A DNA stretch of 63,814 nucleotides, the filler included, from Octopus bimaculoides (lineage: Eukaryota), in the NCBI RefSeq assembly GCF_001194135.2. It is 4 parts of 4 records of this genome, joined end to end, with 100 filler letters (N's around TTAATTAATTAA, not from the genome) between each part and the next. Parts side by side here need not be neighbours in the genome. Positions count along the whole stretch, not along the records: positions 14,156 to 34,519 come from NC_068981.1; 3 more parts are not named here. The stretch is one strand, 5' to 3'. The position numbers and the translations under genes were made by a program. Numbering within the stretch: the stretch's first letter is position 1; every line of letters starts with the position of its first letter. Positions 1 through 63,814 of this stretch are shown piece by piece. Under the pieces are notes generated by a model. The model searched no databases, had not been told where the DNA came from, and was given only the letters and a program-made list of their open reading frames with translations.

Positions 1-228
1 GGTGACACATACAAGTAGCTGAAACATCAAGAACATGCTTGATATGATAGTCAGTATATATATATATATATACAAATAATAACAACAGACGAGGACAGGT
101 GGTGTAAATAACAAATATATATATACACACACACACATATATATACATATATACATACATGCATGCATGCATATATATATACATGCATACATACATTCGG
201 CATCCAGTGGCTGGTATGCTTTCTTTCC

Positions 229-385
229 AGGCGCAGGAGTGGGTATGAGGTAAGAAGCTTGCTTCCCAACTACATGGCTCTGGGTTCCGTCCCACTGCGT
301 TGCACTTTGGGCAAGTGTCTTCTACTATAGCCTCGGGCCGACCAAAGCCTTGTGAGTGGATTTGGTAGACGGAAACTGAAAGACA
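229..385 (+). mobile_element. tRNA-derived SINE family 1 (CORE-like), 5' half
   Basis: GGCGCAGGAGT..GGTAAG head, GGGTTC B-box, CTT(T)GGGCAAGT CORE-like motif; dozens of copies in the window. Confidence 0.85.
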
Positions 386-540
386 CACACACTCATATAT
401 ACAACGAGCTTCTTTTCAGTTTACCAAATCCACTCACAAGGTTCTTGTCGGCCTGAGGCTGTATATAGTAGAAGACACTTGGTCAAGGTGCCACGCAATG
501 GGAGTGAACCCAGGATCATGTGGTCGGGAAGTATACATAA

Positions 541-571
<31 letters not shown>

Positions 572-1276
572 GAAATCAAGTAATAACACACCTAATGACG
601 TGAAGTAATAGATGCACACAATAAGTGCTATGAAGGCTAAAACACCAACTTGAACCGCAACTAAATGCTAGGGAGGCTACAGCAGCCTAAAGACGGTTGG
701 CTGAAGACAATTTATCAACCGAGCACAAATGCCAGAATCTAACCTTGATACCAGTTGTTACCAGTTGTCTATAATTTCATTCTATAAAAAGCTGCGGGAT
801 CTCTCACCATTTCTGTGTGTGACAGTTCTTATCATATCCGTGTATAACATATTTGCGAAGATACGTGAATGAATGCGTATGAAAAGGAAGAGACCGCAAA
901 GATCGGGGTTAATCATTCAAGATAAACATTTTGTTATCTATAAGCCTCTCTCCCCTCCCCCTCTCTCTCTCCCTCTTTCTCTATCTATCTATCCATCTAT
1001 ATATATATATGTATGTATGTGTATGCGGGGGGTGTATGAGAGAGACAGACAGGGAGTGTGTACGTGAGAAAGTGCACTTCGTTTGTGAATTAACAAATCA
1101 ACCAATATTTTAATATGAAGAGATCTTCGCAATTGTTCAAGCCTATCACATGAAAGTGTGGGTTCGAATCCCACGCGTACAGAAAAAAAACGGTTCTTTT
1201 TTTCTGTCGTGGGCTTATGTGCCCCATAATTAGACTATTTTCTTTAGTCATTGAGCGGTGATCGCTTATAAAATAC

Positions 1277-1307
<31 letters not shown>

Positions 1308-1829
1308 TACAGAATTGTAAAAATCAACGCTGCTTAACCAAAACCATCGCAATGAAAGTATATATATATATATNNNNNNNNNNNNNNNNNNNNNNNNNNN
1401 NNNNNNNNNNNNNNNNNNNNNNNNNNNNNNNNNNNNNNNNNNNNNNNNNNNNNNNNNNNNNNNNNNNNNNNNNNNNNNNNNNNNNNNNNNNNNNNNNNNN
1501 NNNNNNNNNNNNNNNNNNNNNNNNNNNNNNNNNNNNNNNNNNNNNNNNNNNNNNNNNNNNNNNNNNNNNNNNNNNNNNNNNNNNNNNNNNNNNNNNNNNN
1601 NNNNNNNNNNNNNNNNNNNNNNNNNNNNNNNNNNNNNNNNNNNNNNNNNNNNNNNNNNNNNNNNNNNNNNNNNNNNNNNNNNNNNNNNNNNNNNNNNNAT
1701 ATATATATATATATATATACATACATATGTATATATACATATGTATGCATATATATGTATATATATATTTCTTTATTGCCCACAGGGGGCTAAACACAGG
1801 GGGGACAATCAAAGAGATTACGTCGATTA

Positions 1830-2110
1830 CATCCACTCTTCGTGCAGTCTCCGGTGTTCGGTCTGAAAGTGTTCTGTTCCGGCATTACACACGGACTTCC
1901 ATGCTTTCCGATTAAGAACCAGGGGCTCAAACCGTTTGGGAAGGACACCGCATAAAACGACAGACCGCTTCAGCACTACTACCATTGTTCCAAGTGACGC
2001 TACGAACATAGCAAGAACATGAGCCACTCTCAGCTCATATACGTCATAACGTTCGCTGTCGGTTTTCCACGCTGGCATGCGTTGGACGGTTCGACAGAAA
2101 CCAGCAAGCC
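1830..2110 (-). mobile_element. RTE-like LINE C-terminal remnant
   Basis: LVLNRKAWKSVCNAGTEHFQTEHRRLHEE resembles the RTE A-x-DR-x-x-W...G...FE..R motif. Confidence 0.55.
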
Positions 2111-3775
2111 AAAAGGACATTGTGTTTGTATGTGTGTAAAGAGAGAAGGGGGGTCCTTGAAAGGAACAATCTTGGGGGAAGTTTGGTGTTGTTTTACGAA
2201 ACACCATCACTTGCCCATACATGCAAGACTCTTCTCTCCAAGACCCTGATATTCTCCAAAGAGAAAGCAAGGATTTGAACCCAGAACGTAGAGAACAAAT
2301 GTCATAATGTAGTAAGGCACTGTACCTGATGTCCTCATGATTCTACCAAATCGCAACCGTTATACATACATATATACAGACAGAGAGACACACACGCGCT
2401 GATATATATATATATAAAATACAGTATACATTTAATACACATCAGAGATGCCCATAAAAGGGCATCTGACCCGCTAGAAAGAGCAGCCAAAGCTCTACAC
2501 CACAAATTAGGGATAATTTCGAAAAGGAATGAAAAATAAAAACATTTACCATCTATATTCCGAACCAGATTTCAAGTTATTTCAGCAAAACAAACTATTT
2601 TGCAAGGTCAACTATCATCAGCGGAATATCCTAGATCGAGATGTATGCACGAGGCACTACATAGAGAACATGACTTGTACATATATGTCTAATTTTTCAA
2701 AAATTACCGCGCATGTGCGGAATACCTAATCGGCAGCAAATACCAAAAAAATGCCGATTTTTTCAGAAATTAGCCAAAGAACATTTTATCATAATTAATA
2801 AGTCTTAAGGTAATATATATATANNNNNNNNNNNNNNNNNNNNNNNNNNNNNNNNNNNNNNNNNNNNNNNNNNNNNNNNNNNNNNNNNNNNNNNNNNNNN
2901 NNNNNNNNNNNNNNNNNNNNNNNNNNNNNNNNNNNNNNNNNNNNNNNNNNNNNNNNNNNNNNNNNNNNNNNNNNNNNNNNNNNNNNNNNNNNNNNNNNNN
3001 NNNNNNNNNNNNNNNNNNNNNNNNNNNNNNNNNNNNNNNNNNNNNNNNNNNNNNNNNNNNNNNNNNNNNNNNNNNNNNNNNNNNNNNNNNNNNNNNNNNN
3101 NNNNNNNNNNNNNNNNNNNNNNNNNNNNNNNNNNNNNNNNNNNNNNNNNNNNNNNNNNNNNNNNNNNNNNNNNNNNNNNNNNNNNNNNNNNNNNNNNNNN
3201 NNNNNNNNNNNNNNNNNNNNNNNNNNNNNNNNNNNNNNNNNNNNNNNNNNNNNNNNNNNNNNNNNNNNNNNNNNNNNNNNNNNNNNNNNNNNNNNNNNNN
3301 NNNNNNNNNNNNNNNNNNNNNNNNNNNNNNNNNNNNNNNNNNNNNNNNNNNNNNNNNNNNNNNNNNNNNNNNNNNNNNNNNNNNNNNNNNNNNNNNNNNN
3401 NNNNNNNNNNNNNNNNNNNNNNNNNNNNNNNNNNNNNNNNNNNNNNNNNNNNNNNNNNNNNNNNNNNNNNNNNNNNNNNNNNNNNNNNNNNNNNNNNNNN
3501 NNNNNNNNNNNNNNNNNNNNNNNNNNNNNNNNNNNNNNNNNNNNNNNNNNNNNNNNNNNNNNNNNNNNNNNNNNNNNNNNNNNNNNNNNNNNNNNNNNNN
3601 NNNNNNNNNNNNNNNNNNNNNNNNNNNNNNNNNNNNNNNNNNNNNNNNNNNNNNNNNNNNNNNNNNNNNNNNNNNNNNNNNNNNNNNNNNNNNNNNNNNN
3701 NNNNNNNNNNNNNNNNNNNNNNNNNNNNNNNNNNNNNNNNNNNNNNNNNNNNNNNNNNNNNNNNNNNNNNNNNNN

Positions 3776-3806
<31 letters not shown>

Positions 3807-4183
3807 TGAATATAGGTAGGTAGGTATACATGCCGGATTGAAAATAGACCGAGGTATGGTTATATAATTAAATACTTGTATATACATCAGTCGTGCATAC
3901 TGCATTGCAATTTGCATGTGTGTTTCGTTTCTACACACACACATACACTTGTTTATACATGTGTGTGTGTAAAGAGAGATAGAAGGAGGGAAAGAGGGGG
4001 ACATACACAGGGATAAAGAAGACACATGTAGGTGTTTGCATATAGGGAGAGGGGGAGAGAGAAAGAAAGAAAGAAAGAAAGAAAGAAAATGTCTGCTGTT
4101 ATTTTTATTTAGAAATACTTTTCATTTAATTATTTAATTTATCTATTATATTCAATTTATCTATCTATCTATCTATCTATATG

Positions 4184-4219
<36 letters not shown>

Positions 4220-5586
4220 AACAAGGCCTTTCATGCGTGTATGTTGTATGGGTTTAAAAGCACGGGTGTACACGTGTATCTGTTTTTCTGTCCGTTCGCG
4301 TCTGTGCGCCCGCCAGTGGTATGTTTAGACATATGGACACTCCAGTTAGAAGCAATTATAAGCGATTATAGGGCGGAAGAGGAAAAGATTTATCAGTTTA
4401 ATCAAATAGAAGGAGCTACCGTTGAGATATATTCCTACATAGACTGAATGGCCCCCGTGGCATGCTGGGAAAACTGCCAACTCTGCTGGAGTTTCTGCCA
4501 TTAAGACCAAAAACAGAAAAACATAAACGAAACCAGAACGATATAAAACGAAACAGAACACAATCTAGAACCTGAAACAAAGGCAGAAACCAAGAAAAAC
4601 AATTTACTGATAAATAAAGGCGACTGAGATATCCCATGAAGCCTGGAGGTAACCTTCTTGCCTTGAAGGTTGACTCAGAGGAAACGGTGGCGGAAACGGT
4701 AGAACGCCGAAGTAAATAAATAATTAACGATATTTAAGACGATAATCCTGCGTTCAATTCTCAACGGGGGTTGAGTTTTTATATGTTTTAATTATTGCTA
4801 TTATTGTTTTAATTCTTCCTTCTTATGATATTGTCCTCATAGAAACAAAAATCATTATTGTTGAACAGCTGTTGTCGCTTGTTCTACGAATCCGACAATC
4901 GGCGGAGTCCATCAAGAGGATCGCTTTATCACCACCACCCTTTAACAAAGCAAGGTAGTCGGTATTCTTTTCTCTCAGAGGTTCTCAACCGGGGTTCATT
5001 TTAGGGGGTCCACACGACAAAAAAGTAAATTGGGAATCCACAATATTTTAAGGACCCTTGAAAGAATTTTTTTATTAAGGTGTATGTATTGGTATGTATT
5101 GCAAGAAACAGCCAGGTTTCTTACTCTAACAGTTTGCATAGGTCAATCTATACAAGTTAATGTGTGTAAAACAAAATGGAGAATTTTGAAGGAAATATCT
5201 ATGGAACTAGTTTTTAAATACTGAATGGCTATAGGGGTCGACCAGAATAAAATAGTAATCAGAGAGGATCCACGCAAGCGAAATAGTAAATTGGGGATTA
5301 ACGATAGTATTCTGAAAAAAATTCAGATGATAAAAGTTAGCGGTTCTCCTTTGCTCTTTTACTTGTTTCAGTCATTTGACTGCGGCCATGCTGGAGCACT
5401 GCCTTTAGTCGAGCAAATCGACCCACCCCAGGACTTATTCTTTGGAAGCCTAGTACTTATTCTATCGGTTAATTTTTGCCGAGCCGCTAAGTTACGGGGA
5501 CGTAACCGCTCCATCATCGGTTGTCAAGCGATATTGGGGAGCGGGGGGACAAACACAGACACACAAACGTATACACACACACACAC

Positions 5587-5635
<49 letters not shown>

Positions 5636-6026
5636 NNNNNNNNNNNNNNNNNNNNNNNNNNNNNNNNNNNNNNNNNNNNNNNNNNNNNNNNNNNNNNNNN
5701 NNNNNNNNNNNNNNNNNNNNNNNNNNNNNNNNNNNNNNNNNNNNNNNNNNNNNNNNNNNNNNNNNNNNNNNNNNNNNNNNNNNNNNNNNNNNNNNNNNNN
5801 NNNNNNNNNNNNNNNNNNNNNNNNNNNNNNNNNNNNNNNNNNNNNNNNNNNNNNNNNNNNNNNNNNNNNNNNNNNNNNNNNNNNNNNNNNNNNNNNNNNN
5901 NNNNNNNNNNNNNNNNNNNNNNNNNNNNNNNNNNNNNNNNNNNNNNNNNNNNNNNNNNNNNNNNNNNNNNNNNNNNNNNNNNNNNNNNNNNNNNNNNNNN
6001 NNNNNNNNNNNNNNNNNNNNNNNNNN

Positions 6027-6084
<58 letters not shown>

Positions 6085-6437
6085 TGTGTGTACGAGCAAG
6101 GGTGTTTCTGAAAAGCGCCTGGTTTTGGATAAAAGAAAATACAGGAGGATCGGTTAACTATGCTTTTATGATTTCATCGAACCTATTACCCTCTTAGGAT
6201 TCACACTTACTGCAGCGGTCCTTCGCTTTTTCTCAGCCCTGTAAACAAACTCGGAAGGTTGGGTCTCAATTCAGGTCTTTTGCGATACCCTTAAATGCAG
6301 GAACTTCTGAGCATCCCCTCGTATAAATATGGGGTAACAGGTGTTTGGGACCTGACGATATGTCATAAATCTAGACCCCTTATGGACAGGAAACCTAAGG
6401 TGATCCCATAAACCGGCCTTCTCTATTTTTAGTATAC

Positions 6438-6739
6438 TCTTTTACTCTCTTTTACTTGTTTCAGTCATTTGACTGTGGCCATGCTGGAGCACCGCCTTTA
6501 GTCGAGCAAATCGACCCCAGTAAGCCTAGTACTTATTCAATCGGTTTCTCTTTTGCCGAACCGCTAAGTTACGGGGACGTAAACACACCAACATCGGTTG
6601 TCAAGCGATGTTGGGGGGACAAACACAGACACACAAACACACACATACATATACATATACATATACACGACGGACTTCTTTCAGTTTCCGTCTATCAAAT
6701 CCACTCACAAGGCTTTGGTCGGCCCGAGGCTATAGTTGA
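6438..6739 (-). mobile_element. SINE family 1 copy, CpG-intact
   Basis: Matches the family consensus seen at 28131-28545; truncated by a gap. Confidence 0.85.
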
Positions 6740-7075
6740 NNNNNNNNNNNNNNNNNNNNNNNNNNNNNNNNNNNNNNNNNNNNNNNNNNNNNNNNNNNNN
6801 NNNNNNNNNNNNNNNNNNNNNNNNNNNNNNNNNNNNNNNNNNNNNNNNNNNNNNNNNNNNNNNNNNNNNNNNNNNNNNNNNNNNNNNNNNNNNNNNNNNN
6901 NNNNNNNNNNNNNNNNNNNNNNNNNNNNNNNNNNNNNNNNNNNNNNNNNNNNNNNNNNNNNNNNNNNNNNNNNNNNNNNNNNNNNNNNNNNNNNNNNNNN
7001 NNNNNNNNNNNNNNNNNNNNNNNNNNNNNNNNNNNNNNNNNNNNNNNNNNNNNNNNNNNNNNNNNNNNNNNNNNN

Positions 7076-7113
<38 letters not shown>

Positions 7114-8071
7114 AGAAGAGAGAGTGAGAGAGGGAGGAAGAGAGTGAGAGAGACAGAGGGAGGAAGAAAGTGAGAGTGACAGACAGACAATCCGACAGAC
7201 AGACAGATAGATAGATAGACATACGTACGTACAGAGTGCGCTGTGCAACTGTGGGAGAAGAAAGAGATGTTGGTATGTGCATGTGTGTGTGCATGTGCTT
7301 GTGCGGGGGCGTGTGTGTGTCTAAATATTCGTGTCAATTACGCCAAAATCTCGCGAGTTGCCGATCTGCTTCAGTAACACAGATAAATTAAGAGATGAAA
7401 CCTGCAGCAAAATGAACAACGATAGCAATGTGTGTGTGTGCGTGTGTGTGAGTTCGTGTGTGCGTCTGTGTGTGCGAGCGTGTATGTGTATGTGTATATA
7501 TATATATATGTATGTATGTATGTATGTGTATATATATGTATATATATATATATGTGTATGTATATGTATGTATATATATGTATATATATTTGTATGTATG
7601 TATGTATGTATGTGTATATATCTGTATATATATATATATGTGTATGTATATATATATGTGTATGTATATGTATATATATATATGTGTATGTATATGTATA
7701 TATATATATGTGTATGTATGCGTATATATATATNNNNNNNNNNNNNNNNNNNNNNNNNNNNNNNNNNNNNNNNNNNNNNNNNNNNNNNNNNNNNNNNNNN
7801 NNNNNNNNNNNNNNNNNNNNNNNNNNNNNNNNNNNNNNNNNNNNNNNNNNNNNNNNNNNNNNNNNNNNNNNNNNNNNNNNNNNNNNNNNNNNNNNNNNNN
7901 NNNNNNNNNNNNNNNNNNNNNNNNNNNNNNNNNNNNNNNNNNNNNNNNNNNNNNNNNNNNNNNNNNNNNNNNNNNNNNNNNNNNNNNNNNNNNNNNNNNN
8001 NNNNNNNNNNNNNNNNNNNNNNNNNNNNNNNNNNNNNNNNNNNNNNNNNNNNNNNNNNNNNNNNNNNNNNN

Positions 8072-8111
<40 letters not shown>

Positions 8112-9912
8112 TACAGACATGTAGTATGGGAACTGGATTGAAGTGGATGAGCCAGAAAGGATTTGAGCTACATGTCGAGCAGACGGTGAGTTGCTACTGT
8201 TGATGTCTCCCACTAGTTTATATGTCGTTGTTATACATACTCATTGCACACATAAATATGCGAATGTGTGTGACAGAGAGAGAGAGAGGGGAGACAGACA
8301 GAGGGAGAGAGAGAGAGAGTACACAGTCAATGATTCATTATACCATTATTCCGAGTTTCGCTAGTACAGAAACTTGTGTCTAATTAATAAGATATCCGGT
8401 ATGTATTCTGTCAGGATCTCAATCGACGGGCCGCATCAAGCCGAGAAAATTGTTGCTGCTTTTTGACATAAATCCCTGAGAGCCATTAGATTTTGGGGAT
8501 ATTGCTAGGATATAAGAAGCAACACGGCGAATTTTCGCTTTTGGTAGTTAAATCTTGAATTCTCCGTGGTATTATATGAAGCTGACGCAAAACAGATACT
8601 CGTCTATGACGGCAATTAGAAATCAGATCGGACTTTCTTAAAAAAAAATTGCAGAGCACGAAATACATAATCCACAGAGATATAGAGTGGTTCTATTGAC
8701 AGGGATATATTTATCAGTTATGATCGGCTAGTCATGTTCTTGGTCTGTAGGTATATCAATCAAACCAGACAACAGAGTAGAGTTTGTTCTGTCGTGAGAT
8801 TCTAAATTCGTATAGATGTTAGTTATACTGAACATTGAGAGTGCTGGTGGTAAGGCCTGTATAGTTCCTCTGACGGAGTGAATGTAGCTATAAAGCACAA
8901 TGTATCAAATACATATGATATGCGCGTGTGCATGCGTGTGTGTCTTTGTATGTGTGTGTGTGCGAATGTGTATGAGTGTGTCTGTGTGTGTATGCTTTAA
9001 AGAATGTTATCAGGACAAAATAATAATTTCCTGATACAAATATTGATGTAAACATTGGGCAGAGTGCACAGCATTAAATGTTGCTTATAAGCTTTTACAT
9101 ACTATTAACAGATATGCAAAATATATGGCTAATAATTTAGACATCAGTTAAGCAAATTTTAGGGATAGGTGGTTGTTACTCGATACCTGAATGGTAATTT
9201 AATTTAGCAACCGCGATAAGATGAAAAACTAAGTTGACCTTGGCGCGATGCGAAAGTAGAACGTTAAGGCATTCTAATGACTCTGCCAGACAACGAATTA
9301 AATATATACATATTATAAATAAATAATTTGCAAGCTTTGCATTGATATTTTGCTGCGTAAAAACATTTCAAACATGAGGTCGAAAAATAGGAAAAATTCG
9401 TCTGTAGAGCGTAAACTATTTGAAATGTATATATACATGACTAATACAGAAAATACTCAAAGATATACACAAAGATATACACAAAGATATATACAAACTA
9501 TATACACATATATGTACATACGCATATATGTAAATGTGTATGTACATATATGTGTGTGTACATATACACATACAACCACACACCTTATATATGTACATAT
9601 ATACTGTAAGTGTGTGTGTAGATAGAGATATAGATAGGTAGATAGATAGATATACACATATAAACACATATATGCATATGTATACACTTATATACATATG
9701 TATATGCATATACATATATACACACTCGTACATATACGTGCCTAGATATAGGCGTAGGAGTGGCTGTGTGGTAAGTAGCTTGCTTACCAACTACATGGTC
9801 CCGGGTTCAGACCTACAGCGCGGCACCTTGGACAAATGTCTTCTACTATAGCCTCGAGCCGACCAAAGCCTTGTTAGTGGATTTGGAAGACGGAAACTAA
9901 AAGAAGCCCGTC

Positions 9913-9954
<42 letters not shown>

Positions 9955-10679
9955 CATGAAATACGAAAACAAATGAGTTCAATACGCAAACAACGAGAGA
10001 AACAAATGGTAAATAGGACAAGTAACATAAAGAACGACCCTTCATCAGAGTTGTCGGCTGACCGAGCAGTGAACAACTTTTACGTACCTTCGAAGGCAGT
10101 TGCTCCTACAAAAGCCAAAATAACAGATATGCATATGTATACACCTGTATTTATTTGTATATGCATATACAAATGTATACACCTGTATTTATTTGTATAT
10201 GCATATACAAATACACATATACACACTTGTACATTTATGTGCATAGATGCATCTAGATATGCATACATTAAGATAGACAGACTGACAGACAAACAGACAG
10301 AATTCGTGTAGCTAAAACCAGCACTAGAGAGTCCTTAGTGCTTTCCTGTGCTCACGCAGTTCAATACTGTTCTGTGAAGAACTGCGTGAAGCTTCAAATA
10401 TGAGGTCGGTAAATGGTTAAAATTCGTCTGCAGAGCGTTAACTATTTGAAATATACATACGTGACTCATACAAAAAAAAGTTAGTGAGATTTTCTCACGG
10501 GGAAACAAAGAAATAGTTGTTAATCTTAGTTTCAGATGGCCGAGTGAAATTAATACTCTACTTTATGATATTGAATGCTTATTTTTTTTGTTTCGTTTGT
10601 CATTATTGTATCAGAACAATACAAGTTTCAAGGACGAAAGTGTAGGAGAGGCTTCGCACAAACCCTGCCATCTATAATC

Positions 10680-11440
10680 CTCTCTGTTATAAGCACAAAG
10701 CCTGAAATTTTACGGAAGAAGGCCTGTCGATTATATTGATCCTAGTGATTGGCTGCTACGTGTTTTATCGATCCCAAAAGGATAAAAGGCAAAATCGATC
10801 CTCTCTGTTATAGGCACAAAGCCTGAAATTTTGCGGGAGCGTGTTAGTCGGTTAGATCGACCCCAGTACGTAACTGGGTCTTAATTCATCGACCCCAAAA
10901 GGATGAAAGGCAAAGTCGATGTGGGTGGTATTTGAACCCAGAACGTAAAGACGGACGAAATGCCGTGAAGTGTTTTGTCCGGAGTGCTAACGATTCTGCT
11001 AGCCGCCACTGATTTCATGCCCACTATAATGATTTCAAATTTTGGCACAAGGCCAGCAATTCTGAGCAGAGGAAGAAATCGGTAATATCGACACCGGTGC
11101 TCAATTGGTATTGATTTTATCGACCTCGAAAGGATAATATGCCGACATCGGCGGTATTCGAACCCAGAATGTAAAGACGAACGAAATGTCGCGAAGCATT
11201 TTGTCCGTGTCAATGAGAATGCCAGCCCACTGCCTTCCAACCAACTATAATAATCCTTTCTATTAAAAGCACGAGGCCTGAAATTTTTGGGGAAGGGTAA
11301 GTCGATTATATCGACCCCGGTACGTAACTGGTACTTATTTCATCGACCTCGAAATAATCAAAAAGGCAAAGCCGACCTCAGCGGAATTTGAACTCAGAAT
11401 GTAAAGACGGACGAAACGTCGCTAAACGATTCTGCTAGCT
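10680..11440 (-). mobile_element. Tandem cluster of about 4 SINE family 2 copies (GCCTTTCATCCTTTCGGGGTCGAT core, Meta/Sauria-SINE-like domain)
   Basis: Repeated AGGCACAAGGCCTGAAATTT..ATCGACCCC..AAGGATGAAAGGCAAAGTCGAC..GAACCCAGAACGTAAAGACGGACGAAAT units; superfamily name from recall. Confidence 0.85.
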
Positions 11441-11672
11441 TGCTAGGGGAACAAACACAGACACACACATATATATATATATACATATATACGACGGGAT
11501 TCTTTCAGTTTCCTTCTACCAAATCCACTCACAAGGCTTTGGTCGGCCCGAGACTATAGTAGAAGACACTTGCCCAAGATGCCACGCAGTGGGACTGAAC
11601 CCAGAACGATGTGGTTGGTAAGCAAGCTACTTGCCACACAGTCACTCATACATACATTCATATTTGTGTGAA

Positions 11673-11736
<64 letters not shown>

Positions 11737-12119
11737 TACATATACACAACTAAATATCGTGTGAGCAAATGCGTATATGCATATATATAGAAATACTTAA
11801 TATTCAAAGATACTTACACTTTGCAGATGTGTGTATATACGCTGTGTACATCTATGTATATATTGTGTGTGCATGTGTACGACTTTGAGTGTGTCTGTAC
11901 TAGGCTGCGTGTGTGTGTATGTGCATGTGTGTGGGAGGCGGGTTGTGCGTGCTTGCGTGCATGCGTGCGTGCGTGCGTAGATCGTTAGACATCAACATAT
12001 CCGCATAGAAAAAAAAAAAGTAATTCTCCAGTTGCTGTATTCGTTTAGTTACTAAATGTCGTTTTTGCTTCTATTTCCTTTGAGTTTCAAGTTCCATTCA
12101 GTAGCAACGAGTAGCCAGT

Positions 12120-12132
12120 AAGCAGCAGCAGC

Positions 12133-12189
<57 letters not shown>

Positions 12190-12190
12190 T
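12120..12190. repeat. (AGC)n(AGT)n microsatellite
   Basis: Directly visible. Confidence 0.95.
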
Positions 12191-13594
12191 GTAGAGCGAC
12201 ACAGTAAAGCAGCAGGAATCATTTGGGAGTTGTAATAAACACGTGGAAATTAAAAACGTAAAAGCCGCACACTTGATGCGTCGCCCTGTTTAATGCCTAT
12301 GAATGCCTTTTGCAGAGTCCATAAGACGCAAATATTGCCCTTGTGACAGCACTGCGAGGCCTCTAAGAGTTTAGGGGAGATGTCCGTAGTCTCGCTCTTG
12401 AAATTAAGAGCACAAGAGAGACATTTCTGAAATCCAAATTGATTAAACATTGATGGAGAAAGGTGTGTGGGCACCAGCATTCATTTGTGTAGGTAAGTCT
12501 CTTTCTTTAGTTGCTGGCGACTGGGAACATATTTCAACCTTGTCACTCTTTCTTTAAGTCGCTTACAACTAAGAACATGTTTCGGCTTTGTTAAACCTCC
12601 ACATCGAAGCTCAACACAATGCACTTATCAGGCGTTAAAATAACTGAGACGATGAAAATTACACGTGAAAAACATATTCACAGTCTAAAATAATAAGGTA
12701 TATGGAAATTTTTCTCAGTGATACCTTCTGAGTGAAAATGATATAGTTAAACGCAAGCTAACATGTTTCGTGCAGATGTAGTTTTTACTCAAATTTCTCT
12801 CCAATTATTTAGATATACCTGATGATTTCAATCTCTAATCACAGCCCTATCATCTTTTCCCATTCCTTAACGCTGCCTGCCTCTGGTGTAGCCTATTTTT
12901 CTTACTCTATCCGCCTATATATTTTTGCTCATACCCCATACCTAGCCGCCTATTTATATTTACATATATATATATATATATTTATTCCTTTACCTACATT
13001 TTCACTTCATCTCTGACCTACTTTTTCCCACTCTTCTTCCTTCTTATCTAGTCAGTCTATTTTCTTCTTTCATCTACGTCTTTTCCCTCCGCTATTTTCT
13101 CATGTTTTACCTCCTACCTAGCTAATTTGTTGCTTCTTGTTACACAAGCCAACCTTCTGCTTCTGGCTTCATGTCTTCAGCAGTCTATCGCTTGATTCTA
13201 AAACACATCTAAATTTATTGTAATCTATATTTACATAGTTTGTTCTGTACTGAATGACTTTTTTTGTCAATAACAACATCTTGTCGTCCCCTAAGTGAAA
13301 CTTAGTCTCGAAATTCGAAGATCTTTTCAAAGTCGTATTTAATTTATTATTTATTATTATTTTTTGGGGGTTTATTTTTTTTTTCATTTCGGTGGGGTGT
13401 TTTGCTTTTTATTTGTTTTGTTGTTTGATTTTTTTTTACCAGATGTTATTTATGTATATAATTAAGCAGGACAGATATTAATTAATTCTTTGAGGAGATT
13501 CATTACGTTATCATTACTGCCTACATTTCACCTTAATAAACACTTCTATTACAACATCTAAACTATTTACAGATGTTGTTTACATACCCGATTA

Positions 13595-13821
13595 GTTTGA
13601 GAGAGCGAGAGGGAACGAGAGAAAAAGAGGGAGGGAGCAAGGAGGGGGAGGGAGGGAGAGAAAGAAAGAGAGAGAGAAAGAAAGAGAGAGAGAAAGAAAG
13701 AGAGAGAGAAAGAAAGAAAGAAGGAAAGAAAGAGAGAGAGAAAGAAAGAAAGAAGGAAAGAAAGAAGGAAGGAAAGAAGAGAAGAGAGGGGGAGAACGGA
13801 ACAAAGAAAGAAAGAAAGGTT

Positions 13822-13871
<50 letters not shown>

Positions 13872-13936
13872 CAGGCAGACAGACAGACGGTTAGACAGAC
13901 AGACAGACAGGCAAGCAGGCAGACAGGCAGGCAGAC

Positions 13937-13967
<31 letters not shown>

Positions 13968-13991
13968 TAGATAGATAGATAGATAGATAGT

Positions 13992-14023
<32 letters not shown>

Positions 14024-14040
14024 AAGAAAGAAAGAAAGAA
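13595..14040. repeat. Compound (GA)/(GAAA)/(GATA)/(GACA) microsatellite
   Basis: Directly visible. Confidence 0.95.
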
Positions 14041-14055
14041 CTTCGCTGAGATATA

Positions 14056-14155
14056 NNNNNNNNNNNNNNNNNNNNNNNNNNNNNNNNNNNNNNNNNNNNT
14101 TAATTAATTAANNNNNNNNNNNNNNNNNNNNNNNNNNNNNNNNNNNNNNNNNNNN
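14056..14155. other. Artificial contig join (44N-TTAATTAATTAA-44N)
   Basis: Identical 100-nt structure occurs three times. Confidence 0.95.
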
Positions 14156-15001
14156 TATCTGTCATCACAGTATCGAAATGTGATTGTTTCAGTTTTGATA
14201 GTTTTCTTTTTCTTCTTCCTTTCTTTTTGTATTTGTTGTTGGAATTTTCGTAAAGGTTCATGAGAGGAAGTAGGAGTTGAAAGGATTTGTATTAGAAAGA
14301 AGAAATTAGATTTTATTAGGGAGAAAATGTTTACTCGTGTAGTTTTAAGGATTTTATTCATTATTAGGAAATTTTTGGAGTGAAAAAATGACGCAGTGAC
14401 CGAACAAATTGTATTTAGAATATTAATTGCGATTGTTTAATCGATGAAATTTGGAATTGTGTAAATGTATGAATTTTAAACATACACACACACAGAGAAA
14501 ATTTGCCTTTTATAGTATAGATATCAGAGCTTCCTTGGCAGAGAGATTTATAATTAGATCATTTCTAATATATCAGCCACGTTTCTTCACTATTTGGTAG
14601 TTTACAACAAGAACCTGTCATATGTTAGTTTTCTGGTTCGTCCTTATGGAGATCACGGGATGTTGGCATGCAGTACGAAAATACGTTAAGAATAGGTTTT
14701 CTTCGTTGAATAGAGTAATCTAAGAAATAACTGAGATGAAACGTCAACCGCTTCCACCAAGGAACCCTAAAATCTGCTCCTAATACGCCCGAAAAGAAAC
14801 AAATTTTGCCTCAACTTTCTGAAATATTCCTTTTCGAATTCCTTCTAGACCTAATCCTGGGATTATTGTTGCCATTTTACAACTAATATCACTACACTAG
14901 TTTCTGTAATATATTTATATTTTATAACTATTAAATGTTAAACAAATATTTTGATCAAATATATTTGAGAGATATTTGACCTGTACAAAGGCTTTGTCGT
15001 C

Positions 15002-15354
15002 GAGAAGCTTTCTCGCTTTAAGCAAAAGGTGTTGAAAAATACCAGCAGTCATTTCAGGATGACCTCATTCGACAGAATAATGAATACATTTCTCGCTTCT
15101 TGGTAGTCATCAGTATCGTGTAGTGCAAGAGTAGATGAACCCGGGGTCGCGCGTGATCAGCTCATGTTTTGATGTTGATTTGCTATAAGGATACAACTGT
15201 TTCCGAAATCCTTTCAGAGTTGTCTCTTTTGCAGTACATGGTGCTGATGATAACAAAGAACGAGAAATGTATTCACCGTTCCACTGAGAGAGGGCGCCTT
15301 GAAATAACTGTTGATGTTTTTCAACACCTATTGTTTAAAGCGAGAAAGGTTCTC
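15002..15354. repeat. Long imperfect inverted repeat (arms about 129 bp, about 78% identity by hand count)
   Basis: 15002-15130 aligns with the reverse complement of 15226-15354. Confidence 0.9.
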
Positions 15355-15554
15355 CCAGCAAATTAGCGACGAATGCAGCTTTTGTACTAATCATAAATGT
15401 CCCAAACATATTTGACCCGATCTATACGTTTGTTATTTACAACACTGCTTTCATGCATCCACTACAATATTAAATATTATAGATTATAAAATTTCGTTTT
15501 TGGATTTGGTTTGCAAGATTTTTTTTGTAATTTCGTGTGTTGAAGCATATTCTA

Positions 15555-15753
15555 TTGTGTCTGGGGAGAGTCATTTTCTTATTGTGCCTTGAAATTTAAC
15601 ACACACACCGTTAAAATTTCCACTTATTTTTAATTTTTATTTTCCTAAAATTTTCGTTGCGTCTTGCAACCTTATCAATCGTCTTGACTGTCAAGACTAT
15701 TGAGTGTGTTAAATGTCAAGGCACAATAAGAAAATGACTCTCCCCAGACACAA
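15555..15753. repeat. 50-bp inverted repeat with 1 mismatch
   Basis: 15555-15604 vs 15704-15753. Confidence 0.9.
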
Positions 15754-16654
15754 CAGATTATAAAATGTATTTTCAGAACTTCATGACCTAAATGCATCTA
15801 CACCAATGTCATCAAGAATAAAGAAATCATCATTAATTTCGTACAAGCAAGGCACTGGATTGGTAGACTCATTAGCGTGTCATACAAAATTTCGTGCAGG
15901 TTTTTTTTAAATATTTTTTAGTTTTCTACGTTTTGAGTTCAAATTCTGCCTAGATGAACTTTGTCATCAAATAAAGGATATGTCTCGTTTATTTATGATA
16001 GTAGAATGTGATTTGAGGAATATTTGGTTGCTATTTTTATCAGGTCTAGTAACTAATTGTTTCTTTAGTGCAATATGTGATTCGTTGGTGGATCTTTGTT
16101 GTTGGACGAATTAACTGGTAGTGACTGAGCATTCCACAGTATGTGTACCTTCAAAATAATTCTTAGGTAGAATCAGCGTGACCTTTAACTTTGCCTTTCG
16201 AATTACAGGTATCATTCATCTGACTACCCAATTTCACTCACATGGTATGGAGTGGAGGTGGGGAGCTTCTTAAATATCTTCCTATCACCAGACATTTTCA
16301 AATTTTCTATACTGATATAGGTTTGCATGCTGATAATGAAAATCCCATTATTTTTTTCTTTTCTCCTTTTTTTTTTTGTTTCTTGAAATGAATAATAATA
16401 CTTTCTACTAAAGGCACAAGGCCTGACATTTTGGGCGAAGGGATAGTCGATTATGGTACTTACCTCATCAGCCCTGAAAGGATGAAAGGCAAAGTCAACC
16501 TTGACAAAATTTGAACTCAGAATGTAAAGACAGACATGATGCCGCTAAGCATTTTGCTAGGTATGCTAACGATTCTGCCAGCTCATTGCCTTCCTCGAAA
16601 TGAATAATAATAAAAGCAAAACTGACAAGCTTTTAAAGCTATGTAATTTTAGTC

Positions 16655-17156
16655 AATCAGAAGCCTCCATTGTCGACATGCTGGAAGATGCAGTTGTCTG
16701 TTTCGATAGAAACAGCATGATATTATCCTTGTTATCAATGTTTACTTTAAGAAAAGGAAAACATTATGATACCTTGAATTTTTTTTACTTAAATCAAAAG
16801 AATTTAATAAAAAAAAGCAAAAATGAAAAAAATTAATGTTATGCAATCTCAGTTTTTTTGATTAAATAGGAAGAAAACTAACTGCTCACCATTAATGAAA
16901 TTGTACTGCTTTTTCTTCTGTCTTCACACTTCCTAACAAAGTCACAAATTTCACTGTTGAAGCATTCGATTTATAGGAAAAGGAAAATCAATCATGTATT
17001 TATGTTAAAAACAAATCCAGTTTGCTGCACTTGGGATGGAAAACATGTCAGTAACATTGTTAATGTCAATACTGTTCCCATGAAAACAGTTCCCATGTTT
17101 CCCATGGTAACAGACAATTGTGGCTTCCAGTATGTTGGCAATGGAGGCTTCTGATT
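16655..17156. mobile_element. MITE-like element, about 500 bp, about 50-bp imperfect TIRs
   Basis: Outer 18 bp are perfect (AATCAGAAGCCTCCATTG / CAATGGAGGCTTCTGATT); AT-rich interior; no clear TSD. Confidence 0.7.
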
Positions 17157-17202
17157 ATCTAACATCACATAAATCTAAAGGCTTGTAACTTTTTCTTGTT
17201 AG

Positions 17203-17349
17203 TTTCTAGAGAAAATGAACAAGATTTTTGTCATCAGCATGCAAAACTACATCAGTGCAAAAAATCTGAAAAACATTCTGAGGATGGGAAGAAATTTAAT
17301 AAGACCCTCTACTACATATCCATATGTGTATTTGAATGCAGTCAGTGGG
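17203..17349 (+). CDS. Candidate exon of the same unidentified + strand gene (two frames open; ATG at 17215 gives MNKIFVISMQNYISAKNLKNILRMGRNLIRPSTTYPYVYLNAVSG)
   Basis: Acceptor ttttcttgttag, weak donor gtatag, 147 nt; phase link to the 19916 exon is unresolved. Confidence 0.35.
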
Positions 17350-17739
17350 GTATAGTTTTTTTAGCTATATTGTTTGTTTTAAGACCTTTGTGGTATGCAT
17401 GCTGATGATAGTTACAAAATTAGGTTGTCATGTGCCTTTTGTTTTCTTTTTTTTTGAGAGAGAGAGAGAGAGAGATGACACATTCCATATATTTCATAAA
17501 CATAACTAGCAATTTTCTTACAAATTTTTTGAGGGGCATTTTCAATGTACCCTTCTATGCTGAATCTAAATTTGAAATCATATTTTTCCATATCAGGCTT
17601 AGTTTTCTAGCAACACTAAATTCATTTTTCCCATTTCCTTTAGTGTAATTACTGATAAAAAGGAAAAAAGAAACTAGTGTATTATGTTAATTATTACAAC
17701 TATAATTAGCAATTTTAGGATTCTTTTATTATTTTTCAG

Positions 17740-18125
17740 ACATTTTACTGTGGCCATGCTGGACCACCACCTTAAAGGGTTTTTAGTAGAAGAAATTGAC
17801 TCCAGGATTTATTCTTTGTAAGCTTAGTACTTATTCTATCAATTCTTTAGCCAAACTGCTAAGTTACAGGGATGTAAACACACTGACATGTGTCCCCATC
17901 ATCAAGTGATGATGGGGACACAGACACACACACATAAATATATACACACACATATATATATATATGCATATATACAAGCTTCTTTCAGTTTCTGTCTACC
18001 AAATCTACTGACAAGACTTTGGTCAGCTCAAGGCTATAGTAAAAGACACTTGCCCAAGGTGCCATGCTGTGGGACTGAACCCAGAACCATGTGGCTGGGA
18101 AGCAAGCTTCTTATCACACAGCCAG
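17740..18125 (-). mobile_element. SINE family 1 near-full copy, CpG-decayed
   Basis: Same family with CpG to TpG/CpA changes. Confidence 0.85.
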
Positions 18126-18563
18126 TTGTATAAATTTTTATGCAAAATTAGTACAGCTACTTCCTTTATAAGTTGAAAGTTCTGCTAATGCTTGTATAAT
18201 AAATTTGACAAGAGCAGCAAATTGTGTTGCTTAAGCTAGAGTCTGCAAATAGATCTGGAACATGAGATGACAAAATATGCTAACTGACAAAAATATTATT
18301 GAAAATGAAAATATACATTAAAACAATTATAATCATGTAGATGACAATGACAAAAGAGAGTAGAATGAAAATCAGAGGAACAGTTATTTTAAATAAAAGG
18401 TTATTAAAGTTAGTATTGTTGTGCTTTGGTCATTTAGATACAGCCTTATTAAAGTCATTCTATATAGTTAAAGGTCTTCCAACTGTGATCATTGGTCTTT
18501 TTGTTATATCAAGTCCTTCATTTGTTTTTTTGGCCTGTTTTTCTATGCTAGCATGGTTTAGAT

Positions 18564-18807
18564 CAGGGGTTTTCAAACTTTTTGACTTGCGGACCCCCTT
18601 ATAAATGCTTATGAAATTTATACATAAATATTTGCTTAAAATAACATATATTTTTATATTTATTTATTTAACAGTATTTAATAAATAGGTTTATTGTCAA
18701 TTAAAAGATTTCGATTAAAAAACATATATAAAATCAAATTTCCCATAAAAAGTATTTGCTGTCCACGGACCCACTGTGGTCCGCAGACCACAGTTTGAAA
18801 ACCCCAG
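18564..18807. mobile_element. hAT-type MITE
   Basis: TIRs CAGGGGTTTTCAAACT / AGTTTGAAAACCCCAG and an exact 8-bp TSD GTTTAGAT on both sides. Confidence 0.9.
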
Positions 18808-19915
18808 GTTTAGATGAATATATTACTGAGGCATTGTTTTACAACTAAATACCCTTCCTATCATTAACTTTGCCTGTTTTTCAAGTTAGGGATCTCTTAT
18901 TTCACGTCTAAAACCCTTTAGCATTCAGATTACTCTGTCAAATGTAATGCTTGTATATTCACATTGTTTAGAATTAGTCATGCAGTATCTTTCAGCTTTG
19001 AGATTTTGATGTGATTGTTTACTTTTAGTATGACATTCTAGGGTAGGTGTGAGAGACCGGATTTGGCCAGTTTGAACATAAAACAGGCAGAACATTTGGG
19101 TCAGATATAGTTGGTTTAAATGCACGAAGCTAGTGGAAGATATGATGACAACAACATCACTGCTTGTAGTTCATGATTTTTAGAGAAGTGTAAATGTAAA
19201 CAAACACTCACACATACCTCCACCCACCCACACATATATATATACCTCCTCCTTACACATATGTAACCCCAACACAGATATAAATATAGTAGACTTCCTT
19301 CAGTTTTCCCCCCTCTCTGTTAAGGAGCACAAGCATTTACACACACATGTTCACACACGATGGAAACTTCCACCAACCAAATCCAATCACAAAGCTTCAG
19401 TTGGCCTGAGGCTATAGCAGAAGACACTTGCCTAAGGTGCCACACAGTGAGTCTGAGCCCAAAACCATGTGGCTGGGAAGCAAACTTCCTAACCACACAG
19501 CAATGCCTGCACCAACATGTAAATGCACCCATGTGGTGCCACATAAAAGCGTCTATGCAGTGCCATGTAAAAGCATCCAGCACACTCTGTAAAATGGTTG
19601 GCATTAGGAAGGGCATGAAGCCATAGAAATCAGACTGGAGTTCAGTGCAGTCCCTCCCCCACTTGTCAACTCGTCACACCATCAAACTCATGCTAGCATG
19701 GACTATGGATGTTACATGATGATGATGATGAAGCTTCTATCAGTTTTTGTTTAACAAATACACTCACAAGGCTTTGGTCAGCCCAGGGTTATAGTAGAAG
19801 ACACTTGCACAAGGTGCTACACAGTGGGACTAAACCTAAAACTACAAGGTTGGGAAGCTTCATTGCAACACAACCACACCTGAAGCTATATATTATTATT
19901 GTTCTATGTTTCCAG

Positions 19916-20075
19916 TTTTAAAGACAAAATACAACATTACTTGAGGAAAGTTGAGGAGCTATTTCATGCATACCAAATGGCAACATTAAGGCTTCCATGT
20001 GTTAAGGTTGGTACATATGGTAAAGTATCAAATGAAAGGCATCCAATACCAATCCTAGGGTTACAGGCACCCTGG
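19916..20075 (+). CDS. Candidate coding exon of an unidentified gene (FKDKIQHYLRKVEELFHAYQMATLRLPCVKVGTYGKVSNERHPIPILGLQAPW)
   Basis: Acceptor ctatgtttccag, donor gtaagc, only one open frame, non-repetitive sequence; family not recognised. Confidence 0.5.
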
Positions 20076-22211
20076 GTAAGCTAAATTTTAGTGTCATTCT
20101 GAGTATTTAAAAAAAATTTTCACAGCCTGTAAATGTTGGAAAAAACGGAAAGTGGTTATTACAGTTTATCAAATATATGAATAATAAAGTTTATTATTTT
20201 TAACCTTCCCCTTTATTTCAAGTTCCTACATCAGGTCATTTCATTTTATTCCACTTCAGTTTACTGAGCAGTCATGACAATCGGTTGTTACATCCTGGAT
20301 ATTCCATTGGTTCATGGTTAAGGAGGCAGAGAGGATGTCTATATCTACTTATGGTTATATAAGCACCTAAAGCAACTAGCAAAAACACAGAACATGCTTC
20401 CAAACTACACACACTCACAAGAGATCGTTGGTTATACATTAAGTACCAGTAAATGACAGAACTGTGGAATGATTGACAAAATCACCATCATCATTTAACA
20501 TTTGTTTCCCATGCTGACATTGGTTGGATGGTTTGACCAGAACCTGCAAGCTGGAGAGCTGCACCAGGTTCCATTCTGATTTGGCATGGTTTCTATGGCT
20601 GGATGCTGTTCTTAATGCCAACCCCTTTACAGTGTGTGCTGGGTGCTTTTAATATGACACTGTATGAGCACTTTTAGATGGCTCTGACACAAATCCTTTT
20701 TACATGACACTAGCACTGGACTCTTGCAGGCCAATCATCTTCACCAGGGGCAGCGGCTGCAAAATTTAACTTCAACCCTCTACAGTCTTAGTTCAAGCTT
20801 CACTAGGTTGACTTTGTTTTCTATCCTTATGGCGTAGATAAAACAGATGTTATTTAGAGTAAAATCATTTCAGTTTTATATAATCTTTTATGGATTTTAG
20901 CTCTGTGCCAAGCAAAAACAAATGAATTTATGAAATACCTTGTAAATATTGTAACTTTTATCTTTTACTTGTCTGCAGCCATACTGGAGGCACTGCCTTG
21001 AAGAAATTTTGTCAAATGATTGACCCCAGCACTTATTTTTTTTGTTTTTGTTAGGCTTGGTACTTATTCCATCAGTCCCTTTTTGTTGAACCAGTAATTT
21101 ATGGGGATGTAATTACACCAACACTGATTGCCAAGTGATGGTGGGGGACAAACACAAAGATGCACACACACGTGCACATGCACATGAACACGCACACACA
21201 CACACACACATGTGCAAGCGCATACACACACTCCTCTACACACATACATACATATATATATACTGTACGCTCACATGGTCACACCAGTTTTATCCTTCTT
21301 TAACCTACTACACTTTGGACTTACTACTGCCTGAACTTTCTGCACCTTTCCTCATCTACATACCAGCACTCCACTCGGATTACCACTGGATATACTTATG
21401 GATTTCACTGGACTCTTCCGTTGATGAAAAATCGCTCCAATACACCATGACATTTGAACCTTATTGAACTTTTTTGCCTCATACTCCTTGCTGTTGAATA
21501 GCATAGGTTTGAAACGTAAAAGACTCTCACTTTCCCGAGTGTCAAACTAATACACCTGCTTGTTGTTCATACACCTGTCTTCGTCTTTTGTTTTTCTGTA
21601 AATTTCAACTATATATATATATATATATAAGCAGGGTTTTGTGTCCTTATATGTACCTTTCCNNNNNNNNNNNNNNNNNNNNNNNNNNNNNNNNNNNNNN
21701 NNNNNNNNNNNNNNNNNNNNNNNNNNNNNNNNNNNNNNNNNNNNNNNNNNNNNNNNNNNNNNNNNNNNNNNNNNNNNNNNNNNNNNNNNNNNNNNNNNNN
21801 NNNNNNNNNNNNNNNNNNNNNNNNNNNNNNNNNNNNNNNNNNNNNNNNNNNNNNNNNNNNNNNNNNNNNNNNNNNNNNNNNNNNNNNNNNNNNNNNNNNN
21901 NNNNNNNNNNNNNNNNNNNNNNNNNNNNNNNNNNNNNNNNNNNNNNNNNNNNNNNNNNNNNNNNNNNNNNNNNNNNNNNNNNNNNNNNNNNNNNNNNNNN
22001 NNNNNNNNNNNNNNNNNNNNNNNNNNNNNNNNNNNNNNNNNNNNNNNNNNNNNNNNNNNNNNNNNNNNNNNNNNNNNNNNNNNNNNNNNNNNNNNNNNNN
22101 NNNNNNNNNNNNNNNNNNNNNNNNNNNNNNNNNNNNNNNNNNNNNNNNNNNNNNNNNNNNNNNNNNNNNNNNNNNNNNNNNNNNNNNNNNNNNNNNNNNN
22201 NNNNNNNNNNN

Positions 22212-22244
<33 letters not shown>

Positions 22245-22514
22245 CAGGGTTTTGTGTCCTTATATGTACCTTTCCTTCTTTGGATACAAAACCCTGCTTG
22301 CAAAGACCTGTTGAGGCAAGTGAAATCGAAATCGGAATCGAAATTGAACCAAAATCGATGACTGGCACCCATGCCAACCTTCCTACATTGGACACTAAAC
22401 TCAGTTTGCGAAGACCTATTGGGGTAAGTGAGATCGAAACTGGACCAAATTCGATGATTGGCACCCGTGCTAGTGGAGTGCTAACAGCACCATCCAAATG
22501 GAATCACTGCCAGA

Positions 22515-22893
22515 GCAGTGGTCTCGCTTCCGTGCCGGTGGCATGTAAAAAGCACCATTTGAACACGATCGTTTCCAGCTTTGCCTTACTGGCACTTGTG
22601 CCGGTGGCATGTAAACAAAACATTGGACTGATTCCTGTGCAGGTGGCATGTAAAAAACACCATTTGAGCGTGGCCGTTGCCGGTACCGCTGGACTGGCCC
22701 TCATGCTGGTGGAACGTAAAAAGCACCCATTACACTCTCGGAGTGGTTGGCGTTAGGAAGGGCATCCAGCTGTAGAAACTCTGCCAGATCAGATTAGAGT
22801 CTGGTGTAGCCATCTGGTTCGCCAGTCCCCAGTCAAATTGTCCAACCCATACTAGCATGGAAAGCGGACGTTAAATGATGATGATGATGATGA
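22515..22893 (+). mobile_element. SINE-like family 3 with internal TGCCGGTGGCATGTAAAAAGCACC repeats and a (GAT)n tail
   Basis: GGTTGGCGTTAGGAAGGGCATCCAGCTGTAGAAAC core; further copies near 19.6k, 20.5k, 32.3k, 33.5k, 53.8k, 55.4k and 56.5k. Confidence 0.8.
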
Positions 22894-24966
22894 TATATCA
22901 AGGACAACCTTAGCACTTCAGCCAGTACACACAATGCTAAAATGAAAAAAAACCATATAATTGAAATAAAGTATATTTAGCATGTATGTACCCTCCTTCC
23001 AGCAGTCTCTCATAAAGTTCTAGCATTCTGACGCAGACCACACCATTTTCTTCTCATCTTTCTTACTATTTACTATTCTATAGGCATTATTTGATATTTG
23101 TTTATCTAACTATAATCTTTTCATATATGCCACATGTCCCTTGTACAGTCTTGTCACATGTCCCCTGTACAGTCTTCTCTCTTGCACATTGTTCATGTAT
23201 GCTGTCATTACAGGTTCATGATGGGTTGGTGTAAGGGGTTAGTTTCATACTAGGTAATTTTGAAATTTGCATACAAATACAAGCATTTGCACTTCACTTG
23301 AGAGAAATCCTTTGCTGCCAACAGAGGTGACAGTTCTTTGAACTTTTTCCCACCCTGTTTTTACTCTGGCTACTATGCTTTAACAATACTTACATCCACC
23401 ACTGATTAGGTCACCTAGATAACTGAAACTGTCAACAACAAAATAACTTATGCTATCTTGCTCTGGATCTCGGAAGTCTGAGTTCAAATCTAGCCAAAGT
23501 CACCTTTGCTTTTCAGTCTTTTGGGGTTGATAAAATATAATACCATACCAGGTGGTGGACAGACAGAATTGTTAGAGCATCAAATGAGATGTCTTGTAGT
23601 GTTTATTTCAGCTTATTAAGTTATGAGTTCTTGAATGATAGATTTAATATGTCATTTGGTTTAATACCACAGCTGGTCTTTGGGTACCTTTAACAAATAT
23701 TAATTCTGTTGGAAGCATTCAAGTCAGCTCTCCAGTTTGGGAATAACTTTGGCCATCAAAAATAAAAAATCATGGATACTGTTTGTCCCTCCTTGACTAA
23801 ACAGTAATGATAAAATAAAATTTCAAAATAATTAAAAAAAGAAAATTCTTCCAGCACCCTTTCTGACCATTTTGAAGGCTATTTATGATTTTAAACAAAG
23901 GAGTTCATTCAATTATCATTGTTTGTAAATGAAAAATAAAGTAAAAAAGACATATGTTGATATCTAAAATTATTTACTCAACTACTAAAATAATGAGTAG
24001 ATTAACGTTTGTGAAGTTAAGGGGTTAAATTGTTGATCACATGCACATAAATTCAAACTTTAAGTGTTACAGTCTCTGTGCCATGACCCTGCACAAGAAA
24101 CATAACTCTGTTAGTCTTACTGTTGGTAGGGTCCACTTTCACCTGGACACTTGAGATGTTAGTAGTGGGACCAGCATTTTAACATAACATAACAAAAAAT
24201 ACCCAATTCTAAAAAGAAAAACAAAAAGATATTCGCCTGGGCAAACACGGGTTGAAAAATACATTCATATAGTTTGCAGTTGAGTGAAAGGATTTATAAA
24301 AATACAATGCTCTCTTTCTCTGTCAAACGTCCATATATGCAATTATACTGACAGTTGCTGACATACTTGTATTTTTTATTTCCTAGAATATGTTTTACAT
24401 TCAAGTCTTTTTTAAAAATTTTATTATCAAGGTTTTATCATGCTACAATGAAACTAAAAACTCAAGTATAGGCTTATTTTGATCATACACACATATACAC
24501 ACAGATAAACAGGCCTTATTATATTTTAAAGGATGGACAAACTGAATGTTGTGATGAGTTCATGCCTTTCTCAATTGAAGTGATAGCATAAGTCTAATGG
24601 AAACAACCTCAAATAATTACTGGTATTGTGTAGCAAACTAGGTTTGCTGGAAGCTTACCTTCTGCCCTATGCAGTAGCTACAAACAGAAAAAAACACATT
24701 TAAACTATATTTTGTAAGCTGTTCTTCATCTTTCTTGTAGTTTGATTCATTTAATTTGTGCTTAGAAATAAGGAGAGTCTCAATACATCTTTTTAAATTA
24801 TTACATATATATATATTGGTTTAACAATGTATTGCTGTTGCCATTGTCACCATCAGCAGTATCATCAAAATAAGGAATCATCAGGATATATATGTAACAA
24901 TCCCTGGAGCTTCATATTGTTAATATTATCATCATTAATATTATAAAGATGGAAATTTTCTTTCTG

Positions 24967-24980
24967 TCAAGCTTCACATT
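24967..24980 (-). CDS. ITGB: Integrin beta putative terminal coding exon (E-C-E-A-stop)
   Basis: Strong acceptor ttctttctctttgacag. Phase-1 join restores the conserved terminal EC of the beta-tail, followed by TGA at 24969-24967. Confidence 0.75.
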
Positions 24981-25027
24981 CTGTCAAAGAGAAAGAAATA
25001 TTTTTAGTAATAACTGACTAATAATGT

Positions 25028-25103
<76 letters not shown>

Positions 25104-25110
25104 ACGCATA

Positions 25111-25144
<34 letters not shown>

Positions 25145-26768
25145 AAGTTCTAACAAAAATTGTTACCTTTCCTCCGAATGACATAGGTTTTCATTTTATT
25201 ATTTGGACGTTGCTCAAGGGCAAACCTTACTCTACAGGAATCATAATCATCAATAAATAAACACAGATGTCTTGTCTTTTTTGTGTATATATCATCTACA
25301 ATATAAAAGCCATATTAATTCTGTTAAATAAATTATTAACAATATTATTTGTCTACAATAATAACAAAAAATAAATGACTTACAATCAAAATATAATAAA
25401 GACTTCTATTCTTCTATTCAAAAAATAGTCTCACATATAATCCTCGTCTTTATCTTTTACTTGTTTCAGTCATTGGACTGCAACCATGCTGAGGCATCAC
25501 CTTAAAGTGTTTTGGTTGAATGAACCAATCCCAGTACTTAAGCCTGGCACTCATTCTATCAGTGTTCTTCGCTGAACCACTGGGTTATGAGGATGCAAAC
25601 AAACCAATATCAATTGTCAAGTGGTGGTTGAGGGACTAAGATGCATGTGCACACACACACACATTTATGAGGCGGTACTGTAAAGTTCCTGGCTTTGGGT
25701 AAAAGTTAATTGTGATTTTATTCAACATATTCCCCTCTGAGATTCACACACTTATTGCAGTAGTCCTTCAGTTTTTCTTATCCCTGTAAAAGAGCTCAGA
25801 TGGTTGGGCCTCCAACCAGGTCTTTTGTGATACTCTTAAGGTCAGGAACTTTTCAGCACCTTCTCATATATATATATGATTGGCTTCTTTCACTTTCTGT
25901 CTACTAAGCCCATTCACAAGGCTTTGGTTGGCCCATGGCTATAGTAGAAGACATTTGCCCAAAGTGAAGCACTGTAGGACTGAACCTGGAACCATGTGGT
26001 TGGGAAGCATTCATATTTATATGCCCTACAACTGTAAGCTTATTCAGAACTTCCTGCTTCATTTCAATGATAGATTTTCTGTGTTGTTCAGCAAATATGT
26101 GGTCTGTTTCAACATCATTTTCCTGGCTGTTTTTTCTAGGGTCATTATATTTTCCTTTTTGTTGAGGCTCTTGAGTGGTTTCGGCAGATAGTCGCCTTTC
26201 AGTCAATGCTTGTGGTCCAACATTCCTCTCCTCTGCTTCGTCATTTCTTTCCTGACTTACATTTAGGTCATTCTCTACCACTTTTTTAATAGAGGTCAAT
26301 TCTGCATCTGTGAGTCTGATATTTCTGAAGATATCTCTTCTAACATTTGCTAACCTGTTTTCATCCAGGTTTAGTCTGCTAGCTGGATTCCGGCTCCTCC
26401 AAATTCTGTAGGAGTTTGCGGTGTGTTTCTTTTGGGTTGGCCTACTTAATGCAAAGTAATAAGCATATATTACTTATTTACATTCTTCCCGGTTCCATTT
26501 AGTTCTTTTACATTTTTGATTTTGTGGTTGTTGTGGTGGTGAACTTTGGGGGCTTAATTTGGGACAAATCCTGTTTAAGTGACCTTCCAGGTTTGTATTC
26601 AGGGGAGATATTTTGCCATCTGAAAATTTTTCGCCGTCAGGCTGACAGCCTCCTGACAGGCACGCTTCCAGAATAACGATTGGACAAGCGATTCAGTGTA
26701 CTGTTTGAAATTTTCTTTTCTTTTTAAGTAAAGTTAAATTATTATTAAATTTTCATTTTTTAAAAATA

Positions 26769-26802
<34 letters not shown>

Positions 26803-27181
26803 GTTCAGTAGTTTTATTTTTATAACGTGCTTTCACTTCACTACCGAGCGCAGCTCTGTGCGCCTTGGGTATGTGCTGTGGTTTGCTGTGGTGCTCTTAT
26901 GTTTACTGTATTGAAAGTGTTTTGCGTAGAATGTGTGCAGTACCCAGTAGTGCAATTTTCTGTATGTTATATATATTTGTAAGTCCTGGTGTTTTTGTTA
27001 TGTATTTGTCTGAATATTTTTTTATTATACCTAAGGCACCTACTATGATAGGAATTGTTTCTGTTTTTAGATTCCACATTCGAGTTACCTCTATTTCCAG
27101 GTCTTTGTATTTTGAAAGTTTTTCCATTTCTTTTAGAGAAACGTTGTCATCTGCTGGTATTGATACATCATTTTGAAAGCA

Positions 27182-27235
<54 letters not shown>

Positions 27236-29091
27236 TCACTGCCTGGAATTGAACATACATAATTCCTCATCTCTTAAATATAGAACCGTATTATTCAAAG
27301 CAATATGAATAATAAAGAAACATTATATTTGATAGAGAGTAATTTGAATGTTAAAGGGATAAGGTGGTGTTTAAAGCATAAATTGAAATGAAATATTAAT
27401 GGAAACTTATAATATAGATCAATGAAAATATGTATCATAGATTCAGGGATGGTCTCAGGCAGTTTTGTATCAGAAGGGTTAATACCAATATACTATTTTC
27501 ATAAACACTGCAATTATGAGAAATAATGCAAAAGCATATTTGTAGCAATACTAAACATGTTTTGATGATGAGCATTCAGTTGTTTGATCAACAGAACTAC
27601 CTACTTGTTAAATTAACATGTAAGTGGCTGAGTAGTCCACAGGCATGTGTACTCTTAAAGTAATTCACAGATTGAATCTGTGTGATGCAATATATGACAA
27701 GGACGGACCTCTATATTACAGGTACATTCTATCTGACAGGCTTCCAGATAGTCTCTGTCTACCGAATTTCACTCAGAAAGCATAGATTACTCTGAGGATA
27801 TGGTAAAAAAACACTTGTCCAAGATGCGACTCTGTAAGGTTGAACCTGAGGTCACATGATTGGGAAGTGAACTTCTTAACAATTCAGCTATGACTGTTTC
27901 TACTGAAAATATATCTTCTTTTGTAAGATAATCTATATTTTCCGTTGCTATATACCTTCATCTGTTTCCTCAAATTTCCCCGAGATTACATGATGCATAT
28001 TACAATCACTGTCATTTGTGACAATAATTCAATGTATCTAAGCATTAATTTATTCAAACATGTTTTCATAGATCTGTTTTTAAATTTCTCACTAGTTCAT
28101 AGGCGCAGGAGTGGCTGTGTGGTAAGTAGCCATAGGCGCAGGAGTGGCTGTGTGGTAAGTAGCTTGCTTACCAACCACATGGTCCCAAGTTCAGTCCCAC
28201 TGCATGGCACCTTGGGCAAGTGTCTTCTACTATAGCCTCGGGTCGACCAAAGCCTTGTGAGTGGATTTGGTAGACGGAAACTGGAAGAAGCCTGTCGTAT
28301 ATGTATATATATATATGTATGTGTGTCTTTGTGTGTTTTGTTTGTCCCCCCCCCCAGCATTGCTTGACAACCGATGGTGGTGTGTTTACGTCCCTGTAAC
28401 TTAGCGGTTCGGCAAAAGAGACCGATAGAATAAGTACTGGGCTTACAAAGAATAAGCTCTGGGGTTGATTTGCTTGACTATAAAGGCAGTGCTCCAGCAT
28501 GGCCGCAGTCAAATGACTGAAACAAGTAAAAAAGTAAAAAAAAAGAGAAAAAGAGTATTTAAATAAGCAACTTACCCAAACTGTCAACTAAGTGGATAGG
28601 GGCACACTTTATACATTGTTCAAATGTTAGAGTACCAGTGCCAAAGACCTTGCATAAAACACATTGTTTCATCCTCTCACACTTGTTGACACATGTCTGA
28701 AGTAGAAGACGTGAATAATTTTAAATAATTTAGAATTTATATTGTCAGTAGAAAAAAATAAACAAACAAACAAGAAACACATGCATCAAAGTGAAGAAGT
28801 TATATGTAAATAGGTTGCAATGAAACAGAAAGGATCAGCTCATGAGAAAACAGAAAATAGCACTATTAAAACCAATATAATTTGTTAGATAATGACCAAT
28901 CAGAAGTGAGAAAGTATACCTGGTTGCATTATGATGTGGAAGACAATGCATAATACAGGTAATCTTTTATTCTGTGTTAACTCAACTTTGAGAATAAAAT
29001 TGGTGTAATGTAGATTTCTTTTTCCATTTTGCATGTTTGTTTATGTAACATAAAACTTATGTAACATCTTTTATCTTTACTTGTTTCAGTC

Positions 29092-29151
<60 letters not shown>

Positions 29152-29433
29152 TTGATTTTCTTTATATATTTGATTCTCTATATTTAATACTCAATATTTC
29201 ATATATTCAATAAGACATTCAACAATTCATTTCATTTTTCATTTTACCATTTATATTATATTATATATTCCATATTCTATACCCCACATTAATTTTATGA
29301 GAATATAAATAAAACATAAAAAACAGAGTTGGAACTCTTTTAAATAACATATTCCTCTATACACGATCATACAAAACCCTTTTTTTGTATATATTTTTCA
29401 TTTTTATTTTTATTTTGTATATTTATTTTTATT

Positions 29434-29467
<34 letters not shown>

Positions 29468-30851
29468 CACACACACACACACACATGCATATGCTCTAAC
29501 ATCACATCTATGCTCTGATCCTTGTTACTTGTGAGTATACCCCGGCACTTCACCATCTCTCTCCTGCTCTCTCTTGCACTCTCCAAAAGTGTCTCTCCAA
29601 AAAAGAGGTGGTACTTCATTTTAAAATACTTACACATCTCTCAAATTAAGAAAAAAAATGTCATTAAGAAAACACTGGTCATGATATATTCAAAATCACC
29701 TTATATTTGAATATATATTATCAATATGAAAATAAGTTTCTTTTATGAAGTTACCAGAATGCAACTGTAGTTATAAATAATAGTTTCAAATTTTGGGACA
29801 GGGCAAGCAGTTTTTGAGGGGAAGGGGAAGTTGATTACATTGACCCTAGTACTTGACTGGTATTTATTTTATCAACCTCGAAAGGATGAAAGGCAAAGTC
29901 GACCTCAGTAGAATTTGAGCTCAGAATGTAAAGACAGATGAAATGCTGCTGAACATTTTTTCCTGCACTCTACCTTATTGTAGTCATAAATAATAGCTCA
30001 CAAAATACTGAGTAATAAAATACTTTACTCAGAAAAAAAAGAGAGCTATATATGGAAGATAAACTACACATCAGTATTGTTGATGGATGGGATTACCATA
30101 CACCAAAGTAGCTCTCTGACTTTTAGCCATCTAAATCAGAAGTTTTCATTTTACAAGCAAAACAGGAAGTTTGTTCACATTTAGATCATGAGCTAGAAGC
30201 ATTGAGAAATGCAAAACAGTTGTCTCTTTTCTGAAACAAAACAGTTGTCTCTTTTCTGAAACAAAACAGTTGTCTCTTTTCTGAAACAAAACAGTTGTCT
30301 CTTTTCTGAAACAAAACAGTTGTCTCTTTTCTGAAACAAAACAGTTGTCTCTTTTCTGAAACAAAACAGTTGTCTCTTTTCTGAAACAAAACAGTTGTCT
30401 CTTTTCTTAAATACAAGCTAGTATTTATATTTATTTGTATTTGAGCAACTTCATAGAAGTAACTTGTTTTCATGTTTCTCAATGCTTCTAAATTACAAAA
30501 CAATGTAAACAAATATAGTAATATGTTTCAACAATCACTTTGTGTGAAAGTGACTGTCTATAGCAAGCAGCAGAACAAATATTTGACAATAGTTAATTAT
30601 ACTTACTGGACAATCTTCACATGTTGGTCCTCTATAAGTACCTATACATGTGCATACATTGTTTGTACAGGTTCCTTTCCCATTACATAATAGCTGCAGA
30701 AAGAATCAAAATACAGCTTCATAAATATTAGTTCAGTTATACATGGTCATACTTTGTATGGTTATGACAGGGTGTGTATTTTAGGCTATGTTTATTAGTC
30801 GTTTAGTTTGATTTAGTCATTACAACTAAGACCATGTTGGACCACCACCTT

Positions 30852-30897
<46 letters not shown>

Positions 30898-33591
30898 NNN
30901 NNNNNNNNNNNNNNNNNNNNNNNNNNNNNNNNNNNNNNNNNNNNNNNNNNNNNNNNNNNNNNNNNNNNNNNNNNNNNNNNNNNNNNNNNNNNNNNNNNNN
31001 NNNNNNNNNNNNNNNNNNNNNNNNNNNNNNNNNNNNNNNNNNNNNNNNNNNNNNNNNNNNNNNNNNNNNNNNNNNNNNNNNNNNNNNNNNNNNNNNNNNN
31101 NNNNNNNNNNNNNNNNNNNNNNNNNNNNNNNNNNNNNNNNNNNNNNNNNNNNNNNNNNNNNNNNNNNNNNNNNNNNNNNNNNNNNNNNNNNNNNNNNNNN
31201 NNNNNNNNNNNNNNNNNNNNNNNNNNNNNNNNNNNNNNNNNNNNNNNNNNNNNNNNNNNNNNNNNNNNNNNNNNNNNNNNNNNNNNNNNNNNNNNNNNNN
31301 NNNNNNNNNNNNNNNNNNNNNNNNNNNNNNNNNNNNNNNNNNNNNNNNNNNNNNNNNNNNNNNNNNNNNNNNNNNNNNNNNNNNNNNNNNNNNNNNNNNN
31401 NNNNNNNNNNNNNNNNNNNNNNNNNNNNNNNNNNNNNNNNNNNNNNNNNNNNNNNNNNNNNNNNNNNNNNNNNNNNNNNNNNNNNNNNNNNNNNNNNNNN
31501 NNNNNNNNNNNNNNNNNNNNNNNNNNNNNNNNNNNNNNNNNNNNNNNNNNNNNNNNNNNNNNNNNNNNNNNNNNNNNNNNNNNNNNNNNNNNNNNNNNNN
31601 NNNNNNNNNNNNNNNNNNNNNNNNNNNNNNNNNNNNNNNNNNNNNNNNNNNNNNNNNNNNNNNNNNNNNNNNNNNNNNNNNNNNNNNNNNNNNNNNNNNN
31701 NNNNNNNNNNNNNNNNNNNNNNNNNNNNNNNNNNNNNNNNNNNNNNNNNNNNNNNNNNNNNNNNNNNNNNNNNNNNNNNNNNNNNNNNNNNNNNNNNNNN
31801 NNNATATATATATATATATATATATAATGAATGATAAGGGAACAGGAGTCATGTAACAATCTGAGGTGGGGAAAGACATCCAGAAATATGCGGATTTACA
31901 TGAGCATATTATTATAATATGGATCTTCGTCCACCTGCATGCTACTGTTGACACTGTAATATCCTTGTCGCCACTATTATGTAGTGGTGGTATTCTGTAT
32001 CTTATTATCTTTGACTCATCTATCGTGCTATCGCTGATAGATCTGCAAGACAATGACTCAATGACTTTGAAATGTCTACTTTGATGGTAACTCAAACTCG
32101 TATATATCATGTAACTGACACTGACTCCAGCTGAGAACTTGTACAATGACTCTACTACTACTGACCACCTACAATAACTGACTGTCTGACTTTGTCACAT
32201 GGGAAGTAGTATACCATTTTCACTACAGTACATATGTATTCACATATATATATCATTTTTTTTTTGTCTTGCAAGGTACTTGGTGACCCTGTCAGTGCAG
32301 GTGCTACTTAAAAAGCATCCATTCCACACTGTAAAGTGGTTGGTGTTTAGAAGGACATCCAGCTGTAAAAACCTTGCCAAAACTGACCTCTCCTGTGTTA
32401 GTACCTCGTAAAAAGCACTAAGTCCACTCTGCTGAGTGGTTGGTGATAGGAAGGGCATCCAGCTGTAAAAGTCCTGCCAAAACAGTCACAGAGGTCTGGT
32501 GCAGGCTTCTGCCTGGCTGGCTCCTGTCAAACCGTCCAACCCATGCAAGCATGGAAAAGTAGATTTTAAAATGGTGGTGATATGTATTACTGCGAATTAT
32601 TTGTTCAATCTCAGAATATTATTTGTATTTTAGAGTTCATTGAGATAAGAAGAAAGGATGGAGAACTGTAAAGAAGTTATTAATAATAAAATAAGGAAAA
32701 GCAATTACTAACTCCATTTGATGCCATACACTTATCTGTTGCTTTGGTGAGAGAACAACTTGAACCTTCAAAGCCTTTTTTGCATTGACATTCCCCACAT
32801 ACACATACTCCTTGTTTTATACCTAGGAAAAAAAATTAACATTTATTTATTTTAGGCAAATTATACATTGGAAATATATATATATATATATAATTAGTAT
32901 CTGTATTTTTAAGATAGACAGTAGACACACACGCAGAAGAAAGAAAATGAATTAAAACTTTGGTTAACTGTGTACATGATAGTGTTTTGGGCTAAAAGTA
33001 ATAAAAACATTACCTATTGCATTCATCAGTGTCGGTATTTCAAGGCATAAATATACGAGTGACCACGAATATGTAAGCAAGCTGCGTCTTCACTTAGCTT
33101 ATATCCGTCGAGACTCGCAGAGATATGCTGCGAAGTAGAATTCATATCCTTGTCTTATAGCCACATGCAGTGCATTAAAAATCAAGCCTGCAGTTAATAC
33201 AGTTTTGATCAAGGAGTAAATATTTTTTTCAAATATTAATTATAATAATAATAAAGGGTAAAAATCATTAATGATTTTTACCAGGTGGTCAGCACGGAAA
33301 TAAAACCTCATAGGTAAATTTTATAAATATTTTATAATTATATACATAATTATAACAAGGGCTTAGCTTGTGCCTCACCACGTACTGAAAAATAGATGTC
33401 AAATGACACTATTACCCCCATAAATTCTCATTTAATGTCCATCTTCCATGCTGGTAGCCATTGGACGGTTTGACAGGAGCCAGCCAGGTTGAAGACTACA
33501 ACAGTTTACTGTGTCTGTTTTGGCATGGTTTTTACAGTTGGATGCCCTTCTTAACACCAACCACCCCGTAGAGTACATTCATATATGTGTG

Positions 33592-33632
<41 letters not shown>

Positions 33633-33955
33633 GTGTATGCAGCTGTGTTATGTCCTTTGCACCAGAATTTACATCTTTCATTTCTTACAAAAATGATAAA
33701 CTCTCCAATGAGATAGAGTAATAGGATGGATGTAATCAACTGAAGCATTTAAAGGCAATGCTCCGACATGGCTGTCTTTCATTGACTGAAACCAGAAAAA
33801 GAATGAAAGAAAACCTCAGCTATAATATCTAATAATGATGATTATCAAAATGATAGATTTCCAACAAATGCTTTACCGCCACAAAGTTTTCCATCAAAGT
33901 ATTCACAGCTGTAATCATTACATTCACAAAACTGACCAGTATAGCGGTAGGAACC
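24967..33955 (-). CDS. ITGB: Integrin beta subunit(-like) gene, 3' part: 6 exons, 540 nt spliced, 179 aa plus stop (I-EGF3, I-EGF4, beta-tail; no TM or cytoplasmic tail seen)
   Basis: Manual splicing of exons 33955-33877, 32822-32713, 30693-30607, 28696-28576, 25295-25167 and 24980-24967. All introns are GT-AG and all phases are compatible (0/1,1/0,0/0,0/1,1/1,1/stop). Peptide: GSYRYTGQFCECNDYSCEYFDGKLCGGIKQGVCVCGECQCKKGFEGSSCSLTKATDKCMASNGLLCNGKGTCTNNVCTCIGTYRGPTCEDCPTCVNKCERMKQCVLCKVFGTGTLTFEQCIKCAPIHLVDSLDDIYTKKTRHLCLFIDDYDSCRVRFALEQRPNNKMKTYVIRRKECEA*. Cys spacing matches integrin beta I-EGF and tail domains. The paralog cannot be assigned. Confidence 0.93.
25167..25295 (-). CDS. ITGB: Integrin beta exon (DDIYTKKTRHLCLFIDDYDSCRVRFALEQRPNNKMKTYVIRRK)
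   Basis: Acceptor cttttatattgtag, donor gtaaca, 129 nt; spacing matches the beta-tail C..DDC..F....NN....V...EC pattern. Confidence 0.88.
25668..25866. mobile_element. Tc1/mariner-type MITE inserted in the TA microsatellite of a SINE
   Basis: TA flanks; imperfect TIRs TGAGGCGGTACTGTAAAGTTCCTG / CAGGAACTTTTCAGCACCTTCTCA; partial relative at about 6190-6323. Confidence 0.8.
26015..26760 (-). mobile_element. Probable 5' region of a Dong/R4-like element (degenerate N-terminal ORF)
   Basis: Follows the (TAA)n tract; degenerate ORF ..IKKVVENDLNVSQERNDEAEE..; assignment from recall. Confidence 0.5.
26800..27175 (-). mobile_element. Dong/R4-clade non-LTR retrotransposon 3' end in a (TAA)n tract
   Basis: EKLSKYKDLEIEVTRMWNLKTETIPIIVGALG..QKIALLGTAHILRK is the C-terminus of a restriction-like endonuclease; TAA repeats on both sides. 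Confidence 0.88.
28098..28545 (+). mobile_element. SINE family 1 full-length young copy with a duplicated 33-bp head
   Basis: tRNA-like head, CORE-like block, internal (TA/TG)n, 3' GACTGAAACAAGTAAAA tail. Confidence 0.92.
28576..28696 (-). CDS. ITGB: Integrin beta exon (TCVNKCERMKQCVLCKVFGTGTLTFEQCIKCAPIHLVDSL)
   Basis: Acceptor tcttctacttcag, donor gtaagt, 121 nt, beta-tail C-V-x-C-x-x-F-x-x-G motif. Confidence 0.92.
30212..30407. repeat. 25-bp minisatellite, 7.8 identical copies (CAAAACAGTTGTCTCTTTTCTGAAA)
   Basis: Units start at 30212, 30237 ... 30387; lies within an integrin intron. Confidence 0.97.
30607..30693 (-). CDS. ITGB: Integrin beta exon (LLCNGKGTCTNNVCTCIGTYRGPTCEDCP)
   Basis: Acceptor ttctttctgcag, donor gtaagt, 87 nt, I-EGF4. 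Confidence 0.93.
32713..32822 (-). CDS. ITGB: Integrin beta exon (GIKQGVCVCGECQCKKGFEGSSCSLTKATDKCMASNG)
   Basis: Acceptor ttttttttcctag, donor gttagt, 110 nt, motif G-x-C-x-C-G-x-C-x-C-x-x-G-F-x-G-x-x-C. Confidence 0.93.
33877..33955 (-). CDS. ITGB: Integrin beta exon (GSYRYTGQFCECNDYSCEYFDGKLCG)
   Basis: Acceptor atatttttag, donor gtaaag, 79 nt, I-EGF motif Y-x-G-x-x-C-E-C. Confidence 0.93.
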
Positions 33956-34199
33956 CTAAAAATATATGAATAGAATGAAGAAATCAGTAACAGTTTATTT
34001 CTAAATTATGTTTTTCTTCAATAATTTACAGTAGAGACAAATTTTGAGAATTTTCTTAACTAAATTTTAAAATTTTAGGGTTTTGAAAGAAGCTATCATA
34101 AATGAGTTGATTCAGGTACCTAAATAGATTGGCTTTGAATTCAAGGATATATATGGATAGAATGTGAAACAAATCATCAAGTTGAGTTTGAGCAATTAA

Positions 34200-34419
34200 C
34201 CTTTTTGATACCAACCCACCTGAGACCACTTCTAATTTGATGATACAGGCTTCTTGTTTACAGTGTTCTAAATAAAAACCTTCCATCAAATTTCATGTTA
34301 ATTTATATTCCAAACACCAGTTTAATAATGTCAATGTTATTTTACTAAACTATTCATTATTTTCACTTGTAGTTGAAGCAAAAGCAGTGTATTTCAAACA
34401 AAATATGGTAATAAAAGAG
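34200..34419. mobile_element. piggyBac-type MITE
   Basis: TTAA on both sides; termini CCTTTTTGATACC / GGTAATAAAAGAG; related copies at about 27.3-27.5k and 57.3-57.95k. Confidence 0.75.
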
Positions 34420-34519
34420 TTAAAGACTGGATTTCAGAAAATAAACAGATTGATTTTGGTCAAATAAATGAGTTAACTTAAGACAATGAAACCTATTGAT
34501 TTTGAGCATATATATATAT

Positions 34520-34619
34520 NNNNNNNNNNNNNNNNNNNNNNNNNNNNNNNNNNNNNNNNNNNNTTAATTAATTAANNNNNNNNNNNNNNNNNNNNNNNNN
34601 NNNNNNNNNNNNNNNNNNN
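34520..34619. other. Artificial contig join (44N-TTAATTAATTAA-44N)
   Basis: Identical 100-nt structure occurs three times. Confidence 0.95.
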
Positions 34620-35627
34620 ACGTGTAAATGTATATGTGTGTGTGTATGCACACACAAATGAACAGGACAATTTGAGATTCAAAGCCTTAGAAAAATGGAG
34701 AACGGGGAAAAGGAGGAGGGAATAAACACGAAAGTGGAATGTTTGAGTCAAGAAGGAAGTAGATTTTCATGAGCAGATTTGGATGACTATAACAGAGCAA
34801 TAATAATAATAATAATCCAAAAATAGACGTCACTGAAAAGACAAACACTTAACGGTTGTCATCGCCCCGCCGCCATAGCCATCATCACTACCAAATACAT
34901 CAACTAGTGTGTGTTAGATATCCTTGTAAAGGAACGGCCTAAAAGGAAACACGGAGTGGAGAGGCACCATAGCAATTAGCAATATTAAAAACATATTCAG
35001 TGAAATTAATATTTACGGCACGGCTCCATATTTTAAAAACATCACAAGCACTCACACACTCGAGCATGTGTATAGGATGGGAAATTTGGGGAAGGGGGTC
35101 CGATGCGGTGAGGGAGGCGGCGGGGAGAAAGAGTTGAAAGGGAAAAGAGGGCAAAAGAAAAACAGGAAGCTACAAAGATGATATGATGTTAAGATGGTTG
35201 TGGAAACAGTTATGTGATGCAAAAGAAAAATCTAATAGCGGTGGTTGTTTATTGCTTGATGTTTTTTTTTTTTAACCAACTCCCCTAAGACTCGTTTGAG
35301 AATAGTTTGGACAGCTTTCAACAATCAGCTTTTACTAATTTTATTTTCCTCTTGTATTAATGGAAAAATAAATAAATGCAGGCGATCCATACACATGTGT
35401 GTGTGTGTGTGTGTGTTTTATAGTCGCATGAGAAAAATATGTCGATCTAAAACGTGTATCTTTAAAACAGAATTTAAAAATGTATGGGCGAATGATTTTG
35501 TGTGTGTACGTATCTAGATGTGTGTACATATCTGTGTGCGTGTGTGATGTAATCGCGTGAGAAATTGTGGTTATCAAACGTGTAACTTTAAAAAAATGTT
35601 TGGGTGAATGCCCTTATGTGTATGTAC

Positions 35628-35658
<31 letters not shown>

Positions 35659-37002
35659 CTTTAATACATACTAAGGAAGTCGCTAATTGTGATCAGTTTA
35701 GGAGTTTACTAACATTATCCATAATTATAATTGACGGCTACCACCTTCCACAACATGTATCTCCGGTTCTCTAAATCTCAATGCGAAACTGATTGATAAG
35801 ATCGGCTGAAATGGATCTATAACGCTGAACACTTTGATTAATATACTCACTCTGCAGACAAATATACGAGTGCATATTCTTAGACGACTATATAACTTGC
35901 CTGAAGATGTACATTATTAATTTCTATTATGGTATAGGTATTGGGTACTCTTTTAACACTAAATGTGTGTGTGTATATATACGAGAAAGAGAGAGAGGTG
36001 GGGGTAGATGTGTCAAACACGAAACTCTCAGCCCTTGAGTAACAATCCACTGCCGATTTATATATGTGGGTGTGTGAACGTACGTATGTATGTGTAGAAA
36101 GCCAACACCAGGAACGATAACTCAGTATTGCTCCATAAACCTAGTCTCGGGTTTTATAAATAGTTAATGACACAATAGTCATTCAAAAATTCATTTTACC
36201 CGAACAGAAAGAAAAGAAAATATCCCGATCTCTCTCCCCCGTCCCAGTCCCCAAAAAGGAAAAAAATAATATTTTTAAATCTCTAATTATTTTATTGTAC
36301 ATAATATCAAACTCCAAAGCGTTTTATTCTTAGAAAAGCAATGTTCTTACATAGTAATCTATCAACAGGATGGAGTTTTTTTCTAATGATTGTTTTTATT
36401 ATATATTTTGGGGAGATGTTTCAAATGACAAAAAAAATATATTTTCAGCAAATTAAAATCAGAGAAATGAAATATGATGCTTTATTTTCTAAGTTACATA
36501 TTTATAAGAGCCTCAGGAGCAATGATTCCTTGAATTAAGTTCCGCAGAAACCCAATCATCCGTGAAAGAATTCTAGGGTTCCGGCCTATGAGAACATCCA
36601 ATAAAAAATTTATTTTACTAAAAAAAATGTCATTCACAATTTTAGAATTTTCAAAATAACAAGTTATACGGCCTATTTTTACACGGATAAATCCCCCATT
36701 CCGCTTAAACAATTATTATTTCATTTATAAAGGTTTATTGCAAAGTGACGGATGTTTCCTAAATGGGTTCTGCTATTTTGGGCGAAAATCCCAACAGGGT
36801 TCCGAGATATTATCTCTTAAAATAACTTATCTCGAGATTTAATGAAAGCAATGCTTAAATACTGAATAATCTTCAAGAAGTGAAACTTGGAAGTCATAAT
36901 ATATATGTGTATGTATATGCGAGTATGTATATATATATATATAATTTTCCAGAGGATGTAGCAACTGTTACCAATATAGTATATATATATATATATGGTA
37001 AT

Positions 37003-37045
<43 letters not shown>

Positions 37046-37721
37046 GCACACACGTTATTTCTTTGTGAAAATACGATTCTATTCGAAAAAAGAAGCATGA
37101 ATGAAGAAATCATAAACAAAGAAATTCTTTACTTAATAAATGAAAAAAATGTCAACTGGTTGATTAATTGATAAGTTTAAGTCACAAAGAATTCACCTCA
37201 AAGAGCTGATGTAACCCGATGTTCGATTACAACTGAATCAACAGAAATAGGAAGAATCGATTGAAGCCAAAATCTATAGAAAACATTTATAAAATAAATG
37301 AAAATGCAATACAAAATGTCCATATATAATTAACTAAAACCTCAGATCGTAAACATCAACAGCAGTAGACATACACTATATAAATTATATGATAGACAGA
37401 TAGATTTAAGACATCAAATATGTATATAGTAACCTACAGATGTGTGTGTGTGTGTAGTGTAGTGTATGTGTTTATATACATTATACATACATGTCGATAT
37501 CTTATCTGTCTGTGAGACGGACGAAACACATATTGCATGGTAACATACAGAAATATTTACCTTATCGTTATCTTTAACAGCGTTTTTCCGACTCCAGTTC
37601 GCATTGCTGGGAGCTCGTTTCTTTTTTTTGCTAGTCATAACCATTTATCAGCTTATACGAGCGATTGACAACATATCCGTGGTGAAGAAAAAGAAATGTA
37701 TCTGGAGTCTAACACCATAAC

Positions 37722-37729
37722 TGACGTCA
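37722..37729. promoter_or_regulatory. Palindromic CRE TGACGTCA
   Basis: Exact 8-bp CRE, notable because CpG is rare in this window. Confidence 0.25.
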
Positions 37730-37874
37730 AAGGTGATAACAGGTCCGGGCTGAAGAAAAGGTCACGAGTCGAAAAGTAATAGTTAAATATTTAATAGTTA
37801 ATATGATATTCTTACAATTAAGTTTGGTGATACAAAAAGAAAAAAATAGAACTCAAAACATGAATAAATATTAC

Positions 37875-37907
<33 letters not shown>

Positions 37908-38311
37908 CAATCGGCAGAAGTTACAGAGTGACTCAAGGGTCAATAGTTTCGCTTATTAACAACACACATCAAACTTAAAATTATAAATAGAATAATTTTT
38001 CTTTATTTGTTGAAATAATATATTTTTTAGCAATCATCAATTATATTTTTCTGGACTTTTTTTATTATTGGGAATTTTTTTTTTAATTAACAAACCTATT
38101 TGAGAATTTTCTTTATTCATTAAAATAATATTTTAAACAATTATCATTTATAATATTTTCTGGAATTTTTTTTTTGTCGTTGTTTGAATTTTTTTTTAAT
38201 CATCAGATCTATTTTAAAATATTTCTAGTCGTCCCCCCACCACCGCGTCAACTCTACCTTCTTATTCTGCTGATTTCATATCCGCAGTGAATGTAGTAAC
38301 AGCGTGAGAAA

Positions 38312-38322
38312 AAAATGGCGGC
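38312..38322 (+). promoter_or_regulatory. YY1-type motif AAAATGGCGGC in a CpG-retaining promoter-like zone
   Basis: Exact match to the extended YY1 consensus; CpG-containing flanks; binding not demonstrable from sequence. Confidence 0.4.
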
Positions 38323-39972
38323 TAACACTTTATTTTCGCATGCAGCATGTTACCAAGAATGAATATAAGTCTTTTTATTGTCACTCTAACTTATTCATGA
38401 ACTCTATTTATTTATTTATTATTTAATTATTTATTTCCTTTAACATATTAAATAGAAGCGAAAATGTAGCTATTTCATTTTATTTTTTGTTTTTAAATAA
38501 TTTTGGGGGCATTTTTTTGGTTATTTTTTTTTTTTTTAATTTAAAACAATTTTCCACTTTTTCAGTTTTAGTTTTCCCCCAAAACATTGCCTTTTTTTTT
38601 ACCCATCCAATACAGTATAGAAAAGTCTTTTGTAAGCCAGTCAAGCGTGTTATTAATGCATTTATCATGCTCGTGAATTCAATTGTTGAAATATCTGTCT
38701 AGAAAGGCAGTGGTTTTAAATTTAATGATTAGATACAAATGTTTCAAACTCTTCCATAGATATTTATTTTATATATCATCTTGTATATTTTGATTCTTAA
38801 CATTTCCAAATATACCTTCCACGCTGCAATTGTATATATAAATAGTATTACGGAAAAGAACCAAGGTTTATGAACTCATCGATGAAATACTATATATTAA
38901 TATATTTTATACTGTGAAGCTTAATTTAATTTTAATTTTTAATAAATTGATTTTAATTGAGTTTTTACCTGTAATTTTGGATTTTACCCCTAATATTATT
39001 ATTATATATATATACATAAGAACCTTAAATATATCGATAGCCACATAAAAATAAACCACCTTAATATAGTAAGAGGACTATTAAAACGTTAGTAATAAAT
39101 TAATAAAACGGTTTTAAAATCCTACCAGTGGATAATATTTCTATAATAGAGTTAACTTTTTAAATAAATTATAGTTTAAGCTTATTAGATTTTGGAGGTG
39201 GTTGTAAGGAGTAATGAACGTGCCATAAGGAATCGGCAAATTTTAATGCTAATTCCAGTTTTTCCCCTCCTCTCCCGCTCCGCTCCTCTTTAGAGAAACA
39301 CGAACGATTATTTGTATATGTGTCAAAGACGATAACATTAAATTTTTTGTGTCCCAGATGTTAATTTAGAGAACGAATAAGAAGAAGCTGCGGTTCTTTG
39401 GTTTCTTAAGCACATTTGGAGTAGTTTACGGCAAAAAAAAAACGTCTAGAATCAGTTTCTAATTGAGAAGAGTACGCTGGCATATTTATTCTGGTTTTAA
39501 AATAATAAGAAATTAAAACAAGTTATGAGTTTGAGAGTTTATCTTAATCCATATAACTGGAGATTAATAGGTAATTAATCCCTTCTCTATAGAAAAAGTT
39601 GTATTTCTTTATAAATTACTATCATCATTTGAAACCAAGCCCTATAAAAATAACAGACCCCTGCTTTGCTTGACCAAATCAAGAATTGATTCTCATTTTC
39701 TTGATTTAAATTCAAACATTTGTACCCTTTAAGCAGGATTAATATTTATCTCCTGAATAAAATTTGAAACCAGCTTTTTATTGACTTTTAATCCAAAGAA
39801 AATAGGGCTTTTTTTAAAATTATTATTTGTGCAGGGTATCATAAACAGACCCAATAATAGTTAACATTGAAACAATAGACATTTCACGTTTCTTTTTAAC
39901 TCAAAGCTGTAGTTAACTTTTGTGAGGTATGTATATACTGCATAGATAACCATAGGAGACAGACTGTAAGCA

Positions 39973-40021
<49 letters not shown>

Positions 40022-43000
40022 AATATATTTATATACACGCACATATGTGTGCCTATGTATATATATATGTATATGAAATAGTACAGCTGTATTGGAATTT
40101 TATTTTTCTTACTTTATTTTTTTAATAATGAAATAACCTTTACTTTAAAACTGATTATAAATCGCTTCCATTGTAAAACAAATGTTGAATTTAATACAAA
40201 ATAAATAGAAAAACTATATAATAGTAATAATAATAATAAACTAACCTGTTCATTCCTGGATTAGTCGCCTTTCGCCACATCTGAATTCATAAACGGCTGC
40301 CAATGTACCATAACATTGTTGAAGTTACTGTCAGATTCATGAATAAAATATGACTTTGAACAAAATACATAGAAAATGCGTAAATAAATAACACTTAACA
40401 CTACTTTGTGGCCTAACAATACATATTTTGGACATTGGATTTTATTTCATTTCTCTCCCTCTTTCTGCTACAATTCTGATTAAAGAGAGAAAAAAATTAT
40501 TCTTTTGTTAATATTTTGGGTATAAAAGAAGCAGAAAATCCAAGAGAACTTTCTTTTGAGAACAACTTTCAACCAACAATGAATCTCTAACTTGTTACTG
40601 CTTGAAAGAATCCTCACATGGTAAGTAATGAAATGTTTCCTAACAGATTCTCATATACTTGTACTTGCAGTGGCATTTGCCTAGAATAGGTTGAGCTGGC
40701 TCCAACCATCGAGTAGTTCGTCGTCATAGTTTCAGTAGGAATACAGATTCACATGTGGTCCCTAATCACATGCACACACACTTTGGAATAGTGTGATGTG
40801 TTGCACTCATCTTGCCATCAATTGTTGGCCATTGCAGAGACGAAGTTACCAACAATTATCAGAGCAGATGTAACCCAGATTTGAAGCAGGTTCTAGAGAC
40901 CTACTTTAACTAAAACTAAGGGATGCCTCACTCATAGTGGCCTTCCGGCACACCAGACACCAACCCAGAATTTCTGAGGGCTCGTGTTGTTGCTAGATAG
41001 TCATTGAACCTACACTAGGTTCATCTGTCTTGCACTAAAATTCCAAATAGCTTTGTGTAGTGAACTAGCTTGTCAAGCAATTAACACTTAAGTAGTACAT
41101 GGGCCTTCATGCAACAACAACACAGTCTTTGATATTCTGCTTTATATATTATAGAGCACATATCTAGTAAAAGACTTTCTTTGTTTTATCTGGAGATGAA
41201 TTTTGTTTATTTTGGCTTTCTTTTCTATAAAGCGTATAGCTGATAACACATGACTTAAATCTACCACTCAAGATGCATAATGATTAAAGATGTTGAGATT
41301 TGCTTAAATATCATTCATAAGTACAAGTTCTGTAATTTGTTGGGATAGGGTTACATCTCTCAGCAAGATATTTACTTACGTAAGTGGAAAATAAATAATC
41401 TAAGATAAATTTATTCCAGTTGAAATACAGATTTTTTTAAAGCCTTCTCTGTAAAACTTACAACTGATATAAATGCATGCTGTTATTATCTATGTAGATG
41501 AAAATGTGTGAAGAAAATAACAAACCTGCTGTATTTCATCATCATTATTTTCATGTCCACTTTTCCATGTTTCCCTGAGTCAGATGGAATTTGTTGATAT
41601 TTTCTATGGCTGGATGCTTTTTGTCATCAACTCTCCCCTACGTCTAAGCAAAGAAATATTTTCACAGAAGATTGGAAACAAAAGACATTGTTTTTACAAT
41701 GTTGATGCTAGTTTACAACTATTCTTTTCTACTCTAGGCGCAAGGCCCGAAAGTTTTGGGGAGTTTGGTTAGTTGATTAGATCGACTCCAGTATGCCACT
41801 GGTACCTAATTTATTGATCCTGACAGGATGATAGGCAAGCCGCCCTCAGCAGAATTTGAACTCAGAATGTAAAGACTGCTAAGCATTTTGCCCAGCGTGC
41901 TAACATTTCTGCCAGCTCACTGCCTTATTAGTTTACAATTATTGCGTGATGGTTATAGAGACAGAAAAACACACACACACACACCGATATATGTATGTAT
42001 GTATAATCCAAATAAGTCAAAGAAAGTTTAACCCATTTTTAATGACCAGTTACAATTGTTTCTGTACCACTCGCATTTTTAACACCATTCGATCTTACTT
42101 AAGACTACAGTTCAAGAGTGAAGATAGACTCAAGCTTGGGTTGAGTGTTGCATGTATGTATATATAGAGATATATATATATATACATACACACACACACA
42201 TACATTTTTTTTTAATTGACAGAATATATACTCGAGTTTTGAGTTCTGTTTTCCTGTTTGTGTCACCAAACCCACACACACACACACACACACACATGCA
42301 CAGTGCTTTATGTTGAATGAATGAGAAAGAAGTGCTCAATACTCGTCCTGAAGGATATGGGATTTTTATTGGGTCTTTTACTGAAACTGAAACTAAGAGT
42401 TGGTCTTATAATGCGAGTTTCATGNNNNNNNNNNGAATATCACAATGATGTGAAATACAAGTCACGCGAGGAACTCACTGTATATGCCCTGAACATAGGT
42501 CTACATCAGCTGTTCTTAACCTTTTTCTCTTTTGCTTTTTTGTAAAGGCCCCTCTCCCCTTAAGTAGTTGTTATGCCTAGTGCCCACCAAAGTAGACAGT
42601 GAGGTATCAACTAACATGGATGATAATTTATAAATTTTACTCTAAAAATGGATTGTATAGTTTTTAACAGTGAAATGGAAAAAAATTAATGGAGACAAAA
42701 ATTGTAAATTATTTTATGCATTGCTAATTAATGACTTCCCTGTGCCCGATGAGATCTCATTTTATTTTAATAACCATTACTGGTTTTATCATGCACAATG
42801 TAATTATGTTACCTCAATGCCCCCTTTGACATGCCCACCACCCCCTGGGAGAGGTACCAGCTGCGTTAAGAACAAAGCCAACCTGGGACTGAACAAACAA
42901 CATTAAAAAGTAACATTTACCTAACTTGTCTTCTAATATTGTTGTTATTTGTAATTTGGCAACTCTTGTATACAATACAATAGGAATACCAGCTATAATT

Positions 43001-43647
43001 ATGGTATAATATCATACATTATGTATGACTGTATATTTATAATGTTATAAAATATCAATAAAAGTGATACTAAAAATTTATATAAAAGATGTATAGTTGG
43101 GACAACCAGACTATTGTGATTGTGACCTAGATGCTTAAATTTAATACCAAAATTATATATTTATATATATATTCTTTTATTTTTTACTTGTTTTAATCAT
43201 TTGACTGCAGCCATGCTGGAGCACCACCTTTAGTCGAACAAATTGACCCCAGGACTTATTCTTTGTAAGCCTAGTACTTATTCTAAGTTATGGGGACATA
43301 AACACGCCAGCATCAGTTGTCAGGCAATGGTAAAGGGGACAAACACAGACACACAAAAATATACATATACACACACACATATACGACAGGCTTCTTTCAG
43401 TTTCTGTCTACCAAATCCACTCACAAAGCTTTGGTCAGCCTGAGGCTATAGTAGAAGACACTTGCCCAAGGTACCATGCAGTGTGACTCAAGGTCTGAGG
43501 TGCCGACCCGCAAAACTCTCACACTTTGAGTGACTCTGTTGCTTCTGCTAAATATTAATAAAAATATACATATACTCATGTTTTGAGTTCTACTTTTCCT
43601 GTTTGCACCAACATACCTATATATGTGTACACAAACGTGTGTGTATG

Positions 43648-43688
<41 letters not shown>

Positions 43689-43689
43689 C

Positions 43690-44310
43690 TATATATGGTG
43701 GTTGTCTACTCCTTATACAGAGTTTGACCACCTCCTGTGCCTACACCTTAGAACCCTCATGGTATCTGATGTGGCGTTTTTAAACCAGGCAATGTTTTGA
43801 AAAGACACTCACATAGATTGCATATCCAATTTGGAACACCAAGAGCTGCAGATAAGTTCTGATATTTGTGAATCTTAAAATGTCTTTTGAGGCCTGTTAG
43901 ATTTGCAAACCTTCTGGCATACATTGCATTGAAAGGAGTGCACAAACATATAGGCAGAATAGCTGGTGGAGCTTCGTTTTCCATGGGTTTGCAAATGAGA
44001 TTTGAGCCCAGCAAAAGGGAGGCATGGTCTGTCACAAACTGTGCACACACAAAGGTCATTGTGATTCACCTTCTCGATCGTAACATTCTTCCTTAAATCT
44101 CCTTTGAGTCTTGCATATGTTATCCTGGCCTCTTCAAATGCTTTCACTCCACTCCACACTTTAGTTCACCTTCATACGAAATTGATTGCCTCATTTGCAG
44201 TGTGTGATGCATTAATTAATTACTGTGATGAAAAAATCCCTCTGGATACGATATCGCTGTTATCACTGATAATTGGTTGTGTTGTAATTGCTTAGCTTGG
44301 GTCAGCCCAG
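43690..44310 (-). mobile_element. RTE-clade LINE 3' remnant with three degenerate C2H2 fingers
   Basis: WSGVKAFEEAR..RK followed by CTVCDRPC..GLKSHLQTH, CNVCQKVC..GLKRHFKIH (frameshifted) and CNLCECLF..GLK. Confidence 0.8.
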
Positions 44311-44659
44311 ATTGCATAGACATATCATAATGAAATGTGTTCCAGCCATGACCTTCTATCTCCACTTTCCTTGGAAAGATTATCTTATTCAGTGTCCTTT
44401 CTCCTCTTTTTGTTTTAAGATGATAGGCTGTAATTTAAAGGAGATTTGACTGCTATTTCTAGGAGGTCATGTGACCATTTGAAGTTCCTTAATGAGCTTG
44501 TCTTTTCTGATTCTAGTTGCACTTTATGCCAAAGGTGTCTTTATCTGTCAGTTTGCCTCCAAGATCTTCGCTTAACATTGTTTCCTGGCTGTCCCTTATC
44601 TCTCTTATATTAAGGAGTCTTTATTAATAGTCCTTATTTGTGATATTTTATTTTACTCT

Positions 44660-45432
44660 TTTACTTGTTTTAGTCACTAGACTGTGGCCATGCTGGGGCA
44701 CCACCTTAAATAATTCTAGTTGAATGAATCAATACCAGTCTTTAATTTTTTTTTTTTTTTTAAATCTGGTACTTATTCTATCAGTATCCTTTACTGAACT
44801 GCTAAGTTATGGGTACATAAACTCACCAACAATAATTGTCAAACAGCAGTGGGGCACACACATAAACACACTCACACACACACACATATATATACAACGG
44901 GCTTCTTTTCAGTTTCCATCTACGAAATCCACTCTCAGGCACAGGAGTGGCTGTGTGATAAGTAGCTTGCCTATCAACCACATGGTTCCGGGTTCATTCC
45001 CACTGCGTGACACCTAGGGCAAGTGTCTTCTACTATAGCTTCGGGCCAACCAAAGCTTTGTGAGTGGATTTGGTAGATGGAAACTGAAAGAAGCCCGTCG
45101 TGTATATGTATATATATGTGTGTGTATGCTTGTGTCTGTGTTTGTTCCCCCAGCATCGCTTGACAACCGATGGTGGTGTGTTTACGTCCCCGTAACTTAG
45201 CAGTTCTGCAAAAGAGACCGATAGAATAAGTACTAGGCTTCCAAAGAATAAGTCCTGGGGTCGATTTGCTTGACTAAAAGGCAGTGCTCCAGCATGGCCA
45301 CAGTCAAATGACTGAAACAAAAGAGTAAGGCTTTGGTCGGCCCAAGGTTGACACTTGCCCAAAGTTCCTCACAGTGGAACTGAACCTGGAACCATATGAT
45401 TGGGAAGCAAGCTTCTTACCACACAGCCACTC
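44660..45432. mobile_element. SINE family 1 (+, 44936-45326) nested in an opposite-strand copy
   Basis: The minus copy breaks at ..AAATCCACTCTC and resumes at AAGGCTTTGGTCGG after the inserted full-length copy. Confidence 0.8.
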
Positions 45433-48400
45433 AGCGCAGTCTTTTGTATCAATTTTAATCACAGGTTGTGGTTGCTCACAGGATTTGGCGCCTGGACATG
45501 TAGAACCATTAAATATATTGTTGTTTAGCTTCAGATCATCTCTGACATTCAATGATGTTTCAGCTTTGACCATTCTTTCATTTTATATATTAGCAACTGA
45601 GATAGTAGGTTATGATTTAAGGCCGATTGAGCTGTTATTTCTAGCAGGTTGAGACACTGCTTGTATAGTGGCTCACTCACTGGCACCAGCCGCCCCTCTC
45701 ATTGGTTCAGTAACCTATAAACATGTGTTAATGCAGGCTCTCCTTCACTTTCTTCATTACTATCAGTCTTGTCCTTATATTTGGGAGAATTAACTTGAGA
45801 ATGGCATTGAAACTCTTGATCTTTGGTTCTGTTGAAAGTTGTGTGAAGCTTTTATATATGTATAAAAGAAAATTAAGAAAATGGAGATGTAGCATTAATA
45901 TAATTTATTATCTGCAAAAATCAAACATATTCTCTTACAGCTGTTTCAATTAAGTCTAAAAAGTTAAATAGCAATAATTAAATCATTTATATTAGGCAAA
46001 ATTTCATCAGAGGGGTAGAAAAGATATACCATTAGGTTATTAGGTGTTGTGTTTTTGAATCATCTCAGCAGATTATATATATATATATATATATATATAT
46101 TCATTCTTTAGCAGGTAAAAATACTGACATTGTTTATTTATATTTTCAATCTGGATCTGTAAGTAGGCATGTGTGTTGGCTCTTTTTAGAAGCTGTGAAG
46201 TTACCAAGAAAAATGACTGCCTCTGATGAAAGATCAATGTCCTGCCTGTTTCAATTTCTCCATAAGCTGATTAATTGTGTCATTCACCTAGCACTTGTTG
46301 TAAACCAGTACAGTAAAACTGAAAATTACAAATGGCTAAATAAACCATTGTAATTCATTTTGAAATAATTTACATCTAAAATGCATTGTCTGTGTTTTGT
46401 GTGTATCGATGCTCAAGTTCATTGATGTGTGTAAGCATGTGTTTATGTTATCAAAAATCTTTACTCAGATATTGTCATCAATCATTGTCATATTATATCA
46501 GTCTTTTTTTTTTTTTTCTTTCATGCTTTCTTTCATGTTGGACAAGTTGTCATGGTCCATGTCATCTTACACAAAGAAAACCTACTCACTTTGGTGTTGT
46601 GTATGTTTTACAATGTGGATTGGGTATGGGTATATATATATATATAGAGAGAGAGAGAGGTATGTTGGTGCAAACAGGGAAAATAGAACTCAAAATATGA
46701 GTATGTATCATCATCATCATCGTTTAACGTCCACTTTCCGTGCTGGCATGGGTTAGGGTTTGTCACTTTGTCACTTCCATTATAGCTTTGAAAAAATAAC
46801 TGTTAAAATCGAACTGCACTCTTCAAAACTTGCACTAAGAATAAGGAAAGGGTAAAATTACTACCTGCCCTTATAGCAAATTGATGCAGGTAATTTATCT
46901 CATCCCCCTCCAACTTTTAGTTCATGCAATTGAAAAAAAACTGTATTGTTTATGGAATGACCCAATATATATACATACATACATACATATATATAGTGTA
47001 CTTCCATTGTTGGTAAGATTGACAAAATATGTCCTCTATCCAGCAAGAGATAAATATCATTCAGTAAACACAGGTTTTATATGTGAGCTACTATGTTTCA
47101 TGCTCCATTAGTACAATAGTCAGTCAAACATGTCTCATTGCTGTACAGCAGAGCATGAAACTTATAGCTGCTCACATTTATATCTCATGTTAATTAAATA
47201 ATGTGTGTGTTCCTTTCCATCTGCCACTCATTTATTTGAAAGTCACAAGTTCGTGTGTTCTGTTAGCATTTCTTTTGTCAATATATAGCTCGCTTCGTGC
47301 TCTCCACGTCATTTGGAATAAGAAATTCTTTGAAAAACTGGATGTGCCAGGAAGGCTCGAGAACATTCATTCTGTCTTTGGAGTGAAAGTATATATATGC
47401 TTTCGTGCTATAATATTCTATTGTGTTATTAGCAATAGTGGAAGATACTTGCTCAAGGTGCCACATAATAGAACTGAGCCTGAAACCATGTGGTTGCAAA
47501 GTGACCTGGATCACACTGCCATGCCTGTACATACATTAATAGAACGAGAGCATTGAATGCAGACAATGCATAAAGGCTGGGAAGAAATGAAGAGAGCCTT
47601 CCTCACTGAATGTGTAACAGTAGGGTGGAGTAATGCTGTAGTACAAGTGAGATGATAGAAAAACACAGGCCTCAGCAGAATATGCCATGGTATCTTTTAT
47701 GGTTTATTTGTTTTTATCTGCAGTCTCCTAAAACAACAACAGAATGGGTGTAAGTTGTGCTTCAAGTTGCAAACACAATCATGCTGTCCCATAAAGAGAG
47801 AAAAATGTCTGGCTGAGAAAAATGTCTGGCTGAATCCAGCCATGCTAAAGTGTTTTGAATTGATTGGGTATTTGGAGGTGATTTCCAATAAAAATTAGAA
47901 TAATGAAATTTTGTGAATACTGTATTTACTTGTGTATTACTCACACTCCTATTAAGTCTTGGTACAGAATTTTTTCCTTTCACAGTTGTAACTTTACCCC
48001 TGGTATAAGTCGCACCCCAAATTTTCAGTTAAAACTGTATACAAAACACTGCAACTTACACAAGTAAATATGGTAATTCAAACAACTATAAGTTTGCCTC
48101 CTACCTTAACTCCTCTTAAAACTTTGATTGAATCTCAGCTTTCATCATCACTCTACCATCCTCTATCTCGGACTTGTGTATTTTTTTTCTTTTTTTGTGG
48201 AGTGTTGGGTTAATTAATACCAATTAAATAACAATTAATTTTCTTTTTCAATAGGAATTAAATATGTTTTTAACTTTGACACATCTGGAATAGAAAAGTA
48301 GATATTAAAGGTAAGTGTGATTTTTATTGATTTAGTTTTTATCATTCTAAGAAATGGGAACTTTTGTTAGTTCCTTAAGCCAACAGAGAAAATCCTTGAG

Positions 48401-51364
48401 TAACCTGAGTGACAGATTTAAAAGAAGTTCAGAGACAACTGAGAACTCCTTGATAATCAATGTATCAATAATTGATCATTAGTATATCTGTATGCTGTTT
48501 GTATATTAATGAGTTAATGTTTATTAGTATCCATATTAGGATAACTACTGCATTGAATTTGTCTTATGAGATCTAACTACAGGATGATTAGCTAATTAAA
48601 TTAAATCTATTAGGATTGCCGCAAGTGATCATATTAACACAGTGGTCAAGCCATACATTTTTTTTTTTTAATATGTGTCCTGTTAAAATAGAAGCTAAAT
48701 GCTGAACTGATGAAGTATTAGGCTACCTGTTCGTGATTTATGAATTCAAATCCCTATTAACTAGGCTCTTAGCCATTGTGGGTAGATGCCAGATTTTCTC
48801 GAAAAAAGAAAAGGTTAATGAGGTCAATCACCTTTGATAATGAAAAGTCATGGACATCATCACCATCATCATTTTGTTTTTACATCCACTTTTTCCATGC
48901 TGCCATCGCTTTGGCGACACTTCTTGAAGCAGTGTTCTATTGTTGGATGCTTTCTTGGTACTAATCCTTACATGTTTTCAAGTAAGGTGTGCATTAAAAC
49001 ACTGAGCTGTGAAACAAATGTTACCACAACACAAGTGGTGTCTATGTAGAGACAAACACATAGATATATATGATGGGTTTTTGTACAGTTTCTGTCCACC
49101 AAAATTCATTCACAAAGCGTTGGTCAACCCAGGAACTGTGGGTGAGAGAAATACAAACACCTGAAAAAAGTGATTGTTGTCAAGACAGTGGGTATATATG
49201 CAGGCATGGCTGTGTGGTTAAGAAGTTTACTTCCCAACCTTGTAGTCTTGGGGTCAGCTGACTGCATGGTACCTTAGGCAAGTGTCTCTTGCTAAAGCCT
49301 TGGATTAACCAAGGCCTTATCTGTGGAGTTATGCCCATTGTGTGTGTGCATGTCCTTGTTTGGACATCATGTGATGGTTGTAAATGAGCATCATTATAAT
49401 ACAAATGAGACTGTTTGTTTCCAGTCTTCTGTGGAAAACATGTCTGGCCATGGAGAAATATTACCTTGGGAACAGGTGGGGGTTGGCAACAGGAAGAAAA
49501 TCTGCCTCAACAAATTCCATCTGGCTCATGCAAGCATGGGAAAGTGGATGTTAAATTATGATGACAATGACAATGATATATCAAGGGATTGTTGGTTGCA
49601 AGGTAACTTTATCTGATCAAAGATATTTATTACTCATGACCTAAAAACAGCAGATCAAAAGCAAAATAGAAACTCCAGTTCACACCCTTGTGTTTTCGAA
49701 AAATAGACAGGACAGTCGAGGCTGGAATATCTTTCACCATAGGTCTGTTCAGTCAGGAATGACTTGGTGGTCAGTACTAACTATAAACTCTATAAAAAGC
49801 TATTTTACTTCCTCCAACATATGCCAGTGAAAACTGTCAACTCATCTATGGCAGCATATGTTGCATGGGTCAGCTCCAGCATGGTACCTCACTGCATGTC
49901 ATCTGGTACACACACCAAAAGAGAAAACTGCTAATTCCTTGTGTATGGCAAGTGTTTTTTTGTTTTTGTTTTTGTTTTTGTACAGTATGAAGTATAGACT
50001 GAGTGCCCTTTATCGTATTACTGCCACTAGAGAGATTGTGTGGTCAGGACTAAGGAGTTCCCTCTATTCTTATCATGTAGAGTCACCATGGTGCTGACCT
50101 GGCAGAATCATGAATGCATCCAACAAACTGCTAAGCAGCATTTCCTCCAACATGTTATGTTCTGAGTTCAAATCCCACTGAGGCCAATTATGCCTGTTTA
50201 TCCTTTCAGGATTCCTAAAATAAAGTACAAGTATGGGGTTACTTACCCCTTCTATCAAAACTGTTGGCCTTCTGCTAAAATTAGAAACCGTTTTTATCAA
50301 TAACTTGCAATGGAGGCTATTGTCAAATACATCAAACAGCACAGGAGAATTGAAGCAGTATGTATAATTCTGCAAACACACACACACAGTGTATGTAGAT
50401 GCAATTTGGCATGTTTATAGCATGGCCATGTGGTTAAGAAGTTTGCCTCCCAACCACATGGTTTGGGTTCAATCTCACTGCATAGCACCTTGGGTAAATA
50501 TATTGAGAAGCTTCATTGTTCAGCACTGTAGCATATTTTTGCTTTTGTCTAAAATTGGTATTAATGACGTATGACCTCATAAAGCTGGGATTGCTTTATA
50601 CAAATTTGGACATTTGAGCCATTATGAGGTGGGGTGGTGGTACTTAAATACTGCAGGATGTCCCACTTACTGTTAACCACTTGACTGTGAAGTGAGAGTG
50701 GAGCCTATTTATGTAATGTAAAACCTTTGTTGCCATTCAAATTAAATGCTGCAGTTAGGGGGAATTCCTTTGGCTAAGTTGGCTTCACCAAAAGGACAAT
50801 GTGAGGAAGTGTAGTACTAAGAGAGTAACATCACCAGAAAGAAGCATCAAAGTTTTTGAGACATCACTTCACTTAAATCCTTCATTCCCCCATGGACATA
50901 AACCCTGGACAATGTACCTTCACTCTTCTCAATGCTGGACTATCTTTTCTGCTTTTCCTTGTAGCTTCCTTTAGAATTTTGCTGCCTTGTCATCAGTTTC
51001 TTTAAAGGAAGGTCTTCCCTCTCCCAAGTCTTGTTGGCTTTGAATTGTCAGCAATGCTTCTGTAACTTTGCATTTTTCTAGGTAGGGGTGTTGTCCCTAT
51101 ACAACCTAATTTTTACTTCAGGAAAGAGGTGACCTACATTAGTCTGGCCTCTATATTTTTGACCTGTCTAGTATGAAAGGCTCTATCAGGAGCTTGATCT
51201 CTGCTGGCATAGCTCTCAGTCATTGAGGTATCCAAACTATTACACTGCAACAAGGACAGGACTTGTGGTTTTGAATTATAATTCCACCTAAATGAGTGTT
51301 ACTATGGGACCTTCTAGGTTAACAAAACAATTGACAAAAGAAAATAATGAATTGTTGCCACTCT

Positions 51365-51735
51365 TTTACTCCTTTACTTGTTTCAGTCATTTGATTGTGA
51401 CCATGATGGAGCACCACCTTGAAGGGATTTAGTTGAGCAAATCAACCCCGGAACTTATTTTTTAAACATAGTATTGGTCTCTTATGCCACACCACTAAGT
51501 TATGGGGGATGTAATCACACCAACACTGGTTGTCAAGTCATGATGGGGAGGGGACAAAGACTCACACACACATATGTAGACAGGCTTCTTTCAGTTTCCA
51601 TCTACCAAATCCGCTCTCAAGGCTTTGGTTGGCCCAAGGCTATAGTAGAAGACACTTGCCCAAGGTGCCATACAATAGGACTGAACCCAGAACGATGTAG
51701 TTGGGAAGCAAGCTTCTTACCACACAGCCTCACCT
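51365..51735 (-). mobile_element. SINE family 1 full copy
   Basis: Family consensus, CpG-decayed. Confidence 0.85.
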
Positions 51736-52211
51736 GTGCCAAGGTTTTTTTTTAATTTTTTTTTTTTATTACTTGATTCAGGGAAAAGCAGGAAGCAGTT
51801 ATCCTTAGCTTGGATACCTGTCTCAAATGCTTAGAAGAAAGTGGAGCACACAGGAAGCACTCAAGGGCCACATCATCATGATCATCATCATCATTTAATG
51901 TCCATGTATCATGCTGGCATGGGTTGGACAGTTTGAGAGGATCTGATGGCCTCTTCATGCTTCAGTGTCTCCCTTGGCAGGATTTCTGTCGCCAGAAGGA
52001 TTAAGACCCAAATTTGCAATTTCATTGTCTATTGTATGAAGATTTGTATATTTCCAACAACCATTGTTTAGTTATCTGAATGCAGTGACTTGGCAACTTC
52101 ATGGTTAAATGACTTGACTATGTTAATTGATAGATGCATTATAAGAGGTTGGCTTTATTGTCATAGTTGCATATGTTACGCTGACTTTCCCATCATCATT
52201 AAATGATGATG

Positions 52212-52245
<34 letters not shown>

Positions 52246-52426
52246 ATACACATATACATACAAAGGTGTGGCTTTGTGATAAGCTCCATTCTTCTGTAGC
52301 ATGTCTGGTCTTGTGAAAATATTACCTTACTTAGAAATAGGTTAGGAAGGGCATCTGACCCTAGAAAATTTGCTTCAGCAAATTCTGCCCAAACCATGTG
52401 AGCATGGAAAAGAGGATGATAATGAT

Positions 52427-52496
<70 letters not shown>

Positions 52497-53009
52497 GTTC
52501 AAAAGCTTTTTTTTTATATCCACTAGGTTTTAGCACTTTAGGGCTTAGCTAAAGTGAACAAATAGATCCCTCTTTAGCTAAAGTAGACAAATAAACTTCC
52601 TTTCATTTGGAAGTCAAGTAAATGGAGGGCTCCACCAGGTGGCTGTGTTTCACTGAAGCTGTTTGGCCTCTCAGACTTGGGCAAGTCTTTGCCTTTTATA
52701 GCTTTAAATCACTTGAAACATGGTTAGCAGGATTCCAATCTATTTCTTGTTTCAACATCCTTTGAACCTGTACAACTGACTGTTTTTAAGAGAATTAACA
52801 TCCTCTTGGCATTTGTTTAAAATATGTGAAACAATATGCATATCGAAAAATATCCATAGCAAAATAGCAACAGTAGTATTAACAATGAATAAATGAATAT
52901 AAAAATTGTAACAATATAAAAATTAGAAATTTATGTATCATTTAAAAGCTAAAGCAACATCTGAATTACCATGTGTGTCTGTGTGTCTATACACACACAC
53001 ACACATATT

Positions 53010-53350
53010 CTTTTATTCTTTTACTTGTTTCAGTCATTTGACTGCGGCCATGCTGGAGCACCACCTTAAAATGTTTTTGTCAAACAAATCCACCCCAGGT
53101 CTTATTTTTAAGCCTAGTACTTATTCTAGTGGTCTCTTTGACAAACTGCTAAGTTACAGGGATGTAAACACATCAACACCAGTTGTCAAGCAATGATGGG
53201 GGGACACATATATATACACACACACACACACAACAGGCTTCTTTCAGTTTCCATCCTCCAAATCCACTCACAAGGCTTTGGTTGGCCCTAGGCTATAGTA
53301 GAAGACACTTGCTCAAAATGCCACACAATGGGACTGAACCCAGAACCATG
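53010..53350 (-). mobile_element. SINE family 1 copy ending in a fold-back
   Basis: Family consensus; inverted duplicate at 53358-53379. Confidence 0.85.
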
Positions 53351-54788
53351 TAGTTCGGGGTTCAGTCCCATTGTGTGGCTCTTTGGGCTGAAACATATAT
53401 ATATATAGATAGATAGATAGATAGATAGATAGGCAGGTATGTATGTAAAACACACGCTCATATTTTAAAGTATAAGTATATTGCATTGTAGCAACCAGTT
53501 ATTAGTATTGCTATACCTAAGCAAATCATAAAATACTTAGATATGCAGAGAATAATTATGAATTCATAAAAATACACAAGTATGGAAATTTTATATATTT
53601 ATTCATTTATGTCTCTGTTTTTCCTAACAGTGTGTAACTAGATGTATATGTCCTTGCATGTGTGCATGATTATGTTTGCGTGTGTTTATTTGCCTGTGTA
53701 GTTGCATATGTGTGTGTGTATACTTGATTATATATTTATGACCAGCTGTATAACCATCATTGTCATCATCATCACAATTATACAACCTGCTTTCCATGCT
53801 GGTGTGGAGTGGATGGGCATCACAGACCAATTCAGATCTTATCGAGGTCAGAGAACTGCATATCTTGCTTGTCTGCTTTATTTTGGCGTGGCTTCTATGT
53901 CTGGATGACTTTGTAACACCAACGATTTCACAGAGTCTGCTGGAGGTGCATTTTATTACAGCACCACCATGAGAGGTGTTGCCTTGTCCGCTGCAAAGCC
54001 AAAGAGACCTCACTACTCTGCTTAACCTCTGTTCTCTCAAGACACATGCATGTATATACACACACACACATTTTATGGCACAAGCATATATTTGACAATC
54101 GTAGAGAAACACACACTCTCACAGCTACATGCATTCATGCTAGTAAATATTCAGAGACATAACATAGCCATTAATTACTTGTTACTGATTAACCAAGTTG
54201 TCAATGACAAGGGTCTTTTTTTTTCTTTTTCTTTTTTCCTTAATGGCTAGGTAAATAAATAATGTACAAGCAAACATTTTGCAAGTGTAATAATTCAAAC
54301 CCAATCATATTTTCTGACATTTATCCTTGTTTTACTTCAAAAGCTAACAACCACCACCACCACCACCCCTCTTCTCTCTCTATCTCTCTCTATCTCTCTC
54401 TCAGCTGTTGTTTTCACTATTGGTGCTGCTGCAGTTTGTCTGTTTGTTGTTGTTTCACCTAAGTATATTATATTTGCATTATTTACTAAGTCAGTCAGTC
54501 AGCTTTCCAAATGTCGACAACTTATTGTTGCAAGCTTGTGTTCAGGCATTGATGTCATCAGAAATAACAACACAACAAAAATGGGAAACAGACTTTGGGG
54601 TGCGGAGGTTGCCGTGACACAATAAAATGTGTTGTGGTGGTGGTGGTGGTGGTGGTAATGGTTGTATGATATTATCAATTCTTGTTCCGGTTGCTGTTAG
54701 CAAAGTGTGGGTGATGGTAGGGAGGTCTCTGCACTGTATTCATTATTCATCCTTTTTCCATCCACTTTGAAAAGTTATACACATATAC

Positions 54789-54821
<33 letters not shown>

Positions 54822-55904
54822 ATGATAGTATTCAATTATTTCAGCCTATTAATGGACTGTTGTTACATTTTTGTTTTTTATTTTTTCATTAAATGACAAC
54901 TATTATATATATATATATGTGTGTGTGTGTGTTTGTGTGTACACACACACACACACATAGATATTGGAGGGTATTTGTATGTAGGTTTGTGTATATATAA
55001 TATATATATACATCATATATAATTTATATATTTACGTGGGTGTATATGTTTGAACGTTTGTGGGGGTCAGCCTTTGACTTTTTCTGTCCAGAGTGCTTTT
55101 ACAAATATGCAAATAAAAATTGAGACAAATGGAAATATTGTTGTGGTGAGGTTGAAAAAAAAGATATTCAATTTTTATTTAATATCGTTATTATCATTAT
55201 CATGAATATCGTTATGATTAATATCATTGTCATTTAAGGTAAAATTTGTTTTTCATTCTTCAAGTGCCGATAAAATAATGTACCAGGGAAATACTGTGGT
55301 CCTCTCCTCTGGTGGTGATAGTGAAAGAAATTGTATAGTAGATGAGATTGAAAGATTATGATGACAAGGTTACTTTTTTGGTAGGGCTCTTGTCAATTAT
55401 CATCATCATTTAGCATTTGTTTCCCAACTTGGCATGGAACTGGTAAGCTGAAGAACTATACCAGGCTCCAATTTCATCTGGCAAAGTTTCTACAGCTGGA
55501 TGACCTTCCTAATGCCAACCACTCTGAGAGTTTAGTGGGTGCCTTCTATGTGTCACTGGCTCGGGCACTTTTACATATCACTGGTACGCATGCTTTTGCA
55601 TATCACCTGCACAGGTGCTTTTACGTGTCACCTGAATGGAAGCGGTTACGTGTCACCAGCACTAGCTGTAACTTTGATTTCACTTGGTTTGACAAGTCTT
55701 CTCAAGCACATCGAAGCATCACATTTGTGATATTTGTTCTGGATCTTTATAATCCAAGTTCAAATCTTTCCAAGATCAGCTTTGACTTTCATCCATTTTG
55801 AATTGGTAAAATAAAGAAGTACCTCACAAATAATGGAGTCCATTTAATCAACTTATTCCTTCCTCCAAATTTCAGGCCTAATGCTTATATTACAAACTAT
55901 TATT

Positions 55905-56122
55905 ATTCTTTTCTAATCTAGGCACAAGGCCCAAAATTTCGGAGGAGGGGGCCAGTCAATTAGACCGACCCCAGTACGCAAATGGTACTTAATTTATTGA
56001 CCCCGAAAAGATGAAAGGCAAAGTCAACCTCACCGGAATTTGAACTCAGAACGTTCAAACAGACGAAATATCACTAAGCATCTCACCCGGCATGCTAACA
56101 TTTCTGCCAGCTCGCCGCCTTA
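55905..56122 (-). mobile_element. SINE family 2 copy
   Basis: Near-consensus copy, CpG largely intact. Confidence 0.85.
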
Positions 56123-56537
56123 CAAACTGTTACCATTATGTTATCAACAGTTTTATGCAAGCTTCTACTGCACCTTCTTATTCCTGAGGCATGCAGTTTC
56201 ATCTTTTAAGCGTTGTTGAATTGTATCAGTTGATTGCATTTGTTTTGTGTTTGTTGTGATATTTGTTTTGTTGCCAGCGTTTTAGTGTTTGTAGAATGCG
56301 CATTTTGCTGTTACGTTGGGTGATAGGTGTGTCGACCAATGTGTCCCTGAGTGAATTTTGTGAAAAAACACTTGTTTCTGTGAGATAAGATGTCAGTTGA
56401 TAAAATTTAATTATTTATTTATATATAAAAGAAAAGTCATCTTCAAAACAATACATGATTGTTTTATATATACATATGCACACACATAAGTATAAATTAC
56501 TTCAGTGAAGTTTTATTTATATATATATATATATAAT

Positions 56538-56860
56538 CATCATCATCATTGTTTAATGTCCGCTTTCCATGCTAGCATGGGTTGGACGATTTGACTGAGG
56601 ACTGGTGAACCAGATGGCTACACCAGGCTCCAATTTGATTTGGCAGAGTTTCTACAGGTGGATGCCCTTCCTAACACCAACCACTCCGAGAGTATAGTGG
56701 GTGCTTTTACGTGCCACTGGCACGAAGGCCAGTCAGGCGGTACTGGCAACGGCCACGCTCGAAATGGTGTATTTTACGTGCCACCTGCACAGGAGCCAGT
56801 CCAGCGGCACTGGCAACGATCTCGCTTGAATGTCTTTACACGTGCCACTGGCACAAGTGC
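56538..56860 (-). mobile_element. SINE-like family 3 copy
   Basis: (CAT)n tail plus reverse complement of the family core. Confidence 0.8.
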
Positions 56861-57509
56861 CAGGAAGGGATTAAGTCGATTACATCAACCCTAGTGTTTA
56901 ACTGGTACTTATTTAATCGACCCTGAAAAGATGAAAGGCAAAATCAACCTCTGCAGAATTTGAACTCAGAACGTAACGGCAGACAAAATACTGCTAAGCA
57001 TTTAGCTCTGCCAGCTCACCACCCTAAGCTTTTATCATATTGGGAGGTAATTACATAAAATATATACTGTGAAAGTTGTGTATTGCTCATTCGAGTAATA
57101 CATAACTTTCTTTTATTCTAGATTGTGCATTATGCCTCATAGGTTTGTTTTCTGAATTGTGTTAAGTACTGAGACCTATTATGTTTTTGTACATGCTTTT
57201 TTTTCTTTTCATTAATAGAGCAAATGCTCTATTTCTTATTGTAGTGGAATTGTGTCAATGATCATTCACCCAAGTGTTAATAAATTAAAATAAACCAGAA
57301 GTAAACTTAACAGTTTTTGTCTGTAAAAACCTAACCTTTCTGTTTCTATGATACAAACGTCCTGTTTAGAAATTTGACTTATGTCCCAAATACCAGCCTA
57401 ATGAATGACAGATTATCCTTTTGTGAAAGGATAATCTGTCATTGCCATTTACTAAATCCTTCATTATTTTCGGAATTAATTAATTGAAACAAAGTCAGTA
57501 ACAGATATA

Positions 57510-58470
57510 TGGTTTTCTACTCTAGGCACAAGGCCCGAAATTTTGGGAGGGGGGGGCAGTCGATTTGATCGACCCCAGTACGCAACTGGGACTTAATTTA
57601 TTGACCCCGAAAGGATGAAAGGCAAAATCGACCTCAGCGGAATTTGAACTCAGGACGCAAAGACAGATGAAATACCACTAAGCATTTCGCCCAGCGTGCT
57701 AATTTCTTTACTGTCCACAAGGGACTACACAGATGGGACAGACAAACAGATTAAGTCGATTATATCGACCCCAGTGCGTAACTGGTACTTATTTAATCGA
57801 CCCCAAAAGGATGAAAGGTAAAATCGACCTCGGCGGAATTTGAACTCAGAACATAGCGGTAGACGAAATACCACTAAGCATTTCACCCGGCATGCTAACG
57901 TTTCTGCCAGCTCACCACCTTAGATATATTGTTAACAAAAGGGTTAAATGGCAAAAATGTCTCTTCCATTTTACAATTGCTTCAGTTTCAATGCAGAATC
58001 TCAGATCAAACCTCTTACCTGACAACTTTTTAATGGGGGTGAGATAACCAAAAAGTACAGCTCTATTTCTGTTTCACTGGTACTTATTTCATCGACCCTG
58101 AAGAGATGAAAGGCAAATTTCTGCTGAGGTCAGCTTTGTCTTTCATCCTTTTGGGGGCCGATAAAATAAGTACCAGTTGAACACTGGGGTTGATGTAATC
58201 GACTTACCCCCTCCCCTGAAATTACTAATTTTCTGCCAAAATTTGAAATTATTGAGGTAGTGGGCTGGTAGAATCATCAGTATGCTGGGGAAAATGCTGA
58301 GCGACATTTCATCTGTCTTCATTTCTGAGTCCAAATTCCGCTGAGACTGACTTTACCTTTCATCCTTTCAGGATCGATAAATTAAGTACCTGTTGAACAA
58401 TTATGGGGTCGATGTAATCGACTTATACCCTCCTCCGGAATTGCTGCCCTTGTACCAAAATTTTTAATTA
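57510..58470. mobile_element. SINE family 2 cluster: two minus copies (57510-57920) and two plus copies (58120-58470)
   Basis: The same core appears in opposite orientations. Confidence 0.85.
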
Positions 58471-58675
58471 TTGTAGATAACATTTTTTCTCCCTTACCTT
58501 TTCTCTTATTCCTATCTCAAGCTCCTTCTTGTTTGATAGCATTTTGACTGTATCTTTCTTCATCATAAGCAACAACTTCTGTAATATTAGTTGTAATGAC
58601 CATTTCGTCTTTTACTCAGGCAGAATATCTAGGACTACTAATGTACCCTTACTTCTAGTTTTTTTTTTTTTTTTC

Positions 58676-58768
58676 ACGGAGGTAAATAATACGCACACCA
58701 CCCGTTTTCGGCGTAACCCAAAATCCTAACCATAGACACCGGGTGTGCGTATTCTTTACCTTCGCCGT
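58676..58768. repeat. Short hairpin element between poly-T runs
   Basis: GGAGGTAAATAATACGCACACC pairs with GGTGTGCGTATTCTTTACCTTC; loop contains TAACCC/CCTAACC. Confidence 0.75.
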
Positions 58769-60951
58769 TTTTTTTTTTGTTTTTTTTTTTCAAAGACAAT
58801 AGGATGTGATTTGACTTTTATTTCAGCCTAGTCGAACGACTACATAAGACCTTCCAATACATTGTAAAACCAGAATTACACTATCCTACGTAATATTTTA
58901 AGACATTAATAAATGATTTAAGGAAAATTTAGTTGCTATTTCTAGCAAGTTCAACAACGTCGACGCGCTCTCGTTTCTTTACATATTGTATTCTTCATCA
59001 ATGGAGGACAAGGGAAGCAACTCGTAATTAATCACAAATCTGTGTCGTCCCTTTAATCTATGTTTTCTTTTCTTTTATTGAAACTTGTAATTTTAGTGGG
59101 GAGTGAACGTTATACGAAATTTCCTCGATTAATTGAGGAGCATTGTGTGGGATTATGTAAGGAAACGTTAGTAGTTGTCGTGAGAGGGGAGACACTTAGG
59201 TTTCTCAGTTCAAAACTCGACTCTGAGTGACTTCGCCTTTTCACCTTTTACTTGTTTCAGTTATGGCTGAGGCCACCACCTTGAAGGGTTTTAGTCGAAC
59301 AGATCGACCCTTTATTTTTTTTAAGCCTAGTATTCTGTTTCTTTTTCAGAACCTCTGAAATACGGGGACGTCACCACTTGTCAGGTGGGGAGGGGACGCA
59401 CACACTCACGTGCCGCAACCATGCATACACACACACATGTGTATTTATGACAAGTTTCTTATAGTTTCCGTCTACCAAATCCACTCAAGGATTTGGTTGG
59501 CCTGTGGCTATAGTAGAAGATACTTGCCAAAGGTGCCATGCAGTGGGACTGAGCTGGGAACCATGCAGTTGAGAAGCCAACTTCTTACCAAACAGCCATG
59601 CTTGCACCTATTTATTAAAATGTAATCAACTAACCACTCCCCCTAAAAATGTTGATTTTGTGCCAAAATTTGTAACAATTATTATTATTATTGTTATTAG
59701 TATTATTAAAGGCAGCAAGCTGGCAGATTCATTAACACGCTGGGCAAAATGCTTAGCGGTATTTCATCTACCGCTACGTTCTGAGTTCAAATTCCACTGA
59801 GGCTGATGGAATCAACTAGTCCTCTCCCCCAAAATTTCAGGCCTTGTGCTTTTAATTGAAAAGATTATTATTATTACTAGCCTTGAAGTAGTCCTTTGAG
59901 CAGCATTCAGGCTAGATCCTGCGGAGGGCATCTTTGAGGCCTCTGGGATCCATTTTCTGTTTCTTTTTTTTTTTTATTCTCACAATGAAAGTTTGCAACA
60001 CTTTCATGGAGTTATATGTGCTTCCAAACTCATTGTAGTAATTAATTCATTTCATAGTTTGAACCTCCATTCGTTCTAAGCAAGTGAAATGTATGACTAT
60101 CACAGCTATCATAATTTTTCCATCACTTCATCATTTCCGAAAAAATATTAAAATGAGATTGAGATAAAATGAATAGGGTCCATTTCATCTCAATCTCATT
60201 CTATCTTCTATTACAAATCTTTAGGCAGATATTGTAACCAGAACAGGAAAATTAGTCTTCCGCCTAGACATAAGTTTCATAAGCTACAAAATATAAATAT
60301 CCACACTACCACACTTGAAACATACCTGTTATAACTCTTTATCTTGATTTGAATGTACGTGAAGGTATTCTGAATGCCCAAACTTATTTCGGCAAATGTG
60401 CTAAGCACTGATGTTGATCATAGTTTAATCAATAAGTGTAGAAGCGAGGGAAATGCAGTAAAAAAATGGGGGTCACTGGGGCCCCATTTAAGTACCCACC
60501 TTTCCTCTATTCACTCCTACCACCTTCTCTCTTCATTGATACCCCCTCCATCCACACCCCAACCACACCACCCCACACTCTGCACACACTAGCACTGACC
60601 ACTTCCCAGCACCCACATCATCATCCATACACCCACACATTACAGACGCACACATCCACACATCAAAGTCACCAGCCCCTATCCACATGCATCTTCATTT
60701 TGGGATCACCAGTACTTTATTATCTCCCCTTCTTCCTAGCTCTCCTGTCTAACCACCTTTGTCCAACCAGTTGGTATGATTGACTGCTAACTCCACAAGC
60801 CTTTTTTTAATCCGCTCTCTGTTTATTTCCTCATGTTCCTTTCTGTTGAAGAGCATAAGCTCAAAACATAAAAGACTTTCTCACCTTCCCGAATGTCAAA
60901 CTAATACACCTGCTTGTTGTTCATTTTTCTGTAAATTTCAACTATATATAT

Positions 60952-61276
60952 ATGTGAGAGCTGTGCGAGCCATGTACAGAGATGCTGCCAGTAAGGTGAG
61001 GGTTGGAAATGAGTACAGCAATGAATTCCGGGTAGAGGTAGGGGTCCACCAAGGTTCCGTCCTCAGCCCCCTCTTATTTACCATAGTCCTCCAGGCAATC
61101 ACAGAGGAGTTCAAGACAGGTTGCCCCTGGGAGCTCCTCTATGCTGATGACCTTGCCCTAATTGCGGAGTCACTATCAGAACTAGAGGAGAAGTTTCAGG
61201 TGTGGAAGCAAGGTCTAGAATTGAAGGGCCTTAGAGTCAACCTAGCTAAAACCAAAATCCTAATAAGTAGGAAGGT
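60952..61276 (+). mobile_element. RTE-clade reverse transcriptase fragment
   Basis: GVHQGSVLSPLLF..LLYADDLAL..GLRVNLAKTK; runs into an artificial join. Confidence 0.93.
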
Positions 61277-61376
61277 NNNNNNNNNNNNNNNNNNNNNNNN
61301 NNNNNNNNNNNNNNNNNNNNTTAATTAATTAANNNNNNNNNNNNNNNNNNNNNNNNNNNNNNNNNNNNNNNNNNNN
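61277..61376. other. Artificial contig join (44N-TTAATTAATTAA-44N)
   Basis: Identical 100-nt structure occurs three times. Confidence 0.95.
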
Positions 61377-61539
61377 ATATATATATATATATATCTGTGT
61401 GTGTGTGTGTGTGAGTGTGTGTGATGAACTCTCCCGTCGAAGACGACTCTTGCGAGTTCAGCTTTTACTGAACGACCTGCACAACTGATGCGATTTTAGT
61501 GATCAAATGATCGTGTCACACATTAGCTCACTCTCTCCA

Positions 61540-61720
61540 TTTATTCGACATTAACCCAACAGGTGAACTGTGCAGCAGGCGTCAGGTGTCGAAGTGATCG
61601 CAGAACAACGTGAGGTGAAGTGTTTTGCTCAAGAACACAACCCACCGCCTGGTCGAGGAACTGAAACCACGATCTCGCGATCGTGAGTTCAACACCCTAA
61701 CCACTAGGTCATGCGCCCTT
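61540..61720 (-). mobile_element. tRNA-derived SINE, family 4
   Basis: Reverse strand shows a TAGTGGTTAGGGTGTTG A-box, a GGTTTCAGTTCC B-box-like motif and GTGTTCTTGAGCAAAACACTT. Confidence 0.6.
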
Positions 61721-62074
61721 CATGTATGTATGTGTGCGCGTGTGCGTATGTGTGTGTGTATATATAGGTATATGTATACATTTATGTGTAAATAGATCAT
61801 TAATAAACGGTGAAATCAAGACAACCCCCCCCAAAAAAAACTACAACGCGCGGACTTGGTACATGCAAAGTATTAATAAGACGCTCAGGGAAGGAAAGAA
61901 AGGGTGTTTTACGTTTCGAGCAAAGCTCTTCTTCAGAAACGGGTGACAGAGGAAAGTCCAAGTGAAAAGGAAGGCGGATGGGGAAAAATCGCCAACAATT
62001 CAAATTTTTGAATGACCGGAAGTAGATGGACAAAGGGAAAGTGCTTTCTAAGACAGGAGAGTGTAAAGAAAGGT

Positions 62075-62990
62075 TGGTATCTGTATGTGTGTGTGTGTGT
62101 GTGATAACGTAAATGTATATGGTAGCGTGTGTGTGTGACAGTAACTGAGTGTGTGTGTGTGGTAGTGGTATGTGTGTGTATGATACCGTGTGTGTATGTG
62201 TGGCAGTAACTGAGTGCGTATGTGTGTGTATGACAGTAACAGAGTGCGCGTGTGTGTATGCGTGTGGTGGTAACTATGTGTGTATGTGTGCGTGTGCAGT
62301 GTGTGTGTGGTATTGTTTATAAGTGTATGTGTGAGTGATCTTTGTGTCTGTAAATGTAGAAAGAGGTCAGCAGTTATGGTAACAGTTGTGTGTTTTTGCA
62401 CATGCGCGTAGATGGGATGGTCAGTAGTAGGGGTGTTTGAGAGGCAGTCTGAAGGGTGTGAGAATTGGTGGGTGTAGATGTGTGGGTACATGTGTGTGTG
62501 TTGGTATGTGTACGTAGACGGGGTGGGAATGTGTGTGGACATGTGTATGGGTGTGTGTGTATCTCACTCTCTTTGCCAGCCTGTCCGTCTCTCGCTCTCT
62601 CTCTCTCTCTCTCTGCACATGTATATGTGTGTGTTCGTGTAAGGATATGTGGGTATGTCCGTGTGAGTGAGTGTGGAGGTATATGTATGTGTGTGCCTGT
62701 GTGTGTGTTGTGCGTCTGTGTGTGCGTGTGAGCAGTGTGTGCGTATGTGTGCGTGCGTATGTGTATGTGTGTGTGTACAGGTATATGTGCATTCCTGTGT
62801 GTACGTGCGTGTGTGTTTGTGTGTGCGTGTATGTGCGTGTGTATATGTGTATGTATGTGTTTGTCGTGTGTGGTGTGTGTAGGAGGTATAAGTGCGTTGA
62901 TGTGTGTGTACGTGCGTGTATAAGCGCGTGTGTGTATGTGGGTGTGCGTGTATGTATGTGTGTGTATGTATGTGTGTGTGTGTGTATATA
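62075..62990. repeat. Long degenerate (TG)n-rich tract
   Basis: Directly visible; source of several spurious ORFs. Confidence 0.9.
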
Positions 62991-63329
62991 AAAATAAAAT
63001 AGATTAAAATAATAGATAAAAATGCAGTATAAAAATACAAAATAATAAATAAAAAGTAAAAAATAAAAGGTACAAAATAAAAAATAAGAAATAAAAATAT
63101 AAAAATAGGAAGTAATACAATGATAAAAAATGATAAAAATGAATATAAGGTGAAAGGAGATTAGAAATTGATAAAATAAAGGGATTAGGATAAACAAGTA
63201 CAACGGGGGAAAAAGACGATAAAAAAATTAATAATAAACGAGTAAAACCTGTAAAAATGTGAGTGAATGTAAGATAGGATAAAAAGTTATTTTCTAAGGA
63301 GGGTGTAGAGACAATCATTAAGAGGAGGG

Positions 63330-63814
63330 TGTTATGTTGAGTTCGTTGGAGTTTGTGTTTGTAGACGGAAAATGTAACGCTGTTCCAGGCGAAGTCGCAT
63401 ATTCATGGATCCATGATGTAGAGCACAGCCGAAGGCAGTGATATGTGATGTAGAGTGGTTGGCCAAGCGACGGGAGTGTTCGTACGTAGCCGAACATCTC
63501 GTAGATGTTTGGAAAACCGGTCTGCCAGTTTTGGAAAACTGGATCCAGTGAGGGAGGTGGTGTTAGTGATGAAAGGACAGGTGTGGCAATGGGATCTAGC
63601 GCAAGGGAAAGATTTGGGTTGGGTTGGGATGGAGGGAGAGAGGTGCTACGGATCAGTAGATCGCGTAGTTTACGGGCGCGTGGGTTGGGGAAAATAGGGC
63701 GGGTGATGGTATCTAGCTGGAGGCGACGGAAGGCCCGTAGCATCTTCTAACGAAGGGGTAGGGTTGAGGGGTGGAAAAGGAAGGGAAAGGGAAGCGGTTG
63801 GGGAATAGGTGCGG
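63330..63814 (-). mobile_element. Penelope-like element remnant (linker/GIY-YIG region, frameshifted)
   Basis: RPIFPNP..KLRDLLIRS then, in a shifted frame, CHTCPFITNTTSLTG; typical PLE linker CxxC. Confidence 0.7.

What the first reader, a model, noticed from the sequence alone, without database searches (positions are those of the whole stretch)
24967..33955. Integrin beta-like gene that stops just before the transmembrane helix: candidate secreted integrin beta
Seen: six exons splice cleanly through a complete beta-tail, and the last exon reads E-C-E-A-TGA. Known: canonical beta subunits continue from this EC into a TM helix, then the HDRxE and NPxY motifs. I found no TM, HDRxE or NPxY in any frame after the stop, or in other phase-compatible EC exons downstream; those candidates at about 23.0k and 17.3k also stop within a few codons. 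The upstream exons are intact, which argues against an old pseudogene. Inference: a soluble or decoy beta chain, or a secreted isoform made by an alternative terminal exon.
Basis: partly seen in the sequence, partly recalled or inferred. Interest (0 to 1): 0.85.

Follow-up and report, generated by a model that had tools for sequence, protein, structure and literature searches.

The report
Octopus secreted head-less integrin-beta-like gene
This is the 3' end of an already annotated octopus gene for a secreted integrin-beta relative that has no ligand-binding head, membrane anchor or cytoplasmic tail, so the early stop is real and conserved, but the protein is not a truncated integrin beta subunit.

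Summary
Its 179-aa product matches, residue for residue, the C-terminus of two public Octopus bimaculoides models, RefSeq XP_014791256.1 ("integrin beta-like protein 1") and UniRef A0A0L8I313. The 976-aa orthologues in O. vulgaris and O. sinensis come from gap-free assemblies. They keep all six exons and all splice sites, and they stop at the same codon, which is TAA there and TGA here. None of the three species has a transmembrane or cytoplasmic exon in the roughly 10 kb downstream. The gap at 30898-31803 lies inside an intron and hides no residue. The gap at 21663-22211 carries the same 53 bases on both sides and sits in a stretch that O. sinensis lacks.

The full protein consists of a signal peptide, PSI, a hybrid domain with the beta-I domain cut out, I-EGF1, five I-EGF2-3-4 units, a beta-tail and then the stop. 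The 14-base last exon sits where canonical octopod beta genes have their transmembrane exon, after the same phase-1 intron.

The protein is therefore a constitutively anchor-less, head-less integrin-beta paralogue. It is closest in kind to vertebrate ITGBL1. It is neither a decoy beta chain that carries a head nor an alternative isoform. Similar unanchored models exist in annelids, other molluscs, arthropods and fishes. Transcript evidence and function were not tested.

The parts
33877..33955 (-). Coding exon, 79 nt. It encodes GSYRYTGQFCECNDYSCEYFDGKLCG(G), the start of the last I-EGF3-like module. It is the first exon of the gene inside this piece; earlier exons lie beyond 34519.
   Evidence: Splice sites and frame. 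The same exon and borders occur in O. sinensis L003 10001-10079. An intron sits at the same ...CGG| position in Capitella and in the canonical Argonauta beta gene.
32713..32822 (-). Coding exon, 110 nt. It covers the rest of the I-EGF3-like module and the start of the I-EGF4-like module, and ends ...CMASNG.
   Evidence: O. sinensis L003 11623-11732 matches at 101/110 bases.
30898..31803 (.). Assembly gap (906 N) inside the intron between the second and third exons. (TA)n runs stand on both sides.
   Evidence: The flanks align to L003 16848 and 17978, inside one O. sinensis intron. (TA)n is seen at both edges. No residue is missing across the junction.
30607..30693 (-). Coding exon, 87 nt: LLCNGKGTCTNNVCTCIGTYRGPTCEDCP. 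It holds the I-EGF4-like module, which lacks the C1-C5 cysteine pair.
   Evidence: L003 18169-18255 matches at 82/87 bases. An intron follows ...CEDCP| in Capitella and Argonauta as well.
28576..28696 (-). Coding exon, 121 nt: first half of the beta-tail domain (TCVNKCERMKQCVLCKVFGTGTLTFEQCIKCAPIHLVDSL).
   Evidence: Pfam Integrin_B_tail. 120/121 bases are identical in O. sinensis.
25167..25295 (-). Coding exon, 129 nt: second half of the beta-tail domain. It ends ...KTYVIRRK at a phase-1 donor, AAAG|GTAACA.
   Evidence: 124/129 bases are identical in O. sinensis, and the donor is conserved.
24981..25166 (-). Last intron, 186 nt, phase 1. It is mostly a (GA)n(GT)n microsatellite, followed by a pyrimidine tract and CAG.
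   Evidence: AC repeat at 25030-25101. It is shorter in O. sinensis and O. vulgaris, but both splice sites are unchanged.
24967..24980 (-). Terminal coding exon: (G)AA TGT GAA GCT TGA, reading E-C-E-A-stop. The Cys is the last beta-tail cysteine. The exon stands in the position of the transmembrane exon of canonical beta genes.
   Evidence: It is identical in O. sinensis and O. vulgaris except that the stop is TAA. Argonauta's canonical beta gene has the same phase-1 intron followed by (S)CPIPDYVLPL..., its transmembrane exon. Capitella's unanchored gene has the same intron followed by VCPFYEGEK-stop.
14156..24966 (-). Downstream region (3' UTR and beyond). It holds no transmembrane or cytoplasmic exon. 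It consists of repeats and microsatellites and is colinear with O. sinensis apart from insertions and deletions.
21663..22211 (.). Assembly gap (549 N) downstream of the gene. The same 53 bases stand on both sides (21610-21662 = 22223-22275), so the contig ends overlap and the gap is probably spurious.
   Evidence: The gap lies within window 22924-20591, which has no counterpart in O. sinensis (L003 23388 runs straight on to 23396).

Best explanation
The finding is the last six coding exons of an Octopus bimaculoides gene that public annotation already holds as XP_014791256.1, 'integrin beta-like protein 1'. In this species the N-terminal half is annotated separately as XP_014791255.1.

The orthologues in O. 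vulgaris and O. sinensis show the whole product. It is a 976-aa protein made of a signal peptide, a PSI domain, a hybrid domain from which the beta-I domain is cleanly absent, I-EGF1, five tandem units of I-EGF2-3-4-like modules (about 16 EGF modules in all) and one beta-tail domain. It stops two residues after the last beta-tail cysteine.

The 14-base terminal exon follows the same phase-1 intron that precedes the transmembrane exon in a canonical octopod beta gene. It is therefore most simply read as the remnant of that exon. It keeps the codon for the structurally needed cysteine and then terminates.

Shown here: the gene model, its identity with existing annotation, conservation of the exons, splice sites and stop position in three Octopus species, the absence of any transmembrane or cytoplasmic exon nearby, and the absence of beta-I.

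Inferred: the protein is secreted as a long rod-like extracellular glycoprotein. By analogy with vertebrate ITGBL1, it may act outside the cell on integrins or matrix partners. It would not pair with an alpha subunit as a receptor half.
For: - Model and domains.
- Identity with annotation: 179/179 aa match P0270 (XP_014791256.1) and P0271 (A0A0L8I313), including KECEA at the very end.
- Orthologues: O. vulgaris CAI9716324.1 and O. sinensis XP_029637747.1 are 976 aa, 92% identical over this part, and end in the same residues.
- Conservation in DNA: all six exons and their AG/GT borders are kept in O. sinensis. The stop is at the same codon but TAA, not TGA, in both O. sinensis and O. vulgaris.
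- Selection: dN/dS is 0.48. No cysteine is changed. The beta-tail exons differ at 6 of 250 bases, against about 9% in flanking non-coding DNA.
- No hidden exon: no transmembrane, HDRxE or NPxY coding in the window downstream, nor in 10 kb of gap-free sequence in the other two species.
- No head: Pfam finds no Integrin_beta (PF00362) domain in the orthologue. Its N-terminus aligns to beta-2 residues 9-89, then jumps to about 333-497. It aligns in one piece to engineered beta-I-deleted beta-2 fragments 2p26 and 5e6w.
- No anchor: the only hydrophobic stretch is the N-terminal signal peptide.
- Shared intron: the phase-1 intron matches canonical Argonauta beta (transmembrane exon follows) and the unanchored Capitella gene (9-codon terminal exon follows).
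- Separate canonical genes: octopods also have ordinary beta genes with a transmembrane segment and tail, for example O. sinensis XP_029652598.1.
Against: - No transcript, EST or protein evidence was examined. All models are computational predictions, and prediction pipelines could share a bias towards the nearest in-phase acceptor.
- The terminal exon is only 14 bases. By itself it is no more than chance would give.
- Only about 10 kb downstream was inspected, so a very distant alternative exon is not excluded.
- dN/dS of 0.48 shows only moderate constraint, and the two EGF exons diverge about as fast as the introns.
- The functional analogy with ITGBL1 rests on architecture alone. ITGBL1's own mechanism is disputed in the literature (PMC7563769).
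Confidence: 0.85

Rival explanations
1. An ordinary integrin beta gene whose transmembrane and cytoplasmic exons are merely out of sight, either in the gap at 21663-22211 or beyond the edge of the piece at 14156. On this reading the ECEA-stop exon is a chance match.
For: A 14-base exon of this kind is expected by chance about 4 times in the downstream 10.8 kb, and 6 were found. The piece ends 10.8 kb after the beta-tail and contains a gap. Octopus introns can be long: up to about 11 kb in this gene in O. sinensis.
Against: The full-length orthologues have no beta-I domain, so the gene is not an ordinary beta subunit whatever its end. Two gap-free assemblies show no such exon in 10 kb downstream. 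The gap has overlapping flanks and lies in DNA absent from O. sinensis. The exon, its acceptor and the stop position are conserved across species, with a stop-to-stop change. Canonical beta genes exist elsewhere in octopod genomes.
Confidence: 0.03
2. The ECEA-stop exon is one of two alternative terminal exons. A second, membrane-anchored isoform of the same gene uses a distant transmembrane exon.
For: The acceptor sits only 186 bases after the donor, so a skipped-exon isoform is mechanically possible. Nothing beyond 10 kb downstream was inspected. Vertebrate beta genes do use alternative 3' exons (general knowledge).
Against: No transmembrane or cytoplasmic coding lies within 10 kb in three species. 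The two RefSeq isoforms of O. sinensis encode the same 976-aa protein. The Capitella relative lies in a compact locus with no such exon in the 10 kb examined downstream, which also holds the next annotated genes.
Confidence: 0.05
3. A decaying partial duplicate (pseudogene) of an integrin beta gene that lost its head and its anchor and no longer makes a functional protein.
For: The beta-I domain, membrane helix and tail are all missing. Two cysteines of the I-EGF4-like module are missing. dN/dS of 0.48 is not strongly constrained, and the EGF exons diverge about as fast as the introns. O. bimaculoides annotation breaks the gene into two models.
Against: A 976-codon frame spread over roughly 100 kb of exons and introns is intact in two species. 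All splice sites in this part are kept and no cysteine is changed among 14 substitutions. The two missing cysteines are exactly the C1-C5 partners of one disulfide, and they are missing in every I-EGF4-like module of the protein and in Haliotis, which marks a family trait and not decay. The beta-tail exons are far better conserved than the flanking DNA.
Confidence: 0.05
4. A shared gene-prediction artefact. All public models end here only because prediction programs picked the nearest in-phase acceptor, and the true 3' end differs, for example by read-through of the 25167 donor to give ...RRKGNNFC-stop.
For: No transcript evidence was seen here. Read-through of the donor also meets a cysteine and a stop within 7 codons. 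The models carry inconsistent names such as 'tenascin-X' and 'integrin beta pat-3', which suggests they were never curated.
Against: The spacing YVIRRK-EC matches beta-3 YVVEEP-EC exactly only with the spliced exon. The pyrimidine tract, the CAG acceptor and the four codons are unchanged in species whose non-coding DNA differs by about 9%. The intron position and phase are the same as in canonical Argonauta and in Capitella. Even if this rival were right, the protein would still lack an anchor.
Confidence: 0.05

Closest known systems
ITGBL1 / TIED (vertebrate integrin beta-like protein 1)
   Same: It has a signal peptide, a run of integrin-type EGF modules well beyond the four of a beta subunit, and no beta-I head, membrane helix or cytoplasmic tail. 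It has been shown to be secreted, and one study reported that it binds integrins and lowers their activity (PMC7563769). RefSeq gives this very name to the O. bimaculoides model and to the Haliotis rubra relative.
   Different: ITGBL1 is described as ten EGF-like repeats and nothing else. The octopus protein also keeps PSI, a beta-I-less hybrid domain, I-EGF1 and a complete beta-tail, and it has about 16 EGF modules. Orthology with vertebrate ITGBL1 was not tested.
Zebrafish truncated beta-1 paralogues (beta1tr-1, -2, -3; Mould et al. 2006, PMC1538996)
   Same: [quoted passage not shown] They are an established precedent for anchor-less beta paralogues.
   Different: The zebrafish forms keep the beta-I (A) domain and stop four residues after EGF-4, so they lack the beta-tail. 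The octopus protein is the reverse: no beta-I, and a complete beta-tail.
Canonical octopod integrin beta subunits (Argonauta hians GAB1605708.1; O. sinensis XP_029652598.1)
   Same: PSI, hybrid, I-EGF and beta-tail domains are shared. Identity is about 38-41% over the window's part. Intron positions match after ...CGG, after ...CEDCP and before the last cysteine codon, the last in the same phase 1.
   Different: The canonical genes have beta-I, a membrane helix and an (H/Y)DRRE...NPxY tail. Their exon after the shared intron reads (S)CPIPDYVLPL... and continues into the helix, whereas here it reads ECEA-stop.
Unanchored, head-less integrin-beta-like models in other animals
   Same: They have no beta-I domain by sequence comparison, carry EGF modules and a beta-tail, and end 0-6 residues after the last beta-tail cysteine. 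PSI and a hybrid domain were seen only where the sequences were read (Capitella, Haliotis, turbot). Examples are Capitella CAPTEDRAFT_224236, Haliotis rubra XP_046562643.1, Lottia LOTGIDRAFT_228160, Liolophura XP_064594425.1 and XP_064617978.1, a moth, a beetle, a spider and several teleosts. The Capitella gene shows the same terminal mini-exon design.
   Different: Most have a single set of EGF modules (199-537 aa), not five units. Capitella keeps the C1-C5 cysteines. Scallop, crab, shrimp and horseshoe-crab relatives end instead in a short hydrophobic tail. Whether all of these form one old family is unresolved, and none appears in the literature I could search.
Engineered beta-I-deleted beta-2 fragments (PDB 2p26, 2p28, 5e6w)
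   Same: The octopus N-terminus (PSI, hybrid, I-EGF1-2) aligns with them in one continuous stretch, residues 28-279 to 9-258. This shows that a hybrid domain without its beta-I insert is a foldable unit.
   Different: These are laboratory constructs, not natural proteins.

Membership tests
Integrin beta subunit (canonical) | Beta-I (A) domain with MIDAS, inserted in the hybrid domain (Pfam PF00362) | tested here: not met
   This part lies outside the window. It was tested on the 976-aa orthologue, and the sequence of the O. bimaculoides N-terminal model was read. Pfam gives no PF00362 hit. The alignment to beta-2 jumps from residue 89 to about 333, and it is continuous with beta-I-deleted constructs.
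Integrin beta subunit (canonical) | Cysteine-rich I-EGF stalk followed by a beta-tail domain | tested here: met
   Integrin_B_tail at E=2.1e-11, above the cut-off. The peptide is colinear with beta-3 residues 515-687 at E=6e-26.
Integrin beta subunit (canonical) | Single transmembrane helix after the beta-tail | tested here: not met
   The stop comes two residues after the last cysteine. No hydrophobic integrin-like exon lies downstream in three species. The only hydrophobic stretch in the full protein is the signal peptide.
Integrin beta subunit (canonical) | Cytoplasmic tail with HDRxE and NPxY motifs (Pfam PF08725) | tested here: not met
   Motif scans and tblastn with canonical and octopod tails found nothing.
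ITGBL1 / TIED | Signal peptide and no membrane anchor, hence secreted | tested here: met
   The sequence features are met in the orthologue. Actual secretion was not tested.
ITGBL1 / TIED | More integrin-type EGF repeats than the four of a beta subunit | tested here: met
   Five tandem units of about 129 aa, each holding three modules, plus I-EGF1.
ITGBL1 / TIED | Built of EGF repeats only, with no PSI, hybrid or beta-tail | tested here: not met
   The octopus protein has PSI, hybrid and beta-tail domains. ITGBL1 is described as ten EGF repeats and a signal peptide (PMC7563769).
ITGBL1 / TIED | Orthology with vertebrate ITGBL1 | not tested
The name comes from RefSeq's automatic naming.
Zebrafish-type truncated beta paralogues (beta1tr) | Retains beta-I; stops right after EGF-4, without a beta-tail | tested here: not met
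   Here beta-I is absent and the beta-tail is complete.
Head-less, unanchored beta-like group (Capitella, Haliotis, Lottia, chiton and others) | No beta-I, EGF modules plus a beta-tail, ending within a few residues of the last beta-tail cysteine (PSI and hybrid seen where sequences were read) | tested here: met
Head-less, unanchored beta-like group (Capitella, Haliotis, Lottia, chiton and others) | Common descent, separate from canonical beta genes | tested here: inconclusive
   The window peptide's best matches are unanchored models at 40-47% identity, but canonical ones reach 41%. The neighbour-joining tree has deep supports below 30%. Arthropod and fish unanchored forms group with their own canonical genes or only with each other.

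The most novel reading that the evidence does not exclude
Head-less, anchor-less integrin beta paralogues (no beta-I; EGF modules plus a beta-tail; PSI and hybrid where checked) may be an old and widespread class of secreted proteins in bilaterians. They would be distinct from ITGBL1 and so far undescribed in the literature. On this reading they act as free 'integrin legs' that regulate integrin conformation or matrix assembly, and octopods have lengthened theirs to about 16 EGF modules by tandem duplication of a three-module unit.
Probability: 0.3. Interest if true: 0.5.

Novelty: new member of a known kind. Interest (0 to 1): 0.3.

Why it matters
The main value is corrective. The striking "integrin that stops before its membrane helix" is a real, conserved gene end. 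However, it belongs to a head-less stalk protein that databases already hold under four unrelated names: integrin beta-like protein 1, integrin beta-2-like, tenascin-X and integrin beta pat-3.

Three smaller points follow.
- Such models are often discarded as incomplete. Nine of twelve oyster beta candidates were dropped for lacking a membrane domain (PMC7390872). The conserved stop here, and the matching design of the Capitella gene, suggest that at least some of them are genuine secreted proteins.
- The shared phase-1 intron shows a simple route from receptor subunit to secreted protein: the transmembrane exon is cut down to the one cysteine codon that the beta-tail needs.
- If these proteins modulate integrins as has been reported for ITGBL1, they would be natural tools for studying the leg-to-leg contacts that hold integrins bent.

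Tried and rejected
- The first protein search, with the 179-aa peptide, found nothing. This was a false negative of the word index, because identical proteins are in the collection. The lead came from a search with an artificial chimera of the window peptide and a consensus integrin tail. That search brought in Capitella P0103, which then served as the query for the exhaustive search.
- Chance was tested as an explanation for the 14-base exon. Such sites are as common as expected (6 found, 4.0 +/- 2.0 expected). Only its closeness to the donor is unusual, at about 0.2% on criteria chosen after seeing it. Sequence statistics alone could not decide the matter.
- A neighbour-joining tree of unanchored against canonical sequences was unresolved.
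- The locus of the canonical O. sinensis beta gene was not on record, so the Argonauta gene was used instead.
- Polyadenylation signals downstream of the stop (ATTAAA at +211, AATAAA at +541) say nothing in DNA this AT-rich.
- Pfam found nothing in the long open frames inside introns and downstream.
- Literature searches for invertebrate ITGBL1-like or cephalopod integrin beta studies gave no paper on this protein.
- A GPI anchor was considered and rejected for octopus, because the end ...KECEA has no hydrophobic tail. Some scallop, crab, shrimp and horseshoe-crab relatives do have one.

Full report
**What is in the window.** The piece 14156-34519 is AT-rich (about 33% G+C) and has two runs of N, at 21663-22211 and 30898-31803. 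Six segments on the minus strand have canonical AG/GT borders: 33955-33877, 32822-32713, 30693-30607, 28696-28576, 25295-25167 and 24980-24967. They join into one frame of 179 codons that ends E-C-E-A-TGA. Pfam recognises an integrin beta-tail domain over residues 97-178 (E=2.1e-11, 44.6 bits against a cut-off of 33.6) and EGF modules before it. Against solved structures the peptide is colinear with human beta-3 residues 515-687 (E=6e-26). That stretch covers the end of I-EGF3, I-EGF4 and the beta-tail up to its last cysteine.

- The splice from 32713 to 30693 is phase 0.
- The junction reads CMASNG|LLCNGKG. Human beta-3 has CMSSNGLLCSGRG at the same place with no residue between.
- The 976-aa orthologues from gap-free assemblies have RCMASNGLLCNGKG.
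- At DNA level, the right flank of the gap (window 31806-32165) aligns to O. sinensis L003 16495-16848, and the left flank (30883-30362) aligns to 17978-18500.

The 906 N thus stand for about 1.1 kb of a single intron. Both edges of the gap are (TA)n runs. No exon is hidden and the frame is continuous.

**Is the 14-base last exon more than chance?** Taken alone, it is not. The pattern AG|A(A/G)TG(T/C), an acceptor that would complete Glu-Cys in phase 1, occurs 6 times in the 10.8 kb downstream. Markov-1 simulations of the same sequence give 4.0 +/- 2.0. Only two things make the 24980 site stand out: it lies 186 bases after the donor, and it has a good pyrimidine tract. I chose both criteria after seeing it. 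No frame between 14156 and 25166 encodes a plausible membrane helix followed by HDRxE or NPxY, and tblastn with canonical tails finds nothing. From the window alone the question stayed open, because a transmembrane exon could lie in the second gap or beyond the edge of the piece.

**Outside evidence settles it.**
- A first word-indexed search with the peptide returned nothing. This later proved to be a false negative.
- A search with an artificial chimera of the peptide and a consensus integrin tail retrieved many integrin fragments. Among them, the best match to the window's own part was a 321-aa Capitella teleta protein. It has a signal peptide, PSI, EGF modules and a beta-tail, but no beta-I, membrane helix or tail, and it ends 8 residues after the last beta-tail cysteine.
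- Using that protein in the exhaustive search brought in P0122, which is 92% identical to all 179 residues and ends at the same residue.
- Its 90% cluster holds O. vulgaris CAI9716324.1 and O. sinensis XP_029637747.1/XP_036362697.1, both 976 aa. It also holds three O. bimaculoides entries: XP_014791256.1 ("integrin beta-like protein 1", 604 aa), UniRef A0A0L8I313 (298 aa) and XP_014791255.1 (379 aa, the N-terminal half).
- The 604-aa and 298-aa O. bimaculoides entries end with exactly the window's 179 residues.

**Conservation of the end.**
- In O. sinensis (L003) and O. vulgaris (L005), both free of N in the stretches fetched, all six exons are present with the same borders.
- The last intron keeps its donor AAAG|GTAACA and its acceptor TTTCTTTCTCTTTGACAG, although its microsatellite differs in length.
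- The last exon reads AATGTGAAGCT followed by TAA in both species and by TGA here. The stop sits at the same codon with a different stop triplet.
- Over the 179 codons there are 9 synonymous and 18 non-synonymous differences (dN/dS 0.48), and none touches a cysteine.
- The two beta-tail exons differ at 6 of 250 bases, while the surrounding non-coding DNA differs by about 9%.
- The 10 kb after the stop in each of the two gap-free species contains no membrane-helix or integrin-tail coding.
- The window's downstream DNA is colinear with O. sinensis, except that window 22924-20591 has no counterpart there (L003 23388 runs on to 23396). The second gap lies inside that extra stretch.
- That gap has the same 53 bases on both sides (21610-21662 = 22223-22275), so the two contig ends overlap and little or nothing is missing.

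**What the whole protein is.** The O. vulgaris and O. sinensis sequences start with a typical signal peptide and a PSI domain.
- The N-terminal 279 residues align to beta-2 residues 9-89 and then to about 333-497, skipping the beta-I domain.
- They align in one unbroken stretch to the engineered beta-I-deleted beta-2 fragments 2p26 and 5e6w.
- Pfam finds no Integrin_beta domain and no cytoplasmic domain.
- After I-EGF1 come five tandem units of about 129 residues. Each looks like I-EGF2, 3 and 4. The single beta-tail follows.
- The only hydrophobic 19-mer above a Kyte-Doolittle mean of 1.6 is the signal peptide. By contrast, two canonical octopod beta chains show a second peak of 3.1 at their membrane helix.
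- In the I-EGF4-like module of the window, the first and fifth cysteines are both absent (L for C, N for C, against beta-3). These two form one disulfide in integrin EGF modules, which is established knowledge of the I-EGF fold. The same pair is missing in every such module of the octopus protein and in Haliotis, but present in Capitella. A paired loss of this kind is a lineage trait, not decay.

**How the end arose.**
- In a canonical octopod beta gene (Argonauta hians GAB1605708.1, locus L004), the beta-tail exon ends ...ATC AAA GAG AAA T|GTAAGT. The next exon, 1.5 kb on, begins CG TGC CCT ATC..., reading Ser-Cys-Pro-Ile-Pro-Asp, and runs through the membrane helix to ...AKWTS.
- The window has AGG AAA G|GTAACA, then AA TGT GAA GCT TGA. 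The intron position and phase are the same.
- The unanchored Capitella gene has CGC G|GTAAGC, then TG TGT CCC TTT TAC GAA GGT GAG AAA TGA. The position and phase are again the same, with a nine-codon terminal exon. The 10 kb examined after its stop holds no transmembrane exon, and the next annotated genes (HEXIM and IFRD homologues) begin about 5 kb after the stop.
- Introns after ...CGG and after ...CEDCP are also shared by all three genes, and the one after ...SNG by the window and Capitella at least.

The simplest reading is that the terminal mini-exon descends from the transmembrane exon. It keeps the cysteine codon that closes the beta-tail and ends straight after it. This step is inference.

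**Most likely function.** What is shown is the architecture: a signal peptide, no anchor, no beta-I head, a long EGF rod, and PSI-hybrid and beta-tail domains at the two ends. Without a beta-I domain the protein cannot form the alpha/beta head or bind ligand through a MIDAS site. This follows from established integrin structure.

The closest described protein is vertebrate ITGBL1. It has a signal peptide and ten integrin-type EGF repeats, it is secreted into culture medium, and one study reported that it binds integrins and lowers their activity while another did not find this (PMC7563769). I therefore propose a secreted extracellular protein that acts on integrins or matrix partners through its leg-like modules. 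I put about 0.85 on "constitutively unanchored, head-less, probably secreted" and no more than about 0.3 on the integrin-modulating role.

**Comparison with what is known.**
- Anchor-less beta paralogues as separate genes are documented in zebrafish, with cDNA support. Those keep beta-I and lack the beta-tail (PMC1538996).
- In the oyster genome, nine of twelve beta candidates lacked a membrane domain and were set aside (PMC7390872).
- In the protein collection, 46 of the 166 fetched sequences with a beta-tail match lack a cytoplasmic-domain match. More than a dozen of those 46 have no beta-I and end 0-6 residues after the last beta-tail cysteine.
- Their names place them in Haliotis, Lottia, a chiton, Capitella, a moth, a beetle, a spider and teleosts. 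Scallop, crab, shrimp and horseshoe-crab relatives end in a short hydrophobic tail instead.
- A neighbour-joining tree over the shared 184 columns does not resolve whether these form one family.
- I found no paper that describes this architecture.

**Verdict.** The "integrin beta chain, decoy, or alternative isoform" part is not. The gene is already annotated, and it belongs to a known kind, the secreted integrin-beta-like stalk proteins, although it has extra end domains and more repeats than ITGBL1. Interest is modest. The main gap in the evidence is transcript and protein data, which these tools could not reach.

Noticed in passing
window 21610-21662 and 22223-22275 (flanks of the gap at 21663-22211): The same 53 bases, (TA)n followed by AAGCAGGGTTTTGTGTCCTTATATGTACCTTTCC, stand on both sides of the 549-N gap. 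The two contig ends overlap, so the gap is probably spurious.
   Followed up: partly
window 20591-22924: This 2.3-kb stretch, made of repeat copies and microsatellites plus the gap, has no counterpart in O. sinensis, where L003 23388 and 23396 are adjacent. It is a lineage-specific insertion or deletion downstream of the gene.
   Followed up: partly
window 25030-25140 (last intron): The 186-base last intron is almost entirely a (GA)n(GT)n microsatellite, with 36 AC/GT units. Its length differs in O. sinensis and O. vulgaris, but both splice sites stay intact.
   Followed up: yes
window 30212-30411 (intron between the third and fourth exons): A 25-base unit (CAAAACAGTTGTCTCTTTTCTGAAA) is repeated 8 times at 99% identity. 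O. sinensis seems to hold far fewer copies at the matching place, L003 18451-18500.
   Followed up: partly
outside the window: O. bimaculoides XP_014791255.1 and XP_014791256.1: RefSeq splits this gene into two models in O. bimaculoides (379 aa and 604 aa), whereas O. vulgaris and O. sinensis have a single 976-aa model. Names for the same protein differ widely: integrin beta-2-like, integrin beta-like protein 1, tenascin-X and integrin beta pat-3.
   Followed up: partly
window 32713-32740 and 30640-30670 (I-EGF4-like module); P0122 throughout; P0125: The first and fifth cysteines of every I-EGF4-like module are both missing in the octopus protein and in the Haliotis relative, but present in Capitella and in canonical beta chains. 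One disulfide has been lost as a pair.
   Followed up: partly
window 18026-18184, 19323-19673, 22473-22870, 25907-26000, 28100-28477, 32243-32618, 33435-33578: A short interspersed repeat occurs on both strands in introns and downstream; its translated copies read ...SQPHGSGFSPTAWHLGQVS.... Copies also occur at several places in the O. sinensis locus. No family name was obtained.
   Followed up: no
window 25907-26473 and 26906-27184 (minus strand, intron before the fifth exon): Two long open frames of 189 and 93 codons lie inside the intron. They have no Pfam match and may be relics of a mobile element.
   Followed up: partly
P0121 (Penaeus vannamei XP_069973095.1), P0135, P0139, P0158, P0163: Shrimp has a 971-aa protein with three tandem units of EGF modules plus a beta-tail. 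Shrimp, crab, scallop and horseshoe-crab head-less relatives end in a short hydrophobic tail, which could be a GPI-anchor signal.
   Followed up: no
L001 13551-13577 (Capitella last exon): Inside the nine-codon terminal exon, the sequence GAAG|GTGAGA looks like a usable splice donor, so an alternative end cannot be excluded for Capitella. No transmembrane exon was found in the 10 kb examined downstream, which includes the next annotated genes.
   Followed up: partly
tool behaviour: The word-indexed protein search missed proteins containing the query at 100% identity (P0270, P0271) and at 92% identity (P0122). A negative result from that tool is weak evidence for cysteine-rich repeat proteins.
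   Followed up: yes
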